The notes under the pieces are model-generated. The model saw only the letters and a program-made list of their open reading frames with translations, searched no databases and was not told the DNA's origin. DNA of 64,000 bases from a virus (taxonomy: Duplodnaviria; Caudoviricetes). The stretch lies in IMG/VR virus record IMGVR_UViG_3300042965_000182, positions 1,919 to 65,918 of that record. One strand, 5' to 3'. Positions 1 to 64,000 of the stretch are shown here, piece after piece. Numbering within the stretch: position 1 is the first letter of the stretch; every line of letters begins with the position of its first letter. The position numbers and the translations under genes were made by a program.

Positions 1-1
1 A

Positions 2-694
2 CTTTGGTTTTATCAAAGAATAGATACTTATGATACTCCTCTACCTCTTGACGAATGGTATCTCAGTTTCGTAGATTTTATTTCTGAATTTGTTTACGAT
101 TATGTCAATAAAAAAGGTGTTAATAAGGTTTTATTTTCAAAGTTAAAGGAGAAAGAAGTTTTACAGCCTGTTGAGAGAAAGAGGCTTGGTTGTGAGGTTA
201 TTGATTATCTTTATAAAGGGACTGGAAAATTCTTAAAGGAAATTATTGATGAGATTGTAAATGAGATGGAAGAAGAAAAAAAGAAAAAGGAAGAAGAAAG
301 AAAAAGGAAAAAGGAAGAAAGAAAAAAGGCAATTGAAGAAGAAGTTGAAATTTTTAGTGATGATGATGAAATTTATGCTTCTAAGGCTTTACTCGCCATT
401 CACTCCATTCGTATTTTCTACTCGGTTAAGGAAAATTATATAAGAGTTTACGGAAAGACTTACGATGCAAAGGAAGAATTCAAGCAGAATAATTTCAGAT
501 GGAACTCTGACAGGAAGTGTTGGGAAACTCAATTTAGTAAAGAAAACATGGAAAAGGCTATCCAGATTGTGAAGAAGTATGACAAAAAGATTGACCCAGT
601 GGAAGCAGGTTATGTCCGATGCTGGGAGTGTGGGAGATGGTTCAAACCTAAAAAAGGAGACTGGGATGGGTTTGGTTGGTATTGTGGTTGTTGA
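2..694 (+). CDS. Hypothetical protein, 5'-truncated by the window edge, with C-terminal Cys cluster (CWEC...WYCGC)
   Basis: The frame of ORF 266..694 is open from base 2, so the gene starts upstream of the window. It contains a YGKTYDAKEEFK...FRWNSDRKCW segment typical of small phage domains. Confidence 0.7.
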   Translation, partial: LWFYQRIDTYDTPLPLDEWYLSFVDFISEFVYDYVNKKGVNKVLFSKLKEKEVLQPVERKRLGCEVIDYLYKGTGKFLKEIIDEIVNEMEEEKKKKEEERKRKKEERKKAIEEEVEIFSDDDEIYASKALLAIHSIRIFYSVKENYIRVYGKTYDAKEEFKQNNFRWNSDRKCWETQFSKENMEKAIQIVKKYDKKIDPVEAGYVRCWECGRWFKPKKGDWDGFGWYCGC

Positions 695-714
695 AAGTTG
701 AAAGGAGGTGTAAA

Positions 715-1038
715 ATGGAAGAACTCAAAAGTAGTGTGTATTTTGTTGCTTTTTTAAATGCATTATTAAAAAAAGACAGAGAACTCAAAGAACTCTTAAG
801 GCAGTTATACCACAAAGCGTTTGAAGAATATAAAGATAGTGTGACGGAAGAAGAAATTGATAGAGCGTTTAAGGAATGGTTTGAAGGTATTGACAGGTAT
901 TATGATAATGTTTTAGAAACAGTTGAAGTATATGACAAAGTTGATGAATTCAAAGCCATACTTGATAAATATGTCCCGCAGGCAGAAAAAGTTATAAGGT
1001 TTATTAATAAATTGACAGGAGGTGTAGAAATGGAATGA
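715..1038 (+). CDS. Hypothetical protein
   Basis: AGGAGGTG RBS precedes the ATG at 715, inside track ORF 676..1038. Confidence 0.7.
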   Translation: MEELKSSVYFVAFLNALLKKDRELKELLRQLYHKAFEEYKDSVTEEEIDRAFKEWFEGIDRYYDNVLETVEVYDKVDEFKAILDKYVPQAEKVIRFINKLTGGVEME

Positions 1039-1041
1039 AAA

Positions 1042-1057
1042 TAGTTTATAATAATAT
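1042..1057 (+). promoter_or_regulatory. Putative promoter motif B, TAGTTTATAATAATAT
   Basis: Identical 16-mer at 63949-63964 and variants at 4766 and 14427, all at gene junctions just upstream of a gene start. Contains TATAAT. Confidence 0.5.
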
Positions 1058-1065
1058 AAGATGAG

Positions 1066-2697
1066 ATGAAACTGAAAAAATTGACAGCAAAAAATTTCCT
1101 TTCGTTTCAAGAATTCTCTCTTTCTTTTGACAATTCTTTTGTTATAGAAGGTATCAATATTGATGAAGGCGGCTCAAATGGTTCTGGTAAATCAGCAATA
1201 ATAGAAGCGATTATTTGGGGTTTATATGGTGAAAATCTAAGAGGAGTAAATCAAGAACAACTTTTAAGATATGGTTCTAATTCTATGTCAGTTTCACTTC
1301 ATTTTGATGATTTTACTTTAACAAGAACTTACAATAAAGAAGGTTCAAATGCTTATATTGTTTACAATTCAAAGAGGATAACAGGTGTTAAAAATGTAAA
1401 CAAGTTTATTGAAGAAAAATTCGGTAAATTTCAGGATTTTATGCTTTTTTCTTGTTTTACTGATAAATACAGGTTTTCAAAATTAACAGAAACAGAAAGG
1501 AAGAAGTTAGTTGAGCGTTTTGTTGACTTAAAAAGGGTTGATGAACTTTTAGAAAAAGTAAAAGAAAAAGAAAACGAAATTAAAAGGGAACTTGACAATT
1601 TTTCAGTAAAGATTAAAATGATTGGTTCGTTTATAGAGCAACAGAAAAAAGAACTTTTAAATGTAAACGAAAAGTTAAAATTGATTGAAGAAGAAAAAAT
1701 TGAAGAAATTGATTTAAATGAATATAACAAACTTCAAAGTTTAAAACAAGAAAAGAAGAATTTAGAGTTAGAGCTTTTAAAGTATAAAAAAGAATTAGAG
1801 AAAATAAAGCAGACAGAACAGGCATTAAAAAAGAAGGTTTGTCCTCTTTGTCAAAGACCTCTTGAAGAAGAAAAACTCAAAGAAATTGAACAGGAGCATT
1901 TAAAACTTGTAAACGAAATAACAAAGCAAAGTGAAAACATAAATAACAGCTTAGAGGTAATAAGTAAGGAAATAGAAAGGTTAAAACATTTAGATAAAAT
2001 TGATATAAAGGAATATTTGAGGAAGTTGGAATTAAAGGGGCAAAAGAAACAATTAGTTGAATACAAAAAGGTTTTAGAGGATACCATTCAGAGAAAAACA
2101 GAAGAACTTAAAAACTATTTAAAAGAAGAGGAAAAATGGAAAAATCTTTATGAAGTAGCAGATTTTTGGAAAAAACAACTTGGTTATAAAGGTGTCAAAA
2201 ACATACTTTTGAAATCATTTTTCAGTTCATTTGAAGAAGTGATAAACTACTATTTAGAGTTTTTTGGTTTTCCGTTTCAGGTTGAATTCCTTTATGATGA
2301 AGAAGAACGCTTTAAGGTTTATCTTGTAAACAGATTTGGCAGAAGGGAACTTGATACATTTTCACAAGGAGAAAAAAGGAAATTTGACATTGCTGTAATT
2401 TTTGCTATTAGAGAACTTTTAAGAGGTAAACAAAATTCAATTGGTTGGCTCTTTTTTGATGAGGTTTTTGATGGGTTAGATATTTCAAGTATTCAAAGGG
2501 TTTTAGAGGTGTTTGATACGCTTGAAGAAAACTTTGTTGTTGTCAGTCATATTTCGGTTCCATTTCCGTTTAAAAAAGTCAAAGTAGAAAAAGTAAATGG
2601 TATTTCAAAGGTTATAGTAGAGACTGCTTCTGATTTACAAATTGATACTAATTCCTTTATAATTAAAAACTTAAAACAAAAAGAGGAGGAATTATGA
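1066..2697 (+). CDS. SbcC/Rad50 (T4 gp46-like) SMC-family ATPase, recombination nuclease subunit
   Basis: Walker A GSNGSGKS, coiled coil with zinc hook CPLC, signature FSQGE, Walker B FFDE, D-loop DGLD, H-loop VVSH. Confidence 0.93.
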   Translation: MKLKKLTAKNFLSFQEFSLSFDNSFVIEGINIDEGGSNGSGKSAIIEAIIWGLYGENLRGVNQEQLLRYGSNSMSVSLHFDDFTLTRTYNKEGSNAYIVYNSKRITGVKNVNKFIEEKFGKFQDFMLFSCFTDKYRFSKLTETERKKLVERFVDLKRVDELLEKVKEKENEIKRELDNFSVKIKMIGSFIEQQKKELLNVNEKLKLIEEEKIEEIDLNEYNKLQSLKQEKKNLELELLKYKKELEKIKQTEQALKKKVCPLCQRPLEEEKLKEIEQEHLKLVNEITKQSENINNSLEVISKEIERLKHLDKIDIKEYLRKLELKGQKKQLVEYKKVLEDTIQRKTEELKNYLKEEEKWKNLYEVADFWKKQLGYKGVKNILLKSFFSSFEEVINYYLEFFGFPFQVEFLYDEEERFKVYLVNRFGRRELDTFSQGEKRKFDIAVIFAIRELLRGKQNSIGWLFFDEVFDGLDISSIQRVLEVFDTLEENFVVVSHISVPFPFKKVKVEKVNGISKVIVETASDLQIDTNSFIIKNLKQKEEEL

Positions 2698-3131
2698 AGT
2701 TAAAGTATATAGCAGTTATTAAGTTAGATGAGGATATTTTAAAAAGATTAAAGACTTTTTTCAAAAAGCAGAAATTAGCAGAGCACGAGCACACGGAAGA
2801 TTATTTTTATGGTTATGTGAATAACAACAAAGTCATTATTAGGATTTCAAAGTATTTTAAAGATTTTCAAAAACCAATTGGATATTTAATTGTAAGGAGA
2901 AAATATTCATTAACAAAGAAAATTTTAAGGGTTGATTATCTTTGGGGTGATTTTATAGCAAAAAAGGAGGTTTTTAACTTTTTTATAAAGGAGGTGAAAG
3001 ATGAAAAAAAGGAGAACAAAGAGGGAAATGGAGGAAATGGAGGAAAAAGCGTTCAAATACCTTCAGTCATTACCGAAGGAGATACAGGAGGGAATATGGA
3101 TGATATTTTATGGGAACACGAAGTTGAATGA
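2694..3131 (+). CDS. Hypothetical protein
   Basis: GAGGAGG RBS and ATGA overlap with the previous stop. The C-terminal tail overlaps the next gene. Confidence 0.6.
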   Translation: MKLKYIAVIKLDEDILKRLKTFFKKQKLAEHEHTEDYFYGYVNNNKVIIRISKYFKDFQKPIGYLIVRRKYSLTKKILRVDYLWGDFIAKKEVFNFFIKEVKDEKKENKEGNGGNGGKSVQIPSVITEGDTGGNMDDILWEHEVE

Positions 3132-3555
3132 ATATATAAGAAATACTGTTTGGTGGTTGCTTTGGGCAAACAATCTTCTCTCTTATTTTGAGGAAGTTTA
3201 CAATAAAGTTCTTTTTACTTGTTTTTGCCGTTATGTAAGATATGTTAAACAGTATAGTCCAGTTTTTTTGGAAAAAGTAGCAATTTATAACGCAAGACAT
3301 GAGACAATTTATGAGATAATAAAATTGAAAAAGATGTCAAGGTTAGAAAGTATTGAAGATTATGAAAATGCTTTTTCTTACACTTATGGAAAACAATTTG
3401 ACGAAATAAAAAGTAAACTTATTGGCAAAGTCTCAAAAAGGGTTTTAAAATTTGTAGAAGATTTGTATAATGTAAACGGAAGATTGGAAAAGGTTAGAAA
3501 TCAATATAAAGATTATAAAAAACTTATAAAGGAGGTGCAAGAAGCATTAGTATGA
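3001..3555 (+). CDS. Hypothetical protein (possibly a transcription-related helical protein)
   Basis: AAGGAGGTG RBS; typical composition; no clear motif. Confidence 0.6.
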   Translation: MKKRRTKREMEEMEEKAFKYLQSLPKEIQEGIWMIFYGNTKLNEYIRNTVWWLLWANNLLSYFEEVYNKVLFTCFCRYVRYVKQYSPVFLEKVAIYNARHETIYEIIKLKKMSRLESIEDYENAFSYTYGKQFDEIKSKLIGKVSKRVLKFVEDLYNVNGRLEKVRNQYKDYKKLIKEVQEALV

Positions 3556-4007
3556 CCTTATTTGTTAAAGGTGATAAATATCTTCCAGTTGTCTTATACC
3601 TTTTTGACAATGTTTCAATCAGGTTATGGATAACGGTTTACGAATTGACATACAAAAAGCAAAACTATGAGTTTTACGCTAAACTTGCGAATACTTCAAA
3701 AAGAATAAAAGATTGTAAAATAGTTTTTAATTTTGAAAGTTTTAACAAAGTGAAAAAGAAAATAAAAGAGGCATTACCTTTTTTAAGAGAGTTTGGTGGT
3801 GAGGTATATCTTATGAAGACAGTGACACTTCACGCAAAAGTTATCATTGCTGATGGGGTTTTACTTGCTGGTTCAACGAATTGGTCTTTAAAATCACTAC
3901 AAGAGAACCTTGAAGCAAATATACTTACAACTGATTTCAATGCTGTTTGGCAGGCAGTAAAATGGTTTAAGGAGGAGGTTTTCCCATTAGCGATAAGGTT
4001 AAAGTAA
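3552..4007 (+). CDS. Phospholipase D (Nuc-like) single-HKD nuclease
   Basis: LHAKVIIADG...GSTNWS...NLE matches HxK(x4)D(x6)GSxN. Confidence 0.85.
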   Translation: MTLFVKGDKYLPVVLYLFDNVSIRLWITVYELTYKKQNYEFYAKLANTSKRIKDCKIVFNFESFNKVKKKIKEALPFLREFGGEVYLMKTVTLHAKVIIADGVLLAGSTNWSLKSLQENLEANILTTDFNAVWQAVKWFKEEVFPLAIRLK

Positions 4008-4768
4008 AACATATAGTTGATGGAACTGTCCTTTGGTATAAAGGAGGAATTTTTGAGGTTTTCCGTTATATTTTTTCACTTTTAAAAAGGTCTTTTGATG
4101 TTGTAGTAGTTTTTGATGTTGGTAGTTCAAGAAAGAAAGGTGTTGTTTCTCAGTATAAGAAAAGAGAGTTAACAGAAAGACAAATTGAGGAAAGACAAAT
4201 CCTTTTTAGGAATTATGACCTTGGAATTAAATTACTTGATTATATAGTTCCCTGTTTATACTATAAAGGATATGAGGGTGATGAATTGATTTACAACTTG
4301 ATTTTTGCTGAAAGATTTCATTTTAACAAGGACTATGAGTATATTATCCATACTGTTGATAGTGATTTGCTTCAACTTGTAAACGATAAGATAAAAGTTT
4401 ATTTGATAAATAAGGAAAAACTTGTAGATGAAAGGAATTTTAAAAAAGTTGTTGGATATGGAAAAGTGGATTTTATTCTATCAAAAGTTTTGTTAGGTGA
4501 TAGTTCTGATAACATACAACCTGTTATAACAAAGAGGGAATGGATAGAATTTAGCAAAGATAAAGAAGAGTTATTTAATTTGTTGTTAAAGGAAAATAAG
4601 TTAGGGTGTTTTGTGAAGAATGTTTATTTGGTTTTCTTTTCAGTAGATGAAAGATTAATAGAGTATATTATAGCAAAATTAAAATCTTGGAGGAAAGATT
4701 ACATTTCTTTTAGAAAGGAAATTGTAAAGAATAAGTTGGAAATGTTGTTGGATTTTTGCTTTATTTAG
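3986..4768 (+). CDS. 5'-3' exonuclease/flap endonuclease (PolA N-terminal / T4 RNase H family), probable ATT start
   Basis: The frame is open from 3971. Motifs: IVDG, VVVFD, QYK, GYEGDELI, TVDSDLLQL, LLGDSSDNI. There is no in-frame ATG/GTG/TTG before 4286, but a strong RBS lies about 7 nt before the ATT at 3986. Confidence 0.8.
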   Translation: MSDKVKVKHIVDGTVLWYKGGIFEVFRYIFSLLKRSFDVVVVFDVGSSRKKGVVSQYKKRELTERQIEERQILFRNYDLGIKLLDYIVPCLYYKGYEGDELIYNLIFAERFHFNKDYEYIIHTVDSDLLQLVNDKIKVYLINKEKLVDERNFKKVVGYGKVDFILSKVLLGDSSDNIQPVITKREWIEFSKDKEELFNLLLKENKLGCFVKNVYLVFFSVDERLIEYIIAKLKSWRKDYISFRKEIVKNKLEMLLDFCFI

Positions 4769-4794
4769 TTTATAAAAAACAAAGGAGGTGAATT

Positions 4795-5304
4795 ATGAAG
4801 GAAAGTGAAAAAATAAGTGAAAAAAGGAAAGTAGTGGTGGCTTTCAGAATGTCTGAGGAAGAATATAAAAAGTTGATGAGGTTAAAGAAAAGTAAAGAAA
4901 CAATTTCAGAATTGCTGAGGAGAATAATATTTGGTGAAAAAAATGAGGAAAAAGATAAAGAGATTGTTAAAGAAAAAGTTATGGGAAAGACAGAAATGGA
5001 AAAAGTTGAAACAGGAATAAAAGAAATGGGTAAAGAAGTAAGGTTTGAAGAAAAACCACAGGTTGAAAATGTGGTGCAGAAAGAAAAAATTGAAGAGCAA
5101 CCACAGGCTGTTGAAACAAAAGAACAAACTGAAACAGGTTCTTCTAATGAAGTAACTCTTACAATTGCTGATAATATAAAAGTGTCTTGTGCAAGTTGTA
5201 AACACATAAGGAATTTGTTTTCTTATTGGAAATGTGAAAAGTATGGTGTTACAATGAATATAGCAGTTGTTTATCGCTGTAAAGACTTTGAACCACGAGA
5301 ATAA
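4795..5304 (+). CDS. Ribbon-helix-helix DNA-binding protein with C-terminal 4-Cys zinc module
   Basis: VVVAFRMSEEEYKKL...TISELLRRII at the N-terminus; CASC...C...C at the C-terminus. Confidence 0.65.
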   Translation: MKESEKISEKRKVVVAFRMSEEEYKKLMRLKKSKETISELLRRIIFGEKNEEKDKEIVKEKVMGKTEMEKVETGIKEMGKEVRFEEKPQVENVVQKEKIEEQPQAVETKEQTETGSSNEVTLTIADNIKVSCASCKHIRNLFSYWKCEKYGVTMNIAVVYRCKDFEPRE

Positions 5305-5812
5305 AAACAATTCTGAATTTTGGTCTGTTGCTGTTATAAAATCAAATAGTGCTTTTCTGATTAAATGGAATTACGAAAGATATTTTAAAAAGATTTTAGA
5401 TGGGCAGATAAAAGAATTTTACATTCCTTACATTGAATATGGTTCAAGAAAATGTTTAATTTTGCCGAATTATCTCTGTTTCAAACTTACTTTTGACTTT
5501 GATTTCAGAATGTGGCAGTTAAAAGAAAGTTTAATTTGTGGATATTTTTTTGAAGATGAAGAAGAAGGCAAATTAGTGAGAATACCTGATGAAGAAATAG
5601 AACGCTTTAAAAGGAATATAGAGTTATACAAAATGAAAAAGGAAAGTTTGTTTTTGGAAGAAAACAATTTTGTCAGGATAAAAGAAGGTGTTTTTATGGG
5701 ATATTTTGGAATTATTAAAAAAATAGACCTTGAAAGAAAAAGGGCATTAGTTCTTTTAGAAAAATTTAATGTTTCACTTTGGATACCTATTCAGTATTTA
5801 GAGTTATTTTAA
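5267..5812 (+). CDS. NusG/RfaH-family transcription elongation or antitermination factor
   Basis: NGN-like ILPNYLCF and RIPDEEIERF; KOW domain VRIKEGVFMGYFGIIKKID. Start codon uncertain. Confidence 0.8.
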   Translation: MFIAVKTLNHENKNNSEFWSVAVIKSNSAFLIKWNYERYFKKILDGQIKEFYIPYIEYGSRKCLILPNYLCFKLTFDFDFRMWQLKESLICGYFFEDEEEGKLVRIPDEEIERFKRNIELYKMKKESLFLEENNFVRIKEGVFMGYFGIIKKIDLERKRALVLLEKFNVSLWIPIQYLELF

Positions 5813-5813
5813 A

Positions 5814-6329
5814 TTGGAAGAAAGATTTATAAAAAATTGTTTGAAGTTAAAGGCATTAAACAACTATGAAAGGTTTGTTCTTCTTTGTATGATTGAGGGT
5901 ATTTCAGCAAGGGCTGCCAGGAAGTATGTTGGTGGTTCTTATCTAAAGTTCTATAAAACAAGAGAACTTTTAAAAGATTTTATTGAATACAGAGTAATTC
6001 TATTAAGAAATAGGAAGTTAATAGATGATTTTTTAAGGAATTGTTTAACCAAACATCAATACAGCGTTTTCAGAAAATTAATGCTTTTTCCTATCAGGAG
6101 AACTAACTATTACGCTAAAATATTTGGTTATAAGGTGAACAATTTTGGTTCTTGCGATGCTTTAGCTCGGTTAATTGAAAGGTGTGTTAAAAGAATAGTA
6201 AAAAGTATCAATAAAAATATAACCGATAATCATTATATATACAGAAGGTTTTTAGAACTTTTTATAAAAATAGCCTTTGATGGTAGATTTAAAAATAAAT
6301 GGAGGAAATACTTAAATGATAAATGGTGA
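5814..6329 (+). CDS. Hypothetical basic protein, possible HTH/sigma-region-4-like regulator
   Basis: LNNYERFV...EGISARAA and LTKHQYSVF...YAKIFG helical patterns. Confidence 0.4.
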   Translation: MEERFIKNCLKLKALNNYERFVLLCMIEGISARAARKYVGGSYLKFYKTRELLKDFIEYRVILLRNRKLIDDFLRNCLTKHQYSVFRKLMLFPIRRTNYYAKIFGYKVNNFGSCDALARLIERCVKRIVKSINKNITDNHYIYRRFLELFIKIAFDGRFKNKWRKYLNDKW

Positions 6330-6894
6330 AAAAATTATAAAGTTAGGGCTTGCACAGGAAGTTTTAGAGTTAAAACAAAGAGGTTGGTCTGCTTTAAAAA
6401 TTTCTCAGTATTTAAAGCAAAAAGGATTTGATATTTCAGACCAAACAATTAGAAATTTTTTAAAATGGCGTAAACGAATGGAAAATGTTAATGAAATGAG
6501 TGGTGAAATTATAAGTGAAGTAGCAACTCGGGCAGTAGATGGACAACCTGTTCCCAGTTCATTTAAAGAATTGGTAAAAGCATTAGAGCATACAAATATG
6601 TTAATAAATACTGTTGATGGAAGCAATGAGTTTACTCAAAAAGAAAAAGTTTTAATTTTAGATAGATTAACAAGGACAAAAAGTTATATTGCTGTTGCTT
6701 TACAAAGATATGTTGACCAATTGGATATTTCAGAGATACTTTATAAACTTTTTACTACTTTACTTGAAGATTTAAAGGTTTTCTTTGAGAAAAATGATAT
6801 TTCAGAGGAAATAGCAAGAGGTATAATTGAAGTTATAAAAAATGTTTATAAAAATTTTGAAACAAAAATTTTGCCTTCTATTCAAAATCAATGA
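6316..6894 (+). CDS. Probable terminase small subunit (N-terminal HTH)
   Basis: HTH-like GWSALKISQYLKQKGFDISDQTIRNF; directly upstream of the large subunit. Confidence 0.6.
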   Translation: MINGEKIIKLGLAQEVLELKQRGWSALKISQYLKQKGFDISDQTIRNFLKWRKRMENVNEMSGEIISEVATRAVDGQPVPSSFKELVKALEHTNMLINTVDGSNEFTQKEKVLILDRLTRTKSYIAVALQRYVDQLDISEILYKLFTTLLEDLKVFFEKNDISEEIARGIIEVIKNVYKNFETKILPSIQNQ

Positions 6895-6930
6895 GTTTAC
6901 AAAAATTCAAAATTTTGAGTAGGGTAAATT

Positions 6931-8727
6931 ATGTTTTTGAATAAGAAGGAAATTAAGTGGGAAGACTATCTTGTCAGTAAACTTTTTACCTTTGAAGAGT
7001 TTTTAGAGAAAGTTCTTAATGAACAATTGGATTATCCTCAGTATTTAGAAGCAAAAAATGTTTTAGTTGACGGTAAAGATGTTTGGTCTTGGAAGAGAGA
7101 CAAAAACCTTTTTGTTTGGCTTTGGGGTAAAAATTCAGGTAAAGGAACAGTTGCTGTTGTTTTAGAACTTTATGCTTTTTATTCACTTATAAATATGTTT
7201 TCACCGCAAAAGTTTTTCGGTATTTTACCAAACGATGAACTTGCTTTTGTAAATGTTGCTTTATCAGGAGACCAATCAAGAGTAAACATTTTTGACAGGA
7301 TAAAAAACAGGTTATTAAAGTCAGAGTATTTTAGACAGAATTATACAATTTTAGAAGCAGGTAAAAGGGTTTCAAATGGTTTAAAAGGAACAATAGAAAT
7401 TTCACAAAAAACAATTACTTTTAAGGAGAAGAACATTAGGATATATTCAGAGCATTCAGAATACGAGCATTGGGAAGGCAAAAATGTAGTGTTTTTTGTA
7501 TTAGATGAGTATTCAGGAGCAAAAAGTCAAGTTGAATTAGAATGGGCAAAAAATGTATTGAATTCGCTTGTTACATCAAACAGGGATTTGCCTTATATAG
7601 GGATAGTGATGTCATATATGAGATTAGACAAAGAGTTTGATGCTACTGCTCAGCTTGTTTCAAGGATAGAAAGGGGTGAAATAGAAAAGGCGTATGCTTC
7701 AACGAGATTTACTTGGGAAATGAGACCGAGCAAGTATCAGGGGGAGTTTTTTATTTATACTGACAAAGAAAATGGTCAAAGTTATTTTGTTCCTGTTGTT
7801 TTAAGACAGCAATTTCAAATAGATGAAGATTCAGCAAGGAGGAAGTATCTTTGTATTAGTGGTAAAAAGGCAGAAATGGAAATTTTCTTTAATTATCCTG
7901 AAAGGGTTTTAGATTGTATAGATGTAAACAGGAAAGGAGCAATTGACTATCAAGAGGAATTTATAAAAGTTCAAGATAGAACTCTATTTAGGTTAAAAAT
8001 TAATTCTGTTAAATTAATACCTGACAGGTTTTATGTTATAGCAATAGATAAAGGTGAAAAGAATTCAGATACAGCTCTTGCTATTGGTTGTAAAGAAAGA
8101 GTTAATATTAATGGTAATTTTCTTGAGAAAGTAGTGATACTTGATACACTTGTTTGGAGACCCTTAAAGGAATTGAATGTAGTTGTTGACACTGATAATG
8201 TAAACGAGGTTCTTTTTGAGATTTTAAAACATTTGCCTAAAAGTCAGGTTCTTATAAGGATAGACCATTGGCAAAGTTCAGATTTAGTTAATAGATGTTT
8301 GAAGCAAGGTTATAAGGCAGTTCAAAAGAATGCTTCAAGAGATGGTTATGAAACTTTAAGGGTTTTAGTTGAGAATATGCTAATTTCATTTCCTGATACA
8401 CAAATAACAAGGCAGGGTTATATTCAGATTAAGTATTTGAAAGAAAAAGCAAGTTCAAAGCCAAGAGTTTCGGTTGGTAAACAGGATATAGTAGATGTTT
8501 GGGCAGAAGTTTGTGAAGAACTTGTTAATTTAAACACTATAAAGATGAGTTTAGGCAAGGTAATTCAAAGACCTTCCCCGTTTACAAATCCTATCAGTCA
8601 AAAGATGAGGTTAGAAGTAGAAAACTTTTTTATAAAACAATTTTCAAAAGTTAATCCTTTCCCTGTTGGAAGGATTATACCAGGTTCTTTATGGATTGAA
8701 AGAATTAAAAGGAGGGTAGGAGAATGA
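6931..8727 (+). CDS. terL: Terminase large subunit
   Basis: Walker A-like WGKNSGKG, Walker B FFVLDE, RNase H-fold nuclease motifs IAIDKG, IDHWQS and KQDIVD. Confidence 0.88.
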   Translation: MFLNKKEIKWEDYLVSKLFTFEEFLEKVLNEQLDYPQYLEAKNVLVDGKDVWSWKRDKNLFVWLWGKNSGKGTVAVVLELYAFYSLINMFSPQKFFGILPNDELAFVNVALSGDQSRVNIFDRIKNRLLKSEYFRQNYTILEAGKRVSNGLKGTIEISQKTITFKEKNIRIYSEHSEYEHWEGKNVVFFVLDEYSGAKSQVELEWAKNVLNSLVTSNRDLPYIGIVMSYMRLDKEFDATAQLVSRIERGEIEKAYASTRFTWEMRPSKYQGEFFIYTDKENGQSYFVPVVLRQQFQIDEDSARRKYLCISGKKAEMEIFFNYPERVLDCIDVNRKGAIDYQEEFIKVQDRTLFRLKINSVKLIPDRFYVIAIDKGEKNSDTALAIGCKERVNINGNFLEKVVILDTLVWRPLKELNVVVDTDNVNEVLFEILKHLPKSQVLIRIDHWQSSDLVNRCLKQGYKAVQKNASRDGYETLRVLVENMLISFPDTQITRQGYIQIKYLKEKASSKPRVSVGKQDIVDVWAEVCEELVNLNTIKMSLGKVIQRPSPFTNPISQKMRLEVENFFIKQFSKVNPFPVGRIIPGSLWIERIKRRVGE

Positions 8728-9017
8728 ACGAAATTTATGGTTTTATAATAGATAACACTTTTTTTATTGGTGAGTTAAAAGAAAAACAAGAAGATGTATA
8801 TGTTTTTACTGATGTTTTTCTTCTTGTTGTGGGTGTTTCACAAAGAGGTCTTGGTTTCAATTTTGTTCCTTTCGCTAAGACAATGTGGGTTTTAAAAGGT
8901 GTTCCAATTTTCTTACCTGAACAGATTATAGTTGATGCTTACAGAAATTCAAGGGTTCAAAAAGCAGGTATTTATCTTGGAACACCTTCTGATTTAGAAA
9001 TCAAAAAGGACAACTGA
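8724..9017 (+). CDS. Hypothetical protein (small beta-rich, Sm-like pattern)
   Basis: RBS and overlap with the terL stop. Confidence 0.55.
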   Translation: MNEIYGFIIDNTFFIGELKEKQEDVYVFTDVFLLVVGVSQRGLGFNFVPFAKTMWVLKGVPIFLPEQIIVDAYRNSRVQKAGIYLGTPSDLEIKKDN

Positions 9018-9018
9018 A

Positions 9019-9402
9019 ATGCTAACGATTAAACAAGGTGATGATTTTATTTTACACTTGGAGTGTTATGATTATGAGACAAACTTGCTTTTTGATTTTA
9101 CACAAACGATTTACAAAGCAAAGTTTACAATTAGAAAATTACCTCATTTAGGTGGTGAATTAGTTTTAACAAGAACTACTGATGACCCTGTTATTCCAAG
9201 ACAACCTTACATAATGATTTTACAAGATACTTCAATAATAGAGGTTTTTATACCTGGTGAAATAACAAGAGAATGGATGGTCGGTGATAACTTATATTTT
9301 GATATTGTTCTTTATGAATACGACGCTCTTGGTAATCTTATTTGGCAAGGGCAGATTTATGTTTCAGATATACTTGTTGATAAAAGAGTTAGTGATGTAT
9401 AA
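9019..9402 (+). CDS. Ig-like/BppU-like virion structural protein
   Basis: LTIKQGDDF start, then AKFTIRK and LYFDIVL, a pattern common in phage baseplate-upper-like proteins. Confidence 0.55.
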   Translation: MLTIKQGDDFILHLECYDYETNLLFDFTQTIYKAKFTIRKLPHLGGELVLTRTTDDPVIPRQPYIMILQDTSIIEVFIPGEITREWMVGDNLYFDIVLYEYDALGNLIWQGQIYVSDILVDKRVSDV

Positions 9403-9403
9403 A

Positions 9404-9423
9404 AAGTATCAATATTTTTATAA
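9404..9423 (+). promoter_or_regulatory. Putative late promoter motif A, AAGTATCAATATTTTTATAA
   Basis: Identical 20-mer at 33369-33388 and a 19/20 copy at 36980-36999. All three are intergenic. Confidence 0.65.
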
Positions 9424-9457
9424 CCAGTTGTTTAAATTTAAATAAGGAGGTTGAAAA

Positions 9458-9823
9458 GTGGTTAGTGATTTAAAGTTAGTTCAAAGAACTTATTTTGATT
9501 TAAAAGTTGAAAATGGTAATTTAGTTCCTGTTTCAGGTTTAGAAATGAAAGAGCAATATGTTTTACTTTTAGTTTACTCCACTTGGAAACCTCTTATAGG
9601 TTATGGTGTTGATATAAGGTCATTTAGAGGTAGCAGGTTAGATTTAGTAAAGCCTGTTATTTTAGACAGGGTAGCAAGGTCAGTAGCATTTATAAACACT
9701 TTTTATCCACTTGAAGCAAGGTTACCAGAGATAAAGAATGTAAAAGTTAATTTTTTGTCAGGTATTTTGAATATTTTGGTTGAGTTTATGGGTATGAAAG
9801 TAGAAATAACTTATGGAGGTTAA
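9458..9823 (+). CDS. Probable gp25/GPW-like sheath-initiator (baseplate wedge) protein
   Basis: DLKVENGNLVPVSGLE...Q...YG pattern; 121 aa. Confidence 0.55.
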   Translation: MVSDLKLVQRTYFDLKVENGNLVPVSGLEMKEQYVLLLVYSTWKPLIGYGVDIRSFRGSRLDLVKPVILDRVARSVAFINTFYPLEARLPEIKNVKVNFLSGILNILVEFMGMKVEITYGG

Positions 9824-9825
9824 AA

Positions 9826-10452
9826 ATGAAAGCAGAGTATTATGATAAAAATCAATTATGGGTTGTAAAATTAAAGGACAAAGAAATCAAATTTCCAATT
9901 GAACTTGTGACGGTTGAATTAATTGAGTATTGGGCAAAGTTAAAGGACAAGATTGGTAAGGATATTGGTTGGGAATCACTTTCTCAGGAAGACAAAAAAG
10001 AACTTTTAGAATGGTTTGAAAAGGATGTTTTCCCGACAAAAGAATTTGGTGAATTTCTTATTGATGAGTTAACAGATGAAGCACTTGAAGTTATCACTCA
10101 GCAAGAAGAAAAGGAGGAGGCTTATATACCTTCATTTTCAGATGTTATTAAGCAAGTAAGAAGTTCATATTTAGAAACACTTGGTGGTTGGTTTTCTCCT
10201 TTTTTGAAAAAAGAAGATATAAAACAAGTAGCAGTAGAAGAATATAATTTCAAAAAGACAGCAAGGGAAATAGCGAGTGAGATTATCAGTGAATGGAGAA
10301 ATAAAAATGAATTAAATTCAAGGTTAGAAGCGATAAAGGAAGGTGATGTTTACGCTATTGAAGATTTAAAACAAATCCTTTTTCAGAAAGCATCAATAAG
10401 GTATTTTAATGAAGTTTTAGATTATTTAAAAAATTATCCATTTGAAAAATGA
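9826..10452 (+). CDS. Hypothetical acidic protein (candidate internal head protein)
   Basis: RBS; KKTA motif. Confidence 0.6.
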   Translation: MKAEYYDKNQLWVVKLKDKEIKFPIELVTVELIEYWAKLKDKIGKDIGWESLSQEDKKELLEWFEKDVFPTKEFGEFLIDELTDEALEVITQQEEKEEAYIPSFSDVIKQVRSSYLETLGGWFSPFLKKEDIKQVAVEEYNFKKTAREIASEIISEWRNKNELNSRLEAIKEGDVYAIEDLKQILFQKASIRYFNEVLDYLKNYPFEK

Positions 10453-10741
10453 AATGGAAGAGTTAAAAAGTTTTTTACCACTTATGGAACAATATCTTTT
10501 TGAATTACAAAAACATAGAGACAAGATTGAAGAAGTAATTAACAAATATTTTGCTATTTTACCAAACGAACTTTTAGGTGGAAAATTTGTTGATTTATGT
10601 TTACAAGAGCCGTCTCAGTATTACGACATTCTTTTAAATGTTGTTAAACATAGAAAAGAGATAATAGAAAAGTTAAATGAGGAAAATAAGGAGAAGTTTT
10701 TAATAGAAAACGAGTTTTTAATTCCATTTATAATTTTATAA
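10442..10741 (+). CDS. Hypothetical protein
   Basis: ORF tiles between its neighbours. Confidence 0.55.
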   Translation: MKNEMEELKSFLPLMEQYLFELQKHRDKIEEVINKYFAILPNELLGGKFVDLCLQEPSQYYDILLNVVKHRKEIIEKLNEENKEKFLIENEFLIPFIIL

Positions 10742-10753
10742 GGGAGGTGAATA

Positions 10754-11461
10754 ATGGGTGTAACATATAAAAAAACAAGGACAGGTGTTTGTAAGATTTC
10801 AAATGGTTCTTGTTATGCTATAATAGGCACTTGCGAGCAAGCCCACACTTGGTATATATGGGATCCTTGTTCAGACCCTTATGATTGGAAAGGTTTTGAA
10901 GAACTTACAGAAGAAGAAGTTCGTCAGATGAAGCAAGGAAGTATGAAACGAAAAGCAGTAAAGAAATCTCAAATAGGAGCGAAAGTGTCAATATGGAATG
11001 ACGAAAAAAAAGAAGTGGAACATGATATTGAAATTGATGTGGATTTAGTGATATACTATGATTGGAAAGATAATATTTGGTTCTGGTTAGAGGGAAAGTG
11101 TCCTTGTTGTGGTGAAAAAGTTGGTTTTGATTTAATAGCAGAAGGAGATGTTTCTAAAAGTTTAGAAGAAGAAATTGAAGAAATTGCTCAGGATGAAGAA
11201 CATTATACTGAGGGTGAAATTGAGGATTTTTTAAAAAAAGTTGAGACAATAGTTAAGTATTATACTGATTATCCAAGTGAAACTGAGCCAGCAGGAAAAT
11301 GTATTCATTTTAATCCAAGCGAATATTACAGCGAAAAAGAATTTGAAGAAATGGGCGTTGATATGTCGGATGTATTAGTAGTTGAAAGTGGTGTAGCAAC
11401 TGTTGATATAAACGATGTGATTCGGATACTTATAGATGAAATGAAGGGAGGTAGAAAATGA
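10754..11461 (+). CDS. Hypothetical two-domain acidic, Cys-containing protein
   Basis: GGAGGTGA RBS; CPCC motif; basic linker KRKAVKKSQ. Confidence 0.65.
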   Translation: MGVTYKKTRTGVCKISNGSCYAIIGTCEQAHTWYIWDPCSDPYDWKGFEELTEEEVRQMKQGSMKRKAVKKSQIGAKVSIWNDEKKEVEHDIEIDVDLVIYYDWKDNIWFWLEGKCPCCGEKVGFDLIAEGDVSKSLEEEIEEIAQDEEHYTEGEIEDFLKKVETIVKYYTDYPSETEPAGKCIHFNPSEYYSEKEFEEMGVDMSDVLVVESGVATVDINDVIRILIDEMKGGRK

Positions 11462-11649
11462 AAGTTATTACGATTAGAGAAACTACGAATGAAATAGAAG
11501 GTTTAAAACTTGTAGATAAAGGTGATGGTTATATTTATTTAGAAGTTTACGAATTTAATCCACAAGGAAAAGAAATAGTAATAGGTTATTTAAGAATTGC
11601 TTATGATGAAATAAATAAACTTATAGAGGGTTTTAAAAATATAAAGTGA
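11458..11649 (+). CDS. Hypothetical protein
   Basis: GGAGGT RBS; ATGA overlap. Confidence 0.6.
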   Translation: MKVITIRETTNEIEGLKLVDKGDGYIYLEVYEFNPQGKEIVIGYLRIAYDEINKLIEGFKNIK

Positions 11650-11659
11650 GGAGGTAAAT

Positions 11660-13054
11660 ATGGCAGATTTAAATGAATATATAGGAGAAAGAGAGGAGTT
11701 AGAAAATTTAGAGGAATTAAACGAATTACTTACCAATTTAGAGAAGGAATTAAATTCAACTGACATTTCATTATTAAAACAAGCATCTTCTTATGGTATT
11801 TGGGAACAAACTCATCCTGCTTCCGAGTATGTTCAGTTTGAAGACGAAGAAGACAAAAAACAAATTATTATTGAAAAAATAAAAAGTTTAAGTGGTAAAA
11901 ATGTTTACATTCCTCAGTTTAACGAATGGTTTAATATAGAGGTATCAGGAAACAATGTTGTAATGAAAAAAGGTTCAAATGTTATAGAGGTTATTCCTTT
12001 ACAAAAGTTTGCTGAATATTTTAGTGATGTAGAAGAAATAAAAGTAAAGGAGGGAGGAATGTTAACAATAGGTGACAAAGTTGTTTCAAATGATGGTAAA
12101 AAGGGTGTTATAATAAAAGAGGTAGAAGGTGGCAAATATCTTGTTCAACTGGATAATCCTGTTAAAATAGGTGATACAGAGGTTTCATTTTTAGTTTTTG
12201 CTTCAAAAGAGTTAAAGAGGTTATCAACGAAGCCTGGTGATATTGTTAGGAGAAAAGGCGAACCTGCTACTGAATATACTGTTTTAGAAGTAGATACAGC
12301 AACTGGTAAAGCAAAAGTAAAATCAAAAACAACTGGTGAAGAAAGTGTAGTAGATATTGAACATATAGAGCCTGTTACTGCAAGCAGGTTAGTAAGAGGG
12401 CAGGAATTTCCTTACAGAAAACCTGAAATAGAGTTTAAAGAAGAACTGCCAGAAGAAGAGGAAGAAATTAAAGAAGAAGAAAAGCCAAAAGAAAGACCAA
12501 GGGAAGAAGTTGAAAAACCAGAAATTGAAGAAGAACCAACTGAGGTTCTTTTAACAGAAACAATAAAATCAATTTTCCTTGACCCTGAAGTAGCTGTTCA
12601 AATTGTTGAAAAACTTATAGATATTATTACTATGAAAGGGTTAGAAAGAGAATTCATTCAGTCTCTTGGTTCAAAAGGATTAGAACTGGATGACCTTCTT
12701 TGTCCTTCCTGTTATGAAGAAAATGGTATAAAGATTTATGAAGCGTTTAATGAGGTTTTAGGTTCAAAAAGTATAAGAAGGATTATTGGAACTATTGATA
12801 CTTATGTTAGAAGTCTTATTAAAAGGTATAAAAATAAATCTGACCACTTTGCTATTTTAGGTAGTTTACCAAAGTGTAGTTTCTGTTATAAGGAAGCAAG
12901 GTTTGATGCAAGAACAGTATATGGTCCTTGGGCTTATATGTGTTCTGAACATTTCTTAACATATGGTATGGGTCATCTTGGAACTGGTTTTGGACAAATT
13001 TTAGTTTTACCAGATGAAGTTAAGGAGTATGGGATTAAAAAGAAGGTGTGGTAA
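11660..13054 (+). CDS. Multidomain protein with SH3/KOW-like repeats, Glu-rich linker and C-terminal zinc-binding domain
   Basis: IGDKVV...GVI and PGDIVRR...YTV motifs; CSFC...GPWAYMCSEHF. Confidence 0.65.
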   Translation: MADLNEYIGEREELENLEELNELLTNLEKELNSTDISLLKQASSYGIWEQTHPASEYVQFEDEEDKKQIIIEKIKSLSGKNVYIPQFNEWFNIEVSGNNVVMKKGSNVIEVIPLQKFAEYFSDVEEIKVKEGGMLTIGDKVVSNDGKKGVIIKEVEGGKYLVQLDNPVKIGDTEVSFLVFASKELKRLSTKPGDIVRRKGEPATEYTVLEVDTATGKAKVKSKTTGEESVVDIEHIEPVTASRLVRGQEFPYRKPEIEFKEELPEEEEEIKEEEKPKERPREEVEKPEIEEEPTEVLLTETIKSIFLDPEVAVQIVEKLIDIITMKGLEREFIQSLGSKGLELDDLLCPSCYEENGIKIYEAFNEVLGSKSIRRIIGTIDTYVRSLIKRYKNKSDHFAILGSLPKCSFCYKEARFDARTVYGPWAYMCSEHFLTYGMGHLGTGFGQILVLPDEVKEYGIKKKVW

Positions 13055-13779
13055 TGGAAAGAAAGCAACTTTATTTCAAAGTAGGTGATAAGGTAATAAG
13101 TAGAAGAGATTATAAAACAGAAGGTGAGGTATTGGCTTATATTATTGATGGTAAACTTTCAAAAGATTTTATTTTGGTTAAATGGGAAGATGGTATTGAA
13201 GAACTTGTTCCACCTGAATGGCTTATTAAACCTGATGAATTACAACAGCAACCGTTTACAAAGACTGCTTTAAAAAAGGAAAGTGATTATTATTTAGAGA
13301 AAGTAGATGAAGAAGATTACTGGATTGATGTAGCATTAAAACTTTTAAAGCAGGGTTTTGCTGAGGAAGAAGTTGAAAAATATATTAAATTTGGAACACT
13401 TTATTTAGTAAAAGACAAATTTACAAATGAACCGCAAAATCTAATTTTAAAACTTTTTGATGGTAGGAAGATTGTTTTTGCTTTAAAACAACCTGTAAAA
13501 AAACATTTAGATATTGATGAAGTTGAAAAATATTTAAATAAAGATGATGAAGAAATAGACAAAAAAGCATTTTTATCAGAGGTTTTACCTGGTGAAATAA
13601 AAATAAAAGCAGTTTTTGATGCTTACGAAATAGATTTTGGTGATGGTAATCCACTTTTAATTGACAAGTATCAGTTTGATGAATTTATAAACGAATACAA
13701 TTTAGACAAAGAAAAAATCTTAAACGATATAGAAAAACAAGGTTTTTATAAAGGTAAATTTGATATTTTTAGCTTCTAA
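13054..13779 (+). CDS. Hypothetical protein with N-terminal SH3/KOW-like domain
   Basis: FKVGDKV...GEV...VKWEDG; ATG at 13054 overlaps the previous stop. Confidence 0.6.
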   Translation: MERKQLYFKVGDKVISRRDYKTEGEVLAYIIDGKLSKDFILVKWEDGIEELVPPEWLIKPDELQQQPFTKTALKKESDYYLEKVDEEDYWIDVALKLLKQGFAEEEVEKYIKFGTLYLVKDKFTNEPQNLILKLFDGRKIVFALKQPVKKHLDIDEVEKYLNKDDEEIDKKAFLSEVLPGEIKIKAVFDAYEIDFGDGNPLLIDKYQFDEFINEYNLDKEKILNDIEKQGFYKGKFDIFSF

Positions 13780-13781
13780 AA

Positions 13782-14429
13782 ATGAAGTTTCAATTAAAGC
13801 AAATAAAAGGTGATTTATTTTTAGTTCCAAAAGTTGTTGATATTGAAAGGTATCCATTTGCTTATAGGAGAGAGGTTCCAAAAGGTTTACCAGATGTTGA
13901 AGAAATTGTTTTTCCATTACCAACAAAGCCTCATAGAAGAACAAAAGAAGTTGAATGGAGAAAATTTTGGAAAACAAGGAGAAAACAATTAGGTGAAGAA
14001 CCTGGTTGGTCTCCAAGAGAAGCATTACCCAGTATTGGTAAACCAAAATGGGAATGGGATTGGATGCCTGGTCAAAAAGGTTACAGAACAGAAGTAGTAG
14101 CAGACATTTATGAAGGTAGAGGTGAAACTTGGTATTTAAGACCAACTACTATGGAAAGCCCTAAATTATTAACAAAGGAAGAACTTGAAAAGATGGTTGA
14201 TACTTCTGTTTTATATGAACTTATAGAAACAATAGAAAATGTTTGGCTTATAGGTAGAGTTCCTGATGGTATCAGGTATAAAATGCCAAGAGGGTTCTAC
14301 TATCCTGCTGGTGAAGATGAAGAATTCAAGTATTTCAAATCAGTTGATACTGGTGTTTTTGTTGCTGTTGAAAAAGACAGAGTTTTACCTTTAAGGGAAG
14401 TAAGGAAAAAGAAATTGTTCTTTATTTAG
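13782..14429 (+). CDS. Hypothetical protein (Pro/Trp/Arg-rich centre)
   Basis: ORF tiles between its neighbours. Confidence 0.6.
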   Translation: MKFQLKQIKGDLFLVPKVVDIERYPFAYRREVPKGLPDVEEIVFPLPTKPHRRTKEVEWRKFWKTRRKQLGEEPGWSPREALPSIGKPKWEWDWMPGQKGYRTEVVADIYEGRGETWYLRPTTMESPKLLTKEELEKMVDTSVLYELIETIENVWLIGRVPDGIRYKMPRGFYYPAGEDEEFKYFKSVDTGVFVAVEKDRVLPLREVRKKKLFFI

Positions 14430-14455
14430 TTTATTATAACATAGGAGGAATAAAA

Positions 14456-14860
14456 GTGGTTAAAAGAATAGTTGATTACTTGGTAAGGCAAATACAGGAG
14501 TTAAACATAAAACTGCTTAAACATACTTTTTCTTATGCTTTTTTAACTATCCTTTTCTGGAAAATTTTTGAAAAGTTTATTTCTAAATGGGAACTAATTT
14601 CATTTTTATGTTTTATTCTTATTGTTTTGTTAAGTCTTTCAGTTGAAGTAATAGAATATGTGTATTTAGGGCAGAAAAATGAAAGAGAACTTACAATAGG
14701 TGTTGTTTATGCTTTTGTTGGTTTTTTCCTTGGTTCAATGGTTATGCTTCAACCTTTTGTAGCACTTTTACTTACAATTTTAATGGTTTTACCGCAGATA
14801 GGTGCTATTATTGCAGCTGTTATTTTTTTTATTTTCCTGTTTAAGAGTTTGTTTAGATGA
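14456..14860 (+). CDS. Membrane protein (about 4 TM helices)
   Basis: Long hydrophobic stretches; AGGAGG RBS. Confidence 0.65.
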   Translation: MVKRIVDYLVRQIQELNIKLLKHTFSYAFLTILFWKIFEKFISKWELISFLCFILIVLLSLSVEVIEYVYLGQKNERELTIGVVYAFVGFFLGSMVMLQPFVALLLTILMVLPQIGAIIAAVIFFIFLFKSLFR

Positions 14861-14908
14861 AAGAGGTTAAAATGTTTGATTATTAAAATAAAGGGAAGGT
14901 AAGAAAAG

Positions 14909-15130
14909 ATGAAAACAATAGAAGTAGCAAAAACGATGGATGAAATAAAACAAATCATACAGCAGAACGGGAAAATAATAGATGAGGACAAAATCAGGGA
15001 TTGGAAGTGTTTTTGGACTGTTGAAAATGAAAAAGGTGTTGTAGAAATATACTATAGATGGTCTCCGTTAGCACAAAGAAATGAAAAAAGCGAAAATAGA
15101 AATAACATCAAAGTCATATACAGTTCCTGA
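14909..15130 (+). CDS. Hypothetical protein
   Basis: RBS and ORF. Confidence 0.55.
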   Translation: MKTIEVAKTMDEIKQIIQQNGKIIDEDKIRDWKCFWTVENEKGVVEIYYRWSPLAQRNEKSENRNNIKVIYSS

Positions 15131-15133
15131 CAG

Positions 15134-15290
15134 TGGTAGTTTTTTTGAAGAATGGAAGAAATGGAAAAAGAAAAAAGAAAGTTAAGGAATTTTTTAAAAA
15201 ATAATAAAATCATTAAAAGGGGTGAATTATGAAGAATAAGTTCATAAAAATAAGTGAAGAAATAATAAAAATAGCGGAGGAATTGTTAAG
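15134..15290 (+). repeat. Degenerate, internally deleted duplicate of 16530-16880
   Basis: 15134-15159 matches 16530-16554; 15155-15290 matches 16755 to about 16885. Confidence 0.7.
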
Positions 15291-16431
15291 GTTTACAAAA
15301 AAGGGAATAGCAGAAGAGGAACTCAAGGAATGGGAAAGGTATGGTTTTACTCCTGATGAAGCAAGGGAATGGAAAGATGCTGGTTTTACTCCTGAAGAAG
15401 CAGAAGAATGGATAAGGGGAACTGACCGTCCTGACATAGCAAAGTTATGGAGAGACTATGGTTTTACAGTTAGTGAAATGGTCACATGGTATAATGTATT
15501 TGGTTATCATCCTGAGAACATAAGAAAGTTTTTAGAGCAAGGTTATACTTATGAGGAGATAAAAAGATGGTCAATATATGGTTTCAAAGACCCAAAAGAA
15601 GTAGAAGAATGGATGAGTTATGGTTTTAGTTTAGAGGAAGCAGGAAAGTGGAAAAAACATAAATTTACTCCTGAAGAGGCAAAGAGATGGAAAGAATATG
15701 GTTATAACATAGACGAAGCAAAGTATTGGAAAAAATACGAGTTTACTCTTGAAGAAGCAGAAAGATGGAAGGGTGCAGGGTTTAAACCTTGGGATGCAAG
15801 AAAATGGATAGAACTTGGTTTTACTCTTGAAGAAGTAAAAAAATGGAAAGAATGGGGTTTTACTCCTGCGGGAGCAGTTAGTTGGACAGAGCATGGTTTT
15901 ACTCCTGAAGAAGCATTTGAATGGAGTGCATATGGTATTGATTCACCATGGGAAGTAAAAAGATGGAAAACATTTGGTTTCACTACTCCTGAGGAAGTAA
16001 AAAAATGGAGTAAATATGGATTTGGTCCATTTGATGCAAAAAAATGGAAAGACCGTGGATTTACTCCCAGTGAAGCATATAGAAGGGCAAAAATATTCCT
16101 CAGAAAAAGGGCTATTGATAGAGTAGAAGTAAAAGAAGGGTATGATTGGCATTGGGGGTTTGATGACCGAATTAATTATAAATTTGAAATAGAGAGAATA
16201 GAAGGTGATTATACTGTGGAAAAAATAGATGAAAGATTTGCTCCAGGTGTAGGTTTTGAAGGTGTTGGAGGTAAGGATTATGCCATTTACGAAGTGAAAA
16301 TATATAAGAACTTTATAGGCAGAATAATCCAATATTCAAAATTGAGAAGAAGTAAAACTTGGAAGGAAGAAATTCTTTTTGATAACACATACATTGCAAA
16401 AGAATTAGAAAGAGAAGAGGAGGAGGAATGA
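15229..16431 (+). CDS. Leader-bearing Trp-repeat protein (13-14 aa WxxxGFTPEEAxx repeats) with an unrelated C-terminal domain
   Basis: N-terminal IKISEEIIKIAEELL leader, roughly 19 repeats, RKRA linker, then a non-repeat tail. Confidence 0.8.
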   Translation: MKNKFIKISEEIIKIAEELLRFTKKGIAEEELKEWERYGFTPDEAREWKDAGFTPEEAEEWIRGTDRPDIAKLWRDYGFTVSEMVTWYNVFGYHPENIRKFLEQGYTYEEIKRWSIYGFKDPKEVEEWMSYGFSLEEAGKWKKHKFTPEEAKRWKEYGYNIDEAKYWKKYEFTLEEAERWKGAGFKPWDARKWIELGFTLEEVKKWKEWGFTPAGAVSWTEHGFTPEEAFEWSAYGIDSPWEVKRWKTFGFTTPEEVKKWSKYGFGPFDAKKWKDRGFTPSEAYRRAKIFLRKRAIDRVEVKEGYDWHWGFDDRINYKFEIERIEGDYTVEKIDERFAPGVGFEGVGGKDYAIYEVKIYKNFIGRIIQYSKLRRSKTWKEEILFDNTYIAKELEREEEEE

Positions 16432-16535
16432 AAAAAAATAATAAAATAGGTAAAAAACTTATAAAAATAGCAGAAGAATTATATGATGGAAGTTATGCTA
16501 CCAAAATTAGAAAGAAAAATGAGAACTGTTGGTAG
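16428..16535 (+). pseudogene. Leader-only remnant ORF (35 aa, MKKNNKIGKKLIKIAEELYDG...)
   Basis: GGAGGAGG RBS, ATG 16428, leader motif, early TAG at 16533. Below the ORF-track cutoff. Confidence 0.55.
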
Positions 16536-16586
16536 TTTTTTGAAGAATGGAAGAGATTGGTAAATAATTGGAAAGGAGAGTGATTT

Positions 16587-16826
16587 ATGTTGGATGAATT
16601 AGAAAGAATTTTTAAGAAAGCCTTTAGATGTCCTTCTATTGCTACTTGGTTAAGATTAAAAAAGGAACATTCACTTATAATTCCTTTGGTAGAATTTTTA
16701 GAAGAGGCGAAAGAAAATGGAGAAATAAGTGAAGATGAATACAAAAAATTATTAGAAGAAATGGAAAAAGAAGAAAAAGAAGTTGAGAAATTTTTTAAAA
16801 AAATGATAAAATCGTTGGAAGGATAG
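16587..16826 (+). CDS. Hypothetical protein, partial paralogue of 16831..17418
   Basis: Shares KKA...SI..WL..K..HSLIIPL with the next gene. Confidence 0.65.
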   Translation: MLDELERIFKKAFRCPSIATWLRLKKEHSLIIPLVEFLEEAKENGEISEDEYKKLLEEMEKEEKEVEKFFKKMIKSLEG

Positions 16827-16830
16827 AATT

Positions 16831-17418
16831 ATGGATAAGGTAGTGAAAATAAGTGAGAAACTGCTAAAAATAGCGGAAGAGTTATTAGAAGATATTATAT
16901 TTGAGGAATTGGAAAAGAAAGCAAAACCTGTTAGTTCAATCAAAGAGTGGTTAAAAAGAAAAGGTAAACATTCTTTAATCATACCCTTGGATATTTTAAA
17001 GGTTAGTGTTACTCCACCTGTTTTTGAATTGATGGTTGAAGAAGACCCTTTAAAAGAAGCCGTTGGTGTTGTTCCTGCCCGTTTAATAATACAAAAACTA
17101 AAAAATGAGAAAAAACCTGGGATTACTATAAAGTATGATGGAAGTTATTTTATAATTGAAGGTAATGAAATAACAGAGAATAAAGGTTTTCCAATACCAC
17201 CACTTTTCTTTCTTGCTTGTGTTCCTTATAAAGAAGGTTCAGAAGGCGTCGGTGCTTATATAGAAGGAAACCAACTTATAGTAGATTATTTAGTTTTTCC
17301 ATCTGATTTAGATAGTTGTAAACGAATTATAAGTGCTTATCCTGACATAAACAATATAGTTTTATTCATAAAGGATGGAATACCAAAGTTTATATCAAGA
17401 GAAGAGTTTTTGAAGTAA
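16831..17418 (+). CDS. Leader-bearing hypothetical protein
   Basis: N-terminal VVKISEKLLKIAEELL, then EKKA. Confidence 0.7.
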   Translation: MDKVVKISEKLLKIAEELLEDIIFEELEKKAKPVSSIKEWLKRKGKHSLIIPLDILKVSVTPPVFELMVEEDPLKEAVGVVPARLIIQKLKNEKKPGITIKYDGSYFIIEGNEITENKGFPIPPLFFLACVPYKEGSEGVGAYIEGNQLIVDYLVFPSDLDSCKRIISAYPDINNIVLFIKDGIPKFISREEFLK

Positions 17419-17421
17419 GAA

Positions 17422-17763
17422 ATGCCAAGTGAATTTCCTGTTAGAAAAACAATTAATTTACCTTATGGAGACAAAAGAACTTTTAAGTTTCAATTAATGA
17501 AAAATGGAACACCTGTTAATCTTACTGGTGCTCAACTTATTTTTTATGTTAAGTCTGTTTCTGATTTTGATTGGCAACCAAAAAAGCTTAATGTTGTTTT
17601 GGATGACCCTCCAAGTGGTAAGTTTTCTATTACACTTTCAACGCAGGATTTAAAAATGAAAGCAGGCAGGTATATTGCTGAAATAGAATGGGTAAACGAA
17701 AATTTTTCACTTATATATTTTGACATTACAATTTATGAAGATGTAATGCACGGGAAAGGTTAA
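17422..17763 (+). CDS. BppU N-terminal-like baseplate/structural protein
   Basis: GDKRTFKFQL..NGTPVNLTGA...G.Y.AEIE. Confidence 0.7.
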   Translation: MPSEFPVRKTINLPYGDKRTFKFQLMKNGTPVNLTGAQLIFYVKSVSDFDWQPKKLNVVLDDPPSGKFSITLSTQDLKMKAGRYIAEIEWVNENFSLIYFDITIYEDVMHGKG

Positions 17764-17765
17764 GA

Positions 17766-19553
17766 ATGGCAACAATTACAGCAATAAGGTCAGGTAATTG
17801 GTCAGACCCAAACATTTGGGACTTAGAGAGAATACCACAAGATATGGATGATGTTGTAATTTCTAATGGTTGTATTGTTGTTTACGATTTTGACATGTCT
17901 GATGATAACCAGTTTCCCAATGGCGTGAACACCATATACCTGAATGGCTCTTCAGCTTTTACTAAACTTGTTGTTCATCGCACTCGGAACACTTACTTAA
18001 AGTTTTATTCCTCCATTAGAGGTGGAAATGGGTTTTACAATTGGTTTGATTGGGGGAAAGTTGACGACCCTGTTTTAGCAGACAAATGTGTTATAGAAAA
18101 AAGAGGCGCAAATGCTTATGTTGGCGGTAATTATGCTCATCCGACAATAACTTTTTATGGGAAAGACCCTGGTGTTGTTAAGTCTTCTTTGACTGCTGAT
18201 GCTTCTGCTGGTAGCAATGTTATATATGTAGATGTTTCTTTTGGTTTTTCTTTAAATGTTGGTGATGAAATCTTTTTGGAAGGTATAACAAATGATAAAA
18301 GTCAGGTAGAGTTTCACACAGTTGCTTCGTTCAATCCCAGCACTGGTGAAGTTGTTTTGAGAAACAATCTTGCTTATAATAAACAAAAAGGAGCAAGAGT
18401 TTGGAAGTTAACAAGGAATGTTTTGCTTCTGTCAAAACTTTCTTCTGGGTCAAGGTTTCTTTATACTATAGCTCCTTGGCAAGTTTCAAAGTGGGGTTGT
18501 TTTCAACTGAAAGATGAAAATTTTGTTATTTCAAACATAGTGGATAGTGTAAGTTTTTTCACTTTTGAGAAAGCGGTGTTTATTACAAATCATATGTGGG
18601 CATTTAATTATAATGTTTTTGTAGACAGTTTTATTTACTGCAATGATTTTCAGTCAATTAACAATGTCCTGCAAACTTCCTGCCTTGTAGGACACGCAGG
18701 TTGGGGTGGTAATAGTTATGAAAGTGAGATAATAAATTGTTCTTCTACTGTTGTTTGGCAATGTGTTAACAGCAGAGTGAAAGCAACAGAAATAGATTTT
18801 AGGAATTGTTCTTATGTAAACACTCAAATTTCTACTGATTATGGCTGGAGTATTTACTTTTCAAATCAAAAAGGTTTTCTTAGGTCTGATATTGATTATT
18901 TTGATTTTTTAACAAGTAAAGTAATGTCTAGAGAAGCACAAGTAGAATATTCCCATATAGTTCAAATGGGAAAAAACATTTTCAATTTTGTTAATGTTGC
19001 TGGTTGGCAAAGGTGGTCAAATGGTATTTTAGAAATGAACTTTCCTTGGACAGGTGAGTGGGTTAACCAATGGTATTATTGGAATGATGAAGGTGGTCTT
19101 TGGTGGAATTGGTATATAAGGATTGATGTTGAAACAGAGCCCGTCCAGTATACGAGGAAGATAAAAGTAAAAAAGACGAGGTCATTAACTAATGAATACA
19201 TTAGACCACAAATTCGTGTTTTTAAAGGTAAACTTGAAATTGGCGGTATTAAAACAAGAAGGTTATTACAAATGTCTGAACTTTCAAATCTTCTTATTCA
19301 GCATATAGTAATGCCTGATACAACGAATGAATGGGTAGAATTAACAGTAGATTTTACAGCAACAGAAACAAGTGAGTATACAATTCAAATTTTTGCTGGT
19401 AAAACCTTTGAGGAGAACAATTATTCTGTTTATTGGGAAGTTAATCCTTTGGATGAGAATTTTTTTAGTATTTTAAAAGAGAAAGAGATTTATTTTGTTC
19501 AAAGTATGGATGTTTTAGATATAAGTGATGTTTATGAGATAATAGAAATTTAA
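17766..19553 (+). CDS. Virion fibre/receptor-binding-like protein with G8-like N-terminus
   Basis: AIRSGNWSDPNIW...IPQDMDDVVI start, LTADASAGSNVIYVD module, beta-rich body. Confidence 0.6.
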   Translation: MATITAIRSGNWSDPNIWDLERIPQDMDDVVISNGCIVVYDFDMSDDNQFPNGVNTIYLNGSSAFTKLVVHRTRNTYLKFYSSIRGGNGFYNWFDWGKVDDPVLADKCVIEKRGANAYVGGNYAHPTITFYGKDPGVVKSSLTADASAGSNVIYVDVSFGFSLNVGDEIFLEGITNDKSQVEFHTVASFNPSTGEVVLRNNLAYNKQKGARVWKLTRNVLLLSKLSSGSRFLYTIAPWQVSKWGCFQLKDENFVISNIVDSVSFFTFEKAVFITNHMWAFNYNVFVDSFIYCNDFQSINNVLQTSCLVGHAGWGGNSYESEIINCSSTVVWQCVNSRVKATEIDFRNCSYVNTQISTDYGWSIYFSNQKGFLRSDIDYFDFLTSKVMSREAQVEYSHIVQMGKNIFNFVNVAGWQRWSNGILEMNFPWTGEWVNQWYYWNDEGGLWWNWYIRIDVETEPVQYTRKIKVKKTRSLTNEYIRPQIRVFKGKLEIGGIKTRRLLQMSELSNLLIQHIVMPDTTNEWVELTVDFTATETSEYTIQIFAGKTFEENNYSVYWEVNPLDENFFSILKEKEIYFVQSMDVLDISDVYEIIEI

Positions 19554-19571
19554 TAAATAGAAGGAGTAAAT

Positions 19572-20333
19572 ATGGCTTATGATGAATTTGGTTGGATTAT
19601 AAACACAGAAAGAGATACACAATTACCAAAAGATTATGGTGATAGTTGTTTCTTTATGGGTTTACAGACATTGAATTTTATTTTACAAAATCAAGTGAAT
19701 AAGGCAAAGATACTTTATGAAAGGGTAAGAGAATGGAATTTTATCAGGCATCCTTCTGTAAAGTGTATTGGTAGCAGTTATTATAACAATCAAACTTCTT
19801 ACGATATGATGGTGATTTGGGATTACATAGCAAGCAGATATTCTGTTTTTGGTTTTGATTATCCACCTTTTCATTACAGAAAAAGTAAATTTTTAACAGG
19901 TAGATTTAGACATCCATTAATGTATATTTTGCCTATTGGTTTTCTCATTTTGTTTACACTTTTAGTTGTTTTAAAATTTAAGAAGTTAGCAGAGAAATGG
20001 TTTTTTGGTAAAAGATTTAACAAATTACATATTTTAATGGTTTATCTTGCTATTGTTTACGAAAGGACAAAAAATATTTGGTTTTTGAAACATTACAGAA
20101 AATTAGTTAAGGTGATAGAAGGTTATTTGAATTATGAACATTACTTTTTTAGGTATCTTGCTCATTTACCAGTTATGAAGAGTTGGAGACCGCGACATAA
20201 CTGTTGGGAGTGGGTTTTTCAAAGAGATTTAAGGTTTGGTTGCCATCCAGAAAATCATTCAATACAATTTCATTATGAAGAAATAAATGGTAAAAAATTA
20301 GATTTATCGGAGCAGTTCTATGAGTTTGTATAA
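19572..20333 (+). CDS. Hypothetical protein with one TM helix
   Basis: AAGGAG RBS; hydrophobic ILPIGFLILFTLLVVL; overlaps the decarboxylase start. Confidence 0.6.
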   Translation: MAYDEFGWIINTERDTQLPKDYGDSCFFMGLQTLNFILQNQVNKAKILYERVREWNFIRHPSVKCIGSSYYNNQTSYDMMVIWDYIASRYSVFGFDYPPFHYRKSKFLTGRFRHPLMYILPIGFLILFTLLVVLKFKKLAEKWFFGKRFNKLHILMVYLAIVYERTKNIWFLKHYRKLVKVIEGYLNYEHYFFRYLAHLPVMKSWRPRHNCWEWVFQRDLRFGCHPENHSIQFHYEEINGKKLDLSEQFYEFV

Positions 20334-20844
20334 GGATTTAAAAGGTTATTGGACTTTTATTTATGGTAAAATAGAAGCAGAATACGAACAGGTCGCTTTT
20401 GATTTAATTTTAAAAGATTTTGGCATTGAAAATTACAACATTGTTAAGATTTCCTCAATTTTACCAAAAGGATTTAAATATACAAATACTATAAAAGGTT
20501 TACCAGAAGAAGGCGAAATTCTTTATATGGCTTATGTTTACAAGTTTTTTACAAAAGAGGAAGTCATAAAAAATTTTGACAAAAAGTTTTCAATAGGTGT
20601 TTTAGTTGTTGAACCAGAAAACAAAGAGCAAACTGGTTTAATTTTAGAACTCAGCGATTTTTGTGATAAACAGACACTTGAAGAAAAGTTGGAATTACAG
20701 GCAAGGTATCTTTCAGCAATAAGGAGAAAGATAGAAGTAAAAGAAGTAAGGAAAAAGATTATTGAAACGGATTTTTTGACAAAAATCCATAAGAAAATGT
20801 TTTTCAAGCCATTTGGTATGTTAGTTGGTGTTTTGCTTTGGTAA
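20320..20844 (+). CDS. pdaD: Pyruvoyl-dependent arginine decarboxylase (PvlArgDC family)
   Basis: AFDLILKDFGIENYNIVKISSILP matches the family signature, including the Ser-Ser autocleavage site; GLILE retains the conserved Glu. Confidence 0.8.
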   Translation: MSLYKDLKGYWTFIYGKIEAEYEQVAFDLILKDFGIENYNIVKISSILPKGFKYTNTIKGLPEEGEILYMAYVYKFFTKEEVIKNFDKKFSIGVLVVEPENKEQTGLILELSDFCDKQTLEEKLELQARYLSAIRRKIEVKEVRKKIIETDFLTKIHKKMFFKPFGMLVGVLLW

Positions 20845-20845
20845 A

Positions 20846-22171
20846 ATGGCAAGGTTTTTGATTGTTGACAACTCTTTGGCTTTTGAAGTAGCAAGAAGGT
20901 TAAAAGAAGAAGAACACAATGTCAAATATTTTTCTACTTGGAAAAGGGTAGCAATTTTAGAAGAAGATGTAAGGTATATGGAAGGATTTGATAAATATTT
21001 TGGTATAGAAAGAGTTTCTGATTATTTATCTCATACTGATTGGGCTGACGCTATTATTTTTACTGATGTAAATTTTGGTGAAGAAAAAGATTGGTTAAGG
21101 GAAAAAGGTTATCCTGTTTTTGGTGCTTCAAAAGTTGGTGAAGATTTAGAAATTGACAGAGAAAAAGGTAATGAAAGTTTTAAAAAGTTAGGTTTAAAAC
21201 TTATACCTCAGAAAAAATACAGAAATCCACAAGAGGCATTAAAAGATGTAAAAGAAGGAAAAGGTTATGTTATAAGGTTAACATCAGGTTTGGAAGGTGA
21301 AATAGCAAGAACTTTTGTTGCTGAATATTCAGAAGTAGCAAAGTATTGGTTGGAAACCCTTACTGGTAAAGGTTATGATGAAGAAGTAATTTTACAGGAA
21401 CTTATTGAAGGAATAGAGGTGTCGGTTGGTGGTTTTTTCAATGGTAAGGAATGGGCTACTTTACCTTGTATAGTTTTTGAAGAAAAGAAATCTTTGGCTT
21501 GGGGTATGGGTTTTCTTTGTGGTGAAACAGGTTCTACTTTATATTTTGGTGATGAAGGTATTTTTATTAACAAGGTTTACAAGAAAATGGAAGAATATTT
21601 AAGGGGTATAAATGCTGGTTGTGGAAATTATGACATTAATACGATAATAACTTTTGATGGTGAAATTTATCCACTTGAATGGACTTGTAGGTTTGGTTTT
21701 CCAACCATTTACATTCAGCATCCACTTTTTGAAGATTTTGGCGAACTTCTTTTGTCTTGTGTAAAAGGTAAAAAATATAAGAAAGGGTTAAAGACTGACT
21801 GGGCAATTGGAGTTTGTTGGTGTGCTGGAACCCATCCTCATTCAAGTTTAAGTAAAGAGATTGATGGTGTTCCCATACTTGGTGTTTTAGATTGTATAAA
21901 AGATTACAAATTTTACAGAGATGATAAGTATCTTGCTATTGATAGTATTGGTTATGATGATGGTAAAACATATTTAACACCTTCACCTGGTAGAACTGTG
22001 ACCTGTGTTGGTGTTGGTAAGACTTTAAAAGAGGCACAAGAAAATGCTTTGGAAGTAGCAAGGAGGGTATATATACCAGAAGGTTATTATAGAAAAGATA
22101 TTGGTGATAGAGTTTTTTATCAGCAAGTAATTTTGAATGAATTAGGTTTTTTAAAAAAAGAAGTTTTATAA
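20846..22171 (+). CDS. PurD-like ATP-grasp amide ligase (substrate probably not phosphoribosylamine)
   Basis: VFGAS...LEIDR, QELIEGIEVS, EEKK...GETG, LEWTCRFGFP, YYRKDIG. Lacks the GSGGREHA motif. ATG at 20846. Confidence 0.8.
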   Translation: MARFLIVDNSLAFEVARRLKEEEHNVKYFSTWKRVAILEEDVRYMEGFDKYFGIERVSDYLSHTDWADAIIFTDVNFGEEKDWLREKGYPVFGASKVGEDLEIDREKGNESFKKLGLKLIPQKKYRNPQEALKDVKEGKGYVIRLTSGLEGEIARTFVAEYSEVAKYWLETLTGKGYDEEVILQELIEGIEVSVGGFFNGKEWATLPCIVFEEKKSLAWGMGFLCGETGSTLYFGDEGIFINKVYKKMEEYLRGINAGCGNYDINTIITFDGEIYPLEWTCRFGFPTIYIQHPLFEDFGELLLSCVKGKKYKKGLKTDWAIGVCWCAGTHPHSSLSKEIDGVPILGVLDCIKDYKFYRDDKYLAIDSIGYDDGKTYLTPSPGRTVTCVGVGKTLKEAQENALEVARRVYIPEGYYRKDIGDRVFYQQVILNELGFLKKEVL

Positions 22172-22181
22172 GGAGGTGATT

Positions 22182-23060
22182 ATGGATGGTAGAATAATAA
22201 AAATAAGTGAGGAGTTAATAAAAATAGCAGAGGAGTTAATGAAGTTAGCACCAAGGAGACCTGACAGGTATAGAGAATACGAAGAAGAATTAGAAAGAAT
22301 AAAGAGAATTCCACCAGAAGAAGCAATGAGGAGAATGCATGTAAAAGACAAGGAACTTATAATTGTTCAGAGTGAGCTTGCAAAAGTATTAGAGAAAATA
22401 CTTGCTGATGAAAAAGCAATAAGAGAAGAATTGAAGAGATTATCTACACAGGAAAAAGAACTTGGCGAACTTATTAAAAAATGTATAGAGGAAAACTTAC
22501 ACATTAAGTTAAAAGAAGAAAAGACTTTTGATGAAGCAATAGAGTATCTTAACAGGGTAAAAACTGAAAGGGAAACAGCAGAAGGACTTATTATTCAAGC
22601 AGGTTCTATGGCCATGAGAATTTCTAAATCATATATGTTTACAATAGGTGGAAGGGAAAAAATACTTGGTTTAGCAGAAGACATAAAAGAGGAACTATTA
22701 AGAGTATTCTCTGACAATTTACCGATTATAGAAAGGATTATGGATGTTATTTTATCAAAGATAAAGGAAGCAACAAAAGTGACGGAAACAATAAGAATTG
22801 AAATTAATACAGCAGATAAACTTGTAAAAGAAGTTGAAACTTCACCAGAAGAAGGCAGAACTGCTTCCTTGTCAAAAGATGCTGAGACAATTTTAAGCAG
22901 AGTTTGGAATTTCATTAAGGGTATTTTCAAAAGGATTGTTGATAGTCTTCGTTCGCTTTTTGGTATATATTCAGATGTTAACGATGATTTAACAACTTTA
23001 AATGATAGTTTATTAAGAATAGAAGAAGTTGTGAGAAAAGCAGAAGAAGCAGTAGTGTAA
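22182..23060 (+). CDS. Leader-bearing coiled-coil protein
   Basis: IIKISEELIKIAEELM leader; AGGAGGTGA RBS; RTAS motif before a C-terminal amphipathic helix. Confidence 0.7.
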   Translation: MDGRIIKISEELIKIAEELMKLAPRRPDRYREYEEELERIKRIPPEEAMRRMHVKDKELIIVQSELAKVLEKILADEKAIREELKRLSTQEKELGELIKKCIEENLHIKLKEEKTFDEAIEYLNRVKTERETAEGLIIQAGSMAMRISKSYMFTIGGREKILGLAEDIKEELLRVFSDNLPIIERIMDVILSKIKEATKVTETIRIEINTADKLVKEVETSPEEGRTASLSKDAETILSRVWNFIKGIFKRIVDSLRSLFGIYSDVNDDLTTLNDSLLRIEEVVRKAEEAVV

Positions 23061-23062
23061 AC

Positions 23063-23467
23063 ATGATAGAGGTATGGTATAAAAGTAATCTCATATTTAC
23101 AATAGAAAGAGCAGACATTGAGTATTTCTTTTTAGTAAAAGATATTTTCAAAGGGAACATTACGCCTTTTAAACTTATGCCGATTAGAGTTGAACCTCAA
23201 CCAGAAGATTTTTATATTGCCTGGTATCCTTATGGTTTATGGATTTACAAAGATTTAGAAGTTTATCCTATTTCAACAGAGGAACTTAAATTGCTTTTAG
23301 AAAAAGACGAAAAACTTACTATTATTTGGGAAAAAGAAGAAAAAAGACAGGTATTTTGGATTACAGATTTTGCTCTCAGTCAATATATGATTAATGAAAA
23401 CATTGAATATAAGACACCAGAGGGAAAGTTTTTATTTGATTTAATAAAAAAGGTAAGGCAAAAATGA
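23063..23467 (+). CDS. Hypothetical protein
   Basis: ORF tiles between its neighbours. Confidence 0.55.
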   Translation: MIEVWYKSNLIFTIERADIEYFFLVKDIFKGNITPFKLMPIRVEPQPEDFYIAWYPYGLWIYKDLEVYPISTEELKLLLEKDEKLTIIWEKEEKRQVFWITDFALSQYMINENIEYKTPEGKFLFDLIKKVRQK

Positions 23468-24375
23468 AAAGAAGTTCCATTTGGGATTATCCGAAGCCTG
23501 GTCTTGACCCTGATGTTTGGGACGAAGAAGGTAAACTTTATAATGGACATAAGAAGATGATTTTGTCGCATCTATATGGTGCTCTTATTGGTTTTGGTTT
23601 TAAAAACTTTGAAGAATGGATAAAAGACATTGTGATTATAGGTTCATTAACTTCTTATCAGTATAATAGATTTTCAGACCTTGATGTCCATATAATTATA
23701 GATGTTAACAAGTTTATGGAAGCAGAAAAACTTAACAAGGTTTCACCTGAAAGATTATTAGAATATTTAAACGAGGATTTAAGGAAGTTTTTGAATGTAA
23801 AAGCGCAAATAAAGTTAGACAAGACAGAGCATCCTGTTGAGTATTATTTTGAAAGTGAAGAGGTTATTCCAGCATCAAAAGATGAAGGTGTTTACTCACT
23901 TTTTACTGACACTTGGATTAAACCACCACGCACTTTAGATTTAGATTTTAATCCTGATGTTTATTATGGTGAAAGAAGAAAGGTGATTGAAGAATTTGTT
24001 AGAGAGTTTGACATAAGGGTAATGGATATAAACAGGTTGGTAAAAGATGTAGATTTTTTACAAGAAACTTTGGAACAGATGCCAGAAGTAGCAAAAAGGA
24101 AGTGGAAAAAGTATTTAGATGAAAAGATAAAAGTAATAGAAGAGGAAATAAAGGATTTAATTCAAAAGACTGATGAAGTTATAAAGGCAAGGAGAGAAGA
24201 GTATGAAAGAGAAAGTGATGCTAATTTACTTTTTAAGTTTTTACAAAGGTATCAATATATTTGGTTAGCAAAGCAATTAGAAAAAGCGTTAGAGTTAGAA
24301 AAAGAAGAAATGATTGAAAAAGTAAAAGACATTTTAGTAGAGTTTCCTTATAAAACGAGTAAAGGTGAAAGTTAG
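23464..24375 (+). CDS. Pol-beta superfamily nucleotidyltransferase
   Basis: IIGSLTSYQYNRFSDLDVHII (hGS...DxD), third carboxylate in HPVEYY, helical C-terminal domain. Confidence 0.8.
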   Translation: MKRSSIWDYPKPGLDPDVWDEEGKLYNGHKKMILSHLYGALIGFGFKNFEEWIKDIVIIGSLTSYQYNRFSDLDVHIIIDVNKFMEAEKLNKVSPERLLEYLNEDLRKFLNVKAQIKLDKTEHPVEYYFESEEVIPASKDEGVYSLFTDTWIKPPRTLDLDFNPDVYYGERRKVIEEFVREFDIRVMDINRLVKDVDFLQETLEQMPEVAKRKWKKYLDEKIKVIEEEIKDLIQKTDEVIKARREEYERESDANLLFKFLQRYQYIWLAKQLEKALELEKEEMIEKVKDILVEFPYKTSKGES

Positions 24376-24383
24376 GAGGTAAA

Positions 24384-25535
24384 ATGAAAAAGGAAGCACA
24401 AGTTCCTGTTGGAAAGGTTGAAGAAGAAAAAAGGGCTATGCCACCTGGTTTACCAGCAGAACCAGTAAGAACAGAAAAACCAGTAGAAATGAAACCAAGA
24501 GAAGACGAAGAAATTGAAGAATTAAGGAAGATGTTAGAAGAACCTGAAAAAGAAAGGAGGATACCACCAGAGGAAAGGGTATTTGAAAGAGAGCCTCTTG
24601 TTAAAACACCTGAAAAAGAGTTAGCAGAATTAGTAGAAGCACCAAAGGTTTTCAAAAGGTTAGGTCCTATTGATAGGCAAATGTTTTACTTTTTAGAAAA
24701 ACAAAGAAGAGATGCTATTTCAAGAGGTGATTTAGACACTTTAAAGAAAATTCACGAAGAAGAAGAAAGAATAATAGAAAAATATACAAAAGAAGTAGTG
24801 AAAGATGAGTTATCAGGATTTACTTTTGCTTACAGACAAGCACAAGGACACTTTTTCAGTCAAAGAAAGTTAGGTGAATTTGTAAACAGGGCTTTTGATG
24901 CTATTGCTGACCAATTAACAAAAATGGGTATTACTATTTATTCTGCTTCTTTGCTTTCAAGTGAAAGTGATGAATGGGATGAAAATCCCAAAGAAGGTAA
25001 AACAGAATGGAATTTACTTATTGGAACAATTTTAGATGATTGGGCAAAAAGTAATATTGTAGTAATGGCAAATGTAGAAAAAGACAAAGTAAAGATTTAT
25101 CCATACTTTTTTGATTATCTTGGCAGAAAATATTCTTTTGATGAAATAACGATAAGGAAATATTTACAGAGTTTAAGACCGAAACCTTCTTCTGATTGGG
25201 TAAAAGCACTTGGTTGGGAACAAGATAAGGATTTAATTGAAATAGACAACAAAGTTATTTGGGCATCAACTGAAATGAATGAAGTTCAAGATGCCTTTCA
25301 GACGCATTTAAAAGAAGTAGAAGTAGAAGATACTGGTAGTTATGCTATGCTTTCAGAAATAAAGTTTGATGAAAGAAATGGAAAAGTTAAAGTTGTTTAC
25401 ACTTTACCAAAAAATTTCAAAGGTATGTTAAAAATTCCTAAAAAGATTAAGTTTGCTTCTTATAGTTTAAAAAGGGATAAAATTTTAGAGTTAGGTGATG
25501 GAAAAATAGAAATTGAATATATAAAGGAGGAGTGA
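24384..25535 (+). CDS. Hypothetical protein (candidate internal head protein)
   Basis: AGGAGGT RBS; KKEAQ, RQAQ and KFAS motifs; Glu/Pro-rich N-terminus. Confidence 0.6.
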   Translation: MKKEAQVPVGKVEEEKRAMPPGLPAEPVRTEKPVEMKPREDEEIEELRKMLEEPEKERRIPPEERVFEREPLVKTPEKELAELVEAPKVFKRLGPIDRQMFYFLEKQRRDAISRGDLDTLKKIHEEEERIIEKYTKEVVKDELSGFTFAYRQAQGHFFSQRKLGEFVNRAFDAIADQLTKMGITIYSASLLSSESDEWDENPKEGKTEWNLLIGTILDDWAKSNIVVMANVEKDKVKIYPYFFDYLGRKYSFDEITIRKYLQSLRPKPSSDWVKALGWEQDKDLIEIDNKVIWASTEMNEVQDAFQTHLKEVEVEDTGSYAMLSEIKFDERNGKVKVVYTLPKNFKGMLKIPKKIKFASYSLKRDKILELGDGKIEIEYIKEE

Positions 25536-25536
25536 A

Positions 25537-26691
25537 ATGTGGCATTTACCTGAATGGAAGTATAGGAATGTTCAAGTTTTAAAACCTCATAAAAGAGCAG
25601 GAAAGAATTTTGTTTTTGATATTCAAATTCTTCGTTCAAGTGGTGATAATGACCCTTATAATGTATATGTTGATGATAAATGTAAACCAGATTTTTCAGA
25701 TATAAGGTTTGTTGACAATCATAACAGGTTATTACCTTATGAAAGGATTGATTATATAGAAGGAGGATGGGCTGAATTTATTGTAAGGTTTTTAGGTGAT
25801 TTATCAAAATTTCCTGGTATAATTTACCTTTATTATGGTAATCCTGACGCTGTTTACACTGGACAAACAGGTTTAATGTATGATTATGATGTAACTTTTA
25901 ATTCAAGTGTCAATCTTAACAAAGATTGGTTTATAATTAAATCAAGTGGTGCAAGTTATCAACTGCTTTCAGATAGATTAAGAATTAGTTTAAATTCTGA
26001 TATGGATTATATCTGGTTTATTTCAAAAAAGAGTTATGGAGTTGGTATGTTAATAATAAGTTTTTCACCTTCAATTTTTCCTTTTATGTATGTTGGTTTA
26101 GTGGATAAAAGATGTAAACTTGTAAGAGATTATCAGGGAAGATTAGTTCCTTGTCCTGGTTATTTTGAACGAACTTATAAAAAACAAACAGTGAGAGATT
26201 ATTTAAAATGTGTTTCATTAGAATATGTTTTACCTGACGGTTCTTGGAATGTGGAGTTTACTGGAACCAGCAGATATCCTGAAATAGAACTACCTCCTGT
26301 TCTTTATAGTTCAATTTTATGGCAAGATGATTACAAAATTTGTTCTGGTTTTTTTTCACAACACACTACACCTTTTAAAATCCCTGATAAATACAAATTA
26401 GTTTTTGGTGTTACCAATATGGCTGGCAATATAGATGTTTTTACTTGTCAATTCCAAAGACAACTTTATGACTATGAGAGTTTATTTGTTGAACCTTACT
26501 GGATATTTCAAGAAAGAAGTAATTTTTATGTTGAAAAGAAAGAGTTAATTGTAAAAGAGACTATTCCGCAAGTTTTAAATCAAGTTTCAATTAGTAATTT
26601 ATTAAGTGTTGATGATTTATTAATAAGTAGAGTTTTACCTTCAGAAAAGTTTTGGTTAAATGTTAACAATATATATTTTAGAAGGAGGTGA
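25537..26691 (+). CDS. DUF2341-domain virion-associated protein
   Basis: WKYR...CKPDFSDIRF...LLPYE...IYLYYGNP. Confidence 0.75.
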   Translation: MWHLPEWKYRNVQVLKPHKRAGKNFVFDIQILRSSGDNDPYNVYVDDKCKPDFSDIRFVDNHNRLLPYERIDYIEGGWAEFIVRFLGDLSKFPGIIYLYYGNPDAVYTGQTGLMYDYDVTFNSSVNLNKDWFIIKSSGASYQLLSDRLRISLNSDMDYIWFISKKSYGVGMLIISFSPSIFPFMYVGLVDKRCKLVRDYQGRLVPCPGYFERTYKKQTVRDYLKCVSLEYVLPDGSWNVEFTGTSRYPEIELPPVLYSSILWQDDYKICSGFFSQHTTPFKIPDKYKLVFGVTNMAGNIDVFTCQFQRQLYDYESLFVEPYWIFQERSNFYVEKKELIVKETIPQVLNQVSISNLLSVDDLLISRVLPSEKFWLNVNNIYFRRR

Positions 26692-26694
26692 AGG

Positions 26695-27108
26695 ATGGAA
26701 AGAATAAATGAAAAGTTAGTGGAGGTTTTAAAACCTTTAAAGGAATATTTCAGAGGTATAAAGGTTGCTACGATTGGTCAAGTGGAAACTTTTGCTACAA
26801 GATACAATTTACATCCTCAATTGGTAACTTATCTTTTGCAAGTTGTTATGGGTAGAGATGTTTGTGAAAGAATACAAAGAAAGTATGGTTCTTGGGTTTC
26901 AAAAGAAAAATTTCTAAAAGAGGCATATGTTAAAGGTATGGAAGTAGAAATTTACGATGAATGTTCTGGTGTAAAATATGAAGGTATAATAGAAGATGTT
27001 TCTCCTGCCAGTATAAAACTTAAAACAAAAGAAGGTAAGGAAGTAGAAATTTCAAAAGGTTGTATACCTGAATGGGGTCTAATATACATTATGGAGGAAG
27101 CAAAGTGA
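26695..27108 (+). CDS. Hypothetical protein with C-terminal Sm/SH3-like domain
   Basis: GMEVEI...YEGIIEDV...IKL following LKEA. Confidence 0.55.
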   Translation: MERINEKLVEVLKPLKEYFRGIKVATIGQVETFATRYNLHPQLVTYLLQVVMGRDVCERIQRKYGSWVSKEKFLKEAYVKGMEVEIYDECSGVKYEGIIEDVSPASIKLKTKEGKEVEISKGCIPEWGLIYIMEEAK

Positions 27109-27311
27109 TACAGAAGAAAAGGTTAACTGATAAACAATTTGAAATATTAAGGCAGGTTTTACAGGATTATCTTATAGCACAAAGAAGTTTAAAACTTGTT
27201 TTAGATTTACTTGAAATACCTGAAATAAGTTTTCCAACTTTACAACTCAATTTTGAAACAAAAGAGATAATTTATGATGATGGCAAAAGTGAAAGTTCCA
27301 GTCATAATTAA
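27105..27311 (+). CDS. Hypothetical protein
   Basis: GGAGG RBS before GTG 27105. Confidence 0.5.
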   Translation: MIQKKRLTDKQFEILRQVLQDYLIAQRSLKLVLDLLEIPEISFPTLQLNFETKEIIYDDGKSESSSHN

Positions 27312-27349
27312 AAAGGTTGTAAAAATAAAGGTTTACATAAAGAGGTAAA

Positions 27350-27589
27350 ATGAAAAAGTTTTTAACTTTCCTTAATGAGCCTTCTGGTAAGGTTTCATTT
27401 ATGAGGTTAACAGGTTTTCTTTTAGTTTTTGTTTACATTATAATGTTTATTTACATTGGGATAACAGACAAAAAGATTTCTGATATACCAACTAACTTAA
27501 TGGTATTGATTTTAACTTTGTATGGAATGAACAAAATTGAAAGGATTTTCAATGGAAGGAAAAATGAAAGTAGTTATAAAGCAGAATAA
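27350..27589 (+). CDS. Holin-like 2-TM membrane protein
   Basis: GKVSFMRL followed by two TM helices and a charged tail. Confidence 0.55.
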   Translation: MKKFLTFLNEPSGKVSFMRLTGFLLVFVYIIMFIYIGITDKKISDIPTNLMVLILTLYGMNKIERIFNGRKNESSYKAE

Positions 27590-27749
27590 AAAGAGATTTT
27601 GTTTACTAAAAGAAGTTTATTTTTCTGATTGGCAGGTGTTTGAAGTTTGTGGAAATTGTGAGTTTTATCAAAGAGATGAGATTTTTAATAATTTTAAATG
27701 CTTAAAACAAGGCAAAAAAGAGGTGAAAAATGAAAGAAAGACAAAATGA
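27564..27749 (+). CDS. Small Cys-rich protein
   Basis: C...CGNC...C; ATG 27564 after GAAGGA. Confidence 0.45.
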   Translation: MKVVIKQNKKRFCLLKEVYFSDWQVFEVCGNCEFYQRDEIFNNFKCLKQGKKEVKNERKTK

Positions 27750-28092
27750 ATTAATAAATATTGTAAACGAATTAATTGATATAGCAAATGAGTTAATTTC
27801 TCTTGGTCAATTTGCCAAATTAAGAAGGATACCTAAGGATTTAAAAAGGTTAGAGGATGAAGAAGAAGTTTTCCTTTCAGAAGAAAAGGAGAAGGAATAT
27901 TTACAAAAGGCAGTAGAATTACCTTTAACAAAGGAGGCAAGGATTGTTCAAAGACAGAGAGAAGGTAAGAAAGTTTGGTGTGTAGAAAGTGAAAAAACAG
28001 GTCGTTCCTTTGGTTGTTATCCAACAAGAAAACAAGCAGAAGAAAGGTTGAAACAAGTTGAAATGTTCAAACATATGAAGAAGAAAAAATAG
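27730..28092 (+). CDS. Leader-bearing small protein with basic C-terminal domain
   Basis: ELINIVNELIDIANEL leader variant; TKEA; WCVESEKTGRSFGCYPTRKQAEERLKQVEMFKH domain. Confidence 0.65.
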   Translation: MKERQNELINIVNELIDIANELISLGQFAKLRRIPKDLKRLEDEEEVFLSEEKEKEYLQKAVELPLTKEARIVQRQREGKKVWCVESEKTGRSFGCYPTRKQAEERLKQVEMFKHMKKKK

Positions 28093-28093
28093 T

Positions 28094-28324
28094 ATGAAAA
28101 AGGTTTGGGTAAAATTTAAATGTAAAAAATGTGGTGAAATGTTTTGGGAAAGACTTGTGTATAAAGATAAACTTACGCTTGATAGGTTTTGGCTTACCTG
28201 TCAATTCTGTAAACATTCAGGAACAGTTCACAATGAATTTTTTATAGTGAAAATAGAAGAAAGTTTAATTGAGAAAAAAGAAACATTTTGGCAAAAAATA
28301 AAGAGATGGTTAGGAATTTGGTAA
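28094..28324 (+). CDS. Zinc-ribbon protein
   Basis: CKKC...CQFC. Confidence 0.6.
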   Translation: MKKVWVKFKCKKCGEMFWERLVYKDKLTLDRFWLTCQFCKHSGTVHNEFFIVKIEESLIEKKETFWQKIKRWLGIW

Positions 28325-28614
28325 AAAAGTATTGGAGTGGAATTCTTTTTGGTTTACTTTTTGTTATAATATTTATTTTTGCTATTCTTTTAGCAAATTA
28401 TTACAATAAGTCTATTGATGAAAGTTTAAAGAAAATAGAAATGGAACAAAAAGAGTTAAAAAAGCAATTAGATTTAAAGGAAAAGGAAATCAATTATTAC
28501 AAAGCAGTTTTAGATAGTTTAACAAAAGAAATAAAAGGTATGAAGTTTACAAAAAAGGTATATAAAGGGAATATAAGAATTTTAGCAGAAGAATTTAAAA
28601 AAAGAGGTTTTTAA
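28288..28614 (+). CDS. i-spanin (Rz)-like protein
   Basis: N-terminal TM followed by a coiled coil. Start codon uncertain. Confidence 0.5.
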   Translation: MAKNKEMVRNLVKKYWSGILFGLLFVIIFIFAILLANYYNKSIDESLKKIEMEQKELKKQLDLKEKEINYYKAVLDSLTKEIKGMKFTKKVYKGNIRILAEEFKKRGF

Positions 28615-28625
28615 AGGAGGTAAAA

Positions 28626-28919
28626 ATGATAAAAAAGAACAGTAATGGTGAATTTGTTATAACAAAGGGTGCTCTTGCTATCATAGGGACTACCCTTACG
28701 ATTATTGCTCTTGCTTTTTCTTTTTTCACTTATACTATCGGTAGGGTGACTGAAAGCACTCGTCAATATACAAGGTTAGAAGAGGTTGTTAAAGTTTTAC
28801 AGGAAAAGTCAGAAAAGACAGATAAGTTTTTAGAGAATATCAGTAAAGATTTACAGAATATAAGAGAAGATTTAGTTTTAATAAAGGTAAAACTTGGCTT
28901 AATTGACAAAGGAAGATGA
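28626..28919 (+). CDS. Holin-like single-TM coiled-coil protein
   Basis: TM helix plus coiled coil; lysis-like cluster. Confidence 0.45.
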   Translation: MIKKNSNGEFVITKGALAIIGTTLTIIALAFSFFTYTIGRVTESTRQYTRLEEVVKVLQEKSEKTDKFLENISKDLQNIREDLVLIKVKLGLIDKGR

Positions 28920-29278
28920 AACTATTAATTTTTATTTTTATGCAAGCAGTTTATCCATTACAGCAAGGAGAACCTGCTCCTTGTCCTGTTGTTGCTTTTG
29001 ATACACTTTCAGCAAAGAAATTACTTTATTATTTAGACAGTTTAGATTTTATTACGAAAAAATATTTACTTTTAGAACAAAGAAGTAATATTTGTGATAC
29101 ACTTATAAACAAGTTTCAGCAAAAAGAAGTTTTATACAAAGAGTTAATACAGAAAAAAGATGAAGAAATAAAACTATTAAAAGAAAAGATAAAGGTTAGT
29201 AATAAGAAAAAGTGGTTTGAAAGGTTAGGTTTTTTAGGTGTTTTAACTTTTATTCTCTTAGTGATAGGAGGTAAATGA
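28916..29278 (+). CDS. Spanin-like membrane protein
   Basis: Hydrophobic N-terminus, LQQGEPAP motif, coiled coil, C-terminal TM. Confidence 0.4.
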   Translation: MKLLIFIFMQAVYPLQQGEPAPCPVVAFDTLSAKKLLYYLDSLDFITKKYLLLEQRSNICDTLINKFQQKEVLYKELIQKKDEEIKLLKEKIKVSNKKKWFERLGFLGVLTFILLVIGGK

Positions 29279-29279
29279 A

Positions 29280-31091
29280 ATGAAAAAGTTAGGTGTTGGT
29301 AATGTTGTTCCAACTTGGTATGGTGGCTCAATAGCAAGAGCCTCTCTTGGTGTAAGAACAGCACAACTAACTTATTATCCACCAAGATGGTTTTCTCCTT
29401 TACTTTCATTTGTTCATTTTTATGTTCCGTGGGACAGGGCTACTTTATATCAATGGATAAGGTATTTTGATACTTGGCACGCTGTTGTTGGTGCTTGTAT
29501 AGACATACATACGATGATGCCTTTATCAAGGTTTTCTTTAAGAGGTGTTCACGACCCGACTATTTTAAGGGTTTACGAGGAATGTTGCGAAGAATTAAAA
29601 GCATTTTTGCTTATGTATTCTCAACTATCAGAGTTTTGGACTATTGGTGAAGTTTTCACTTTACTTTACTGGGATGACAAATTAGGTATTTTTACTGATG
29701 CTGAAATTCTTATGCCTGAATACATTGAAATTAAAAGTTTACCTTTTATGGGTTCTCTTGATATTGAGAAAAATATTTACGAACTTGTTTTAGACCAGTT
29801 TACTTTGGAAATGTTAGAGACACCTGACCCTGATGTTCAAAAGATGTTGATGAAGTTAGACCCTGCTTTACTTGAAACAATCAAAAAGAAAGGAAGGTTA
29901 AGGTTAGATGGCAATTTGTTAATGGTAATGATTAAAAAAAGACATATGTATCAAGATAGGGCTCAACCTATTCTTTTAAGGGTAATGAGGGAACTTATTT
30001 ATGAAAGCAAATTATTAGAAGCAATGTATACAATAGCAGACAGGCATGTTAATCCGAAAGAGATTTGGAAGATAGGTAATGACAATTTCCCAGCTGACCA
30101 AGCACTTTTAGATGCTTATGAAGAACTTATAAGGAATGCTGAACAGCAACCACTTTTTACTTTGGTTGTTCCACATACAGTTTCACTTGATATAGTTGGC
30201 GCTACTGGTAAATTTCCAAAATTATCAGATGAATTAGATTGGGTTGAAAAAAGAATTTTAACTGCTTTACTTTTGAATAAGGCTGTGATACACGGAGAAG
30301 GACCAAATTTTGCTACTGCTTCTGTTGCTATGAGGGCGTTAATGCAAAGGTATATGGAAGTAAGGGCTATGTTAGAAGAGGAATGGACAACGAAAGTGTT
30401 TTTACCTATTGCTTTAAAACACAATTTCTTTGAGGTTACGCAAGCAGAATTAGAACATGGTGTCAGAAGACCTTATAAAGAAAGGAAGCCAATTTTACCT
30501 TATTTTGATTGGCATTATAAAGCAAGGTTATTAGATGACAGTTCATTTAGAGATAGAATAATAGAACTTTACAAAGCAGGTAAGATACCTTTGAAGATAT
30601 TGACTGATGTTCTCGGTTTAGATTACGAATATGTAAAGGTTTACAAAGAAAGGGAAGAAGGGACAATTGTTGACCCGTTCTATGAAGAATGGAGAAAAGA
30701 AGTAATAAAGAAAGGTTTAGAAGGTATTGTTCCAGCACCAAAAGGTGTCAGGAGTTCAGTTGATGAAGTAGAAAAGAAAAATTTAAAGGAAGCACTTGAA
30801 GAAGCAGACAGAAAATTTGAAATTTTCAAGAAGTGGTTAACAAAAACAAGTTTAAAGGAAAATGGCAGAAAGCCTGTTGGTGAAAAAGAAGAAAGTGATG
30901 ATGATTATGAAAAGAAGGAGAAAAAAGTTAAAAAATTGTTAGAAGAAGCAGAAAACATAGAGTTTGATTGGACAACGAGAGGTGGTTTAATAAGGAAATT
31001 AAGGATAGCAGAAGAAATTTTTAAAAATGGAAATTTAGACCTTTTAGCAACAATTTTACCCAGAAAAGAAGAAGAAAACAAAGGAGGGTAA
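29280..31091 (+). CDS. Portal protein
   Basis: WIRYFDTWHAVVGACIDIHTMMPLS, IGEVF, KEIWKIG and GEGPNFATASVA motifs; 603 aa; upstream of protease and capsid. Confidence 0.85.
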   Translation: MKKLGVGNVVPTWYGGSIARASLGVRTAQLTYYPPRWFSPLLSFVHFYVPWDRATLYQWIRYFDTWHAVVGACIDIHTMMPLSRFSLRGVHDPTILRVYEECCEELKAFLLMYSQLSEFWTIGEVFTLLYWDDKLGIFTDAEILMPEYIEIKSLPFMGSLDIEKNIYELVLDQFTLEMLETPDPDVQKMLMKLDPALLETIKKKGRLRLDGNLLMVMIKKRHMYQDRAQPILLRVMRELIYESKLLEAMYTIADRHVNPKEIWKIGNDNFPADQALLDAYEELIRNAEQQPLFTLVVPHTVSLDIVGATGKFPKLSDELDWVEKRILTALLLNKAVIHGEGPNFATASVAMRALMQRYMEVRAMLEEEWTTKVFLPIALKHNFFEVTQAELEHGVRRPYKERKPILPYFDWHYKARLLDDSSFRDRIIELYKAGKIPLKILTDVLGLDYEYVKVYKEREEGTIVDPFYEEWRKEVIKKGLEGIVPAPKGVRSSVDEVEKKNLKEALEEADRKFEIFKKWLTKTSLKENGRKPVGEKEESDDDYEKKEKKVKKLLEEAENIEFDWTTRGGLIRKLRIAEEIFKNGNLDLLATILPRKEEENKGG

Positions 31092-31092
31092 A

Positions 31093-31473
31093 ATGTTATT
31101 TCAAGCATATACAAAAGATTTTCCTGATTTTGTAGTGGTGTTATTAGATTATTTAGAGGAACTTTATGCTGGAGATTGGTCTCGTATTGCTTTAAAGGTT
31201 ATGCCTGGTATAAGTGAAAGGTTAAATGAACTATCTTCACTTGCCTGGTATTACAATACAACTGAGGAATATTTTGACATCGTTGAAAGCGACCTTGACA
31301 ATTTAATTTATGAGTTTTTAGAAAGGTTAATGAGGGTAGAAGGAATAAAAGATTTTGGTAAACACTTTGAAAAAATTAAGGAATTATTTGAAGAAGAAGC
31401 AGACCGTTATTATTCAGAAAGAAAATATTTTTGGAAAGAGTTAGATAAAGGTAAATTTATTTACAGGAGGTGA
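31093..31473 (+). CDS. Hypothetical acidic protein
   Basis: RBS and ORF. Confidence 0.6.
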   Translation: MLFQAYTKDFPDFVVVLLDYLEELYAGDWSRIALKVMPGISERLNELSSLAWYYNTTEEYFDIVESDLDNLIYEFLERLMRVEGIKDFGKHFEKIKELFEEEADRYYSERKYFWKELDKGKFIYRR

Positions 31474-31477
31474 AAGT

Positions 31478-32683
31478 ATGAGTGATTTAATTTTTGAAAA
31501 GAAAATAGAGAAGTTGTATAAGGAATTAGGTGGAGAAAAGGAATACGAAAGGTTAAGGTTAACGGCAAGTAAGGGAAATTTACAGAAACTTGCTACTACT
31601 CAGCTGGAAAAAACTTTAAGAAGTAAATATTCAATTAATCTTCCATTTGATTTGGAGTTAAAAGATTTTACAATAAAAAAAGATAAAGTTTGTGCTACTT
31701 ATGATTTATCCTTACCAGATAAACAACCAATTCAGGTTTTTGCTACCTTTCAAATTGAAGATGATGGCAAACTAACTCTTATCCATTTAGATAATGAAAA
31801 AGAAATAGAAAAGATACTTGGCTATAAGTATTATGCTGTTAAAGTGCCTGGTTATGGTGTTTACAAGGTTTCAGCATTAACAGAGAAAGAAGCCGTAAAC
31901 AAGGTTATAGATAAACTTTTTGAAGAAGTCAGTTCAGTAGAAGTGTTTAACAGAAGGTTTGTAAAAGGAAACAAATCTTTACTCTGTGATTACATTTTAG
32001 ATAACAACTATGTAATGGATTGGAGAAAGTATATTGATACAAAAGATATAGTTGATTTTAAACAAAAAGAAGTTTTACCAAAGCAGGTTATCAAATTAGA
32101 AAAGCAAGCAATGGTTTATCCTGAAAGTTTACTTTTACAGGAAGAAAGGTCTTTTATTGACAGGTTTTTTACTGAACAAGACCAAAAAATTTATTCATTT
32201 ATAAGGAAGAAGGAAACACTCAAAAAGACGATTGCTTCAATAATTGAAAACTATTTAAAGCAATTTGGAATAGATGCTGAAGTTGAAATTAACAAGATGG
32301 AAGGTGAAAAAGTAATAACAGGGACATTTGAACTGACTTCTTCTTATGTTTCAGGTGAATTTCCTTTTGTTGCTGATGTTGAAGGTGATGAAGTTAAACT
32401 TATTTCAATAAGGGATTATGAAATAAAGAAAGTGGCAGGTTTAAAAATTTACAAAGTTGGAACGCCAGAAGGCAAAGAGTTTACAATTTTAGCAACTTCT
32501 TTACCTGTTGTTTTGGAAACTTTACAAACAATTTTAAACAGGAAAATAAGTTTTGATGAGTTTACACAAAAATTCACTTTTACTGAACTTGGTGAGTTTG
32601 GTGTTGTAAATGATGCTAAGCAGGTTAACCCTTGGACAAAAATAAAAGTTGGTGAAGAAGAGTTTTTAGTAAGGTTAAAATAA
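31478..32683 (+). CDS. Hypothetical protein with internal duplication (candidate head protein)
   Basis: Two similar halves (KYYAVKVP..GVYKVSA / KIYKVGTP.GKEFTILA); RLTAS, EKQA and KKVA motifs. Confidence 0.6.
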   Translation: MSDLIFEKKIEKLYKELGGEKEYERLRLTASKGNLQKLATTQLEKTLRSKYSINLPFDLELKDFTIKKDKVCATYDLSLPDKQPIQVFATFQIEDDGKLTLIHLDNEKEIEKILGYKYYAVKVPGYGVYKVSALTEKEAVNKVIDKLFEEVSSVEVFNRRFVKGNKSLLCDYILDNNYVMDWRKYIDTKDIVDFKQKEVLPKQVIKLEKQAMVYPESLLLQEERSFIDRFFTEQDQKIYSFIRKKETLKKTIASIIENYLKQFGIDAEVEINKMEGEKVITGTFELTSSYVSGEFPFVADVEGDEVKLISIRDYEIKKVAGLKIYKVGTPEGKEFTILATSLPVVLETLQTILNRKISFDEFTQKFTFTELGEFGVVNDAKQVNPWTKIKVGEEEFLVRLK

Positions 32684-32695
32684 TGGAGGTTTAAA

Positions 32696-32881
32696 ATGGC
32701 ATTTAAAAAGTTTGGTTTTGGTAAAATAATTGAGAAAACAAATGATTTAGTTGAACTTTTAAAAAAGAAAAAACAAGTTTTAAAGCAAGATGAAAAACAA
32801 GAAGAAGATATAAAACAGAAGAAGGTAGAAGAGGAATTAAAAGAGAAAATGGGAATTGAAGATGAAGATAATCAACAATAA
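32696..32881 (+). CDS. Small charged protein with protease-like N-terminus
   Basis: MAFKKFGFGKII resembles MAFIKYATAKII at 35080. Confidence 0.6.
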   Translation: MAFKKFGFGKIIEKTNDLVELLKKKKQVLKQDEKQEEDIKQKKVEEELKEKMGIEDEDNQQ

Positions 32882-32904
32882 AGAGTAGTAAAAGGAAAAA
32901 GATT

Positions 32905-33363
32905 ATGAATAAAAAAACACAAGATTTACAAAAAAGGTTTGAAGAGGCAATAGACTTAGTGATAGAAGAGGCAAGGCAACAAGGTCTTTCTGTTTACCAA
33001 TGGTTAGAAAAGCATTACAGAGAATGGAATGATGAAGTGATAATTGAAGGGTTATATGAAGACTTTTTAAATATGAAGGTAAACAATGTTCCCTCGGAGA
33101 TTTCAGGTAAAATTCCTCAAACTTTTGAAGAATATTTAAATGATAGTTTAAAGGCAATAGAATATAGATTAAGGGCATTAGAATTTAATAAAAAATATAA
33201 AACATCAGGTTTTGAACCATTAAAAAAGATGGGTATTATTGAAGAAATAAAAGGTTTACCAAAAGGTTTTGGAGAGCCTTTGTCATCAGAAGACATTGAA
33301 TTTTTTGAGATGATTTTAAAGAAAACAAAAGAGACGATTGAAAATTATTTAAAGAGTAAATGA
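32905..33363 (+). CDS. Hypothetical protein
   Basis: ORF with typical composition. Confidence 0.55.
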   Translation: MNKKTQDLQKRFEEAIDLVIEEARQQGLSVYQWLEKHYREWNDEVIIEGLYEDFLNMKVNNVPSEISGKIPQTFEEYLNDSLKAIEYRLRALEFNKKYKTSGFEPLKKMGIIEEIKGLPKGFGEPLSSEDIEFFEMILKKTKETIENYLKSK

Positions 33364-33368
33364 AGTTG

Positions 33369-33388
33369 AAGTATCAATATTTTTATAA
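33369..33388 (+). promoter_or_regulatory. Promoter motif A, copy 2
   Basis: Identical to 9404-9423. Confidence 0.65.
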
Positions 33389-33431
33389 TTGCTTTTTTAT
33401 AATTAAAAAAGTTGAATGAGGGAGGTAAACT

Positions 33432-33971
33432 ATGAGAAGTGAGATAATAAAAATAAGTGAAAAGCTGGTAAAAATAGCAGAAGAACTATTAAGGTTTACG
33501 AAAAGAGGAATGACAGAAGAGGGGTTTGAAGAGTGGGAAGAGTATGGTTTTACTCCTGAAGAGATAGAAGAATGGGAACATTATGGATTTACACCTGAAC
33601 AGGCACTTGAATGGGATGAACATGGTTTTAGCGCTTACAGAGCATTTCAATGGGATAAAATAGGTTTTACACCTGATGAAGCAAAAGAATGGAGTGATTA
33701 CGATTTTGAACCTTTTCAGGCATACAAATGGAAAGAAAAAGGTTTTGAACCAAGAGAAGCAGATGAGTGGGCAAAATGTTTTTTCACAGCTGAAGAAGCA
33801 AAGAAGTGGAAAGAATATGGTTTTGATGACCCTCATGATGCTGAAAGTTGGCGTGATTATCATTTTACACCTGAAAAAGCAGAAGAATGGAAAGGCAAAG
33901 GCTATGAACCTGATGAGGCATACAGGATAAGAAAAGAAACAGAAGAAATTGAAGAGGAAGATTGGAGGTAG
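33432..33971 (+). CDS. Leader-bearing Trp-repeat protein (acidic paralogue)
   Basis: IIKISEKLVKIAEELLRFTKRG leader; about 10 GFTPEEAxxW repeats. Confidence 0.8.
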   Translation: MRSEIIKISEKLVKIAEELLRFTKRGMTEEGFEEWEEYGFTPEEIEEWEHYGFTPEQALEWDEHGFSAYRAFQWDKIGFTPDEAKEWSDYDFEPFQAYKWKEKGFEPREADEWAKCFFTAEEAKKWKEYGFDDPHDAESWRDYHFTPEKAEEWKGKGYEPDEAYRIRKETEEIEEEDWR

Positions 33972-33977
33972 TAAAAT

Positions 33978-34568
33978 ATGAAGGATAAAATAATAAAACT
34001 AAGTGAAGAGTTAATAAAGATAACAGAAGAGTTATTAAAGGTTATTGGACATAATGAATTAGAAGAATTTAACGAATGGAAACTGCATGGTTTTACTATT
34101 GAGGAAGCAAAAAAATGGAAAAAATATGATTTTAGTCCTTGGAGAGCGAAGGAATGGAAGAGTTATGGATTTACACCTGAGGAAGCAAAAAAATGGAGTG
34201 ATTATGGTTTTGAATTTTACAAGGCAAGTGAATGGAAGGAATTTGGTTTTTCTCCTGAAAGAGCGAAAGAGTGGAGAAACTACCATTTCTTTAATCCTGA
34301 GGAGGCGTATGATTGGTGGAAACATGGTTTTACTCCTGACGAAGCAGAAAAATGGTATGATTGTATATTTTCTCCTGATGAAGCATTTAAGTGGATACAA
34401 ACAGGATATTCTCTTGAAGATGCAATGGAATGGAGGAGATTTGGTTTTAGACCAGAGGAAGCGAAAAAATGGGATAGGTTTGGTTTTAAACCTAAAAGAG
34501 CAAGACAATGGATGGAAAAAGGATTTACACCAGAAGAAGCATATAGATTGAAAAAGAGAAGGAGATAA
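33978..34568 (+). CDS. Leader-bearing Trp-repeat protein (more basic paralogue)
   Basis: IIKLSEELIKITEELL leader; about 12 repeats. Confidence 0.8.
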   Translation: MKDKIIKLSEELIKITEELLKVIGHNELEEFNEWKLHGFTIEEAKKWKKYDFSPWRAKEWKSYGFTPEEAKKWSDYGFEFYKASEWKEFGFSPERAKEWRNYHFFNPEEAYDWWKHGFTPDEAEKWYDCIFSPDEAFKWIQTGYSLEDAMEWRRFGFRPEEAKKWDRFGFKPKRARQWMEKGFTPEEAYRLKKRRR

Positions 34569-35068
34569 TGGAAGAGTTAAAACTTAAAGTAAAAGAAGTT
34601 TTAGACAGTTTTATAAAACTTTACAAGTTTCCAGCAGAAATTTTTCTTGACATTTTCAAAATAGAAGAGGAAAAAGACAAGTTAAAAGCATATGTAAAGG
34701 TTGACCCTCGTTTTAGGTTTGAGTATCCTGTTATAACTCCGTCAGAGTTTGTTATTCTTTTACAGAAGTTTGTTCCGCATCCATATGGAGTTATTGACAA
34801 CAAAGAACTTTATTTCTATTTTGTTTTAGGAGAGGTTGAAAAGAAAGCACAAACAGACCAACCACCTGTTGAGTTTCAAGCAACTGTTTTAGATGAACTT
34901 TTAGATAGAGTAGCAAGACCCATTATAGAGACAGGTATACCAGATTTATTGATTGGTTGGTGGGCGGCTAAAAACATAGCAAAAAATATTTCAGAGATGT
35001 TTCAAACTTTAACTTTACCTGTTAATTCCACACCTGGTTATGTTGCTCCTGTTCCAAAAGAAATTTAA
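34568..35068 (+). CDS. Hypothetical head-region protein
   Basis: EKKAQ motif; directly upstream of the protease. Confidence 0.6.
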   Translation: MEELKLKVKEVLDSFIKLYKFPAEIFLDIFKIEEEKDKLKAYVKVDPRFRFEYPVITPSEFVILLQKFVPHPYGVIDNKELYFYFVLGEVEKKAQTDQPPVEFQATVLDELLDRVARPIIETGIPDLLIGWWAAKNIAKNISEMFQTLTLPVNSTPGYVAPVPKEI

Positions 35069-35079
35069 GGAGGTGATAA

Positions 35080-36687
35080 ATGGCATTTATTAAGTATGCA
35101 ACAGCAAAAATAATAGCAAGTTATGAGAATGAAGTAGCACTTTTAGAAAGTAATCCTGAATTAGAAAAGGTTTTAAATACATTTAAGGTGATAAAGTTAG
35201 ACCCTTCAAGGTATATGTATTTAAGGAACAGGGCAATCAGTTCATTAGAGACTTGGGGTTGTAATAGGAATGCTGATGGATTTCCTCGTATTGAATTACA
35301 GGAAAATCATCACACTTTCATTAATTCAAGGGTTTCAGTTGACCATAAAGACAATATTATTGTTGGTGTTGTAGTTGACAGTTATTTTGTTCCACCAAAA
35401 GTAGAAATAAAAGACGATATGATTATAAGGTCTGGTGATTATGTTGAGAACATTTTAGCACTTGATAAAAAGGTATTAGAAAGTTATAAGCCTGATGGTA
35501 AAAATTCACTTTTAGATTTAATTGTAAACGGAATAGTAACAGATACAAGTATGGGTGCTATTGTTGGTTATTCCATTTGTTCAGTGCCTACTTGTATGAA
35601 TGTTGCTCATACAGAAAGCGAATATTGTGAGCATATAAAGTCAAAGAAAGGTTCAGTTATAAAACTTGCTTCTGGTATTGATGTGCAGATTTTTGAAATT
35701 TGCAGACAGGTTACATTTTTTGAAGACAGTATTATTGTTCCGCTTGCTTATGGTGGGCTTGCTGGTGGTGAAGGTGCCGACCCTAACGCCAAGTTTTTAG
35801 AAAAGATTGCTACGACACCTTTAAAAACTTACATTGTTTATAGGGACAGGTTTTATTCTGATTTTACTAAAAAAGCACAAATAGAAGAAAGACCACAGGT
35901 TTTAATACCTGAGAAAAAGGTATTAAGGAAAGAGTTTAAGGACGAAGACATAGAGTATACAAAGCAACAATTAAAGAAAAATTTAGAGGAAGAACTATCA
36001 AAAACGATAGTAGTTGAAAAAGAGGAAGTTTCAGATGTTGTAGATTATCTTATAGAACTTCTTAAAAAGGGAACAGAGTTTAATGAAGCGTTAAAACTTG
36101 CTTGGGAACACTTTAAAGGTTTAAAAGAGAAAACAGCACAGGAAAAGAAAAAAGAGGTAATAGTCGTAGATATAGATGGAACACTTTTTGATGTTTCTCA
36201 TAGGTTAAAATACATTGAAAGTCCTCAAAAAGATTGGAAAAGGTTTTTCAGCGAAGAAGAGGTTTCAAAGGACAAGCCTTATCCATCAGTAGTTGAATTT
36301 GTAAACACTTTAAGAGAAGAAACAGGTTTACCAATGGTTGTTTTAACAGGTAGACCTGAAACTTTAAGGGAATTAACAGAGAAACAATTAGAAGAAGCAG
36401 GTGTTAACTATGATGAACTTATAATGAAGCCAAAAGAAAGAAGTTTTGAGAAGGCTGTTTCATTCAAAAAAGATGTTTTAAAGAACTATGTTCCTGTTTA
36501 TTTTATAGATGACGATTACAATAATTTAGCAGTTGTAAAGAAAGAGTTTCCTGATGCTAAGGTGTATCACGCTGATGATGGTAGAATAAAAGAGTTTTTT
36601 ATTGGTGAAGTACTTGAAGAAAAAGTCAGTTTTTGGAAAAGAATATCTTTCAAAAAGGAGGGTAAATGGACAAGAAAATCACTATAA
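35080..36687 (+). CDS. Prohead (capsid maturation) protease fused to a C-terminal PNKP-like HAD phosphatase
   Basis: NRNADGFP..EL, VDH, TSMG and CS..C..C.H in the N-terminal domain; DIDGTL, LTGR, K and IDDD in the C-terminal domain. Confidence 0.8.
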   Translation: MAFIKYATAKIIASYENEVALLESNPELEKVLNTFKVIKLDPSRYMYLRNRAISSLETWGCNRNADGFPRIELQENHHTFINSRVSVDHKDNIIVGVVVDSYFVPPKVEIKDDMIIRSGDYVENILALDKKVLESYKPDGKNSLLDLIVNGIVTDTSMGAIVGYSICSVPTCMNVAHTESEYCEHIKSKKGSVIKLASGIDVQIFEICRQVTFFEDSIIVPLAYGGLAGGEGADPNAKFLEKIATTPLKTYIVYRDRFYSDFTKKAQIEERPQVLIPEKKVLRKEFKDEDIEYTKQQLKKNLEEELSKTIVVEKEEVSDVVDYLIELLKKGTEFNEALKLAWEHFKGLKEKTAQEKKKEVIVVDIDGTLFDVSHRLKYIESPQKDWKRFFSEEEVSKDKPYPSVVEFVNTLREETGLPMVVLTGRPETLRELTEKQLEEAGVNYDELIMKPKERSFEKAVSFKKDVLKNYVPVYFIDDDYNNLAVVKKEFPDAKVYHADDGRIKEFFIGEVLEEKVSFWKRISFKKEGKWTRKSL

Positions 36688-36980
36688 AGGAGTTGGAAGA
36701 ATTTATAACTTATTTAGAAGAAGAAGGTCTTTTGAAATTTGAAGACAAAGTAGAGATTTTTGGTAAACACAATGTTGAAAGGTTGAGAACGCTTGCCTAT
36801 TTAGCCAGTTTACATATAAAGAAGAAATTAGAAGAAGACGAGATAGGTAAATACAAAGAGGAGAAGTTAAAGAGGGTTTTAAGCAGTTTACAGAAGGTTG
36901 AAAAGTTTTTAGTTTTTAACTGCCCACGAGACGAGATTTCCCAAGAAAATCAATCATTAGAAAAGATTATAGGTGATTAA
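36666..36980 (+). CDS. Small protein sharing the scaffold's C-terminal motif
   Basis: Ends LEKIIGD; the scaffold ends FNKIVGD. Confidence 0.6.
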   Translation: MDKKITIKELEEFITYLEEEGLLKFEDKVEIFGKHNVERLRTLAYLASLHIKKKLEEDEIGKYKEEKLKRVLSSLQKVEKFLVFNCPRDEISQENQSLEKIIGD

Positions 36981-36999
36981 AGTATCAACATTTTTATAA
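36980..36999 (+). promoter_or_regulatory. Promoter motif A, copy 3
   Basis: AAGTATCAACATTTTTATAA, 19/20 match; upstream of the scaffold/capsid operon. Confidence 0.65.
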
Positions 37000-37008
37000 C
37001 CTCTTCCT

Positions 37009-37210
37009 TAAAAATAAAAAACAAAAAGTTATAAGAAAAACAAAAATAAAACAAAAAACCATAAAAACAAAAAACAAGTTAAAAGAAAAGAAGTATAAAT
37101 ATAAAAAGAAGAAGAATGAGTATAAATAACAAGAAGAAGAAAAAAGAAAAGAACAGGAGGGGGAAGTGGATTTTCCTTCTGTAAAAATAAAAAAAGAAAT
37201 TTTTTACTAA
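37009..37210 (+). other. Extremely A-rich non-coding leader containing one hairpin (37153-37182)
   Basis: CAAAAA-type tracts; two AGTATAAATA copies; ACAGGAGGGGGA/TTTTCCTTCTGT stem. Confidence 0.55.
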
Positions 37211-37222
37211 GGAGGTGATAAA

Positions 37223-38929
37223 ATGACATATCAAGAATTAGTTAAAAAGTTAGGTATTGAATTTAAAGAAAGTCCAAGAAGGATAAAGGTTCTATCATCA
37301 CTTATTGAAAATGGTAAGTTAGAAGAAGCAAAGTCCTTAGCAAAATTTTACAAAAGAGTAGACGAAATAGGAAATAACGAGAGGTTAATTGAGTTATCAG
37401 CTCGTGATGCAAAGACTTTTTTTCAGTATAAAGACGAATCACTTTCAAAAGCAGAGGAATATTTAAAAGAAGTTTCTGCTTCTTATTTACCTTCTTCTGA
37501 TTATGAGCTTAGTGCTTACGAAGTGAATGAAGATGAAGGAAAGGTCAGGTTAGTTTTTTCGCAAAAAGCAAAGGATAAAAGACCTCCAAAAGATTGGTGG
37601 GAGAATTGTATAAAAAGGGCAAGGAAGTTTGCTGACGACCCTGAAAGTTTTTGTGGTGCTCTTTGGTATAGACCAGGTGATTTCCCCTATGGTGAAAAAT
37701 TAAGGGAATCATTTGGTAAACCTTATAAAGGTTCAATAGAAGAAGAAAAATTTTTAAAGGAGGCTATTATGAAGTTTGAAGGTAAAAAGGAGCCATTTTG
37801 GAAGAGGTTAATGTTTTGGAAAAAAAGTGAAAAAGAAAAAATGGATTACAGGACAGTAGAAGAAAGAGGTCATCCCGATTATTCAACAGAGGGTAAAGGT
37901 GAAGGCAAGTGGGAAGATTACAGGACTTCAAAGTATTCAGAAGCATCCAGAAGGTTATTACAGAAAATAGAGGCATTAAAGGAAAGGATAGCGAGGTTAA
38001 AGAAAAAGAAGGAAGAAGTGGAAGAAGAGGAAGAATTTGAAGAAGAGGAAGTTCCAGTAAGGAGACCTGTAAAAAAACCTATTAGAGTAAAGGAAATTGA
38101 AGAAGAGGAAGAAGAAATTCCTGTAAGAAGACCAGTAAGAAGACCTGTAAGGAGACCTATTGAAGAAGAAATTGAAGAAGAGGAAGAAGAAAAACCAAGG
38201 AGAGTAAAAAGTCAAGTTGAAACTCCATCTAAAAAGGTAAGAGAAGTTCCTGTTGAATTTGAAGAAGAAGAGGAAGAGGAAATTCCAGTTAGAAGGGAGG
38301 AAAAACCTGTTCCTACAAGAAGGTATACACCAAGGTTTGAAGAAAGACATCCTGAAATTGCTTTGAGAGAATCACTTAACAGGTTAAGAAGGAAAATAGC
38401 AGATTTAAAACAAAGGATTGCTTCTTTAAAAGAGGAAAGACCTGTTGAAAGTGAATTAAAAGACAAAATAGCAAGTTTAAAAGAAAGAATTAGTAGATTT
38501 AAGAAGAAGGCAGTGTTTGACCCGAGAATTTTAACAGACCTTGACCCAGAGAAAATATTTGGTCCTTTACCTGAATTTGCTCAGGAAAAAGCACCTGAAA
38601 GAAAGTATGAGGTTACGCTTGCTCACGAAAAAGACGAAGAGGTAAAAAAGCCAATCCCTGAAACACACAAAATGGTTACGGAAAAAGTTCCAGAAGTAGA
38701 AAAAGCATTTATTGAAAAGGCAACAAGAGCTTCAAAAATAGTTGACAAAATGATAGAAAAAGGTTTAATTACTGAAAATGAAAAGTATAGTAAGTTATCA
38801 GAACTTATGAAGTTTAATGATTTTGAATTAAACAGGATTGAGAATTTTGTAAACGAAGTAAAAAGTGAAAAAGGTGTTTTAGTTGTAGATGAAGGAATTA
38901 TTGATTTTAATAAAATTGTTGGTGATTAA
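37223..38929 (+). CDS. Capsid scaffolding protein
   Basis: Lies between protease and capsid; highly charged coiled coils; EEEEIPVRRP repeats. Confidence 0.7.
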   Translation: MTYQELVKKLGIEFKESPRRIKVLSSLIENGKLEEAKSLAKFYKRVDEIGNNERLIELSARDAKTFFQYKDESLSKAEEYLKEVSASYLPSSDYELSAYEVNEDEGKVRLVFSQKAKDKRPPKDWWENCIKRARKFADDPESFCGALWYRPGDFPYGEKLRESFGKPYKGSIEEEKFLKEAIMKFEGKKEPFWKRLMFWKKSEKEKMDYRTVEERGHPDYSTEGKGEGKWEDYRTSKYSEASRRLLQKIEALKERIARLKKKKEEVEEEEEFEEEEVPVRRPVKKPIRVKEIEEEEEEIPVRRPVRRPVRRPIEEEIEEEEEEKPRRVKSQVETPSKKVREVPVEFEEEEEEEIPVRREEKPVPTRRYTPRFEERHPEIALRESLNRLRRKIADLKQRIASLKEERPVESELKDKIASLKERISRFKKKAVFDPRILTDLDPEKIFGPLPEFAQEKAPERKYEVTLAHEKDEEVKKPIPETHKMVTEKVPEVEKAFIEKATRASKIVDKMIEKGLITENEKYSKLSELMKFNDFELNRIENFVNEVKSEKGVLVVDEGIIDFNKIVGD

Positions 38930-38951
38930 AAAAATTTTAAGGAGGTAGGAA

Positions 38952-39599
38952 ATGATAAGTAGACATATACAATATATATGGAAAGAAGGGATGTATGAAT
39001 TATATATAAAGAAGGCTGATACTGATCCTGATGAAATAAACTATGTTGGAGGTTCACCTGTTATAATGGAAGGAACTATTTCTGGTTGGGGACAAACACA
39101 AGAAGGTCCGCCTTACGATTGGTCATTTGAGCCACTTATTCGTGTAAACGGAGCAAGTAAAGATACCGCTTCTGACAATTTAAAACTACTTCTTGGTGTT
39201 GCTTATCATTCAAGAAAAGTGGATACTTTTATAAAGAAGGTGACGGTTGTTAGGGCTCCTGCTGTTATTACAATTTTCAAAGGGATTGCCAAGATGAAGG
39301 AATTCCAGCAAGCAGAAGAATTTTTCCCATTTGGGTTTACAGAGGATGACCCATATCCACCTTTTGACCCTGAAAGAACTTATTCTCAGGGTGATTTACT
39401 TATTCCTATCAAGAAAGAAGTTATTGGTGTTGGAACTTTTTCTGTTTGGACAAATGACCTTACTCTTTTACCTCAACCTGGTTCTGGACAAAAGTTAACT
39501 TATGTTTTACCTGCAAAAGTTTTATCTGTAACAGGAACAGGTGAAAGTGCAATTTTAACAATTGAATTAGGTGCATTTTATCATATAATTTCAGCATAA
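38952..39599 (+). CDS. Probable head decoration/cement protein
   Basis: Directly upstream of the major capsid gene; beta-rich, 215 aa. Confidence 0.55.
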   Translation: MISRHIQYIWKEGMYELYIKKADTDPDEINYVGGSPVIMEGTISGWGQTQEGPPYDWSFEPLIRVNGASKDTASDNLKLLLGVAYHSRKVDTFIKKVTVVRAPAVITIFKGIAKMKEFQQAEEFFPFGFTEDDPYPPFDPERTYSQGDLLIPIKKEVIGVGTFSVWTNDLTLLPQPGSGQKLTYVLPAKVLSVTGTGESAILTIELGAFYHIISA

Positions 39600-39623
39600 A
39601 AAAAATTTTAAAGGAGGGTAATT

Positions 39624-40544
39624 ATGGAAGCAATGGCAACAATAAATAAGAAAGACCCACAGGTCTTACAAAGAGAACTGATGAAGAAAGAAGCCGCTTT
39701 AGAGTTAGCGTTCAAGACACAAGTTGGTTTACAAAAGTTAGCACAGGCACTTGCTTCACCTGTCAGGAAGCATCTTGATTATAGAGGGATAGGTAGAAGG
39801 TTATTTGTTACGGAGCCATATGTTGACCCAGGACCAATGTATTACGATGCCGATATAGCAGAGTTTGATGCGGTAATGATAGGAAGAGATGGAACAAGTA
39901 GAATGGTTGTGGTAAGAGCAACAAGAACAATATTACCAGAGTTTGAAGTAGCAGTAAGGGTAAAAATACCGTTTGCTGAGGTAAGAACGAGGAAGTATAA
40001 GGTTGTAGAAAGAGCGAAAGAAAGGTTAAAACAATCATTTGCTATTAGAGAAGATTTACTCATTTTCTCACTTGTCCATGATGCTGTAATAGCAAGTAAT
40101 CAACTAATAACGGCAACAGGAACTTTAATAAAAGAAGACCTTGCCGAAGCATTTTGGAGAGTAGAAAACAGAAGGTTAATACCTCTTAATGTTCTCATTT
40201 CACCAGCAAGTGCTTATGCTATTAGGAATTGGGAAAGAGATCAGATTGAAGAAACAGCAAGGATAGAAATACGAAGAACTGGGTATCTTGGTGTTCTTTG
40301 GGGTGCTAACTTTTTAGTTTCTCAATTGATTAAGAAAGTGAACATTGGCGGAACAGATTACAATGTAGCATATGTTCTACCTGACCCTCAGTTTGTTGGT
40401 TGGTATCCTATTAGGGCAGATGTAGAAGTTATACCTGCTGATACACCTGATTTACTCTTACTTGGATTTGTTGGTTATCTCCAAGCAGGAATGATTTTAC
40501 ACAATATTTGGGCTGTTGCTGGTGTAGCGTTTACACAACCATAA
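39624..40544 (+). CDS. Major capsid protein (HK97 fold, encapsulin/linocin-like)
   Basis: LAQALASPVRKHLDYRGIGRRLF, EDLLIFSL and GYLGVLWGANF motifs; 306 aa; position in head module. Confidence 0.88.
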   Translation: MEAMATINKKDPQVLQRELMKKEAALELAFKTQVGLQKLAQALASPVRKHLDYRGIGRRLFVTEPYVDPGPMYYDADIAEFDAVMIGRDGTSRMVVVRATRTILPEFEVAVRVKIPFAEVRTRKYKVVERAKERLKQSFAIREDLLIFSLVHDAVIASNQLITATGTLIKEDLAEAFWRVENRRLIPLNVLISPASAYAIRNWERDQIEETARIEIRRTGYLGVLWGANFLVSQLIKKVNIGGTDYNVAYVLPDPQFVGWYPIRADVEVIPADTPDLLLLGFVGYLQAGMILHNIWAVAGVAFTQP

Positions 40545-40586
40545 GTTAAAAAAATAATTTAAGAAAAAAATTAAAAGGAGGTGTTT

Positions 40587-41120
40587 ATGCCAGAAAAACC
40601 AATAGAAGAAATACAAGTAGCACTTACAAAGACAGGCAGAGTTCAGTTAGGAGCAAAAGAATTTCCAAGCTTAGAAAAGTTAGAGAAGAATATAAGGTAT
40701 GTTTACAATCCAAATCCTTGGGTTGTCCGTATAACGGGACTTAATGTTAGGCTTGCTCCTGGTGAACTTGTAGATTTAGTTCAAGTAGTTGGTTCACCTG
40801 AAAAGGTTTTCAGTTGTGTAGAAGTTATAAAAGCAATAGAAGGTAATCTACTTATAGGTTTTTCTTCGTTTGAAGAATTACAAAAGGCTTATACTGGTTT
40901 GCCAAAACCAAAATCTTCACCTATTGAAGAGGCAAAGGCTACTGCTGTTGTCGTTGGTCCTGAAGGTAAAACAATGCATATAGAAGAAGTTGTAAAAGAA
41001 GGTGAAAATCCATACACAGAAGCACTTATTGAAGATTATAAAAGAGAAGAAGAGGAAATCAAAAGATTAGAAGAACAAACTGTCAAAAAGACTACCAGAA
41101 AAGGAAAAAGAACAGAATAG
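40587..41120 (+). CDS. Head-associated protein
   Basis: Follows the MCP; AAGGAGGTG RBS before ATG 40587. Confidence 0.55.
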   Translation: MPEKPIEEIQVALTKTGRVQLGAKEFPSLEKLEKNIRYVYNPNPWVVRITGLNVRLAPGELVDLVQVVGSPEKVFSCVEVIKAIEGNLLIGFSSFEELQKAYTGLPKPKSSPIEEAKATAVVVGPEGKTMHIEEVVKEGENPYTEALIEDYKREEEEIKRLEEQTVKKTTRKGKRTE

Positions 41121-41206
41121 AATACTATTCCCCATAGTTATGGGGCAGGGGTTAGTAAAGTGAGGGGATTGGTAAGTAAAGTTTAGTTCCCTGCCCCTCT
41201 TTTCTT
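41115..41206 (+). terminator. GC-rich terminator-like stem with competing upstream hairpins
   Basis: GGGGCAGGG (41142-50) pairs with CCCTGCCCC (41189-97), followed by TCTTTTCTT. Confidence 0.6.
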
Positions 41207-41216
41207 ATTCGGAGTT

Positions 41217-42044
41217 ATGGCTTATGTAATCCACGATGTCTCAGAAAGAGAATGGTGTCAATATTTCAAAGACCAGCATGTTGAAGTCATAGTTGAATTC
41301 AAGTATAATAATGTTCCTGTTGATGTAGACAATCCTTCTTTTGATATTTATAAAGACGGTCAACCTGTAAACTTTTACATTCTTAAACCTCTTACAAAGT
41401 CAGACCCACCTGTTATCGGTAAATATTGTGCTACTTTTATGACAACAGGTTTACAAGCAGGTGATTACACTTTTAAAGCAAAAGGTTATTATCAAGGCAA
41501 TGAACTAATTGTAAGTGGTTCATTTAAGTTAGTTGAAGTTCCAAGGAGGCAATGGTATATTGATACATTAAGAGGCATTTTAGCAGACAAGTATCAAATA
41601 GAGGTTCCTTGGGAGTTTTGGACGCACGACCCAACCAAAAGAGAATGGAGGGATGGACAATTAAACGATTATTTAGAGCAAGCAGTAAGGTTTATAAACA
41701 TTTTGCCACCTTCAACAGTTTCCTGGCAACTTGAAAACATACCTTGTTCTTCACTTGTTTTACTTGGTGCACAAATCTTTGCTTTACTTTCAAAAGACAT
41801 AATGGAAGTCCACAATTATTTTGATTATTCAACACCTGTCAGGGTTTCTGTTTACAGAGGTAGAGAATACAGGTCAATTTACCAGTGGATAGAAAGACAA
41901 TTTACAGAGCCATCAAAGTTATTTAAAAAATCTTGGGTTTTAAACACTTTGAGACCAAGAGCGATAGTGTTTCCTCGTATAGCGTTCAGGATTTTAAGAC
42001 CACTTTCAATGGTTTTACATTTTACTTCATATGGTATAGGATAA
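41217..42044 (+). CDS. Head-tail adaptor (neck) protein with Ig-like N-terminus
   Basis: LRGILAD...WRDGQLNDYLEQAV..IN..PP pattern; position. Confidence 0.65.
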   Translation: MAYVIHDVSEREWCQYFKDQHVEVIVEFKYNNVPVDVDNPSFDIYKDGQPVNFYILKPLTKSDPPVIGKYCATFMTTGLQAGDYTFKAKGYYQGNELIVSGSFKLVEVPRRQWYIDTLRGILADKYQIEVPWEFWTHDPTKREWRDGQLNDYLEQAVRFINILPPSTVSWQLENIPCSSLVLLGAQIFALLSKDIMEVHNYFDYSTPVRVSVYRGREYRSIYQWIERQFTEPSKLFKKSWVLNTLRPRAIVFPRIAFRILRPLSMVLHFTSYGIG

Positions 42045-42892
42045 TGAATGAAATTATAACTGAAAAATTTGGTTCTTACAGGTATTATGAAGAAACATTA
42101 AAAAGAGTAAAAAATGTTTCAGTTCAAAGAACTTTTGATGTAAACGGCAAGTATTCAATACAAATAGTTTGGGATACATTTATACCTGGCGTTGAAGTTA
42201 TTGATGGATTTAATGTTTACAGGTCAGTAGATTTGAAGGAATGGAAGAAGTTAAATTCTACACTTATAACAATTAACAATTTTTTAGATAGTGATGCTAA
42301 ACTTTTTATTGGTCAAGATTATTATTACAAGGTTACTTTTATTTCAAATGGTATAGAAAGCAGTTTAGAAGAAGCAGAACCTGTAACTTTTCTTTCATCA
42401 AAAAATAAGGTTGATGGAATGAATTGGAGGTTGTACAATACTTCATTAGAGCATATGAGAAGGTTATCACTTGTTTTAAGACATACAGGTGAAGAGGTGA
42501 TTTTTGGTATAAGACAGTTTGTTGGTCAAAAATGCAGAAGGTGTTATGATTTTGTAGCGAAAAAGGCTACTGACAGTTCTTGCCCTGTTTGTTTTGGAAC
42601 AGGAATAGAGCAAGGTTATAAAGGTATAGAAGGAAGAGTTCATTTTGAGCCTGCTACTTTAACAATTTCAAGAGAACTTGAAGGCTTTATTCCTGCTTAT
42701 GCTTTCAGGTGTTGGACTTTGTCATTCCCTTTACTTTCCTCGCAAGATTTCATTATTAGAAAAAGGACAGGTGAAAGGTATGTAATAAACGAATCTACAC
42801 CTATTATAAATCAAGGTTTAATTCTTATGCAAACTTTAAGAGTTGATATAATGGTTAGAGAACATCCTTTATACAATATACCAGTAGTATGA
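42044..42892 (+). CDS. Head closure/neck protein with FN3-like domain and zinc finger
   Basis: GFNVYRS...YYYKVT; CRRC...CPVCFGTG; ATG at 42044. Confidence 0.65.
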   Translation: MNEIITEKFGSYRYYEETLKRVKNVSVQRTFDVNGKYSIQIVWDTFIPGVEVIDGFNVYRSVDLKEWKKLNSTLITINNFLDSDAKLFIGQDYYYKVTFISNGIESSLEEAEPVTFLSSKNKVDGMNWRLYNTSLEHMRRLSLVLRHTGEEVIFGIRQFVGQKCRRCYDFVAKKATDSSCPVCFGTGIEQGYKGIEGRVHFEPATLTISRELEGFIPAYAFRCWTLSFPLLSSQDFIIRKRTGERYVINESTPIINQGLILMQTLRVDIMVREHPLYNIPVV

Positions 42893-43509
42893 GCTCGTTA
42901 ACATCTTGGGATTTAAAACATACGGAGTTAGCGTTTAAGTCATCAGAATTTTTATTCAATTTATCAACACAAGTAAGAGATATTCTAATTGATTATTTAA
43001 AGGTGCTTTTTAAGGAAACAGATTTAGGTAAAAGGTTTAATTATCAAGAAGATGAAAAATTAACAAAACTTTTTATTGGTTCAACTTTCCCTATGGAAGA
43101 AAGGTATTTTCCAAGGGTTTTAGTTGATGTAAATGTTTCAGATAGTGAAATCATTTCGTTTGGTGATGTTGGTTATGATGACAAAAATAACATTGTATTA
43201 ACAGGCAGGTTTAACTACAATGCCGTATTAACCATTTCAGCATTAGAATTAGAAGAAATAAAGAATTTAGCAGATGTTTGTTTACTTTTTATTGTAAACA
43301 GGTATTATAGAAGCCAACTTCAAAAATATGGTATTGGTGTAGTAGATGCAAGAGGTTTTAGGGTAAGTGCTATTAGAAGGGAAAGGTTAGTTCCCACTAT
43401 TCCGTTTTGGTTGACAGAGGTATCTTTTGTAGTTTATTCAGAGTGGCAACAATTAATTGAAAAGAAAGGTGTTGTTATTAGTGGTGAAATTGTTGAAATA
43501 GAAATTTAA
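42889..43509 (+). CDS. Tail completion/terminator-like protein
   Basis: FP.EERYFPRVLV motif; directly upstream of the sheath. Confidence 0.55.
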   Translation: MSSLTSWDLKHTELAFKSSEFLFNLSTQVRDILIDYLKVLFKETDLGKRFNYQEDEKLTKLFIGSTFPMEERYFPRVLVDVNVSDSEIISFGDVGYDDKNNIVLTGRFNYNAVLTISALELEEIKNLADVCLLFIVNRYYRSQLQKYGIGVVDARGFRVSAIRRERLVPTIPFWLTEVSFVVYSEWQQLIEKKGVVISGEIVEIEI

Positions 43510-43521
43510 GGAGGTTTAATT

Positions 43522-45393
43522 ATGGCACAAAGAGACATTATTGTTAGGAGGGTTGTTGGTGCAAGGGCTGTTCCAGCCCCTGTTGGAATACCCGTTATTA
43601 TTCCTGCTGTTATTTGTAGAACACTTGGTAAAAAGACACAAGAAGTTGAAAGTATAACAAGGACACCACCTGGAACTGATTATGTTTGGATTGACAGGTT
43701 AAAAGAAGATACAAAATTACCTTTAAATGAAATAAACGATATAGAGTATGTTTACACTTATACTGAGGGCGATAAAACTTATAGTTTTAAATATGTTTTC
43801 AAAAGAGGAATACATTTCAGGTTTGTTAAGTTAAAAGACCAGGATACACCTGAAGTTGAAGAATATTTACCATTTGAAAATCTTCACATTACTGATTTAA
43901 AAGAAGGTGAAACACGAATTAGGTATGGTATTGATTGGTCGCAAGCACCACTTTTACCACCAGTTGAATTTGAAGCAGAACCAACTCAAAATGGAACTGG
44001 AACAAAGTTTTCTTCTGGTGATTATGAAATTAGGGTTTTTGCTGTAAGTTTACAAGCACCGACATCGGGTAGCGGGGGTCTATATCTTGTTGGTCAATCT
44101 ATTACTAAATTGCTAACATTATCAGAAGATGCTTATATTAGGGTGTCTTGGAAAAGAGTTGATTATGTTAAAGGTTATATTATTGAAATAAAACGGGTTG
44201 GAGGTTCTACTTACAGGTTTTTTGTAAATCCGCATGTTACAGATAGGATTTTTATAGTAGAACTTACAGCGATAACATATATTTCAGGTGGTAAACAAGT
44301 TCCTGAAAGCAACAAAGATTACACTTTGAATTACAAGTATTTAGTAAGGTTAGTTAATCAACCAGTTCTTTATTCAGCAATAGAACAAGTAAGGGAAGAC
44401 CACGGATTAGGTTCAGAAGCATACAATATTGCAAGGTATTTTCTTTCAACTGAACTTGGTAATGCTCCATTTTTAGTGATAGTTGGAGTAGAAGAAGATA
44501 GTTTAGCAGGTTATTTGAATGCTTTAAAAACACTTGAAAGTGTTAATTGTCATTTAATCTTTGCTACTTATTATGGAACTGATGTTTTAGATTTATGGGA
44601 TGCTATGTATCAGCATTGTTTGGCACTTTCTGACCCTGTTACAGGTCAAAGAGAAAGGTATGCTGTTTTTGCTTTGAAAAATGGTATTCAGTGGTATGAC
44701 AATGAACTAAAAACTACTTTACAGCATTTTAGAGCAATGGAAGGTAAAGGTAAAAGGGCTTTCCTTGTTGTCTTTGATGGTGGAGAAATTACACTTAACA
44801 CTTGGATAGAACAAGATGGTTCAATAACAAAAGACAAAAAAGTGTTAACGCAGAGTTTTGACGACATTACATCTCTATTTGGTGCTATGCTTGTTTTTGC
44901 AAGGTATTGTTCATTTAGAGACCCTGCTTCTTCATTAACAGAAAAATCTATACCTGGTTTAACATTTCAGAAGAATTCTTGGGGTGATGATGTTTACTTA
45001 TATTTAAGGGATTTAGGTGCTTTTGTTGTAAGGAACGATTTAGGTTCAGCAGTTGTTGATTTAGATATAAATATGTCGTATGGTTTACTCGGTTTAAATG
45101 ATTCACAACTACCTATCACAATGACAGAAGATTGGATGAAGCAAGATTTAAGAAGTAAGTTAAAAGTTTTCAGAGGTAAAAAGAATATAGAGTTAAGGTT
45201 AGCAAGTGTGATAAACTATATAAAACTAATTCTTGATTCGTATGTTTCTGCTGGTTTAATAACTTCATATGATGAAGGTTCAATAAAAGTTGAAATACTT
45301 TCAACAGGACAACTAAAAGGTTATTTCAAATATACACCTGTTATAATTATCAATCAAATCTTGTTTGAATACGATTTTGAGTTTATTTTATAA
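43522..45393 (+). CDS. Contractile tail sheath protein
   Basis: YLNALKTLE, QRER, SLTEKSIPG and C-terminal YTPVIIINQILFEYDF motifs. Confidence 0.85.
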   Translation: MAQRDIIVRRVVGARAVPAPVGIPVIIPAVICRTLGKKTQEVESITRTPPGTDYVWIDRLKEDTKLPLNEINDIEYVYTYTEGDKTYSFKYVFKRGIHFRFVKLKDQDTPEVEEYLPFENLHITDLKEGETRIRYGIDWSQAPLLPPVEFEAEPTQNGTGTKFSSGDYEIRVFAVSLQAPTSGSGGLYLVGQSITKLLTLSEDAYIRVSWKRVDYVKGYIIEIKRVGGSTYRFFVNPHVTDRIFIVELTAITYISGGKQVPESNKDYTLNYKYLVRLVNQPVLYSAIEQVREDHGLGSEAYNIARYFLSTELGNAPFLVIVGVEEDSLAGYLNALKTLESVNCHLIFATYYGTDVLDLWDAMYQHCLALSDPVTGQRERYAVFALKNGIQWYDNELKTTLQHFRAMEGKGKRAFLVVFDGGEITLNTWIEQDGSITKDKKVLTQSFDDITSLFGAMLVFARYCSFRDPASSLTEKSIPGLTFQKNSWGDDVYLYLRDLGAFVVRNDLGSAVVDLDINMSYGLLGLNDSQLPITMTEDWMKQDLRSKLKVFRGKKNIELRLASVINYIKLILDSYVSAGLITSYDEGSIKVEILSTGQLKGYFKYTPVIIINQILFEYDFEFIL

Positions 45394-45407
45394 AATAAGG
45401 AGATAAA

Positions 45408-46016
45408 ATGAAGAAGGTGATAACTACGACTTTTAGTGTTAGTATGTTGCCTGTTATTGGACAAGCAAATTTAAGAATAAGAGAGGTTAGCGAAGATACT
45501 TTCAATTCTGAACTTGGTGATGATTTTGAAAGTTATGTTGGACACGAAACTACTGCAAAGTTGTTAAGTGAAAAATTAGGTAAGGATATTAAGTTTAACA
45601 GAGCAAATTTAATGTTAGAACCTAATATGAGGTTATTTGTTGCTGTTCCTCAGTTCAGAGTAGAAGTAGCAAGAGAGTTTACACCAGAAGAAATAGAAAA
45701 AGCAAAATTCAGGTATTTTATTATTGAATTAATTCCTTCTGAAAAAGAGGTAAAAGGTGTAAGAGTAGAATTTAAGGTAAAAGATGGTGATTTGTATATT
45801 AACGATTACAAAGTTTTAAAGGCGTGGGAATCAATAGCAGGTTGGTATTGGTTTGGTGTTGAAGAAGTTGAACCTGGTCTTTGGTTTGGTCTTGTTCAAG
45901 GTTTTGAAGACGAATGGAGTTATTTTGATGAAAATGAATTAAAAGAGCTAATGAAAAGAGGTATAGTTTGGGAAATTAAAAAACAAGATTTACCTTTTGC
46001 TGGAAGAAGAAGATAA
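45408..46016 (+). CDS. DUF1874 (AcrIII-1 ring-nuclease-like) domain fused to a DUF2958-like domain
   Basis: TTTFSVSML, FESYVGHETTAKLLSEKLG, FNRANLML, QFR. C-terminal WYWFGVE...FGLVQGFEDEWSYF..EL. Confidence 0.75.
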   Translation: MKKVITTTFSVSMLPVIGQANLRIREVSEDTFNSELGDDFESYVGHETTAKLLSEKLGKDIKFNRANLMLEPNMRLFVAVPQFRVEVAREFTPEEIEKAKFRYFIIELIPSEKEVKGVRVEFKVKDGDLYINDYKVLKAWESIAGWYWFGVEEVEPGLWFGLVQGFEDEWSYFDENELKELMKRGIVWEIKKQDLPFAGRRR

Positions 46017-46087
46017 AAAAAGTCCTTTTTCGGAGTTTTTATAAACATTTAAATTTGTAAACAAAAAATTTTAAGGAGGTAAAAAGT

Positions 46088-46645
46088 ATGGCAGGTTTAG
46101 TTTCAACAAGAGGTTATGGTGTAGGTATACCACCAAGCAATAAGGTTGTCATTCCGTTTTCTTGCACAATTTACGATTTAGAAGGGAATGAAGTTGGTTA
46201 TATGATTTCAATTACTTATGATACGACAAGGAGAGTTGAAAGGATTAGGCATTTAAATGCTTTTGATGCTGGTAGGATAATAGAGCAAGCCCCTGCCCCA
46301 GAAGATTATTCTGTTTCAGGTGAGGGTTTTACTTTATATACTGACGATTTAGCAAATCCTCAGAGTGTAATTGGAAGGTTAACAAAAGAAACAGGTCTGG
46401 CAGTATTTGAATGCTTAAATCAGCAAAGGATACCTTTTAATATTGTAAAAGAAGTCGTTCATCCTGCTACTGGTATAGGTTATCAAACGATTTTCTATGA
46501 ATGTTGGTTAGCAAGGTATTCAGAGACTTTTGCTACAAGGAATGTTGTTGTTTCAGCAAATGTTTCAATACAGCCAACTTTTGTTGAAAGCAGGATTGTT
46601 CAAGTTTCTGGTGCTGGTGGTAAACAACCAATTCCGAGAAGTTAA
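46088..46645 (+). CDS. Tail tube protein
   Basis: VGYMISITYDTTRRVERI and FYECWLARYS motifs; follows the sheath. Confidence 0.8.
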   Translation: MAGLVSTRGYGVGIPPSNKVVIPFSCTIYDLEGNEVGYMISITYDTTRRVERIRHLNAFDAGRIIEQAPAPEDYSVSGEGFTLYTDDLANPQSVIGRLTKETGLAVFECLNQQRIPFNIVKEVVHPATGIGYQTIFYECWLARYSETFATRNVVVSANVSIQPTFVESRIVQVSGAGGKQPIPRS

Positions 46646-46657
46646 AAGGAGTAAAGT

Positions 46658-47137
46658 ATGTCTCCAATTGACATAAGGTTAACTGATTTTGAAGTGCCAA
46701 ATTTAAACGATTTACCTTCTGATTATCAAGACCTTTTAGATTTGATTAATCTTGGTAAGTATGAATGGGTTGTTCAGTTATACAATTATGAGTTTAAGAT
46801 GGGTTCGCTTTGGGAATGGGAATGGCGTGAAATTTACAGAAAACTTTCAGGTTTAGATTTACTTGCAAAAGACAGATTAATAAAGGTAGAAGTTTTAACA
46901 AAAGCAATAATAGAGGTAAAATCATATTCAACGAATAAAACTTGGGAATTTAAGGAAGAAAGCCAAAAAGTTATTTTAAGACATTTATTACTTTCTATGG
47001 ATAAAAAAGTGATAGATGATTTATATGAAGGATTTAATTATGGTGAAGAAATTGCTTTAAAAAAGTTTAAAGAAAAACTTGAAGATATAAAAAGGAGGGT
47101 AAAAAGCGATTTTTTCGTGGATTTTGGAAGTTATTAA
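46658..47137 (+). CDS. Tail assembly chaperone (short form)
   Basis: Follows the tube gene; slippery T TTT TTC near the 3' end. Confidence 0.7.
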   Translation: MSPIDIRLTDFEVPNLNDLPSDYQDLLDLINLGKYEWVVQLYNYEFKMGSLWEWEWREIYRKLSGLDLLAKDRLIKVEVLTKAIIEVKSYSTNKTWEFKEESQKVILRHLLLSMDKKVIDDLYEGFNYGEEIALKKFKEKLEDIKRRVKSDFFVDFGSY

Positions 47138-47409
47138 ATGCATTAGGTTATAAAATACCAACTTCGGAATTTTTTACAATTTTAAAAAATCCATTTTTAT
47201 TAACATTTATAATTGAAAACATTAAATGTGATTACGAAGAAATGAGACAAAGATTAAAAGAGCAGAAACCAATTCGTTCAGTTGAAGAGATAAAAGATGA
47301 GGTTGTAAAAGAATTAGAAAGAAGACAAAAAACAGGTTTACTAAAATCATATAAACATTTAAGAGAAATAGAAAAAGTTTCAGAAGATTTAGATTATCCT
47401 GAAATATGA
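47110..47409 (+). CDS. -1 frameshift extension of the tail assembly chaperone
   Basis: The -1 frame reads FFRGFWKLLNALGYKIPTSEF...DYPEI to a stop at 47409 and fills the apparent gap exactly. Confidence 0.7.
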   Translation, partial: FFRGFWKLLNALGYKIPTSEFFTILKNPFLLTFIIENIKCDYEEMRQRLKEQKPIRSVEEIKDEVVKELERRQKTGLLKSYKHLREIEKVSEDLDYPEI

Positions 47410-48131
47410 TGGATATTTTACAAGACCAATTTGTTAAAAGAACGCTTGTCCGTTTAGAAAAATGTTTTATAATAGATTTAGATAGGTTTTCTTTGCAATA
47501 TGATGACAAGGTTTTAGATAACATTAGAGCGTTTGCTATTACTCAACTTTCAAGAGTTGCTGGTTTAGTTTCTGGTGTTTCACAATCAACAGAGTATTTA
47601 GTAGAAAGTTCTATTGCTTTAATGAGAAAATTTGGCTTACAGGGTGTTTACATTTTCAGGTTAAATCCAAGACAAATCTCTTATGGTGATAGAAAATTAG
47701 TAAATGTTTACAGGTATGGTTTTGGTTCATTTGATGTTCAATATTTTGGTAATGATTTAATTTCAGCGACAATAGATGGAAGGACAGGTCTTTTAACACC
47801 TCATTATGAACTAATCAAAAAAGGTGTTACTGATATTAGGTTATCACTTGGTTATTTAAAACTTATAGAATTAGAAACATTTTTCAGGGATTCACCTCCA
47901 AAGTTGCTTTTTGGTTTCCTTGAAAGGTTTTATTATGGGTTTATGTTAGAATTTTCATATTCTATGTCAGCAGAAAATCCATACAACATTGATTACAAAA
48001 TAGTTATGAATTTACATCCAAACAGGTATTGGTATGGTGATGTTTTAAGAGGATTTAACGATTTCAATACGGAGATTTTAGATAAGGTTCAATTAATGTC
48101 AGAGCAACCTATTAATTTTTATATGCCTTAA
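47406..48131 (+). CDS. Probable tail-tube initiator / baseplate protein
   Basis: FRLNPRQISY...VQYFGNDL...YYGFMLEFSYSMSAENPY..DY pattern. Confidence 0.6.
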   Translation: MMDILQDQFVKRTLVRLEKCFIIDLDRFSLQYDDKVLDNIRAFAITQLSRVAGLVSGVSQSTEYLVESSIALMRKFGLQGVYIFRLNPRQISYGDRKLVNVYRYGFGSFDVQYFGNDLISATIDGRTGLLTPHYELIKKGVTDIRLSLGYLKLIELETFFRDSPPKLLFGFLERFYYGFMLEFSYSMSAENPYNIDYKIVMNLHPNRYWYGDVLRGFNDFNTEILDKVQLMSEQPINFYMP

Positions 48132-48135
48132 TAAT

Positions 48136-49956
48136 ATGCCAACGAGAAGAAGAATAGAAGGGGAAGGTGAGACTTTGCGTTCAGAGATAGTTGAAGAATT
48201 ACAGGAGCGTTTAAAGGATATAACTGCGTTTTTTGAAGAATTAGGTGGGAAAGTTGAAGAGCAATCTGATATTTATAGAGAAGCAGAAAGAGATATGAGA
48301 AGGTTTTATACAAGGTTAGGAGAAGTTCGTGAAGTTTTAGAAAAGAAAAAGGTAGCAGTAGAAGAACTAACTTTAAAATTAGAAAAAGCAAGAGCTATTT
48401 ACGAGAGATTAGAAGATGTATTAGAAGAAAGATTTCCAAGGGAACTTGAAGAACTTCGTAAAAAATTACAGGAAATGTCAGAAATTATTGAAAGAAGTTC
48501 AAGAAGTTTTGGTAGAATGTTGGCAGAAGGTATACCACTTGAAGATTTAGGTAGGTTTGGTAGAACTATTAGTGTAGTAGGCAGTGCTTTAAGAAGGTGG
48601 TTTGGTATTACTATACCGACAACTGTTTCTGAAATGTTAAGGGATTTAGTAAGGGGAATAGAAGATTTCAATACAAGGTTATTACGATTAAGGGAGACTA
48701 TACCACTTGCTTTTATAGAGGCTGGTGAAATAACAAGGACAGGTATGTTTGCTATTCAGCAGGAAATAGAAGGGTTTGCAAGGGCTATGAGGATGGAAAG
48801 AAGAGAATTTTTAGAAGTTTTCAGGGAATTAAGGGCTACTGGTCTTTTATATGCTATGAATGAATATCAAAGGATAATGACTTTACAAGACCTTTATTCA
48901 CAAGGTGAAATAAGTGCAAGACAATTTATTAGTGGTATTTCAGATGCAATAAGGGAATTAAGAGGGTTAGCAATTGCTCTTGGTATGACTGATAATCAAA
49001 TTTTAAGGTTTACGGAGACTTGGTCAAGATTACTTATGACAAGAGATGTAGATGAAGTTCAATCCGCTTTGGTTGCTTTACAAAGAAGAGCAGTAGAGGG
49101 TGGTATAGGTATGGAACAACTTACAAGGTTTATGGAGCAACTTACTGATAGAACAAGATGGTATGGTATTAATCTATTTGAACTTTTAGGTATAACAAGG
49201 GATTTAACAGAACTTATAAGGACAGGTGCTATTACTACACAAGATTTCATAAATGCTTTAATTAGTGCTCGTCAGCAACTTTCACCTGACAGAGCAGGAA
49301 CAATCTTTTACTTTTTAGCGAATTTTTCTGATGACCCTGCTGTTAGAAGGATGTTAGAAGGTTTTGAAAGGTCAGGTTTACAACCTGTTTTAGCAGTTAT
49401 GTATTTAATGAGGGAGCCTTGGGAAAGGTTTAGAGAAACTTGGGATGTATTAACTAATGAAGAAAGAAGAAGGATAACTTCGCTTTTAGAAAGGTTAGGG
49501 TTTGTTGAAAATGGGATGATACAATGGAACAGGTTAATAGAGACAGCAAACAGGTTTCAGGCAGAGTTTGTTTCAGCAGTTCAAAGGTATACAAATTTAA
49601 TACCTGACCCGAGCGTAAGATTTTATATGGAGCAAGAACTTTTAAGGCAAGTTGGTATAAATGTTGGTTCACTTCAAGAGTTAGCGGTTACAACTTCATT
49701 AGCAACAAGGATGCATCAAATGACAACAGAAGGTATAAAAGAAGAAATGAGAGCAAGGGTAGAAAGAGACGAGGTTCTCGGCAGAGGTTTAAGAGAACTT
49801 GAAAAATATACAACTTTACTAACAGATGCTTTTTCAGAATTAAGGAAGACAGTTGGTGATTTGGCTGATTTTATTAACAGGGAAATTTTAAGGGAACCAC
49901 AAAGGGTTGTTCCTACTGTTCCATCACCTATTTTTGCCCCTGAATTACCGAAATGA
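48136..49956 (+). CDS. Tape measure protein
   Basis: Long helical Arg/Glu-rich protein located after the chaperones. Confidence 0.7.
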   Translation: MPTRRRIEGEGETLRSEIVEELQERLKDITAFFEELGGKVEEQSDIYREAERDMRRFYTRLGEVREVLEKKKVAVEELTLKLEKARAIYERLEDVLEERFPRELEELRKKLQEMSEIIERSSRSFGRMLAEGIPLEDLGRFGRTISVVGSALRRWFGITIPTTVSEMLRDLVRGIEDFNTRLLRLRETIPLAFIEAGEITRTGMFAIQQEIEGFARAMRMERREFLEVFRELRATGLLYAMNEYQRIMTLQDLYSQGEISARQFISGISDAIRELRGLAIALGMTDNQILRFTETWSRLLMTRDVDEVQSALVALQRRAVEGGIGMEQLTRFMEQLTDRTRWYGINLFELLGITRDLTELIRTGAITTQDFINALISARQQLSPDRAGTIFYFLANFSDDPAVRRMLEGFERSGLQPVLAVMYLMREPWERFRETWDVLTNEERRRITSLLERLGFVENGMIQWNRLIETANRFQAEFVSAVQRYTNLIPDPSVRFYMEQELLRQVGINVGSLQELAVTTSLATRMHQMTTEGIKEEMRARVERDEVLGRGLRELEKYTTLLTDAFSELRKTVGDLADFINREILREPQRVVPTVPSPIFAPELPK

Positions 49957-52900
49957 GATTATACACTGATGTAAACATTGATGTTCGTTTAGTAATCTTT
50001 AATGGTGAAAAACTGATTTTTTGTTCAAGAGATGCAAAAAGTTTCAGGGATGAATGGAAAAATAAAGGTGTAAGGCAGGTTATTTCAGTGATAACAGGTG
50101 AAGTTTGGGATTTAGATGACCCTCAAAAGGTGTTGCTTTTAAATTTACCGCCTGTTTCTGTAACAATTACACAAGGAATGAATACTTTTTCAACTGCTTC
50201 TGTTACTTTTGCTAATATTGGTGGCAGATTTTGGAAAAGGAAAGTTGGTGAGAAAGTTGACTGGTCAACTTGGAAAAACAGGTCAATTTTTAGTGATTTT
50301 GAAGGTGATTATGAAGAAGCAAGAGAAATTTTATTAAAAGAATTAAGAAAATGTGAAGGAAGTGATTATTACAAAAATTTATTACATTATTTCAAAAACC
50401 CTATCACAGAAACTATTGACAACTTTACAAGACCATTTTTAGTTGTTGATTTTGGCAATCTAATTTTCATAGATGCAAAAGACAGAGATGGTAAATGGAG
50501 AGCACTTTTTACAGGTTATATTGAAACTGTTTCAGAAACTTATGAATCAGCAAAAGATAGAAGGTTAACTTTAAGTTGTAGTGGTTTAGCAAGGTATTTT
50601 GACAGGGTTCCTGCTTTCCCTGAACTTGGTTCAGGCTTATTTTTCAGTTTAATTTTACCTGACAACTTAACAGAAGAAGAAAAATCTTTTTATCAGGGCT
50701 ATTTTGCTTCATATAGAGAGTATAGTGATGTTTTTAAAGATAAGTTTACGCAATATGAAAATTTAAAAGATTTAATGAAGTTTATCCTTGAAATTTTCAG
50801 GTTCAGGTTAGGTCAGTTAAAAGAAGATGAAGCAGAAGAAGTTATAAGCAAGTTAAAGGTTGCTGGTATGGTTTCGCTTTCAGAACCTCAAAAAAGAGAG
50901 TTAGAAGACAGGATACAAAAGATTTTAGAAGGATTTAAACAAGCTTGGAAAGATAAAGGTGTTCATAAATTTCCGTTTTACAACGATGTTTTTATTTATA
51001 CAGGTTTCAATAATTTAAGGAATAAGTTCTATTTACCATATGGTTTGAAAATTGGTGGTGAAATAAAACTTTTAAACAAGTTAGCAATTGCTGATGTTTA
51101 CATACCAGCAGAGTTTGACTTATTTTTTGAAAAAGGTAGTGGTGAAGGTCTTGGTTATTATTCTACCATTTTTGGTGAAAAACTTACAAATCAATTAAAA
51201 GACAAAGATGTAGCAGTTCTTAATTTTTTAAAGAAGTTAATAGGGCTTTCAATTTTACAATCACCTTTTCATCCAACAGAGAAAAAACTAATTGAAGTAA
51301 TTAGGGCTTTTTTAAAAGCATTTAATTTGTTCTTCTTTGAAGATGGATTTGGCAACATTGTAATGGATTTTATAAGGTATAATGAAATACCAACTTCACC
51401 TTACGCTTTTTATGAGGAGTTAAGGGAAAATGGCGATAAATATATTTTCAGGGAGGAAAAAGATATACTCAGTAGTTCGTTTACAAAAGATGGTAGCAAA
51501 TTAATGACTGCTTTTTATTTTCATTCAATGTTAAACATACCAGGTGTTCCTCAGCTTTCTCAATTTATAACTGAATTAATGAATTCAGGACACGCTTTTG
51601 CTTCACCTGAATTTGTTTTAAGGTTTGGTTATAATGTAGAAACAATACAGGATGTTTTTCTTTCTTGGAAAATAAACCTTTTTCAGTATAAGGAATTAGT
51701 TAAAACTTTAAATGAATATGCTATGGCACTTTTAGAACAAAGGAATGCTTTAAGGTGTTTCAGAATGAGGATAACAACAAGACATAGACCTGATTTACAG
51801 GTTGGAAGGGTTATCTATTTACCTTCGCAGGAAAAACTTTGGTTTATAGAAAAAGTTTCACATACAATCACTTTGGGTTCAGATTTTACAACTACTTTGG
51901 AACTTTCTGCTGGACACGACATTAATTATAAGTTAAGAGAACCAAGAGTTGTTTTAATAAAAAAGTTGAGTGATTTTCACAATGAACTTTATTATCCTGA
52001 TGGACAAACAGAAACAAGTTTTTCACCTGAATGTGGACTTGTTTTAGTAAACGGAACAGATTTCCCTGCTGAAATAAAAGAAAGTGTTTTATACGCACCA
52101 GCAAAATTTGTTGAAGATAAAACTTTATATAAGGTTTCTACTCAGTTTAATCCATTTTTACACGATTTTTATAAGGAAAGGAGTTCGCAATGGATAGTAA
52201 TAGATATAAGGCTTTTATATTTTTTGGATTGGTTTCATACAGCGTTTACAAACTTTTTCAACAAAGACCCTGTTTACGATTATTACAACAGAGAAAAACT
52301 ATTGAATGAACCTGACATTGTTGTTTTACCTTACATTTCGTCAATTTGGAGAAATCCTGTTTCTGGTAAAGAATCAAGACATTATAAAGGTAGAGCAATT
52401 GATATAAGTGGTATTGTATTTGTTATTTTTAGTAAAGAAGGTTTTAAAAAGTTGTTTGAAGGTTTGAAAAATTTAGTAAAACTTGGTTCTTTACCTTGTA
52501 AAAAGTATGAAGTTGTAAGAGAAGACAAAAATTTTGTTTATGCTTCTTCTGTTGAAAGCAATTTAGAGGAAGTATTAAAGTATGTCAATGATTTCACTAT
52601 GAATGACATTTATAATTTTATTAAGGCAAAAGAAGGGTATTTCCTTGTTGCTTCAAAAGAAGAAAAAGAAACTTTCAAAAAACAGTTAAAACTTTTATCA
52701 TTAAAGGATTTATTCCACAAGTATTTTGACAAGATGAATTTCAGGAAGGATGTCAGAATGGATGAGTTATGGATTATGTCAGAATGGGAAAGGAAGTTAT
52801 ACACTCCGCTTTTAGTTTCAACTATTCCAGATGTAAAAGAAATCATAAAACAAAATGAATATATAAAAGCAAAGGAAGGAATACCTAACAAGGATTTACC

Positions 52901-53402
52901 GAAGTATGTTAAGGCGTTTGATGAAGGTGTTTACATTTTAAAATTTTCATTTGATGCTTCTGAAGGAGTTTCTATTGAAAGACTTGCTCTTGCTAATGCT
53001 TTTACTTCTATCTTTTTAGTTCCTGAGCTTATTTCACCCGAGTATAATATAAGCAGAAAAATTGGAAGGTTTGTGGATGCTTCTGGTGGTATTTTAGAGT
53101 TATTGGCAGAATGTGTTAGGAAAAAAGTAATAGGTGACGAATTTTATCAAATGTTTGAAAACTATTATAAAGCTGAAGTGAGGACAACGCAAATTGCTGG
53201 TAAAGAAGAAGATATTAAGAAAAACTATTTAATATGGATTGCTGGCAATGGTAAAAATTATGAACAAATTTTAGATGATTTTGATGACATTAAAGAAGAG
53301 ATTTCAAATTCTGGTGATGTTTATCACTTATACCATGTCCATATTTCAGTTGGTAAACCTGATTGTAAAGAAATACAATTTATTTTGAAAGGTTTAAAAT
53401 GA
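49953..53402 (+). CDS. Baseplate hub (gp27/gpD-like) with C-terminal M15-like peptidase
   Basis: LFTGYIETV, FFEDGFGNIV and RPDLQVG...FIEKVSHTI hub motifs; SRHYKGRAIDI and YHVHIS. Confidence 0.7.
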   Translation: MRLYTDVNIDVRLVIFNGEKLIFCSRDAKSFRDEWKNKGVRQVISVITGEVWDLDDPQKVLLLNLPPVSVTITQGMNTFSTASVTFANIGGRFWKRKVGEKVDWSTWKNRSIFSDFEGDYEEAREILLKELRKCEGSDYYKNLLHYFKNPITETIDNFTRPFLVVDFGNLIFIDAKDRDGKWRALFTGYIETVSETYESAKDRRLTLSCSGLARYFDRVPAFPELGSGLFFSLILPDNLTEEEKSFYQGYFASYREYSDVFKDKFTQYENLKDLMKFILEIFRFRLGQLKEDEAEEVISKLKVAGMVSLSEPQKRELEDRIQKILEGFKQAWKDKGVHKFPFYNDVFIYTGFNNLRNKFYLPYGLKIGGEIKLLNKLAIADVYIPAEFDLFFEKGSGEGLGYYSTIFGEKLTNQLKDKDVAVLNFLKKLIGLSILQSPFHPTEKKLIEVIRAFLKAFNLFFFEDGFGNIVMDFIRYNEIPTSPYAFYEELRENGDKYIFREEKDILSSSFTKDGSKLMTAFYFHSMLNIPGVPQLSQFITELMNSGHAFASPEFVLRFGYNVETIQDVFLSWKINLFQYKELVKTLNEYAMALLEQRNALRCFRMRITTRHRPDLQVGRVIYLPSQEKLWFIEKVSHTITLGSDFTTTLELSAGHDINYKLREPRVVLIKKLSDFHNELYYPDGQTETSFSPECGLVLVNGTDFPAEIKESVLYAPAKFVEDKTLYKVSTQFNPFLHDFYKERSSQWIVIDIRLLYFLDWFHTAFTNFFNKDPVYDYYNREKLLNEPDIVVLPYISSIWRNPVSGKESRHYKGRAIDISGIVFVIFSKEGFKKLFEGLKNLVKLGSLPCKKYEVVREDKNFVYASSVESNLEEVLKYVNDFTMNDIYNFIKAKEGYFLVASKEEKETFKKQLKLLSLKDLFHKYFDKMNFRKDVRMDELWIMSEWERKLYTPLLVSTIPDVKEIIKQNEYIKAKEGIPNKDLPKYVKAFDEGVYILKFSFDASEGVSIERLALANAFTSIFLVPELISPEYNISRKIGRFVDASGGILELLAECVRKKVIGDEFYQMFENYYKAEVRTTQIAGKEEDIKKNYLIWIAGNGKNYEQILDDFDDIKEEISNSGDVYHLYHVHISVGKPDCKEIQFILKGLK

Positions 53403-54466
53403 TTTTTGAAGATTATACTTATACAAGGCAACAACTTGATTTAGGTGTCATAATTACACAAGAAGAGATATCACTTTATCAAAGTAAAAATTTTGTTTTA
53501 AAGGAAACAGAAATGGGGCAACTACCAATTTTCAACCATTCACTTGATATTCCCCGTTATAATGTAAAAAGTTTATTTACAAATACAATTTATAGGGATT
53601 GTATTGCTTGTTCAGATGTGGGTGTTTCTGGTTATAAGCCTGGCGATGTAGTTGTTATTTTATCAATAAGGGATATAATGTTTTTCATTTTAACAAAGGT
53701 TAACTGGTTAGCACAGAGAAAATTTGAACAAGGACAAATAGAGCCTTATTTACCAGGCAGAAAAGTGTTTACAAATGAGGTCAGTTCAATTTCTTTGGAA
53801 CAAACAGGTGAAATAATATTCAGGTTTAATGTTGGATATTATGACAATTTTATTAAGTTTGGTAGTTATTCAATTGATAAAATAGGCAGGTCTTTACTTA
53901 TAATTGGTAATGATGCTTTTGGCGAACTATTACAAATGGGATTTGATGGTTCAGTTCATTTTAAAACTTTAAAGGATTTAGAAATCATTTCAAAAACTAC
54001 TTATTTAGATACAGAAGATTTAACTGTAAGGGTAGTGTCAGAAGATAAAGGTATTCTTTACGATGTAAACAATTATGTAGTTTTCCGAGTAAAGGATGAT
54101 AAAAGTTTAGAGGAAACTTTTTTTAGGTTAAATCCTTCTTTTGTTGAACTTTATCTTGGTAAGGAAAAACAATGTCGGTTATACTATGAAGCAAAAAATG
54201 GCAAGAATGGTTTAATTGAATTAAATTTTAATGATAAATTTTATGTGATAATAGATGGTGAGAGTGAATTAATGAAGGTTTACAGTGATGAAAACAATTT
54301 AACACCTGCTGTAAGGTATAAAGAGTTAAAGCAAGAATTAGAGAGTTTAAGAAATTGGTTAATGACGCATACTCATACTGGTAATTTAGGTAGTCCGACT
54401 TCACCACCACAGCAGAATTTACCTGTTATGAAAGACTTTAAAGCACAAAAAGTTCAAATAGAATAA
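53399..54466 (+). CDS. Baseplate central spike (gpV/gp138-like)
   Basis: YKPGDVV OB-like region; C-terminal HTHTGNLGSPTSPP. Confidence 0.75.
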   Translation: MIFEDYTYTRQQLDLGVIITQEEISLYQSKNFVLKETEMGQLPIFNHSLDIPRYNVKSLFTNTIYRDCIACSDVGVSGYKPGDVVVILSIRDIMFFILTKVNWLAQRKFEQGQIEPYLPGRKVFTNEVSSISLEQTGEIIFRFNVGYYDNFIKFGSYSIDKIGRSLLIIGNDAFGELLQMGFDGSVHFKTLKDLEIISKTTYLDTEDLTVRVVSEDKGILYDVNNYVVFRVKDDKSLEETFFRLNPSFVELYLGKEKQCRLYYEAKNGKNGLIELNFNDKFYVIIDGESELMKVYSDENNLTPAVRYKELKQELESLRNWLMTHTHTGNLGSPTSPPQQNLPVMKDFKAQKVQIE

Positions 54467-54478
54467 AAGGAGGCGAAT

Positions 54479-54895
54479 ATGAATTGGGAAGAAGTTTTAA
54501 ATATTTTAAGACAAAATCTTATTGAATGGTTAGTAAAAGTTAAAAAAGATGATTATAAGCCAGAGTTTGTTTTAGATAACATAGGGGAAATTAGTAATTT
54601 AGGTGGTGTTGGTGCTTTTTGTTTAGCAATAATTGATACAATAAAGGAATTGGAAGATAATGAATTTTTTGGCGACAGAATAGAAACTTTTCTTGATTTA
54701 AGTGATACACCTAATAGTTATTTAAAACAAAAGGGAAAATATTTGAAGGTTAACCAAAAAGAAGATGGTTTAGAGTTTTCAGAAATAAAATGGGGTGAAA
54801 TTAGTGGTAGTTTAAACAATCAAACTGATTTAAAGCAAAAATTAGATGAATTAGAAACAAAAGCGATAGTTTATTCAATTGTTTTTGGTGGATAA
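54479..54895 (+). CDS. Tail-associated structural protein
   Basis: FLDLSDTPNSY...KYLKVN...GLEF and WGEISGSLNNQTDL motifs, seen in fibre proteins. Confidence 0.55.
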   Translation: MNWEEVLNILRQNLIEWLVKVKKDDYKPEFVLDNIGEISNLGGVGAFCLAIIDTIKELEDNEFFGDRIETFLDLSDTPNSYLKQKGKYLKVNQKEDGLEFSEIKWGEISGSLNNQTDLKQKLDELETKAIVYSIVFGG

Positions 54896-54897
54896 AA

Positions 54898-55455
54898 ATG
54901 AAGAAATTAATAAAAAATTACACCTTTTTACCAAATGAAAGAAAAATTATTTTCAATGATTATACGAGCATAGATTTGGAGAGGGTTTTAGTAATTACAA
55001 ATGTAACAAGGAATATAATTATTTACAATTTTGCTGACCCGACGAAAGGAGGAAATGTTTCTGGTAATACTTTGATTTTAAATTATGATACAACTGGTAT
55101 GGATGCTAATGATAAATTACAGATTTGGTATGAAGATATTGAATTACCCTCATTAGAGAAAACACAAAAAAGACAATTAGGTTTATCAGGAATAGGTGTT
55201 GATATGCAATTTACAATAGAACAGGCTAACACTGCTTATGCTATTCCACCTGAGCCACCTAATGATTATTATACACTTTTAGTATATAATTCTTCTGATG
55301 TTGATATTTTTATAAGGTTTACAGAAGGAACAACTAATGGAGTTGGATTAGCAGCAGGTTCAGTATTTACAATAGATTTAGGTCCAAATCAGCAAATATA
55401 TATTTATTGTAGAGTAAGCGGAACAACAATTAATTTATCTTATAAAGTTATTTAA
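54898..55455 (+). CDS. Tail/virion structural protein
   Basis: YTF.P...LERVLVITNVT.NIIIYNFADP motif. Confidence 0.55.
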   Translation: MKKLIKNYTFLPNERKIIFNDYTSIDLERVLVITNVTRNIIIYNFADPTKGGNVSGNTLILNYDTTGMDANDKLQIWYEDIELPSLEKTQKRQLGLSGIGVDMQFTIEQANTAYAIPPEPPNDYYTLLVYNSSDVDIFIRFTEGTTNGVGLAAGSVFTIDLGPNQQIYIYCRVSGTTINLSYKVI

Positions 55456-55478
55456 AAAAAATTTAAAGGAGGTGAATT

Positions 55479-55865
55479 ATGGCATCAATATCAGATTATT
55501 ATGAGAATAAAATTATAGACCATATGTTAAGGGGTCAGTCGTTTACTCCTCCTTCTACGATTTATTTAGCACTTTATACTGAACCTCCTTCTGATTCTGG
55601 TGGAGGAACAGAAGTATCAGGTGGCGGTTATCAAAGACAACCGATTAGTTTAGCGCCTGCTTCAAATGGTGCAACTTATAATGTTGAGGATATTGTTTTT
55701 CCAACCGCAACATCAGATTGGGGAACAATAGTAGCAGTTGGAATATTTGATGCTCAAACTGGTGGCAATCTTTTGATGTGGGCTATGTTGACTACTCCAA
55801 AAACAGTTAATGCTGGTGATACATTTATAATAAAAGCAGGTGATTTAGATATAAGTTTTGATTAA
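55479..55865 (+). CDS. Virion structural protein (fibre-associated)
   Basis: SDYYENKIIDH...YLALYT...GTEVSGGGYQRQ...FPTATSDWGTI...DAQTGGNLL. Confidence 0.7.
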   Translation: MASISDYYENKIIDHMLRGQSFTPPSTIYLALYTEPPSDSGGGTEVSGGGYQRQPISLAPASNGATYNVEDIVFPTATSDWGTIVAVGIFDAQTGGNLLMWAMLTTPKTVNAGDTFIIKAGDLDISFD

Positions 55866-55876
55866 GGAGGTAAATT

Positions 55877-56470
55877 ATGCCATCAGAAGATTATATACAG
55901 CTTCCAGCTGATTCAACAGGAAAGAAAGTAAGGGCGATTTATAATGATATAACACAAAGTTATGAAGAAGTTCAGTTATCAAAGGAAATTGAAACAGTAA
56001 ATCCTGTTTATGCTGTTGCTGTTTCTGCAAGTGCTGTTGCCGCCAGCAAGCATCATTTGAGTATTTGGAATGGTTCAACTTCAAGTTATATTAGAATTTT
56101 GAAAGTTATAGTTTCAATGCATTCTACAGCTGCAGTTAGTGGTTATATCATGCAATATATTATGCAAAGGGCGAGTGCTGTTAGTGGTGGAACTGCTTTA
56201 ACAATAGTGAAATTTGATAACAGAAACCCAGACTTGCCAAGTGGAATTTCAGCCTCAACTGGTGCAACAGTAACATTAAAAGAGGCTCCAATAGCCATCT
56301 TTGCCATAAATCCAGAAGAGACTGGTTCACAATGTTATGTTCAGTTTGACCCGCCTACAGCAATTGTTATAGCACCAAGTGAAGGCATAACTATTCAGCA
56401 ATACGCTACTGCTGGTGTTGGTTTATTTAATGCAGTAATTTATTTTAGTGTAGAAACAATTAGACCTTAA
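55877..56470 (+). CDS. Virion structural protein
   Basis: IQLPADSTGKKVR start; Ala/Ser-rich. Confidence 0.55.
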   Translation: MPSEDYIQLPADSTGKKVRAIYNDITQSYEEVQLSKEIETVNPVYAVAVSASAVAASKHHLSIWNGSTSSYIRILKVIVSMHSTAAVSGYIMQYIMQRASAVSGGTALTIVKFDNRNPDLPSGISASTGATVTLKEAPIAIFAINPEETGSQCYVQFDPPTAIVIAPSEGITIQQYATAGVGLFNAVIYFSVETIRP

Positions 56471-56472
56471 CA

Positions 56473-57156
56473 ATGAATGTAGCAAAGAAGCATTTCTGGT
56501 TAAGTGGTTGGGGTGTTGGTCAACCTGTGTATGGTTCAGCATCTTTTACTGGAATTGGAACTTTAACAGGAATTGGTGGATTATTAATTTTTGGTTCTTC
56601 TTCTTTACTTGGAAGAGGGATATTAAGTAGTGTAGGTTCTCTGATTAGATATGGGTCAGCAGTTTTATCAGGAATTGGAAATTTAGTTGGAGTTGGGAAA
56701 TTAATATTAACAGGCAGTTCTGTTTTAAGTGGAATTGGTTCGTTAATTGCACGAGGCTCAAGGTTTCTTTTTGGTCGGGTAACTTTATTTGGAGAAGGTA
56801 TATTAACAACTATTGGTGGTTTAGTCAAAATTGGGCAAGCAGTTTTATCAGGTATAGGAGATTTAGTTGCACAAGGTTCAAAAATACTTTTTGGTCAAGC
56901 AATTTTATTTGGAGAAGGTATGCTATCGGTTGTTAGTAGACTAATCAGGACTGGTTCAGTGTTTTTATCAGGCGTAGGAAGTTTAACAGCAACAGGTGTA
57001 AAAATAGTGATAGGTCAAGTAGTTTTATTTGGAAAGGGAATATTAACAGCTATTGGAGCAGTAATTAAAAAAGTTATAGCAAAGTATATAAGGTTATCAA
57101 AGTATGTAAGGTTATCAAAGCATATAAGGTTATCAAAGTATATAAGAATTGATTGA
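56473..57156 (+). CDS. Gly-rich 20-aa repeat protein with (KYIRLS)x4 tail
   Basis: Nine GxxxLxGxGxLxxxGxxxxx units. Confidence 0.65.
   Translation: MNVAKKHFWLSGWGVGQPVYGSASFTGIGTLTGIGGLLIFGSSSLLGRGILSSVGSLIRYGSAVLSGIGNLVGVGKLILTGSSVLSGIGSLIARGSRFLFGRVTLFGEGILTTIGGLVKIGQAVLSGIGDLVAQGSKILFGQAILFGEGMLSVVSRLIRTGSVFLSGVGSLTATGVKIVIGQVVLFGKGILTAIGAVIKKVIAKYIRLSKYVRLSKHIRLSKYIRID
57080..57146 (+). repeat. 18-bp tandem repeat, about 3.7 copies
   Basis: Unit CAAAGTATATAAGGTTAT with single substitutions. Confidence 0.85.
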
Positions 57157-57181
57157 AATTTAATTTAAAAAGGAGGGAAAA

Positions 57182-57370
57182 ATGAAAGTAAAAGTAATAG
57201 AGTTGCCGAAAGAAAATTTAACAGCTCAATTTTTAGAGCAAGTAATAAATGAGTTTTTAGAAGTTGAAAAGCCAATAGATGTTAAGTTTGAGTTCAATTC
57301 TGAGTTCGGTCTTTTAATAATTATTTATCAAACGATAGAGGATAAGAATAAAATTTTAAGGAAGAAATAA
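57182..57370 (+). CDS. Hypothetical protein
   Basis: AGGAGG RBS. Confidence 0.55.
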   Translation: MKVKVIELPKENLTAQFLEQVINEFLEVEKPIDVKFEFNSEFGLLIIIYQTIEDKNKILRKK

Positions 57371-57371
57371 G

Positions 57372-58829
57372 ATGAAAGATGTAAACACAATTATTAAGGA
57401 ATTAATTACAAGGGCAAAAGAACTTGCTCCAAATTTTAACTGGGAACCTCAGACAGTTGTTTCAAGGTTATTTCTTTCAGTTCCCGCTTTGGAGATGTCC
57501 AATTTATATTTAGTTGCCGAGTATTTACACAGATTAATGTCGTTTGATGGAATAAAATCACTTTTAACGGATGACAATTTTAAAACAAATTTAGCGAATG
57601 CTCTCAGTATAACGAAGCAAGAAGTTGAAAATCTTATTAATAGGGATTTAGAGTATTTTGGTGAAAGGTTTGGTATAAAAAGGAAATCAGCAACTTATTC
57701 AAGAGGTATGATTACTCTTTATTTTTCAACTTCTGACAGTGTTTCAATTCCTGCTAATACAACTTTTATAGCAAAAAATGGTGTAGAGTATATTAGTTTA
57801 GTTGATATTACAGGTAGTCCAAGGCAAGACTCTGAAACAGGTTTATTTAGGTTAGATTTTTTAATTCAATGTAAAGAAAAAGGTTCAATAGGGAATGTTC
57901 CTGCTGGTTTTATAACGAGGATTAACAGGGTTTTACCAAATTTTGTTTCACTTACGAATTTATATCCGTTTACAAATGGAATGGATGAAGAAGATTGGTT
58001 AACATATTTAGACAGGGTAAAGTTTTTAAGATTTTCAAGCAGTTATGGTTCAAAGTCTTGGTTAGAAGCACTTTTAATGTCAAACATAAATGTTTTAGAT
58101 GCGAAGGTTTATACAGCAAACGACAATGTATTTTTAAGAAGGTATGGTGCAGAAATTTGGGTTGTTGATTATGAGATAATAGAACAAGATAGTTTAAGTG
58201 GAACTGAAAATGAGAAATATGTTCTTTATCCGCCTGCTTTAAATATTTTAACAAATAATGCTAATATTATTAGAGGAACTGTTTACAATGATGTTTATTC
58301 TTTTTCAGTTTTTGCAAAAGAGAAAATTGTAAGGATTGCTCCTGGTGTAATAACTTTTACTTATGATAAAACAATTTATTATTTACAAGAAGTTGTTTCT
58401 GACCCTGAGTTTTGGTTTTTAGGTGGTGAAAGGAATGTAGTTATAAGAAAGGCTTTACCTTGTAATGTTAAAGTTGAGGTAAAAGTTTACCCTACTCATA
58501 CAGCCATAGACAAAGAGGTTTTAAAACAGAAGATTTTAGGTGATTTACAAGTATTTTTGAATGGTGGAACAACTTCTTATGGTGTTAAATACAACAGGGT
58601 AAAAATTGGCACTCAGTTTGACATTTCAGATATGTTAAATGTTATAATAGATAATCCAGAAGTGGACAGGGTTGATATAAGTTCATTCAAGGTATACTTA
58701 AAACATTATTACAGCAACGATTATAATATTGAACCTGAATATGTTCAGGCAAGGTTAGAGTTTTTTGAATATCCTGTTTTTGATGCTACTAACTCAATCA
58801 TAAAAATAGGAGAAGAACTACCAGCATAA
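57372..58829 (+). CDS. Baseplate J-like wedge protein
   Basis: FGIKRKSATYSRG, IPANT, GSIGNVPAG, FTNGMDEE. Confidence 0.88.
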   Translation: MKDVNTIIKELITRAKELAPNFNWEPQTVVSRLFLSVPALEMSNLYLVAEYLHRLMSFDGIKSLLTDDNFKTNLANALSITKQEVENLINRDLEYFGERFGIKRKSATYSRGMITLYFSTSDSVSIPANTTFIAKNGVEYISLVDITGSPRQDSETGLFRLDFLIQCKEKGSIGNVPAGFITRINRVLPNFVSLTNLYPFTNGMDEEDWLTYLDRVKFLRFSSSYGSKSWLEALLMSNINVLDAKVYTANDNVFLRRYGAEIWVVDYEIIEQDSLSGTENEKYVLYPPALNILTNNANIIRGTVYNDVYSFSVFAKEKIVRIAPGVITFTYDKTIYYLQEVVSDPEFWFLGGERNVVIRKALPCNVKVEVKVYPTHTAIDKEVLKQKILGDLQVFLNGGTTSYGVKYNRVKIGTQFDISDMLNVIIDNPEVDRVDISSFKVYLKHYYSNDYNIEPEYVQARLEFFEYPVFDATNSIIKIGEELPA

Positions 58830-58842
58830 AAAGGAGTAAAAA

Positions 58843-60351
58843 ATGGATGAACTAACAATAAAGGTTTTACCTGAGAAGCCTTTCCTTTTTGATACTTTGA
58901 TTTCTTTTTTAGACAGGGGTGTTTTTAACACGCAAAAAGGTGTTTATCCAAATTTCCCCTTACAACTTAAAATAGAAGGTTGTGTTGTTGGAGAGGTTAT
59001 TTCAGTATATTTTAATGACAAAAAAGTAGCAGAAATACAGGCATCAAGTGACACTTTGATTTGGGATTTTGAACCTGACTGGTCTCAGGAAACAAACAAG
59101 TTATATGTAATTGGAACACAACACGAGAAACCTTCAAATGTTGTTTACTTTTTCCCACAGAATTTTGCTGTTTTCCTTTGGCTTTTCAGTGAGCAATTTG
59201 TTTACATTATTCAGGAATTAGCACAGAGTAAACAAGATTTCTTTATACAAAATAATGTTATTGGTGATAGTATAAGACCAGAGTTTAAAACAGGTAAAGA
59301 TTACTATGAATTGAGTAAATATGTTTTTGATGAGATAATCCCACCTTTAAGAGATTTCACTGATGGTTTACTTAAAAGAGCGTATTATTTACAGACTGCT
59401 TACAATTGGAAAACAACTTTTTTTATTAGTTTAATCCTTTTTTATGAGATTTTTTATCCATATTTAAAAGATAAAACAGGAGGTAAGTATTTTCCTTACT
59501 TTTTACCTTACGATGAAGTAGAAGTTTTTACTTTAAGACAATTAGTTGAGAGAATTCAAGGCAACACAATATATTTCAAACAAGATACTTTTTACAGGTT
59601 AGGGACGAATTATTTTATTGGAACTAATCCAGAAAGTTTTACAATTCTTAATCCTGGTGAAAGGGTTGTTTATATAGATTTTTATCAAAATTTAAGACAT
59701 AAAGGAGCAAAAGCGTTTATAAACAGGAAAGAAATTAGTGATTTTTTAAGTTTAGTTGATTTAACTTATATTGGTTTAACGCAAGATGTTTATATTGATA
59801 GTGATGGCAGGTATACTGGCAGTAAAGGTTCATATTTTGTCATCTTAGACCCACCTTTGTTTTCTTATCAGTATCAATTTTCTTTACCTTATCTTCAAGA
59901 TACAGGTTTAAGGATAATAGACAGGGTTATTGTAGAAGTTCCTTATGTTCCAAATGTTCCAATCGCCCTTGGTATAAATCGGCTTACTTATCAAAGGTTT
60001 ATACCCGTTTATTACTTTTATTATGATGGTAGTAGAATTACTACACTTTGGGAACCGTCTTTTTTAACAACTGAATATTCAGATTTAAGGTCATTTCCTA
60101 ATAGTTATTATGCTGATGGCGAAGTATATGTTTCATTAAGAGATGATTTGTTTATACCAGAGGTAAAAAGTAGTTTGAATGATTTTGGTAAACAAGTGGT
60201 AAAAGCAATGGGTTTTTATTGGGATTTATGTAAGTTATCAATAAACAAATTATATCTTTTAATTGGTATTTTTGAAGATAGAATTTACAAACAAAGAGCG
60301 AAACCTGTTTTTTGGAAAAATTTTGATTATTGGTTAACAAGTTTAGAATAA
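58843..60351 (+). CDS. Probable baseplate wedge protein
   Basis: Follows baseplate J. Confidence 0.5.
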   Translation: MDELTIKVLPEKPFLFDTLISFLDRGVFNTQKGVYPNFPLQLKIEGCVVGEVISVYFNDKKVAEIQASSDTLIWDFEPDWSQETNKLYVIGTQHEKPSNVVYFFPQNFAVFLWLFSEQFVYIIQELAQSKQDFFIQNNVIGDSIRPEFKTGKDYYELSKYVFDEIIPPLRDFTDGLLKRAYYLQTAYNWKTTFFISLILFYEIFYPYLKDKTGGKYFPYFLPYDEVEVFTLRQLVERIQGNTIYFKQDTFYRLGTNYFIGTNPESFTILNPGERVVYIDFYQNLRHKGAKAFINRKEISDFLSLVDLTYIGLTQDVYIDSDGRYTGSKGSYFVILDPPLFSYQYQFSLPYLQDTGLRIIDRVIVEVPYVPNVPIALGINRLTYQRFIPVYYFYYDGSRITTLWEPSFLTTEYSDLRSFPNSYYADGEVYVSLRDDLFIPEVKSSLNDFGKQVVKAMGFYWDLCKLSINKLYLLIGIFEDRIYKQRAKPVFWKNFDYWLTSLE

Positions 60352-60355
60352 GGAG

Positions 60356-63300
60356 GTGGATATGGCACAAAGAGTAAAAATAGATTTTAAACCAGGTTTT
60401 AGGGTAACAGAAGAGGTAATGGATGCTCTTGGTATTTTGGCAAGGGATTTGATTTACCAAGTGATTTCTGCTTTAAGTTTAAGAGATGAAAACTATGGAG
60501 TTATTGTTAACGGCTTAGAAACAGATGATATTTTTAGTGAAAACAAGTTATTTCCTTCTGTAAGTGGTAATCAGGTTCAAGTTTCACCTGGTATTTGTAT
60601 TACACATGACAAAAAGTTTGTTGTTATAACAGATACATTAATTGTTGATTTACCACCGAATGGAACTTGGAATTTATGGCTTTTAGTAGAAGAACAGCGG
60701 GATACTTCTATCGTTGTTCACGATATAGAAGGAAATATAGACTATCCTGTTTATATAAATAGTGGTTGGCTTCAATGGTATCCGCCTGATATGTCTCCTG
60801 TTTATGATGGAATAAAATTAGGTCAATTAACAAGGACTGGAACTCAACTTGGTTGGACTTTCAATAAATTTACAAGGGATATTTTTGTTATAGTTGGTTC
60901 AAATTTATGGATAGGTGATAAAGATGACAATATTGTTAAGTTTGATAGTTTAATACAGCCTTCTGTTTCACCTGGTGTTTCACTTCACAGGTTTTTAGCC
61001 TGTAAAGGTTCAGGTATAAGAACAATCAAAAATCCATTTGCGTTAACATTTGACGATATACAAGGTGAACCTTTTTTAATTCACAACAGGTATGTTTTTA
61101 AAGCAGGTGTAGTTTTTGCTGAACACGGAATTATGTCAAACTTTCTTCCAGATTTTCAAGACAGGAGGTATGTTCCCTTGTATCCAAAAGTTAAAGAGGC
61201 TGAAAACAAAATAATTTTCTGTGTTTCACAAGTGCAAGTAAATGATGACATAAGGTATGTTTGTGATGACATTTATGGTAGTGATAAAACAAATAGAGAA
61301 GGTTATGTTATCTCTGGTGGCTATATAAGAAGATACATAAAGAATTACTATGTTGATGACCAACCTGGTAAACAATTATTAGTTTATGTTGAATATAATT
61401 CAACTGATGATTTAATGGAAATAAAGGTTGCTGAATATTCAGAAGAATTTTTAAATCAGTTGCTTTATCAGAATAAACTTGTTATTGGTAAGGTTTATGA
61501 TGGAATGATAGGTAGAGAAGTAGAGATATGGAATTATGCTTATGTTATTGATGCAAAAAATATAAGGTTATCAAAGAATTTTGGTAGGTTAGGTTCTGCT
61601 GGTTATTTAGATTTTATAGTTGATAGAAAAACACTTGAAAAATATATTTGTGCTGATTTAGAAACACTAATAGGTAATGAACTTGTTAGAAGAAGAGGTG
61701 TTAGAAGTAAACTTGTTGATTATGATTATGAAACTTTAAAGGGTGAGTTTAGGATTTATGATAAAACAGCAACTTTAAATACTTTGACTGGTCATTTTAA
61801 TGCTACTGATAACTCCATACAGATTTGTGTTGATACTGCTGATAATACTCTTATAAAGGTTTTAGCACTGACAGATGGTAAACCTGTTTGGAGTTTTATG
61901 AATCAGTGGGGATTTACAGCACAATTTGAGCAGAAGAAAGGTTCACTTACGAACGATAAGGTTCGTTTTGAAGATTTAGGTTGGAGTTTACAACCTGTTT
62001 CTTGGTTAAATGCTTGGGGATTGAATATTGAAACTACTCAAAATAAAGCGATTATTTTAGTGAACGAAATCAGGGTTTTAACAAAGCAATTTGGGGGTGA
62101 AATTTTTGGTGGAACAGAAACAATATATAGACCTTGGTTCAGGGTTTGGAATACAGGTGAAGCAGAAGGCTTTCAAAGGTTAGATTTAGGTTGGTTTTGG
62201 ACATCTGCAGGTGTTCCTGTTTGGAATGGATTTATTTTTCAAATAGGTAAAGCATTTGGCAAATGGTCAATAATTCTTGATAGGCTTTCAGTAGGAAGTG
62301 AAAGAAAATGGTATAATATAGTTCAATTTGAGAGGTTAGAAAATCTTACAGAAGAAAAAAAGATGATTTTCAATCCATCTTGTGATTTTGATAGAACAAT
62401 TATTTTAAAAGATTTCAATGTAAGAGGAGTTATGTCGTATATACCGCAAGTAAAAGATACAGAACAGGTTACAATGAGTGGTAATCTTGGTGCTCCTCGT
62501 GAATGGCTTGTTGGTGACACAAAAGGGTATCCTGTTGAATATGGGATTTATTATCAAGGTATGTTTACAGACGGCAATATCAGTGAAATTATTATTGATT
62601 TATATGATTTTAAGGAAAACAGAGTTTATGCTTTTAGTCAAAGTGGTTTAAATTTACCAACGAGATTACCTTATGTTTGTTCTTTTAGGAAAGACGGAAA
62701 TTTATTAACAAGTTTATTTATATCGGTATCATTGGCCGAAGATACTTATTCTAATAAATTAGATAAACTATCACTTGTGGGATTTTGGTATGATTTTTCA
62801 ACACAGCAAAGTGGTATACATACTATGATTATAAGCCTTCCTAATTACAAATATGTTGGTAAAAATACTTTTTATACTCCTTATGTGTCTTTAATTCCTT
62901 CGGTAAACAATCGTTTTATTGTTTTATTACCTTATATTGAAATGCAAGCAGGTGGCAATATGTATTTAAAATGTTTAAGGTATATTATTGATATTACTAC
63001 GAGTGGAATAAATGTTTCAGAACCTTATGACTTTTTCTTAAATGATAATCCGATTTCTTATGCTGGTGAGTTCAAGACTTTTATACTTTCTTTTGTTGAA
63101 ATACATAACGATACAGAGTTATATTTGAAGTTAACTGGTGCACACGAAGTTTTATTTTTAATGACTTTGTTTTATGATGAAACTGTTAATAAGAGACTTA
63201 TTGATTATGTTGTTAAGTTAACAAATTTAACAGGTGAACCACCTATAACTTACTCTATCTGTATTGAAGAAGTTGGTTTTTCAAGTTATCCAAGTTCATT

Positions 63301-63724
63301 TCCACCTTTAAATTTTTACATTTTGAAATCAGCAAAGAAATATGGGAAGTATGTAATCGGAAGAGAATATATTTATTCAGAAGGTGGAACGACAGTAGTT
63401 GATGAAGATAGACTTAGAATATGGGAGTTAAATATCCATTCAGAAAGAGTTAATGTTGTTAATAAAGGATTTGCTTGGAGCGGTAATTTTCCGACAAGTT
63501 TGAAGAAGAAGTATTTTAGTAAGAGAAGAATTTTAATAGGCTATGGTGTTCAAAATAGAAGAATTATTTACATTAATGAAACTGACAATGTAAACGAGAT
63601 TTTTACAGATTATTCACAAGAAACATTTTATCCTTTGTTTTTATATGATGATTATATTTATGCTCTTATATATAGAGATGATACACAAGTTGTATTCAGG
63701 AAATGGATTTTTGATTTTGAATAA
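60356..63724 (+). CDS. Large tail fibre/baseplate protein
   Basis: 1122 aa, beta-rich; VQVSPGICITHD anchor-like N-terminus. Confidence 0.55.
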   Translation: MDMAQRVKIDFKPGFRVTEEVMDALGILARDLIYQVISALSLRDENYGVIVNGLETDDIFSENKLFPSVSGNQVQVSPGICITHDKKFVVITDTLIVDLPPNGTWNLWLLVEEQRDTSIVVHDIEGNIDYPVYINSGWLQWYPPDMSPVYDGIKLGQLTRTGTQLGWTFNKFTRDIFVIVGSNLWIGDKDDNIVKFDSLIQPSVSPGVSLHRFLACKGSGIRTIKNPFALTFDDIQGEPFLIHNRYVFKAGVVFAEHGIMSNFLPDFQDRRYVPLYPKVKEAENKIIFCVSQVQVNDDIRYVCDDIYGSDKTNREGYVISGGYIRRYIKNYYVDDQPGKQLLVYVEYNSTDDLMEIKVAEYSEEFLNQLLYQNKLVIGKVYDGMIGREVEIWNYAYVIDAKNIRLSKNFGRLGSAGYLDFIVDRKTLEKYICADLETLIGNELVRRRGVRSKLVDYDYETLKGEFRIYDKTATLNTLTGHFNATDNSIQICVDTADNTLIKVLALTDGKPVWSFMNQWGFTAQFEQKKGSLTNDKVRFEDLGWSLQPVSWLNAWGLNIETTQNKAIILVNEIRVLTKQFGGEIFGGTETIYRPWFRVWNTGEAEGFQRLDLGWFWTSAGVPVWNGFIFQIGKAFGKWSIILDRLSVGSERKWYNIVQFERLENLTEEKKMIFNPSCDFDRTIILKDFNVRGVMSYIPQVKDTEQVTMSGNLGAPREWLVGDTKGYPVEYGIYYQGMFTDGNISEIIIDLYDFKENRVYAFSQSGLNLPTRLPYVCSFRKDGNLLTSLFISVSLAEDTYSNKLDKLSLVGFWYDFSTQQSGIHTMIISLPNYKYVGKNTFYTPYVSLIPSVNNRFIVLLPYIEMQAGGNMYLKCLRYIIDITTSGINVSEPYDFFLNDNPISYAGEFKTFILSFVEIHNDTELYLKLTGAHEVLFLMTLFYDETVNKRLIDYVVKLTNLTGEPPITYSICIEEVGFSSYPSSFPPLNFYILKSAKKYGKYVIGREYIYSEGGTTVVDEDRLRIWELNIHSERVNVVNKGFAWSGNFPTSLKKKYFSKRRILIGYGVQNRRIIYINETDNVNEIFTDYSQETFYPLFLYDDYIYALIYRDDTQVVFRKWIFDFE

Positions 63725-63739
63725 AAAGGAGGAACAAAA

Positions 63740-63946
63740 ATGAAAGATGTGATTTATTGTTCAAACTGTTTCAAAATTATAAGGAAAAATGAAGCAAAAT
63801 GGGTAACAAGACAAACCATTTCAGATGAAAACATTCTTATAGAAGAATGGAGTATGCTTGTTTGTAAAAAATGCTATGACAAGTTATCAAAAGATATAAA
63901 GAAGAATGTGATAAAACAGGAATATGTTTACATAGAAGAAGAATAA
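63740..63946 (+). CDS. Small zinc-finger protein
   Basis: CSNC...CKKC. Confidence 0.6.
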   Translation: MKDVIYCSNCFKIIRKNEAKWVTRQTISDENILIEEWSMLVCKKCYDKLSKDIKKNVIKQEYVYIEEE

Positions 63947-63948
63947 GT

Positions 63949-63964
63949 TAGTTTATAATAATAT
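63949..63964 (+). promoter_or_regulatory. Promoter motif B copy
   Basis: Identical to 1042-1057; followed by an RBS and ATG at 63980. Confidence 0.5.
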
Positions 63965-64000
63965 GGAAGGAGGTGAGAGATGTTAGGGTTATGGTCTTTA

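Follow-up and report, generated by a model that had tools for sequence, protein, structure and literature searches.

A predicted divergent pyruvoyl-dependent arginine decarboxylase gene and a PurD-like ATP-grasp ligase gene in a probable accessory block of a hot-spring/sediment myovirus

The locus comprises three co-directional ORFs on the plus strand of the window, by which we mean the whole stretch of 64,000 nucleotides that was analysed. The first, ORF-A (19572..20333, plus strand), encodes a conserved helical protein of 253 aa, as judged from its homologues and an AF2 model. Five nucleotides upstream of its ATG, a Shine-Dalgarno-like AAGGAG can be read from the sequence (19561..19566, plus strand). 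The second ORF (20320..20844, plus strand) overlaps the reading frame of ORF-A by 14 nt and, according to Pfam and alignment, encodes the 174 aa proenzyme of a predicted pyruvoyl-dependent arginine decarboxylase (ADC) of the family PF01862, belonging to a divergent phage clade. Its predicted self-cleavage and pyruvoyl-forming site, Ser45-Ser46, is encoded at 20452..20457 (plus strand). The third ORF (20846..22171, plus strand) was recognised from profiles, motifs and fold as a PurD-fold ATP-grasp ligase of a non-GARS "PurD-like" family. The longest reading of this ORF spans 20825-22171 from a TTG start; the ATG at 20846, one base past the ADC stop (TAAAATG), is the likelier start, since it agrees with the 441-aa database form of the protein (P0001). 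The three ORFs were thus confirmed at the positions initially given. They had also been described as a tightly coupled run, and while the packing is real, it is no special feature of the block, since tight spacing is the norm across this genome (median gap 4 nt, gaps of at most 10 nt at 47 of 80 junctions, overlapping or abutting genes at 24 of 80). Neither promoter-like sites (37 against 42.5±7.7 in shuffled sequence) nor terminator-like sites (2 against 3.5±2.3) were enriched around the block, and the repeats within 19000-23000 are short and unremarkable.

The carrier of the block is a 66-kb myovirus from hot-spring and sediment samples. The contig is a single 65.9-kb virus record, and the stretch is present in both sediment and hot-spring sequencing runs; none of the runs listed for it is an RNA run. 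Pfam and PHROGs searches identified terminase, portal, tail sheath and baseplate genes on the contig. The Pfam scan covered 80 of the 81 non-nested plus-strand ORFs of the window, and the remaining one was assigned via PHROGs, where it matched a baseplate wedge family. The genome has a GC content of about 30 % and the window is AT-rich (GC 0.28-0.36). We found no tRNA genes and no Rfam match in the window. One window ORF matches STIV_B116-like, a family that takes its name from an archaeal virus, and others match the bacterial-phage families Gp80 fibre and BppU_N. A search against the PADLOC defence-system families returned no match for the three proteins of the block or for two further members of the ligase family.

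The ADC matches PF01862 with 64.6 bits (cut-off 22.7, E 1.3e-17) over profile positions 7-141 of 161, and its Ser45-Ser46 aligns with the cleavage site Ser52-Ser53 of the M. jannaschii enzyme (PDB 1n2m, 2qqd). In the same alignment, Asn40, Glu110 and Asp28 correspond to Asn47, Glu109 and Asp35 of that enzyme. Asn47 and Glu109 are residues which we take to function in processing and catalysis. Asn40, Ser45, Ser46, Gly65 and Glu110 are invariant in an alignment of 34 sequences including canonical enzymes, and Asp28 lies within a nearly invariant AFD motif. The original description of a PvlArgDC with intact Ser-Ser and Glu was therefore borne out, as every catalytic residue that could be checked is present. 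The protein reaches neither of the two NCBIfam equivalog cut-offs (TIGR00286, 48.9 against 106.95; NF009064, 36.4 against 207), so a changed amino-acid specificity is possible. Its identity to canonical PF01862 members is 23-33 %, and its clade is tiny, with three of 134 representative hits at E<=1e-30 and the next best at 2.8e-14. Its relatives P0067 and P0069, the latter 47 % identical, lie on short contigs. Among the nine nearest cellular clusters that were looked up, the only named one belongs to a WOR-3 bacterium. A scan of IMG/VR with the alignment of the phage-type ADC (A3) recovered no relatives, and the query had no match among the GenBank phages of INPHARED. A second viral PF01862 gene was found on a myovirus-like contig with about 30 % GC (L166); it is canonical (142.6 bits) and stands without a ligase, which implies that a PF01862 enzyme can serve a phage on its own. 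Judged from family profile and alignment, the window ADC is apparently a divergent enzyme with a complete set of catalytic residues, and a predicted arginine decarboxylase.

The AF2 model of the ligase (pLDDT 86.1) shows the four-domain fold of PurD. Among the 15 best PDB matches listed by Foldseek (ranks 1-12 and 14-16), the first 14 are GAR synthetases (E from 6e-25, the best, to 1e-19; TM 0.67-0.70), followed by a biotin carboxylase domain. In Pfam, GARS_C clears its cut-off narrowly (35.6 against 34.8 bits), GARS_A is under its cut-off and GARS_N (PF02844) gave no match, while the score against TIGR00877 is 81.8 bits with a cut-off of 288. The ligase has the C-terminal motif YYRKDIGDR in common with PurD, but NSLAFEVA occupies the position of the PurD GGREHA loop, and RFGFPT (family consensus RFGYPT) stands in place of RxGDPE (R-[LF]-G-D-P-E, PROSITE PS00184). 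According to the accessible part of the structural report on human GARS, glycine is bound by Asp217, Arg292, Asp295 and Glu297, and Arg13/Glu14 are located at the sulfate/PRA site (PMC2978367). When the human enzyme is compared with the ligase, Arg292 is kept (Arg289), Asp295 and Glu297 are replaced by Phe292 and Thr294, and the loop with Arg13/Glu14 is absent; the change from RxGDPE to RFGFPT thus amounts to the loss of two glycine-binding acids. The presumed Mg/ATP-binding core of ATP-grasp enzymes is kept in part (Glu198, Lys221, Asp270, Asn272, Glu285 and Arg289), with ligand-contact roles that we presume, in part from general knowledge of such enzymes. Throughout the ligase family, Thr287 takes the place of the Asn of the E-x-N motif, and in the window ligase Arg151 stands where the V-K strand has its Lys. 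Apart from the ligase, we detected no purine genes among the 81 ORFs of the window (80 by Pfam, one by PHROGs). Both earlier observations, of a PurD-fold ligase lacking the GSGGREHA motif and of a window without other purine genes, hold. On the evidence of these motifs, the predicted protein is clearly no GAR synthetase.

The ligase belongs to a large and mainly viral family. Relatives are encoded in at least 181 IMG/VR stretches (of 223 pattern-matched) and in at least 566 of 600 genome stretches, and the viral share of the nearest ESM Atlas clusters is 67-97 %, one of these clusters having 1,171 members. All five host genomes checked that carry the family hold a separate canonical PurD with GARS_N elsewhere. 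The window ligase aligns to 52 full-length members with E 3e-47 to 1e-24 over 92-98 % of its length (P0003-P0054 and P0056, excluding two intein-bearing rows with 49 % coverage and one 284-aa fragment), and both family motifs, PLE[WF]T.RFG[YF]PT and YYR.DIG.R, are present in it (alignment A2). It is a strongly diverged member: even its best matches within the family share 32-33 % identity with it, against a mean column identity in the family of 60 %. Across 33 other members, 142 positions are conserved to 90 % or more; the window ligase retains 77 of these and has altered 65, and in a quick tree it sits on its own long branch (2.63). Divergence of this kind would fit the adoption of a new substrate, agmatine for example. 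In cellular genomes, no cluster of ligase neighbours spans more than six of 80 genomic loci, bar an antisense-ORF artefact, and the small recurrent ones are mixed (GNAT Acetyltransf_6, alpha/beta hydrolase, cytidylate kinase, HIT and MiaB-like radical SAM). Searched against INPHARED, the window ligase matched a single family member, which comes from an uncultured record. The seven other hits show 23-28 % identity across 75-77 % of the query; two lie over annotated purD genes of Salmonella records, and five carry no annotation. A typical family member (L046) retrieved the same uncultured record and one weak hit.

Regarding ORF-A, no family was found in Pfam, NCBIfam, PHROGs or PADLOC. Across its nine homologues (42-85 % identity), 52 columns are invariant, and many of these are occupied by Asp, His, Arg or Glu. 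Its relatives P0075-P0079 lie on short contigs. The protein had been annotated as a TM protein, which could not be established: its one hydrophobic stretch (approximately residues 116-135) is far less hydrophobic in several homologues, and the AF2 model (pLDDT 85.1, pTM 0.86) places it within a helical bundle. Foldseek searches of PDB and BFVD with the model gave no match at E<=1e-3, a profile of alignment A4 had no match at E<=1 among PDB sequences, and a scan of IMG/VR with the same alignment found no relatives. ESM Atlas returned unnamed viral clusters at 0.88 and a weak alpha/alpha-toroid lead at 0.81. In a wide VIA-align search, (alpha/alpha)6 glycosidases came out on top (Z 8.2-6.5), below the level that the tool regards as telling for helical proteins. 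The modelled structure is possibly, and weakly, alpha/alpha-toroid-like. We did not assign a glycosidase function, as a Z of about 8 is too low for a helical protein. In two other phages (L163 and L164), an ORF-A homologue with 54 % identity comes after an endolysin resembling L-alanyl-D-glutamate peptidase (PDB 2vo9, E 2.8e-7), and neither ADC nor ligase lies downstream of it. ORF-A can therefore stand alone, without ADC or ligase.

The three genes together were found elsewhere in one closely related phage lineage (L161), with identities of 70, 56 and 80 %. There they form an intact overlapping block, flanked on either side by genes other than those that border it in the window. An intact block amid rearranged neighbours resembles a functional cassette. 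Beyond this narrow clade, the expected co-occurrence of decarboxylase and ligase across phages fails: tblastn and profile searches of the flanks of 160 fetched ligase-family loci recovered no homologue of ADC or ORF-A (0/160), and the one other viral PF01862 locus found in IMG/VR has no ligase (0/1, L166). Because the adjacency is known from a single related lineage (56-80 % identity), the conserved order may simply be inherited. A prediction of a ligase-ADC complex scored 0.00 against a mark of 0.32, which gives no answer either way. Apart from lying side by side in two closely related phages, ADC and ligase give no sign of cooperating.

The reading we prefer, with a rough probability of 0.55, is that of an accessory block of a hot-spring/sediment myovirus which combines two separate metabolic genes, the ADC and the ligase, with the conserved ORF-A. 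The ADC proenzyme would cut itself between Ser45 and Ser46 and convert Ser46 to the pyruvoyl cofactor, and the mature enzyme would decarboxylate arginine to agmatine. During infection this could raise the agmatine pool of the host, agmatine being the entry compound of polyamine synthesis. The ligase would join some carboxylate to an amine, with substrates other than those of PurD, since the sites for glycine and phosphoribosylamine are lost in its family. Its function is most likely independent of agmatine, as the family almost always occurs without an arginine decarboxylase; this is an argument from distribution and not from chemistry. ORF-A, ADC and ligase would have been co-inherited in a narrow phage clade.

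Alternatively, as the initial annotation proposed, decarboxylase and ligase could form one pathway, in which agmatine made by the ADC, or a polyamine derived from it, is joined to a carboxylate by the divergent ligase. Conceivable acceptors are a small molecule, a cell-wall precursor or a protein, and ORF-A might belong to the same pathway. The predicted enzyme identities behind this proposal stood up, and there is precedent for it: ATP-grasp ligation of decarboxylase-made amines is described for MfnA/MfnD in the accessible part of PMC8141765, and in that of PMC12568646 agmatine amides are the products of E-64 clusters that encode a decarboxylase alongside ATP-dependent amide ligases. The block kept together amid rearranged neighbours, the overlapping or abutting frames in both phages and the strong divergence of the window ligase also speak for it. 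However, the use of the neighbouring agmatine by the ligase is disfavoured by the failed co-occurrence at both ligase and ADC loci, ORF-A is found without either partner, tight packing is usual in this genome, and the adjacency, known from a single related lineage, may be mere inheritance. In the E-64 case, moreover, the agmatine step described belongs to an amide bond synthetase and not to the ATP-grasp enzyme (PMC12568646, same sections). We regard a coupled pathway as rather unlikely. Its more specific form, in which a diverged ligase branch was recruited to the neighbouring agmatine and produces an undescribed agmatine amide in a small clade of hot-spring phages, we consider unlikely. The acceptor could then be a metabolite, the carboxylate of a peptidoglycan precursor or an acidic protein, and ORF-A, whose relatives elsewhere lie close to an endolysin, might share this envelope target.

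Agmatine is also the substrate for agmatidine, and PF01862 enzymes are typical of archaea. The ADC might accordingly support translation in an archaeal host, supplying agmatine for agmatidine on tRNA-Ile and hence for reading AUA codons, said to be common in a genome of 30 % GC, with the ligase unrelated to this role. The AT-rich genome and the STIV_B116-like ORF would agree with such a host. The bacterial-phage fibre and BppU_N matches, the WOR-3 bacterium as the one named source among the nearest cellular ADC clusters, the peptidoglycan endolysin of phages with ORF-A and the absence of tRNA genes from the window argue against it and make it very improbable. A genuine divergent GAR synthetase acting as a purine auxiliary gene, the usual viral annotation, is hardly credible: the fold, the marginal GARS_C score, the shared C-terminal motif, the database label phosphoribosylamine--glycine ligase and the treatment of viral "purD" genes as purine AMGs in the accessible part of a virome paper (PMC12647753) are outweighed by the low TIGR00877 score, the missing GARS_N and GGREHA loop, the replaced Asp and Glu of RxGDPE, the lack of further purine genes in the window, the canonical PurD present in all five genomes, and the published rejection of haloarchaeal proteins with the same defects (PMC3261824, accessible text). 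The suggested route through a modified DNA base was rejected, as there are no thymidylate-synthase-like, hydroxymethylase or other polyamine genes among the window ORFs and the one gene seen for modifying DNA encodes an ordinary methyltransferase of the N4C/N6A type, at the start of the contig.

With two separate metabolic genes as the preferred reading, the predicted decarboxylase would add a second fold to phage arginine decarboxylation, the archaeal-type PF01862, beside the AdoMetDC-derived ADCs in the accessible part of the 2023 virosphere survey (PMC9992855), and would extend phage polyamine auxiliary metabolism to hot-spring systems. Given the stand-alone example of L166, PF01862 enzymes are rare in phages but not unique. 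The ligase family calls for caution, as the "viral purD" or GARS labels on its members should not be counted as purine synthesis; they mislead because the PurD-type binding sites for glycine and phosphoribosylamine are lost and a canonical PurD coexists in five of five genomes. The viral PurD-like ligases are a target for enzymology, and the pairing with ADC in one clade provides a testable hypothesis of agmatine as the amine, although comparative genomics disfavours it. If an agmatine amide were indeed made, the block would constitute the first amine-conjugation pathway encoded by a phage, and agmatine would be the first hint at what is ligated by a viral family with well over a thousand members.

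Among known systems, the closest to the window ADC is the PvlArgDC of M. jannaschii, which belongs to the same Pfam family and has the matching Asn, Ser-Ser, Glu and Asp, so that the same chemistry is expected, self-cleavage followed by conversion of arginine to agmatine. The window enzyme differs in being phage-encoded, in its low identity to canonical members and sub-equivalog scores, and in its tiny clade. Phage pyruvoyl ADCs acting as polyamine auxiliary genes are documented in the accessible part of PMC9992855, for example in pelagiphage HTVC201P, and derive from AdoMetDC/SpeD. Like the window ADC, for which this is a prediction, they are pyruvoyl enzymes of phages that make agmatine in an auxiliary polyamine role; their fold, however, is that of AdoMetDC and not PF01862, and the accessible main text of that survey names the M. 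jannaschii-type enzyme just as a kinetic comparator. The ligase has the four-domain fold, the presumed ATP-grasp core residues Glu198, Lys221, Glu285 and Arg289, and the YYRKDIG motif in common with PurD (TIGR00877; PDB 2yw2, 2ip4, 1gso) and departs from it in the missing GARS_N and GGREHA, in RFGFPT, in Thr287 of E-x-N, in its low equivalog score and in the lack of purine context. Closer in their defects are the "extra" haloarchaeal PurD-like proteins Hlac_1553 and rrnAC0307, in which GARS_N is missing, the Asp of RxGDPE is unconserved and the N-terminal loop is divergent, and which their authors, in the accessible text, regard as not real GAR synthetases (PMC3261824); judging from this description, they may belong to the same family as the window ligase. 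Finally, MfnA/MfnD of methanofuran synthesis, a tyrosine decarboxylase and a tyramine:L-glutamate ligase (PMC8141765, accessible part), follow the same logic of decarboxylase, amine and ligase as the proposed pair, and differ from it in decarboxylase family, ligase family, amine and setting, so that the likeness is one of analogy and not of membership.

The window spans 64,000 bases of one 65,918-base virus record, has a GC content of about 30 % and carries nearly every gene on the + strand. As it encodes a terminase large subunit (6931–8727), a portal (29280–31091), a tail-sheath-like protein (43522–45393), a tape-measure-like protein and a baseplate wedge, the virus is a myovirus. The stretch is contained in public runs labelled sediment and hot-springs metagenome; all sampled words were present in four sediment runs from one sample, from which the DNA may have come, and 0.54 of them in one hot-spring run. 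The first gene of the contig, in the bases before the window (L167:117–1196), encodes a DNA methyltransferase of the N4-cytosine/N6-adenine type (best PDB matches E 1e-15 to 1e-10), and the second contig ORF (L167:1581–2609, extending into window positions 2–694) had no PDB match. Other genes in the window encode an SbcC/Rad50-like ATPase (1066–2697), a protein with a C-terminal HAD/PNKP-type phosphatase domain (35080–36687) and repeat-rich paralogues that weakly match the Decapeptide-repeat model of Pfam (15229–16431, 33432–33971 and 33978–34568), and single ORFs match a PLD-like nuclease, STIV_B116-like proteins and the 5′-3′ exonuclease N-terminal domain.

The three genes under study, all on the + strand, are real ORFs, as the initial annotation had proposed: ORF-A (19572–20333, with AAGGAG upstream), the pyruvoyl arginine decarboxylase ADC (20320–20844, overlapping ORF-A by 14 nt) and the PurD-fold ATP-grasp ligase, whose most likely start is the ATG at 20846, one base past the ADC stop, in agreement with the 441-aa database form. 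Their spacing is tight, as had been claimed, but such spacing is usual for this genome (median gap 4 nt, 10 nt or less at 47 of 80 junctions) and therefore says little about function. A 303-aa protein encoded two genes past the ligase (23464–24375) matches phrog_36119 (E 1.3e-14) and has a weak nucleotidyltransferase-domain match under the Pfam cut-off.

ADC scored 64.6 bits against PF01862 (gathering score 22.7) and fell under both NCBIfam equivalog cut-offs. When aligned with the M. jannaschii structures, its Ser45-Ser46 corresponds to the Ser52-Ser53 cleavage site, Asn40 to Asn47, Glu110 to Glu109 and Asp28 to Asp35; we take the roles of these residues to be those described in the literature on the M. 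jannaschii enzyme. Across 34 aligned sequences including canonical enzymes, Asn40, Ser45, Ser46, Gly65 and Glu110 are invariant and conservation is at least 90 % at Phe27, Asp28, Ile47, Pro49 and Arg135, which bears out the view that the Ser-Ser pair and the Glu are intact. Judged by alignment, the PF01862 proenzyme is catalytically complete, and the enzyme very probably processes itself and is active, with a predicted specificity for arginine. A profile search of 1.84 billion representatives (E ≤ 1e-3) returned 134 matches, only three of them with E ≤ 1e-30 and the next best at 2.8e-14, and by this measure ADC is a member of a very small clade. Only one of the nine nearest cellular clusters looked up bears a name, WOR-3 bacterium.

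Regarding the ligase, the description as a PurD-fold protein without the GGREHA motif held. The AF2 model (pLDDT 86.1) has the full PurD architecture, and the 14 best PDB matches listed by Foldseek are GAR synthetases (E 6e-25 to 1e-19), followed by biotin carboxylase, PurT and PurK. In the alignment with true PurDs, NSLAFEVA replaces the GGREHA loop, RFGFPT replaces RxGDPE and the Asn of the E-x-N motif is a Thr. According to PMC2978367, the human GART structure has glycine bound by Asp217, Arg292, Asp295 and Glu297, and Arg13/Glu14 at the sulfate/PRA site. Compared with it, the ligase keeps the arginine (Arg289) but has Phe292 and Thr294 in place of Asp295 and Glu297 and lacks the Arg13/Glu14 loop. 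With the substrate residues changed and the Arg kept, the sequence indicates that the ligase has retained the acyl-phosphate machinery and lost the two substrate sites of PurD.

The closest relative of the ligase is the database protein P0002 (80 % identity), followed by dozens of full-length relatives at 25–33 % identity. None of these relatives carries GARS_N, which is present in the true PurDs ranked last among the matches. Pattern scans recovered relatives in 181 of 223 candidate IMG/VR stretches and in at least 566 of 600 stretches from one-genome-per-species contigs. The nearest ESM Atlas clusters are 67–97 % viral, one of them with 1,171 members, and among GenBank phages a clear member appeared in only one uncultured record; this near-absence may be why the family is uncharacterised. 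A separate GARS_N-bearing PurD is encoded elsewhere in all five family-carrying genomes tested (two Acidobacteriota, one Patescibacteria, one Aenigmatarchaeota and one Omnitrophota), which makes the family a paralogue with a different function. In a quick tree, the window ligase and P0002 sit on their own long branch (2.63 changes per column), apart from both the viral and the "genomic" clade, and the true PurDs on a branch of 6.71. Of the 142 positions with at least 90 % conservation among 33 other members, 77 are unchanged in the window ligase and 65 differ. In the same quick tree, among the genome-contig loci (L081–L160), very short branches of about 0.2 separate copies from very distant phyla, e.g. 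Woesearchaeota with Brocadiaceae or Bdellovibrionota with Acidobacteriota and Steroidobacteraceae, which suggests frequent horizontal transfer or carriage by mobile elements.

In many viral contigs of roughly 26–42 kb (L001–L080, IMG/VR; e.g. L046:4439–7326), the ligase has a fixed position directly behind a DNA-ejection-protein homologue (phrog_26400); genes for a small cupin, an Asp/Asn beta-hydroxylase-like protein, an SNF2 helicase, a VapE-type primase-helicase and a family A DNA polymerase recur near it. In cellular loci, antisense artefact aside, no neighbour cluster occurred in more than six of 80, and the small recurrent ones are heterogeneous. Nine archaeal-labelled loci have a protein of about 300 aa immediately after the ligase (e.g. 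L082:7290–8189, L153:6439–7347), which is a GNAT of the Acetyltransf_6 type in five and a DUF1749 alpha/beta hydrolase in four. A MiaB-like radical SAM gene comes next on the opposite strand in three of these four (L150, L153 and L160; L134 ends earlier), and two of them (L150, L160) also have a class V aminotransferase gene upstream of the ligase.

Linkage of ADC and ligase across phages, which the initial annotation had offered as a check, was not general. In tblastn of 84 window ORFs against the 160 fetched ligase loci, only the ligase matched (160/160), and profiles of ADC and ORF-A found nothing among ORFs of at least 80 aa in these loci. Scanning IMG/VR with a broad ADC alignment gave one other viral locus, on a myovirus-like contig that also has about 30 % GC, with a canonical PF01862 arginine decarboxylase (L166:4842–5330, 142.6 bits) and a tail sheath gene downstream; no clear Pfam family was seen among the neighbours of this decarboxylase and no ligase in the 13 kb of the locus. 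Relatives of ORF-A occur in five metagenome loci (L161–L165). The entire trio recurs only in L161, with overlapping frames and 70, 56 and 80 % identity (ORF-A, ADC, ligase), but the genes bordering it on either side are not those of the window. The same identities are shown by the database proteins P0072, P0068 and P0002, whose longest contig is in each case 80,400 bases and which are probably of the same lineage. L162 and L165 end inside ORF-A and are therefore uninformative on linkage. The ADC and ligase genes are independent family-wide, and the block is co-inherited in one narrow clade. In the related loci L161 and L162, the trio is likewise flanked by several copies of the repeat-rich paralogue family.

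Searches of Pfam, NCBIfam, PHROGs and PADLOC assigned ORF-A to no family. It had been annotated as a TM protein; the ORF stands, but the 52 invariant columns of a ten-sequence alignment are rich in Asp, His, Arg and Glu, so it resembles an enzyme more than it does a plain membrane anchor. A confident AF2 model (pLDDT 85.1, pTM 0.86) is nearly all-helical and gave no Foldseek match. An exhaustive VIA-align search placed the (alpha/alpha)6 glycoside hydrolases GH76, GH8, GH48 and GH9 on top (Z 8.2–6.5 over about 200 residues), which by the calibration of the tool may reflect only a common helical arrangement. In two other phage loci (L163 and L164; 54 % identity, 20–27 % GC), ORF-A lies a few genes past an L-alanyl-D-glutamate-peptidase-like endolysin (PDB 2vo9, E 2.8e-7), separated by a small Cys-rich protein and, in L163, also a membrane protein, with neither ADC nor ligase downstream. 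L163 (12,151 bases, 20 % GC) also encodes a 235-aa protein upstream. ORF-A is a conserved helical protein, possibly toroid-like and, because of the endolysin neighbourhood, possibly envelope-related.

Our preferred reading, to which we give a probability of roughly 55 %, is that ADC would have an auxiliary function in polyamine-precursor supply, raising agmatine in the infected cell, and that the ligase, a PurD-fold ATP-grasp protein without PurD's substrate sites, would separately carry out the carboxylate-amine ligation of its own family. The coupled pathway proposed initially, in which the ligase joins agmatine made by ADC to a carboxylate, is unlikely but keeps some weight because the neighbours are rearranged around a conserved block, the ligase of the window has strongly diverged within its family, and decarboxylase-plus-ligase logic is known from MfnA/MfnD and the E-64 clusters, although the agmatine step of the latter is done by a different enzyme class. 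A route through DNA-base modification found no footing in the window, where no hydroxymethylase-type gene was found; the sole DNA-modification gene seen is the methyltransferase at the contig start, of a common type. A role of ADC in archaeal agmatidine formation is not favoured, as it would need an archaeal host and the few host clues do not favour one. It is very unlikely that the ligase is a true GARS: GARS_C is the sole domain to pass its Pfam cut-off, and narrowly (35.6 against 34.8 bits), GARS_N had no Pfam match, GARS_A stayed under its cut-off, and the purD equivalog model gave 81.8 (cut-off 288).

Full-text literature searches found no description of a PF01862-type ADC in a phage, and a virosphere survey mentions the M. 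jannaschii-type enzyme in its main text solely for comparison (PMC9992855). For the phage ADCs documented there, parts of the same text propose the agmatine/polyamine auxiliary role preferred here, but those enzymes have a different fold (PMC9992855). The viral copies of the ligase family are still interpreted as purine genes in sections of PMC12647753, whereas the non-GARS nature of two haloarchaeal PurD-like genes was noted as early as 2011 (PMC3261824). These haloarchaeal "extra" proteins, set aside in that curation of archaeal purine genes, are described in the relevant part of the paper with exactly the defects of the ligase, and it is by this description that we liken the two (PMC3261824).

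Follow-up and report, generated by a model that had tools for sequence, protein, structure and literature searches.

The analysed window is a 64,000-nt stretch of a Caudoviricetes genome (IMG/VR record IMGVR_UViG_3300042965_000182). On its plus strand, the open reading frame at positions 45408..46016 runs from ATG to TAA and encodes a protein of 202 aa. An earlier note on this DNA had described it as a fusion of a ring nuclease with a second domain; the frame lies exactly where that note placed it, and its reading, together with profile and structure searches, confirmed the two domains. The ATG is preceded by a strong ribosome-binding site and lies 14 nt downstream of the stop codon of a tail sheath gene. 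Because this gap is so short, the fusion gene is probably co-transcribed with the sheath gene. Promoter- and terminator-like sites in the region 42500-48500 did not exceed the expectation from shuffled sequences (29 vs. 24.2 ± 4.6 and 2 vs. 2.0, respectively). The fusion gene showed no compositional anomaly, with a GC content of 0.29-0.33 vs. 0.30-0.36 in the neighbouring genes. The features of the locus are collected in Table 1.

Table 1. Features of the two-domain gene and the surrounding tail module (positions refer to the window).
Feature	Position	Strand	Remarks
Tail sheath gene, 623 aa	43522..45393	+	phrog_279 (2.5e-5), phrog_23 (3.4e-3); directly upstream of the fusion gene
Ribosome-binding site AAGGAG	45397..45402	+	5 nt upstream of the fusion-gene ATG; read from the sequence
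N-terminal DUF1874/AcrIII-1-type ring-nuclease domain	45408..45737	+	residues 1-110; PF08960, PDB sequence and Foldseek matches
His46 codon	45543..45545	+	counterpart of SIRV1 gp29 catalytic His47; HMMER alignment to 2x4i/6scf
Linker SEKEVKGVR	45738..45764	+	residues ~111-119; likeness to the nearest DUF1874 relatives ends here
C-terminal DUF2958-related small beta-barrel domain	45765..46013	+	residues ~120-202
Stop codon TAA of the fusion gene	46014..46016	+	a 71-nt intergenic gap lies downstream
Probable tail tube gene, 185 aa	46088..46645	+	tblastn to phage G gp180, 1e-5; directly downstream of the fusion gene
Tape-measure-like gene	48136..49956	+	phrog_1272 (5e-4), phrog_167 (3.9e-3); anchors the tail-module context

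The product of the sheath gene matched the tail sheath gp178 of Bacillus phage G in a BLASTP search of a four-protein database (2.3e-5), and tblastn of the same gene against cultured phages gave no match at 1e-3. The product of the gene at 46088..46645 had no match among Pfam, PHROG or PDB sequences. Its phage G relative, gp180, is annotated as 'virion structural protein' and stands in the order sheath, gp179, gp180, chaperones, tape measure. An Atlas lead linked the same product to the tail tube cluster of Phi812, with a score of 0.95 and 173 shared features; 60% of the members of this cluster carry PF26461. The location between sheath and tube genes, claimed in the earlier note, therefore stands for the sheath and, as a probable assignment, for the tube. 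The further claim that these two genes are normally adjacent is not universally true, as in Bacillus phage G the sheath gene and gp180 are separated by a tube paralogue. This paralogue, gp179, was considered as a counterpart of the fusion gene and rejected, since it was matched by neither domain profile. The carrier is an uncultured hot-spring phage of the myovirus type, and the fusion is a genuine two-domain gene that is probably expressed late.

The N-terminal half had been assigned to DUF1874 on the basis of short motifs, all of which were found: FSVSML at residues 9-14, SYVGHETTAKLLS at residues 42-54 including His46, N64-R65, and Q82-F83-R84. The profile search bore out the assignment. 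The PF08960 score was 38.8 bits (E 1.1e-9; 39.6 bits when repeated on the genome record), which exceeds the cut-off of 26, and the match spanned residues 19-102, which correspond to profile positions 14-100 of 101. The domain also matched phrog_5063 (1.6e-13) and, among PDB sequences, AFV3-109 (2j6b, 1.2e-4) and SIRV1 gp29 (2x4i, 3.2e-4). Its structural model is moderately confident (block pLDDT 51-85). When this model was compared with the PDB by Foldseek, 2j6b (4.4e-4, TMt 0.61), 6scf_E (9.9e-4), 2x4i_C (2.2e-3, TMt 0.70) and 2j85 (5.1e-3) were retrieved, each with a probability of 1.00, as well as 8y7f/8y7g; the ten best matches were all DUF1874 proteins. The modelled fold is common to AcrIII-1 (6scf, with cA4), AFV3-109, STIV B116 and Csx1-Crn2. 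All annotated viral homologues of the domain (6/6 matching records) come from viruses of thermophiles, among them Thermoanaerobacterium phage THSA-485A, SIFV2, Aquificae Conch Spring virus and Hydrogenobaculum phage 1.

The HMMER alignment pairs H46, located in VGHETT, with H47 in IGHDST of SIRV1 gp29, which is reported to be the catalytic, absolutely conserved histidine of that enzyme (bioRxiv 10.1101/778746). The gp29 side chains given in this source as contacting cA4 are N8, S11, N13, S49, T50, R66, Q81 and R85, and they are described there as 'semi or fully conserved'. In the alignment, H47, R66, R85, S11, S49 and T50 of gp29 correspond to H46, R65, R84, S10, T48 and T49, respectively. Five of the eight contact positions are kept or conservatively replaced (S10, T48, T49, R65 and R84), and three are changed (N8 to T7, N13 to S12, and Q81 to V80, with Q82 two positions further). 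H46, R65 and R84 are invariant in 11/11 aligned relatives. Judging from sequence and model, the N-domain is probably a working member of the AcrIII-1/Crn2 ring-nuclease family that would catalyse the cleavage of cA4.

The protein was also predicted to form a homodimer, with a score of 0.47 as compared with 0.00 for the best of three controls. This mark was reached by 20 of the 30 proteins solved as one-chain pairs and by 1 of the 23 solved as single chains. The prediction runs agreed in at least 57% of contacts, the partner pLDDT was at least 78, and the confident part of the interface was limited to N-domain residues 8-27, 78-80 and 102-112. Since AcrIII-1 dimers have already been solved, this result may echo known structures. 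The model suggests that the fusion protein would dimerise through its N-domain.

The C-terminal half proved to be a separate domain, as had been proposed. Identity to the nearest relatives breaks off at residue ~110, the model pLDDT falls to 63 at linker residues 111-120, and the remaining part is modelled as a small beta-barrel with a pLDDT of 94.1. According to this model, the C-domain is a small SH3-like barrel; its conserved face is aromatic/acidic, and its GRR tail is basic. Its likeness to DUF2958, also noted earlier, was upheld as remote homology and not as a match to the PF11171 profile itself, which was unmatched by residues 110-202 at E ≤ 10 and by the whole protein at E ≤ 1 (cut-off 21 bits). 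The homology runs through one protein, P0160, which was linked to the C-domain by phmmer (1.3e-4 over 1.84 billion proteins) and passes the PF11171 cut-off at 34.5 bits. The hhalign comparison of the C-domain family profile with P0160 gave a probability of 98% (E 1.5e-13, 59 columns). PF11171 was matched by 10 of the 53 aligned C-domain homologues (best 8.5e-7), and 27 of 30 Atlas matches of the C-domain fall in clusters with PF11171 on 20-29% of the members. A precomputed Pfam domain was absent from all 120 best members of the C-domain family. A search of 1.84 billion proteins with the C-domain alone gave 171 cluster representatives at E ≤ 1e-3, and the family profile search gave 1014 clusters, mostly of stand-alone proteins of about 95 aa (80-110 aa). 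The family is very large, has no name, and is a sister of DUF2958, which is listed as a domain of unknown function in PMC9127768.

Conservation was determined over 234 family members. The window protein keeps E141, S142, G145, W146, Y147, W148, F149, E152, G161, V163, Q164, G165, E169, W170, F173, E177 and W188, plus the GRR tail; the sole conserved position lost is residue 171, which is S instead of the G present in about 90% of the family. When the C-terminal half was scanned directly, Pfam and PHROG gave noise (LRR_10 0.092, DUF7079 0.14, phrog_6686 0.3), and the best E in the PDB sequence search with the family profile was 0.93. Foldseek of the C-domain model against the PDB gave no match at E ≤ 1e-3. 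The best Z in the VIA wide structure search was 4.3, with no chain at Z ≥ 5 and only generic SH3/Tudor/Sm-like barrels returned. The BFVD search revealed one close viral homologue without annotation (2.8e-9) and no annotated match, while tblastn against cultured phages and against plasmids gave no match at 1e-3. A strongly acidic DNA mimic was considered and rejected, as both the pI of the domain (4.9) and the family median (5.2) are mildly acidic. Multi-stretch matches in P0112, P0152 and P0153 were set aside, because these are MG2/SprB-type repeat proteins and the matches are probably repeat noise.

The genomic company of the C-domain family was analysed as well. At stand-alone loci, the neighbours are small non-structural genes, mostly annotated without a function, and not virion genes. 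No head or tail PHROG family was present among 95 neighbour proteins at 40 non-redundant stand-alone viral loci (E ≤ 1e-5). DUF1874 was absent from 45/45 viral records with a stand-alone C-domain, including 14/14 that are at least 90% complete, which indicates that the two domains are not generally coupled. In one homologue, LPD29 is fused to the same domain. True DUF2958 lies inside a 2094-aa Prevotella mobile-element protein, between an N6-methylase and an SNF2 helicase, and this protein adjoins topB. The methylase-SNF2 context and the LPD29 fusion fit a role in the invasion phase. On this context, the partner domain may have a part in counter-defence, as the earlier note had it; the lack of DUF1874 in the 45 records and the non-structural neighbours of the stand-alone genes speak against it. 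Two other observations were made on this family. DUF2958 also occurs near a strawberry-notch gene, and other C-domain homologues carry zinc fingers or zinc ribbons, including long homologues with weak C2H2 zinc-finger matches, all under the Pfam cut-offs.

Both domains occurred together in one of the 290 homologous proteins compared, namely the window protein, and no second fusion was found among proteins of 111-354 aa in a search of 5.8 billion. The rule that DUF1874 proteins usually stand alone holds, for DUF1874 and for the C-domain family alike. A viral-contig search with the fusion protein as the single query gave no related loci, and a second C-domain copy was absent from the phage's own record and from two related records, both of which are fragments. 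The nearest relative of the N-domain is a stand-alone protein of 98 aa with 81% identity. Other near relatives, at 75-76% identity, bear a rubrerythrin-like tail (PF02915, 24.3 vs. 22.8 bits) and lie in a structural module, where they are preceded by a head-tail connector-like gene and followed by one whose C-terminal domain is shared with tail fibre/spike proteins. The phages carrying these relatives show just 29-31% identity to the window phage in core proteins (the 603-aa protein encoded at 29280..31091, the 535-aa protein encoded at 35080..36687, and the major capsid protein). As the catalytic and most cA4-contact residues are kept at 75-81% identity while core genes stand at ~30%, selection appears to act on the nuclease itself. 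Sequence comparison shows that the C-terminus of a near-identical hot-spring phage nuclease is a swap site, which can be empty or occupied either by a rubrerythrin-like hairpin or by a DUF2958-like barrel. We propose that the C-domain is an independent module gained by domain accretion. The rubrerythrin-like tail is a half-ferritin-like helical hairpin, and two such hairpins would pair up in a dimer.

We consider, with a probability of about one half, that the gene is a two-domain late gene in which an AcrIII-1-type cA4 nuclease and an accreted binding module are made together from the tail operon. Two protomers would dimerise via the N-domain, and the dimer interface would form the cA4 pocket. 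The R84 loop would shut over the bound cA4, with H46 from both protomers protonating the leaving group. The cleavage of cA4 to linear A2 products would silence the cA4-activated CARF effectors of type III CRISPR. The C-domain would project from each protomer, clear of the predicted dimer interface, and may bind nucleic acid or a host protein for host takeover or counter-defence; with such a binding module, the fusion would be a minimal 'polyvalent' protein. The host is assumed to have a type III CRISPR system with cA4 effectors. Genome-collection scans with the profile of the N-domain relatives and with the 603-aa protein retrieved no relatives and therefore gave no hint of the host; the window has no tRNA genes.

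The timing of nuclease production is probably late. Translation from the tail operon would mean that the nuclease is made while late transcripts peak, and these transcripts may be the triggers of transcription-dependent type III immunity. In SIRV2, the AcrIII-1 homologue gp37 is reported to be a middle/late gene without an anti-CRISPR effect in native infection, and its product instead bound a host methyltransferase (bioRxiv 10.1101/2023.01.10.523387). Because this late homologue gave no such effect, the late-operon position calls for caution as to an anti-CRISPR role in the window phage.

Several other readings of the locus were weighed. An assembly error, a recent frameshift or the loss of a stop codon could have merged two neighbouring genes, and an artefact of this kind would agree with the single occurrence among 290 proteins and the lack of a second case among the 5.8 billion. 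We find it barely credible, however, since the hot-spring metagenomes of two additional studies contain an intact fused frame, on contigs that span the domain junction (records 5-7 of run X5 and records 15-17 of run X6; identities of ~98-99% and 90-95% in the two studies). Indels in these contigs lie outside the ORF only, save a 1-nt deletion in an A-run at the stop codon in X5, and TAA is kept. Moreover, the C-domain keeps the family residues at all positions but one, and the linker joins precisely at the start of the stand-alone homologues. Another possibility, already proposed for SIRV2 gp37, is that the protein has no anti-CRISPR role in practice, and that the late DUF1874 domain binds a host or phage protein, or clears cA4 to delay dormancy before lysis, with the C-domain as an add-on for targeting or oligomerisation. 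The late-operon position speaks for it, as does the finding that the early anti-defence promoter lies over just 2/24 crenarchaeal viral ring-nuclease genes (bioRxiv 10.1101/2023.01.10.523387), and the rubrerythrin-like hairpin would fit a tail that does no more than stabilise the dimer or tether it. The conservation of the catalytic and most cA4-contact residues argues instead for selection on the nuclease, and the interaction partner of SIRV2 gp37 is, according to the same source, confined to crenarchaea; we regard this reading as quite unlikely.

The function of the C-domain and the moment of delivery leave room for bolder proposals. The C-domain may itself inhibit a further host defence of an unrelated kind, such as one acting on incoming DNA, which would make the protein an anti-defence protein with two heads. 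Were this true, the DUF2958-like small proteins would constitute a large family of stand-alone anti-defence proteins, with the fusion simply co-delivering two inhibitors. The family is indeed abundant in phages as small stand-alone genes amid other small unannotated genes, DUF2958 is part of the methylase-SNF2 polyvalent protein on a conjugative-type element and also lies close to the strawberry-notch gene, and LPD29 is fused to one homologue. The absence of DUF1874 alongside the domain elsewhere also suggests that it acts independently, and the C-terminus of the ring nuclease swaps in other modules. Nevertheless, we found no published function for any DUF2958 member, the fold hints at nothing beyond an SH3-like barrel, the mildly acidic family is unlike DNA-mimic inhibitors, and the zinc-finger and zinc-ribbon fusions would suit plain nucleic-acid binding, so that such a double inhibitor seems unlikely. 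It is also conceivable that the ring nuclease is packaged into the virion, perhaps via the C-domain, and ejected with the DNA, so that cA4 is destroyed from the first minute of the next infection. With such delivery, the timing problem posed by late-expressed AcrIII-1 homologues would disappear. The fusion gene is embedded in the tail operon, the rubrerythrin-tailed relatives lie likewise in a structural module, and phage polyvalent proteins are reported to adjoin late virion genes as a rule, with packaging and injection predicted for them (PMC5512222). DUF2958 proper occurs in a polyvalent protein of this type. Against packaging, the domains that mark packaged polyvalent proteins in that paper (MuF, portal or zincin peptidase) were absent from the 202 aa in Pfam and PHROG scans. 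In addition, the C-domain is no general tag for virion association, given the absence of head and tail families near the 40 stand-alone loci, and a dimeric enzyme of ~46 kDa has no evident place in the sheath-tube assembly. We therefore judge packaging to be very improbable. The same low standing is given to a broader proposal, in which the ~95-aa DUF2958-like proteins, which make up over 1000 clusters and are mostly borne by phages, and DUF2958 are invasion-phase counter-defence modules and the fusion is a minimal polyvalent protein, produced together with the tail and brought into the next cell, where it would disarm type III signalling before phage gene expression.

Under the preferred reading, that of a late cA4 nuclease with an accreted binding module, the fusion supplies a very large, functionally uncharacterised family with its first functional association. 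It places a nuclease gene of a hot-spring phage inside the structural module and offers a natural case for asking whether the virion delivers, or times, ring nucleases. It also bears on the dispute whether late-expressed viral ring nucleases act as anti-CRISPRs. AcrIII-1 is reported to be the commonest phage ring nuclease: a survey covering 28,114 phage genomes detected it in 36 of them (PMC12409355). In the literature that we searched, descriptions of it were limited to the small single-domain form and the host fusion Csx1-Crn2.

The window protein resembles AcrIII-1 (SIRV1 gp29) and the viral DUF1874 proteins in Pfam family, fold, the GH histidine, and the arginine counterparts R65 and R84; its predicted homodimer, too, would form through the same domain. 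The named relatives include AFV3-109 (2j6b), STIV B116 (2j85) and B. subtilis YddF. These are single-domain proteins of about 100-120 aa, whereas the window protein has an extra C-terminal domain of ~85 aa and its gene a site in the tail operon. The identity of its N-domain to the solved DUF1874 proteins is 23-25%, with three contact residues changed. The C-domain shares with DUF2958 (PF11171) a homologous core, consisting of a W-x-W aromatic strand, FG-x-V-x-G and E-x-E-W-G-Y-F-S. It differs in the C-terminal motif, which is W-E-I...D-L-P-x-A-G-R-R in the phage family and V-E-R-D in DUF2958. Like the polyvalent proteins of Iyer et al. 2017 (PMC5512222), the fusion joins unrelated modules in one polypeptide beside late virion genes; unlike them, it has just two domains in 202 aa and none of the MuF, portal or zincin peptidase domains. 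Polyvalent proteins are reported there to range from 2 to 15 domains, which puts the fusion at the lower limit, and domains degrading host signalling nucleotides were predicted among them. The main text of that paper has no occurrence of DUF1874 and does not name DUF2958 (its four '2958' strings are journal DOIs). In the literature searched, the sole published DUF1874 fusion that we found is Csx1-Crn2 of Marinitoga (8y6z/8y7f/8y7g; PMC7293037), whose Crn2 domain matches the N-domain model structurally (E 1.6e-3 to 4e-3). There, a host CARF-HEPN effector is joined to the N-terminal side of Crn2, which makes the protein a self-limiting defence enzyme. In contrast, the window fusion is carried by a phage, and its partner, unrelated and DUF2958-like, is attached at the C-terminal side.

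The window holds 64,000 of the 65,918 bases of the viral record, whose completeness was estimated at ~40% by CheckV, and every long ORF lies on its + strand. The two-domain gene starts only 14 nt after the stop codon of the upstream gene. No anomaly was seen in its composition, and no promoter or terminator signals beyond shuffled expectation were found around it. The simplest reading is that it is co-transcribed with the sheath gene. All motifs that the earlier note had quoted were found at the residues named there, including His46 in SYVGHETTAKLLS.

Coordinates of the two-domain gene, its tail-module neighbours and the related loci compared with it
Feature	Coordinates	Strand or position	Remarks
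Two-domain gene	45408..46016	+	ATG-to-TAA ORF, 202 codons
AAGGAG		5 nt 5' of the ATG of the two-domain gene	read from the sequence
Tail sheath gene	43522..45393	upstream	tail-sheath PHROGs 2.5e-5; annotated sheath gp178 of Bacillus phage G
Probable tail tube gene	46088..46645	downstream	phage G gp180 1e-5; Atlas lead to Phi812 tail tube
ORFs between tube and tape measure	46658-47137, 47242-47409, 47406-48131		159, 55 and 241 aa
Tape-measure-like gene	48136..49956	3' of tube candidate
Proteins compared with carriers	29280..31091; 35080..36687; 39624-40544		603 aa; 535 aa; major capsid protein
Rubrerythrin-tailed relatives	L002 8001-8543; L003 8001-8543; L060 2197-2487		viral loci; N-domain identity 75-76%; L003 is the same phage as L059

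Profile and structure searches confirmed the proposed DUF1874 identity of the N-terminal half. Pfam PF08960 (STIV_B116-like, i.e., DUF1874) matched residues 19-102 with 38.8 bits (cut-off 26), and phrog_5063 matched at 1.6e-13. The top PDB sequence matches were AFV3-109 (1.2e-4) and SIRV1 gp29 (3.2e-4), followed by the gp29 H47A variant crystallised with cA4 (6scf) and STIV B116. The whole protein was modelled with AlphaFold2 from a 51-row alignment (mean pLDDT 81.9; N-domain blocks 51-85), and the Foldseek top ten consisted of DUF1874 structures only, among them 2j6b (4.4e-4), 6scf (9.9e-4), Csx1-Crn2 (8y7f/8y7g), 2x4i and 2j85. Residue roles were taken from the AcrIII-1 (gp29) study (bioRxiv 10.1101/778746) and transferred through the HMMER alignment. 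The gp29 residues H47, R66, R85, S11, S49 and T50 correspond to H46, R65, R84, S10, T48 and T49 of the window protein, whereas N8, N13 and Q81 are replaced by T7, S12 and V80. H46, R65 and R84 are unchanged in 11 of 11 aligned N-domain relatives. A predicted two-copy complex scored 0.47 (best of three controls, 0.00), a mark attained by 20 of 30 solved one-chain pairs versus 1 of 23 solved single chains. Contact agreement between runs was at least 57%, partner pLDDT was at least 78, and the confident contacts were confined to residues 8-27, 78-80 and 102-112. Because AcrIII-1 dimers have already been solved, this score is a likeness and not independent proof. We conclude that the N-domain belongs to the AcrIII-1/DUF1874 family and infer that it is, very probably, active as a cA4 ring nuclease.

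The C-domain belongs to a different family. Residues 110-202 alone gave no meaningful match to Pfam, PHROG or PDB sequences. A phmmer search of 1.84 billion representatives returned 171 proteins at E<=1e-3 (50 at E<=1e-10), mostly 80-120 aa long, and a profile of 53 homologues reached 1014 clusters among 5.8 billion proteins. No Pfam domain was present in the best 120 of these clusters, and names, where given, were 'hypothetical protein'. The domain was also found in 51 viral-contig loci, in nearly every case as a gene of its own, 81-110 codons long. It is thus a real and widespread domain. PF11171 (DUF2958) was matched by 10 of the 53 homologues (best 8.5e-7), and one phmmer match, P0160, exceeds its cut-off (34.5 versus 21 bits). 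The profile aligned with P0160 in hhalign over 59 columns with 98% probability (E 1.5e-13), and 27 of 30 Atlas feature matches fell in clusters with PF11171 in 20-29% of their members. The resemblance to DUF2958 claimed earlier is therefore upheld as homology, remote but sound, but not as Pfam membership by the family's own threshold.

Modelled alone, the C-domain (pLDDT 94.1) comprises six beta strands, one helix, a further short strand and another helix, also short. Foldseek returned no solved structure at E<=1e-3, and a VIA wide search was dominated by SH3, Tudor/Spindlin, Sm, KOW and FeoA barrels with a top Z of 4.3; neither search gave a convincingly similar solved structure. In BFVD, one unnamed viral homologue was found. 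The conserved positions among 234 family members are aromatic and acidic: E141, S142, G145, W146, Y147, W148, F149, E152, G161, V163, Q164, G165, E169, W170, F173, E177 and W188, followed by a G-R-R tail. The window protein retains all of them and the tail; at residue 171 it has S, versus G in ~90% of the family.

Among 290 fetched proteins, the C-domain profile matched 271 and the N-domain profile 16, and only the window protein was matched by both. Likewise, no second fusion was returned among the 111-354 aa proteins of the 5.8 billion searched. Variants of this fusion occur in two other hot-spring metagenome studies. Contigs of these studies span the stretch at ~98-99% (X5) and 90-95% (X6) identity and run across the junction of the two domains (X5 records 5-7, X6 records 15-17). 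The single in-ORF indel is in an A-run at the stop, where TAA is preserved. Since the junction is bridged with the frame kept, the fusion is not an artefact. The variants cover 44900-46700, and their in-ORF changes concentrate in loop residues 69-73 (M69, N73). In the main texts of the literature searched, no DUF1874 fusion was described besides the host Csx1-Crn2. The novelty lies in the two-domain architecture and the unusual genomic position; the anti-CRISPR enzyme itself is of a known type.

The nearest relatives show that the C-terminus of the N-domain is a swap site. A protein of 98 aa that stands alone shares 81% identity with the N-domain, and nine proteins of 168-180 aa share 68-76% over residues 1-110 and then continue into an unrelated helical tail, which exceeds the Pfam Rubrerythrin cut-off (24.3 versus 22.8 bits). 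This tail (~65 aa) is a half-ferritin-like hairpin with an E-x-x-H motif; two such hairpins would pair in a DUF1874 dimer. The rubrerythrin-tailed form is a second undescribed AcrIII-1 architecture. Its gene also lies within the structural module, after a head-tail-connector-like gene and before one whose C-terminal half is common to tail fibre/spike proteins, including that of a Thermocrinis virus. The carriers (L002, L003/L059 and L060) share with the window only 29-31% identity in three proteins, versus 75-76% in the DUF1874 domain. This difference suggests that the nuclease module either moves between distantly related hot-spring phages or is unusually conserved among them (cassette exchange or exceptional conservation). 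One of the compared proteins, of 535 aa, matches polynucleotide kinase families in its C-terminal half (phrog_415 1.1e-25, phrog_505 2.1e-18) and phrog_2774 in its N-terminal half (2.4e-14). As a possible RNA-end repair enzyme, it would complement a ring nuclease against RNase-based defences.

The location between sheath and tube genes, as the earlier note had it, is supported, with moderate confidence in the tube call. The tube candidate had no match in Pfam, PHROG or PDB sequences; in a 4-protein database it matched both gp179 and gp180 of phage G (6.6e-12 and 8e-9). The latter is a virion structural protein, and the order there is sheath gp178, gp179, gp180, tail chaperones, tape measure. 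Sheath and tube genes are usually neighbours, though not always, since gp179 intervenes in phage G. Thus, phage G also has a gene at this site, but it is a structural paralogue of gp180, unrelated to our two-domain gene. In the phage G locus (L055 5084-6402), gp179 and gp180 are two tube-like virion paralogues 3' of the sheath gene. No family match was found for the two ORFs examined of the three between tube and tape measure. The ORFs of 55 and 241 aa share 4 nt, and by position the three may include a tail assembly chaperone pair. In the head-tail region, the long + strand ORFs 41217-42044 and 41933-42892 overlap by 112 nt in different frames, which could reflect programmed frameshifting or a TTG start that was called wrongly.

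The late position could mean that the nuclease is supplied when late transcripts trigger type III immunity. A review (PMC8284326) describes transcription-dependent type III immunity as effective in the middle-to-late phase of expression. A preprint on SIRV2 (10.1101/2023.01.10.523387) reports that its AcrIII-1 homologue is a middle/late gene that bound a host methyltransferase and, in native infection, showed no anti-CRISPR effect, so the tail-operon position cuts both ways and could instead reflect a non-Acr role. It could also serve packaging for the next infection. Among the neighbours of stand-alone C-domain genes (95 proteins from 40 non-redundant loci, up to two genes on each side, ~85 aa or more), the 16 families matched at E<=1e-5 included no head or tail PHROG, which counts against a virion-targeting role of the C-domain; named families were DNA-binding, DNA-repair, integrase, phosphohydrolase and GroEL. 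Of the three readings of the late position, we rank supply against late-transcript-triggered immunity first because it needs no extra assumption. The fusion is a natural test case for the debate on ring-nuclease timing.

Its other main value is as a first lead to the function of a very large orphan family; DUF2958 is given solely as of unknown function in PMC9127768. No DUF1874 gene was found in 45 records drawn from the 51 viral loci with the stand-alone domain (0 of 14 among those at least 90% complete), which counts against a specific coupling with ring nucleases. Other homologues bear zinc-ribbon or zinc-finger-like segments. Four long proteins containing the domain (P0025, P0028, P0069 and P0165; 576-1174 aa) have weak C2H2 zinc-finger matches, all below cut-off, a hint of a DNA-associated role or of occurrence outside phages. 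Given the zinc segments, SH3-like barrel, aromatic face and basic tail, the most economical guess is that the C-domain is a module binding nucleic acid or protein.

On plasmids, true DUF2958 occurs as small stand-alone genes. On a Prevotella nigrescens plasmid (NZ_CP082843.1; L056 3717-10001), DUF2958 (35.3 bits) occupies residues 444-531 of a 2094-aa protein, between N6-adenine methylase and SNF2 helicase domains, and the gene adjoins topB, DUF4099 and an AbiEii toxin gene. This is the classic 'polyvalent protein' architecture of Iyer et al. 2017 (PMC5512222), and DUF2958 is thus a component of a polyvalent-type protein. One C-domain homologue is fused to LPD29, which that paper also names. 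There, phage polyvalent proteins are placed beside late virion genes, their packaging and injection are predicted, and domains degrading host signalling nucleotides are anticipated for them. This parallel is the strongest argument that the C-domain may serve in the invasion phase or in counter-defence.
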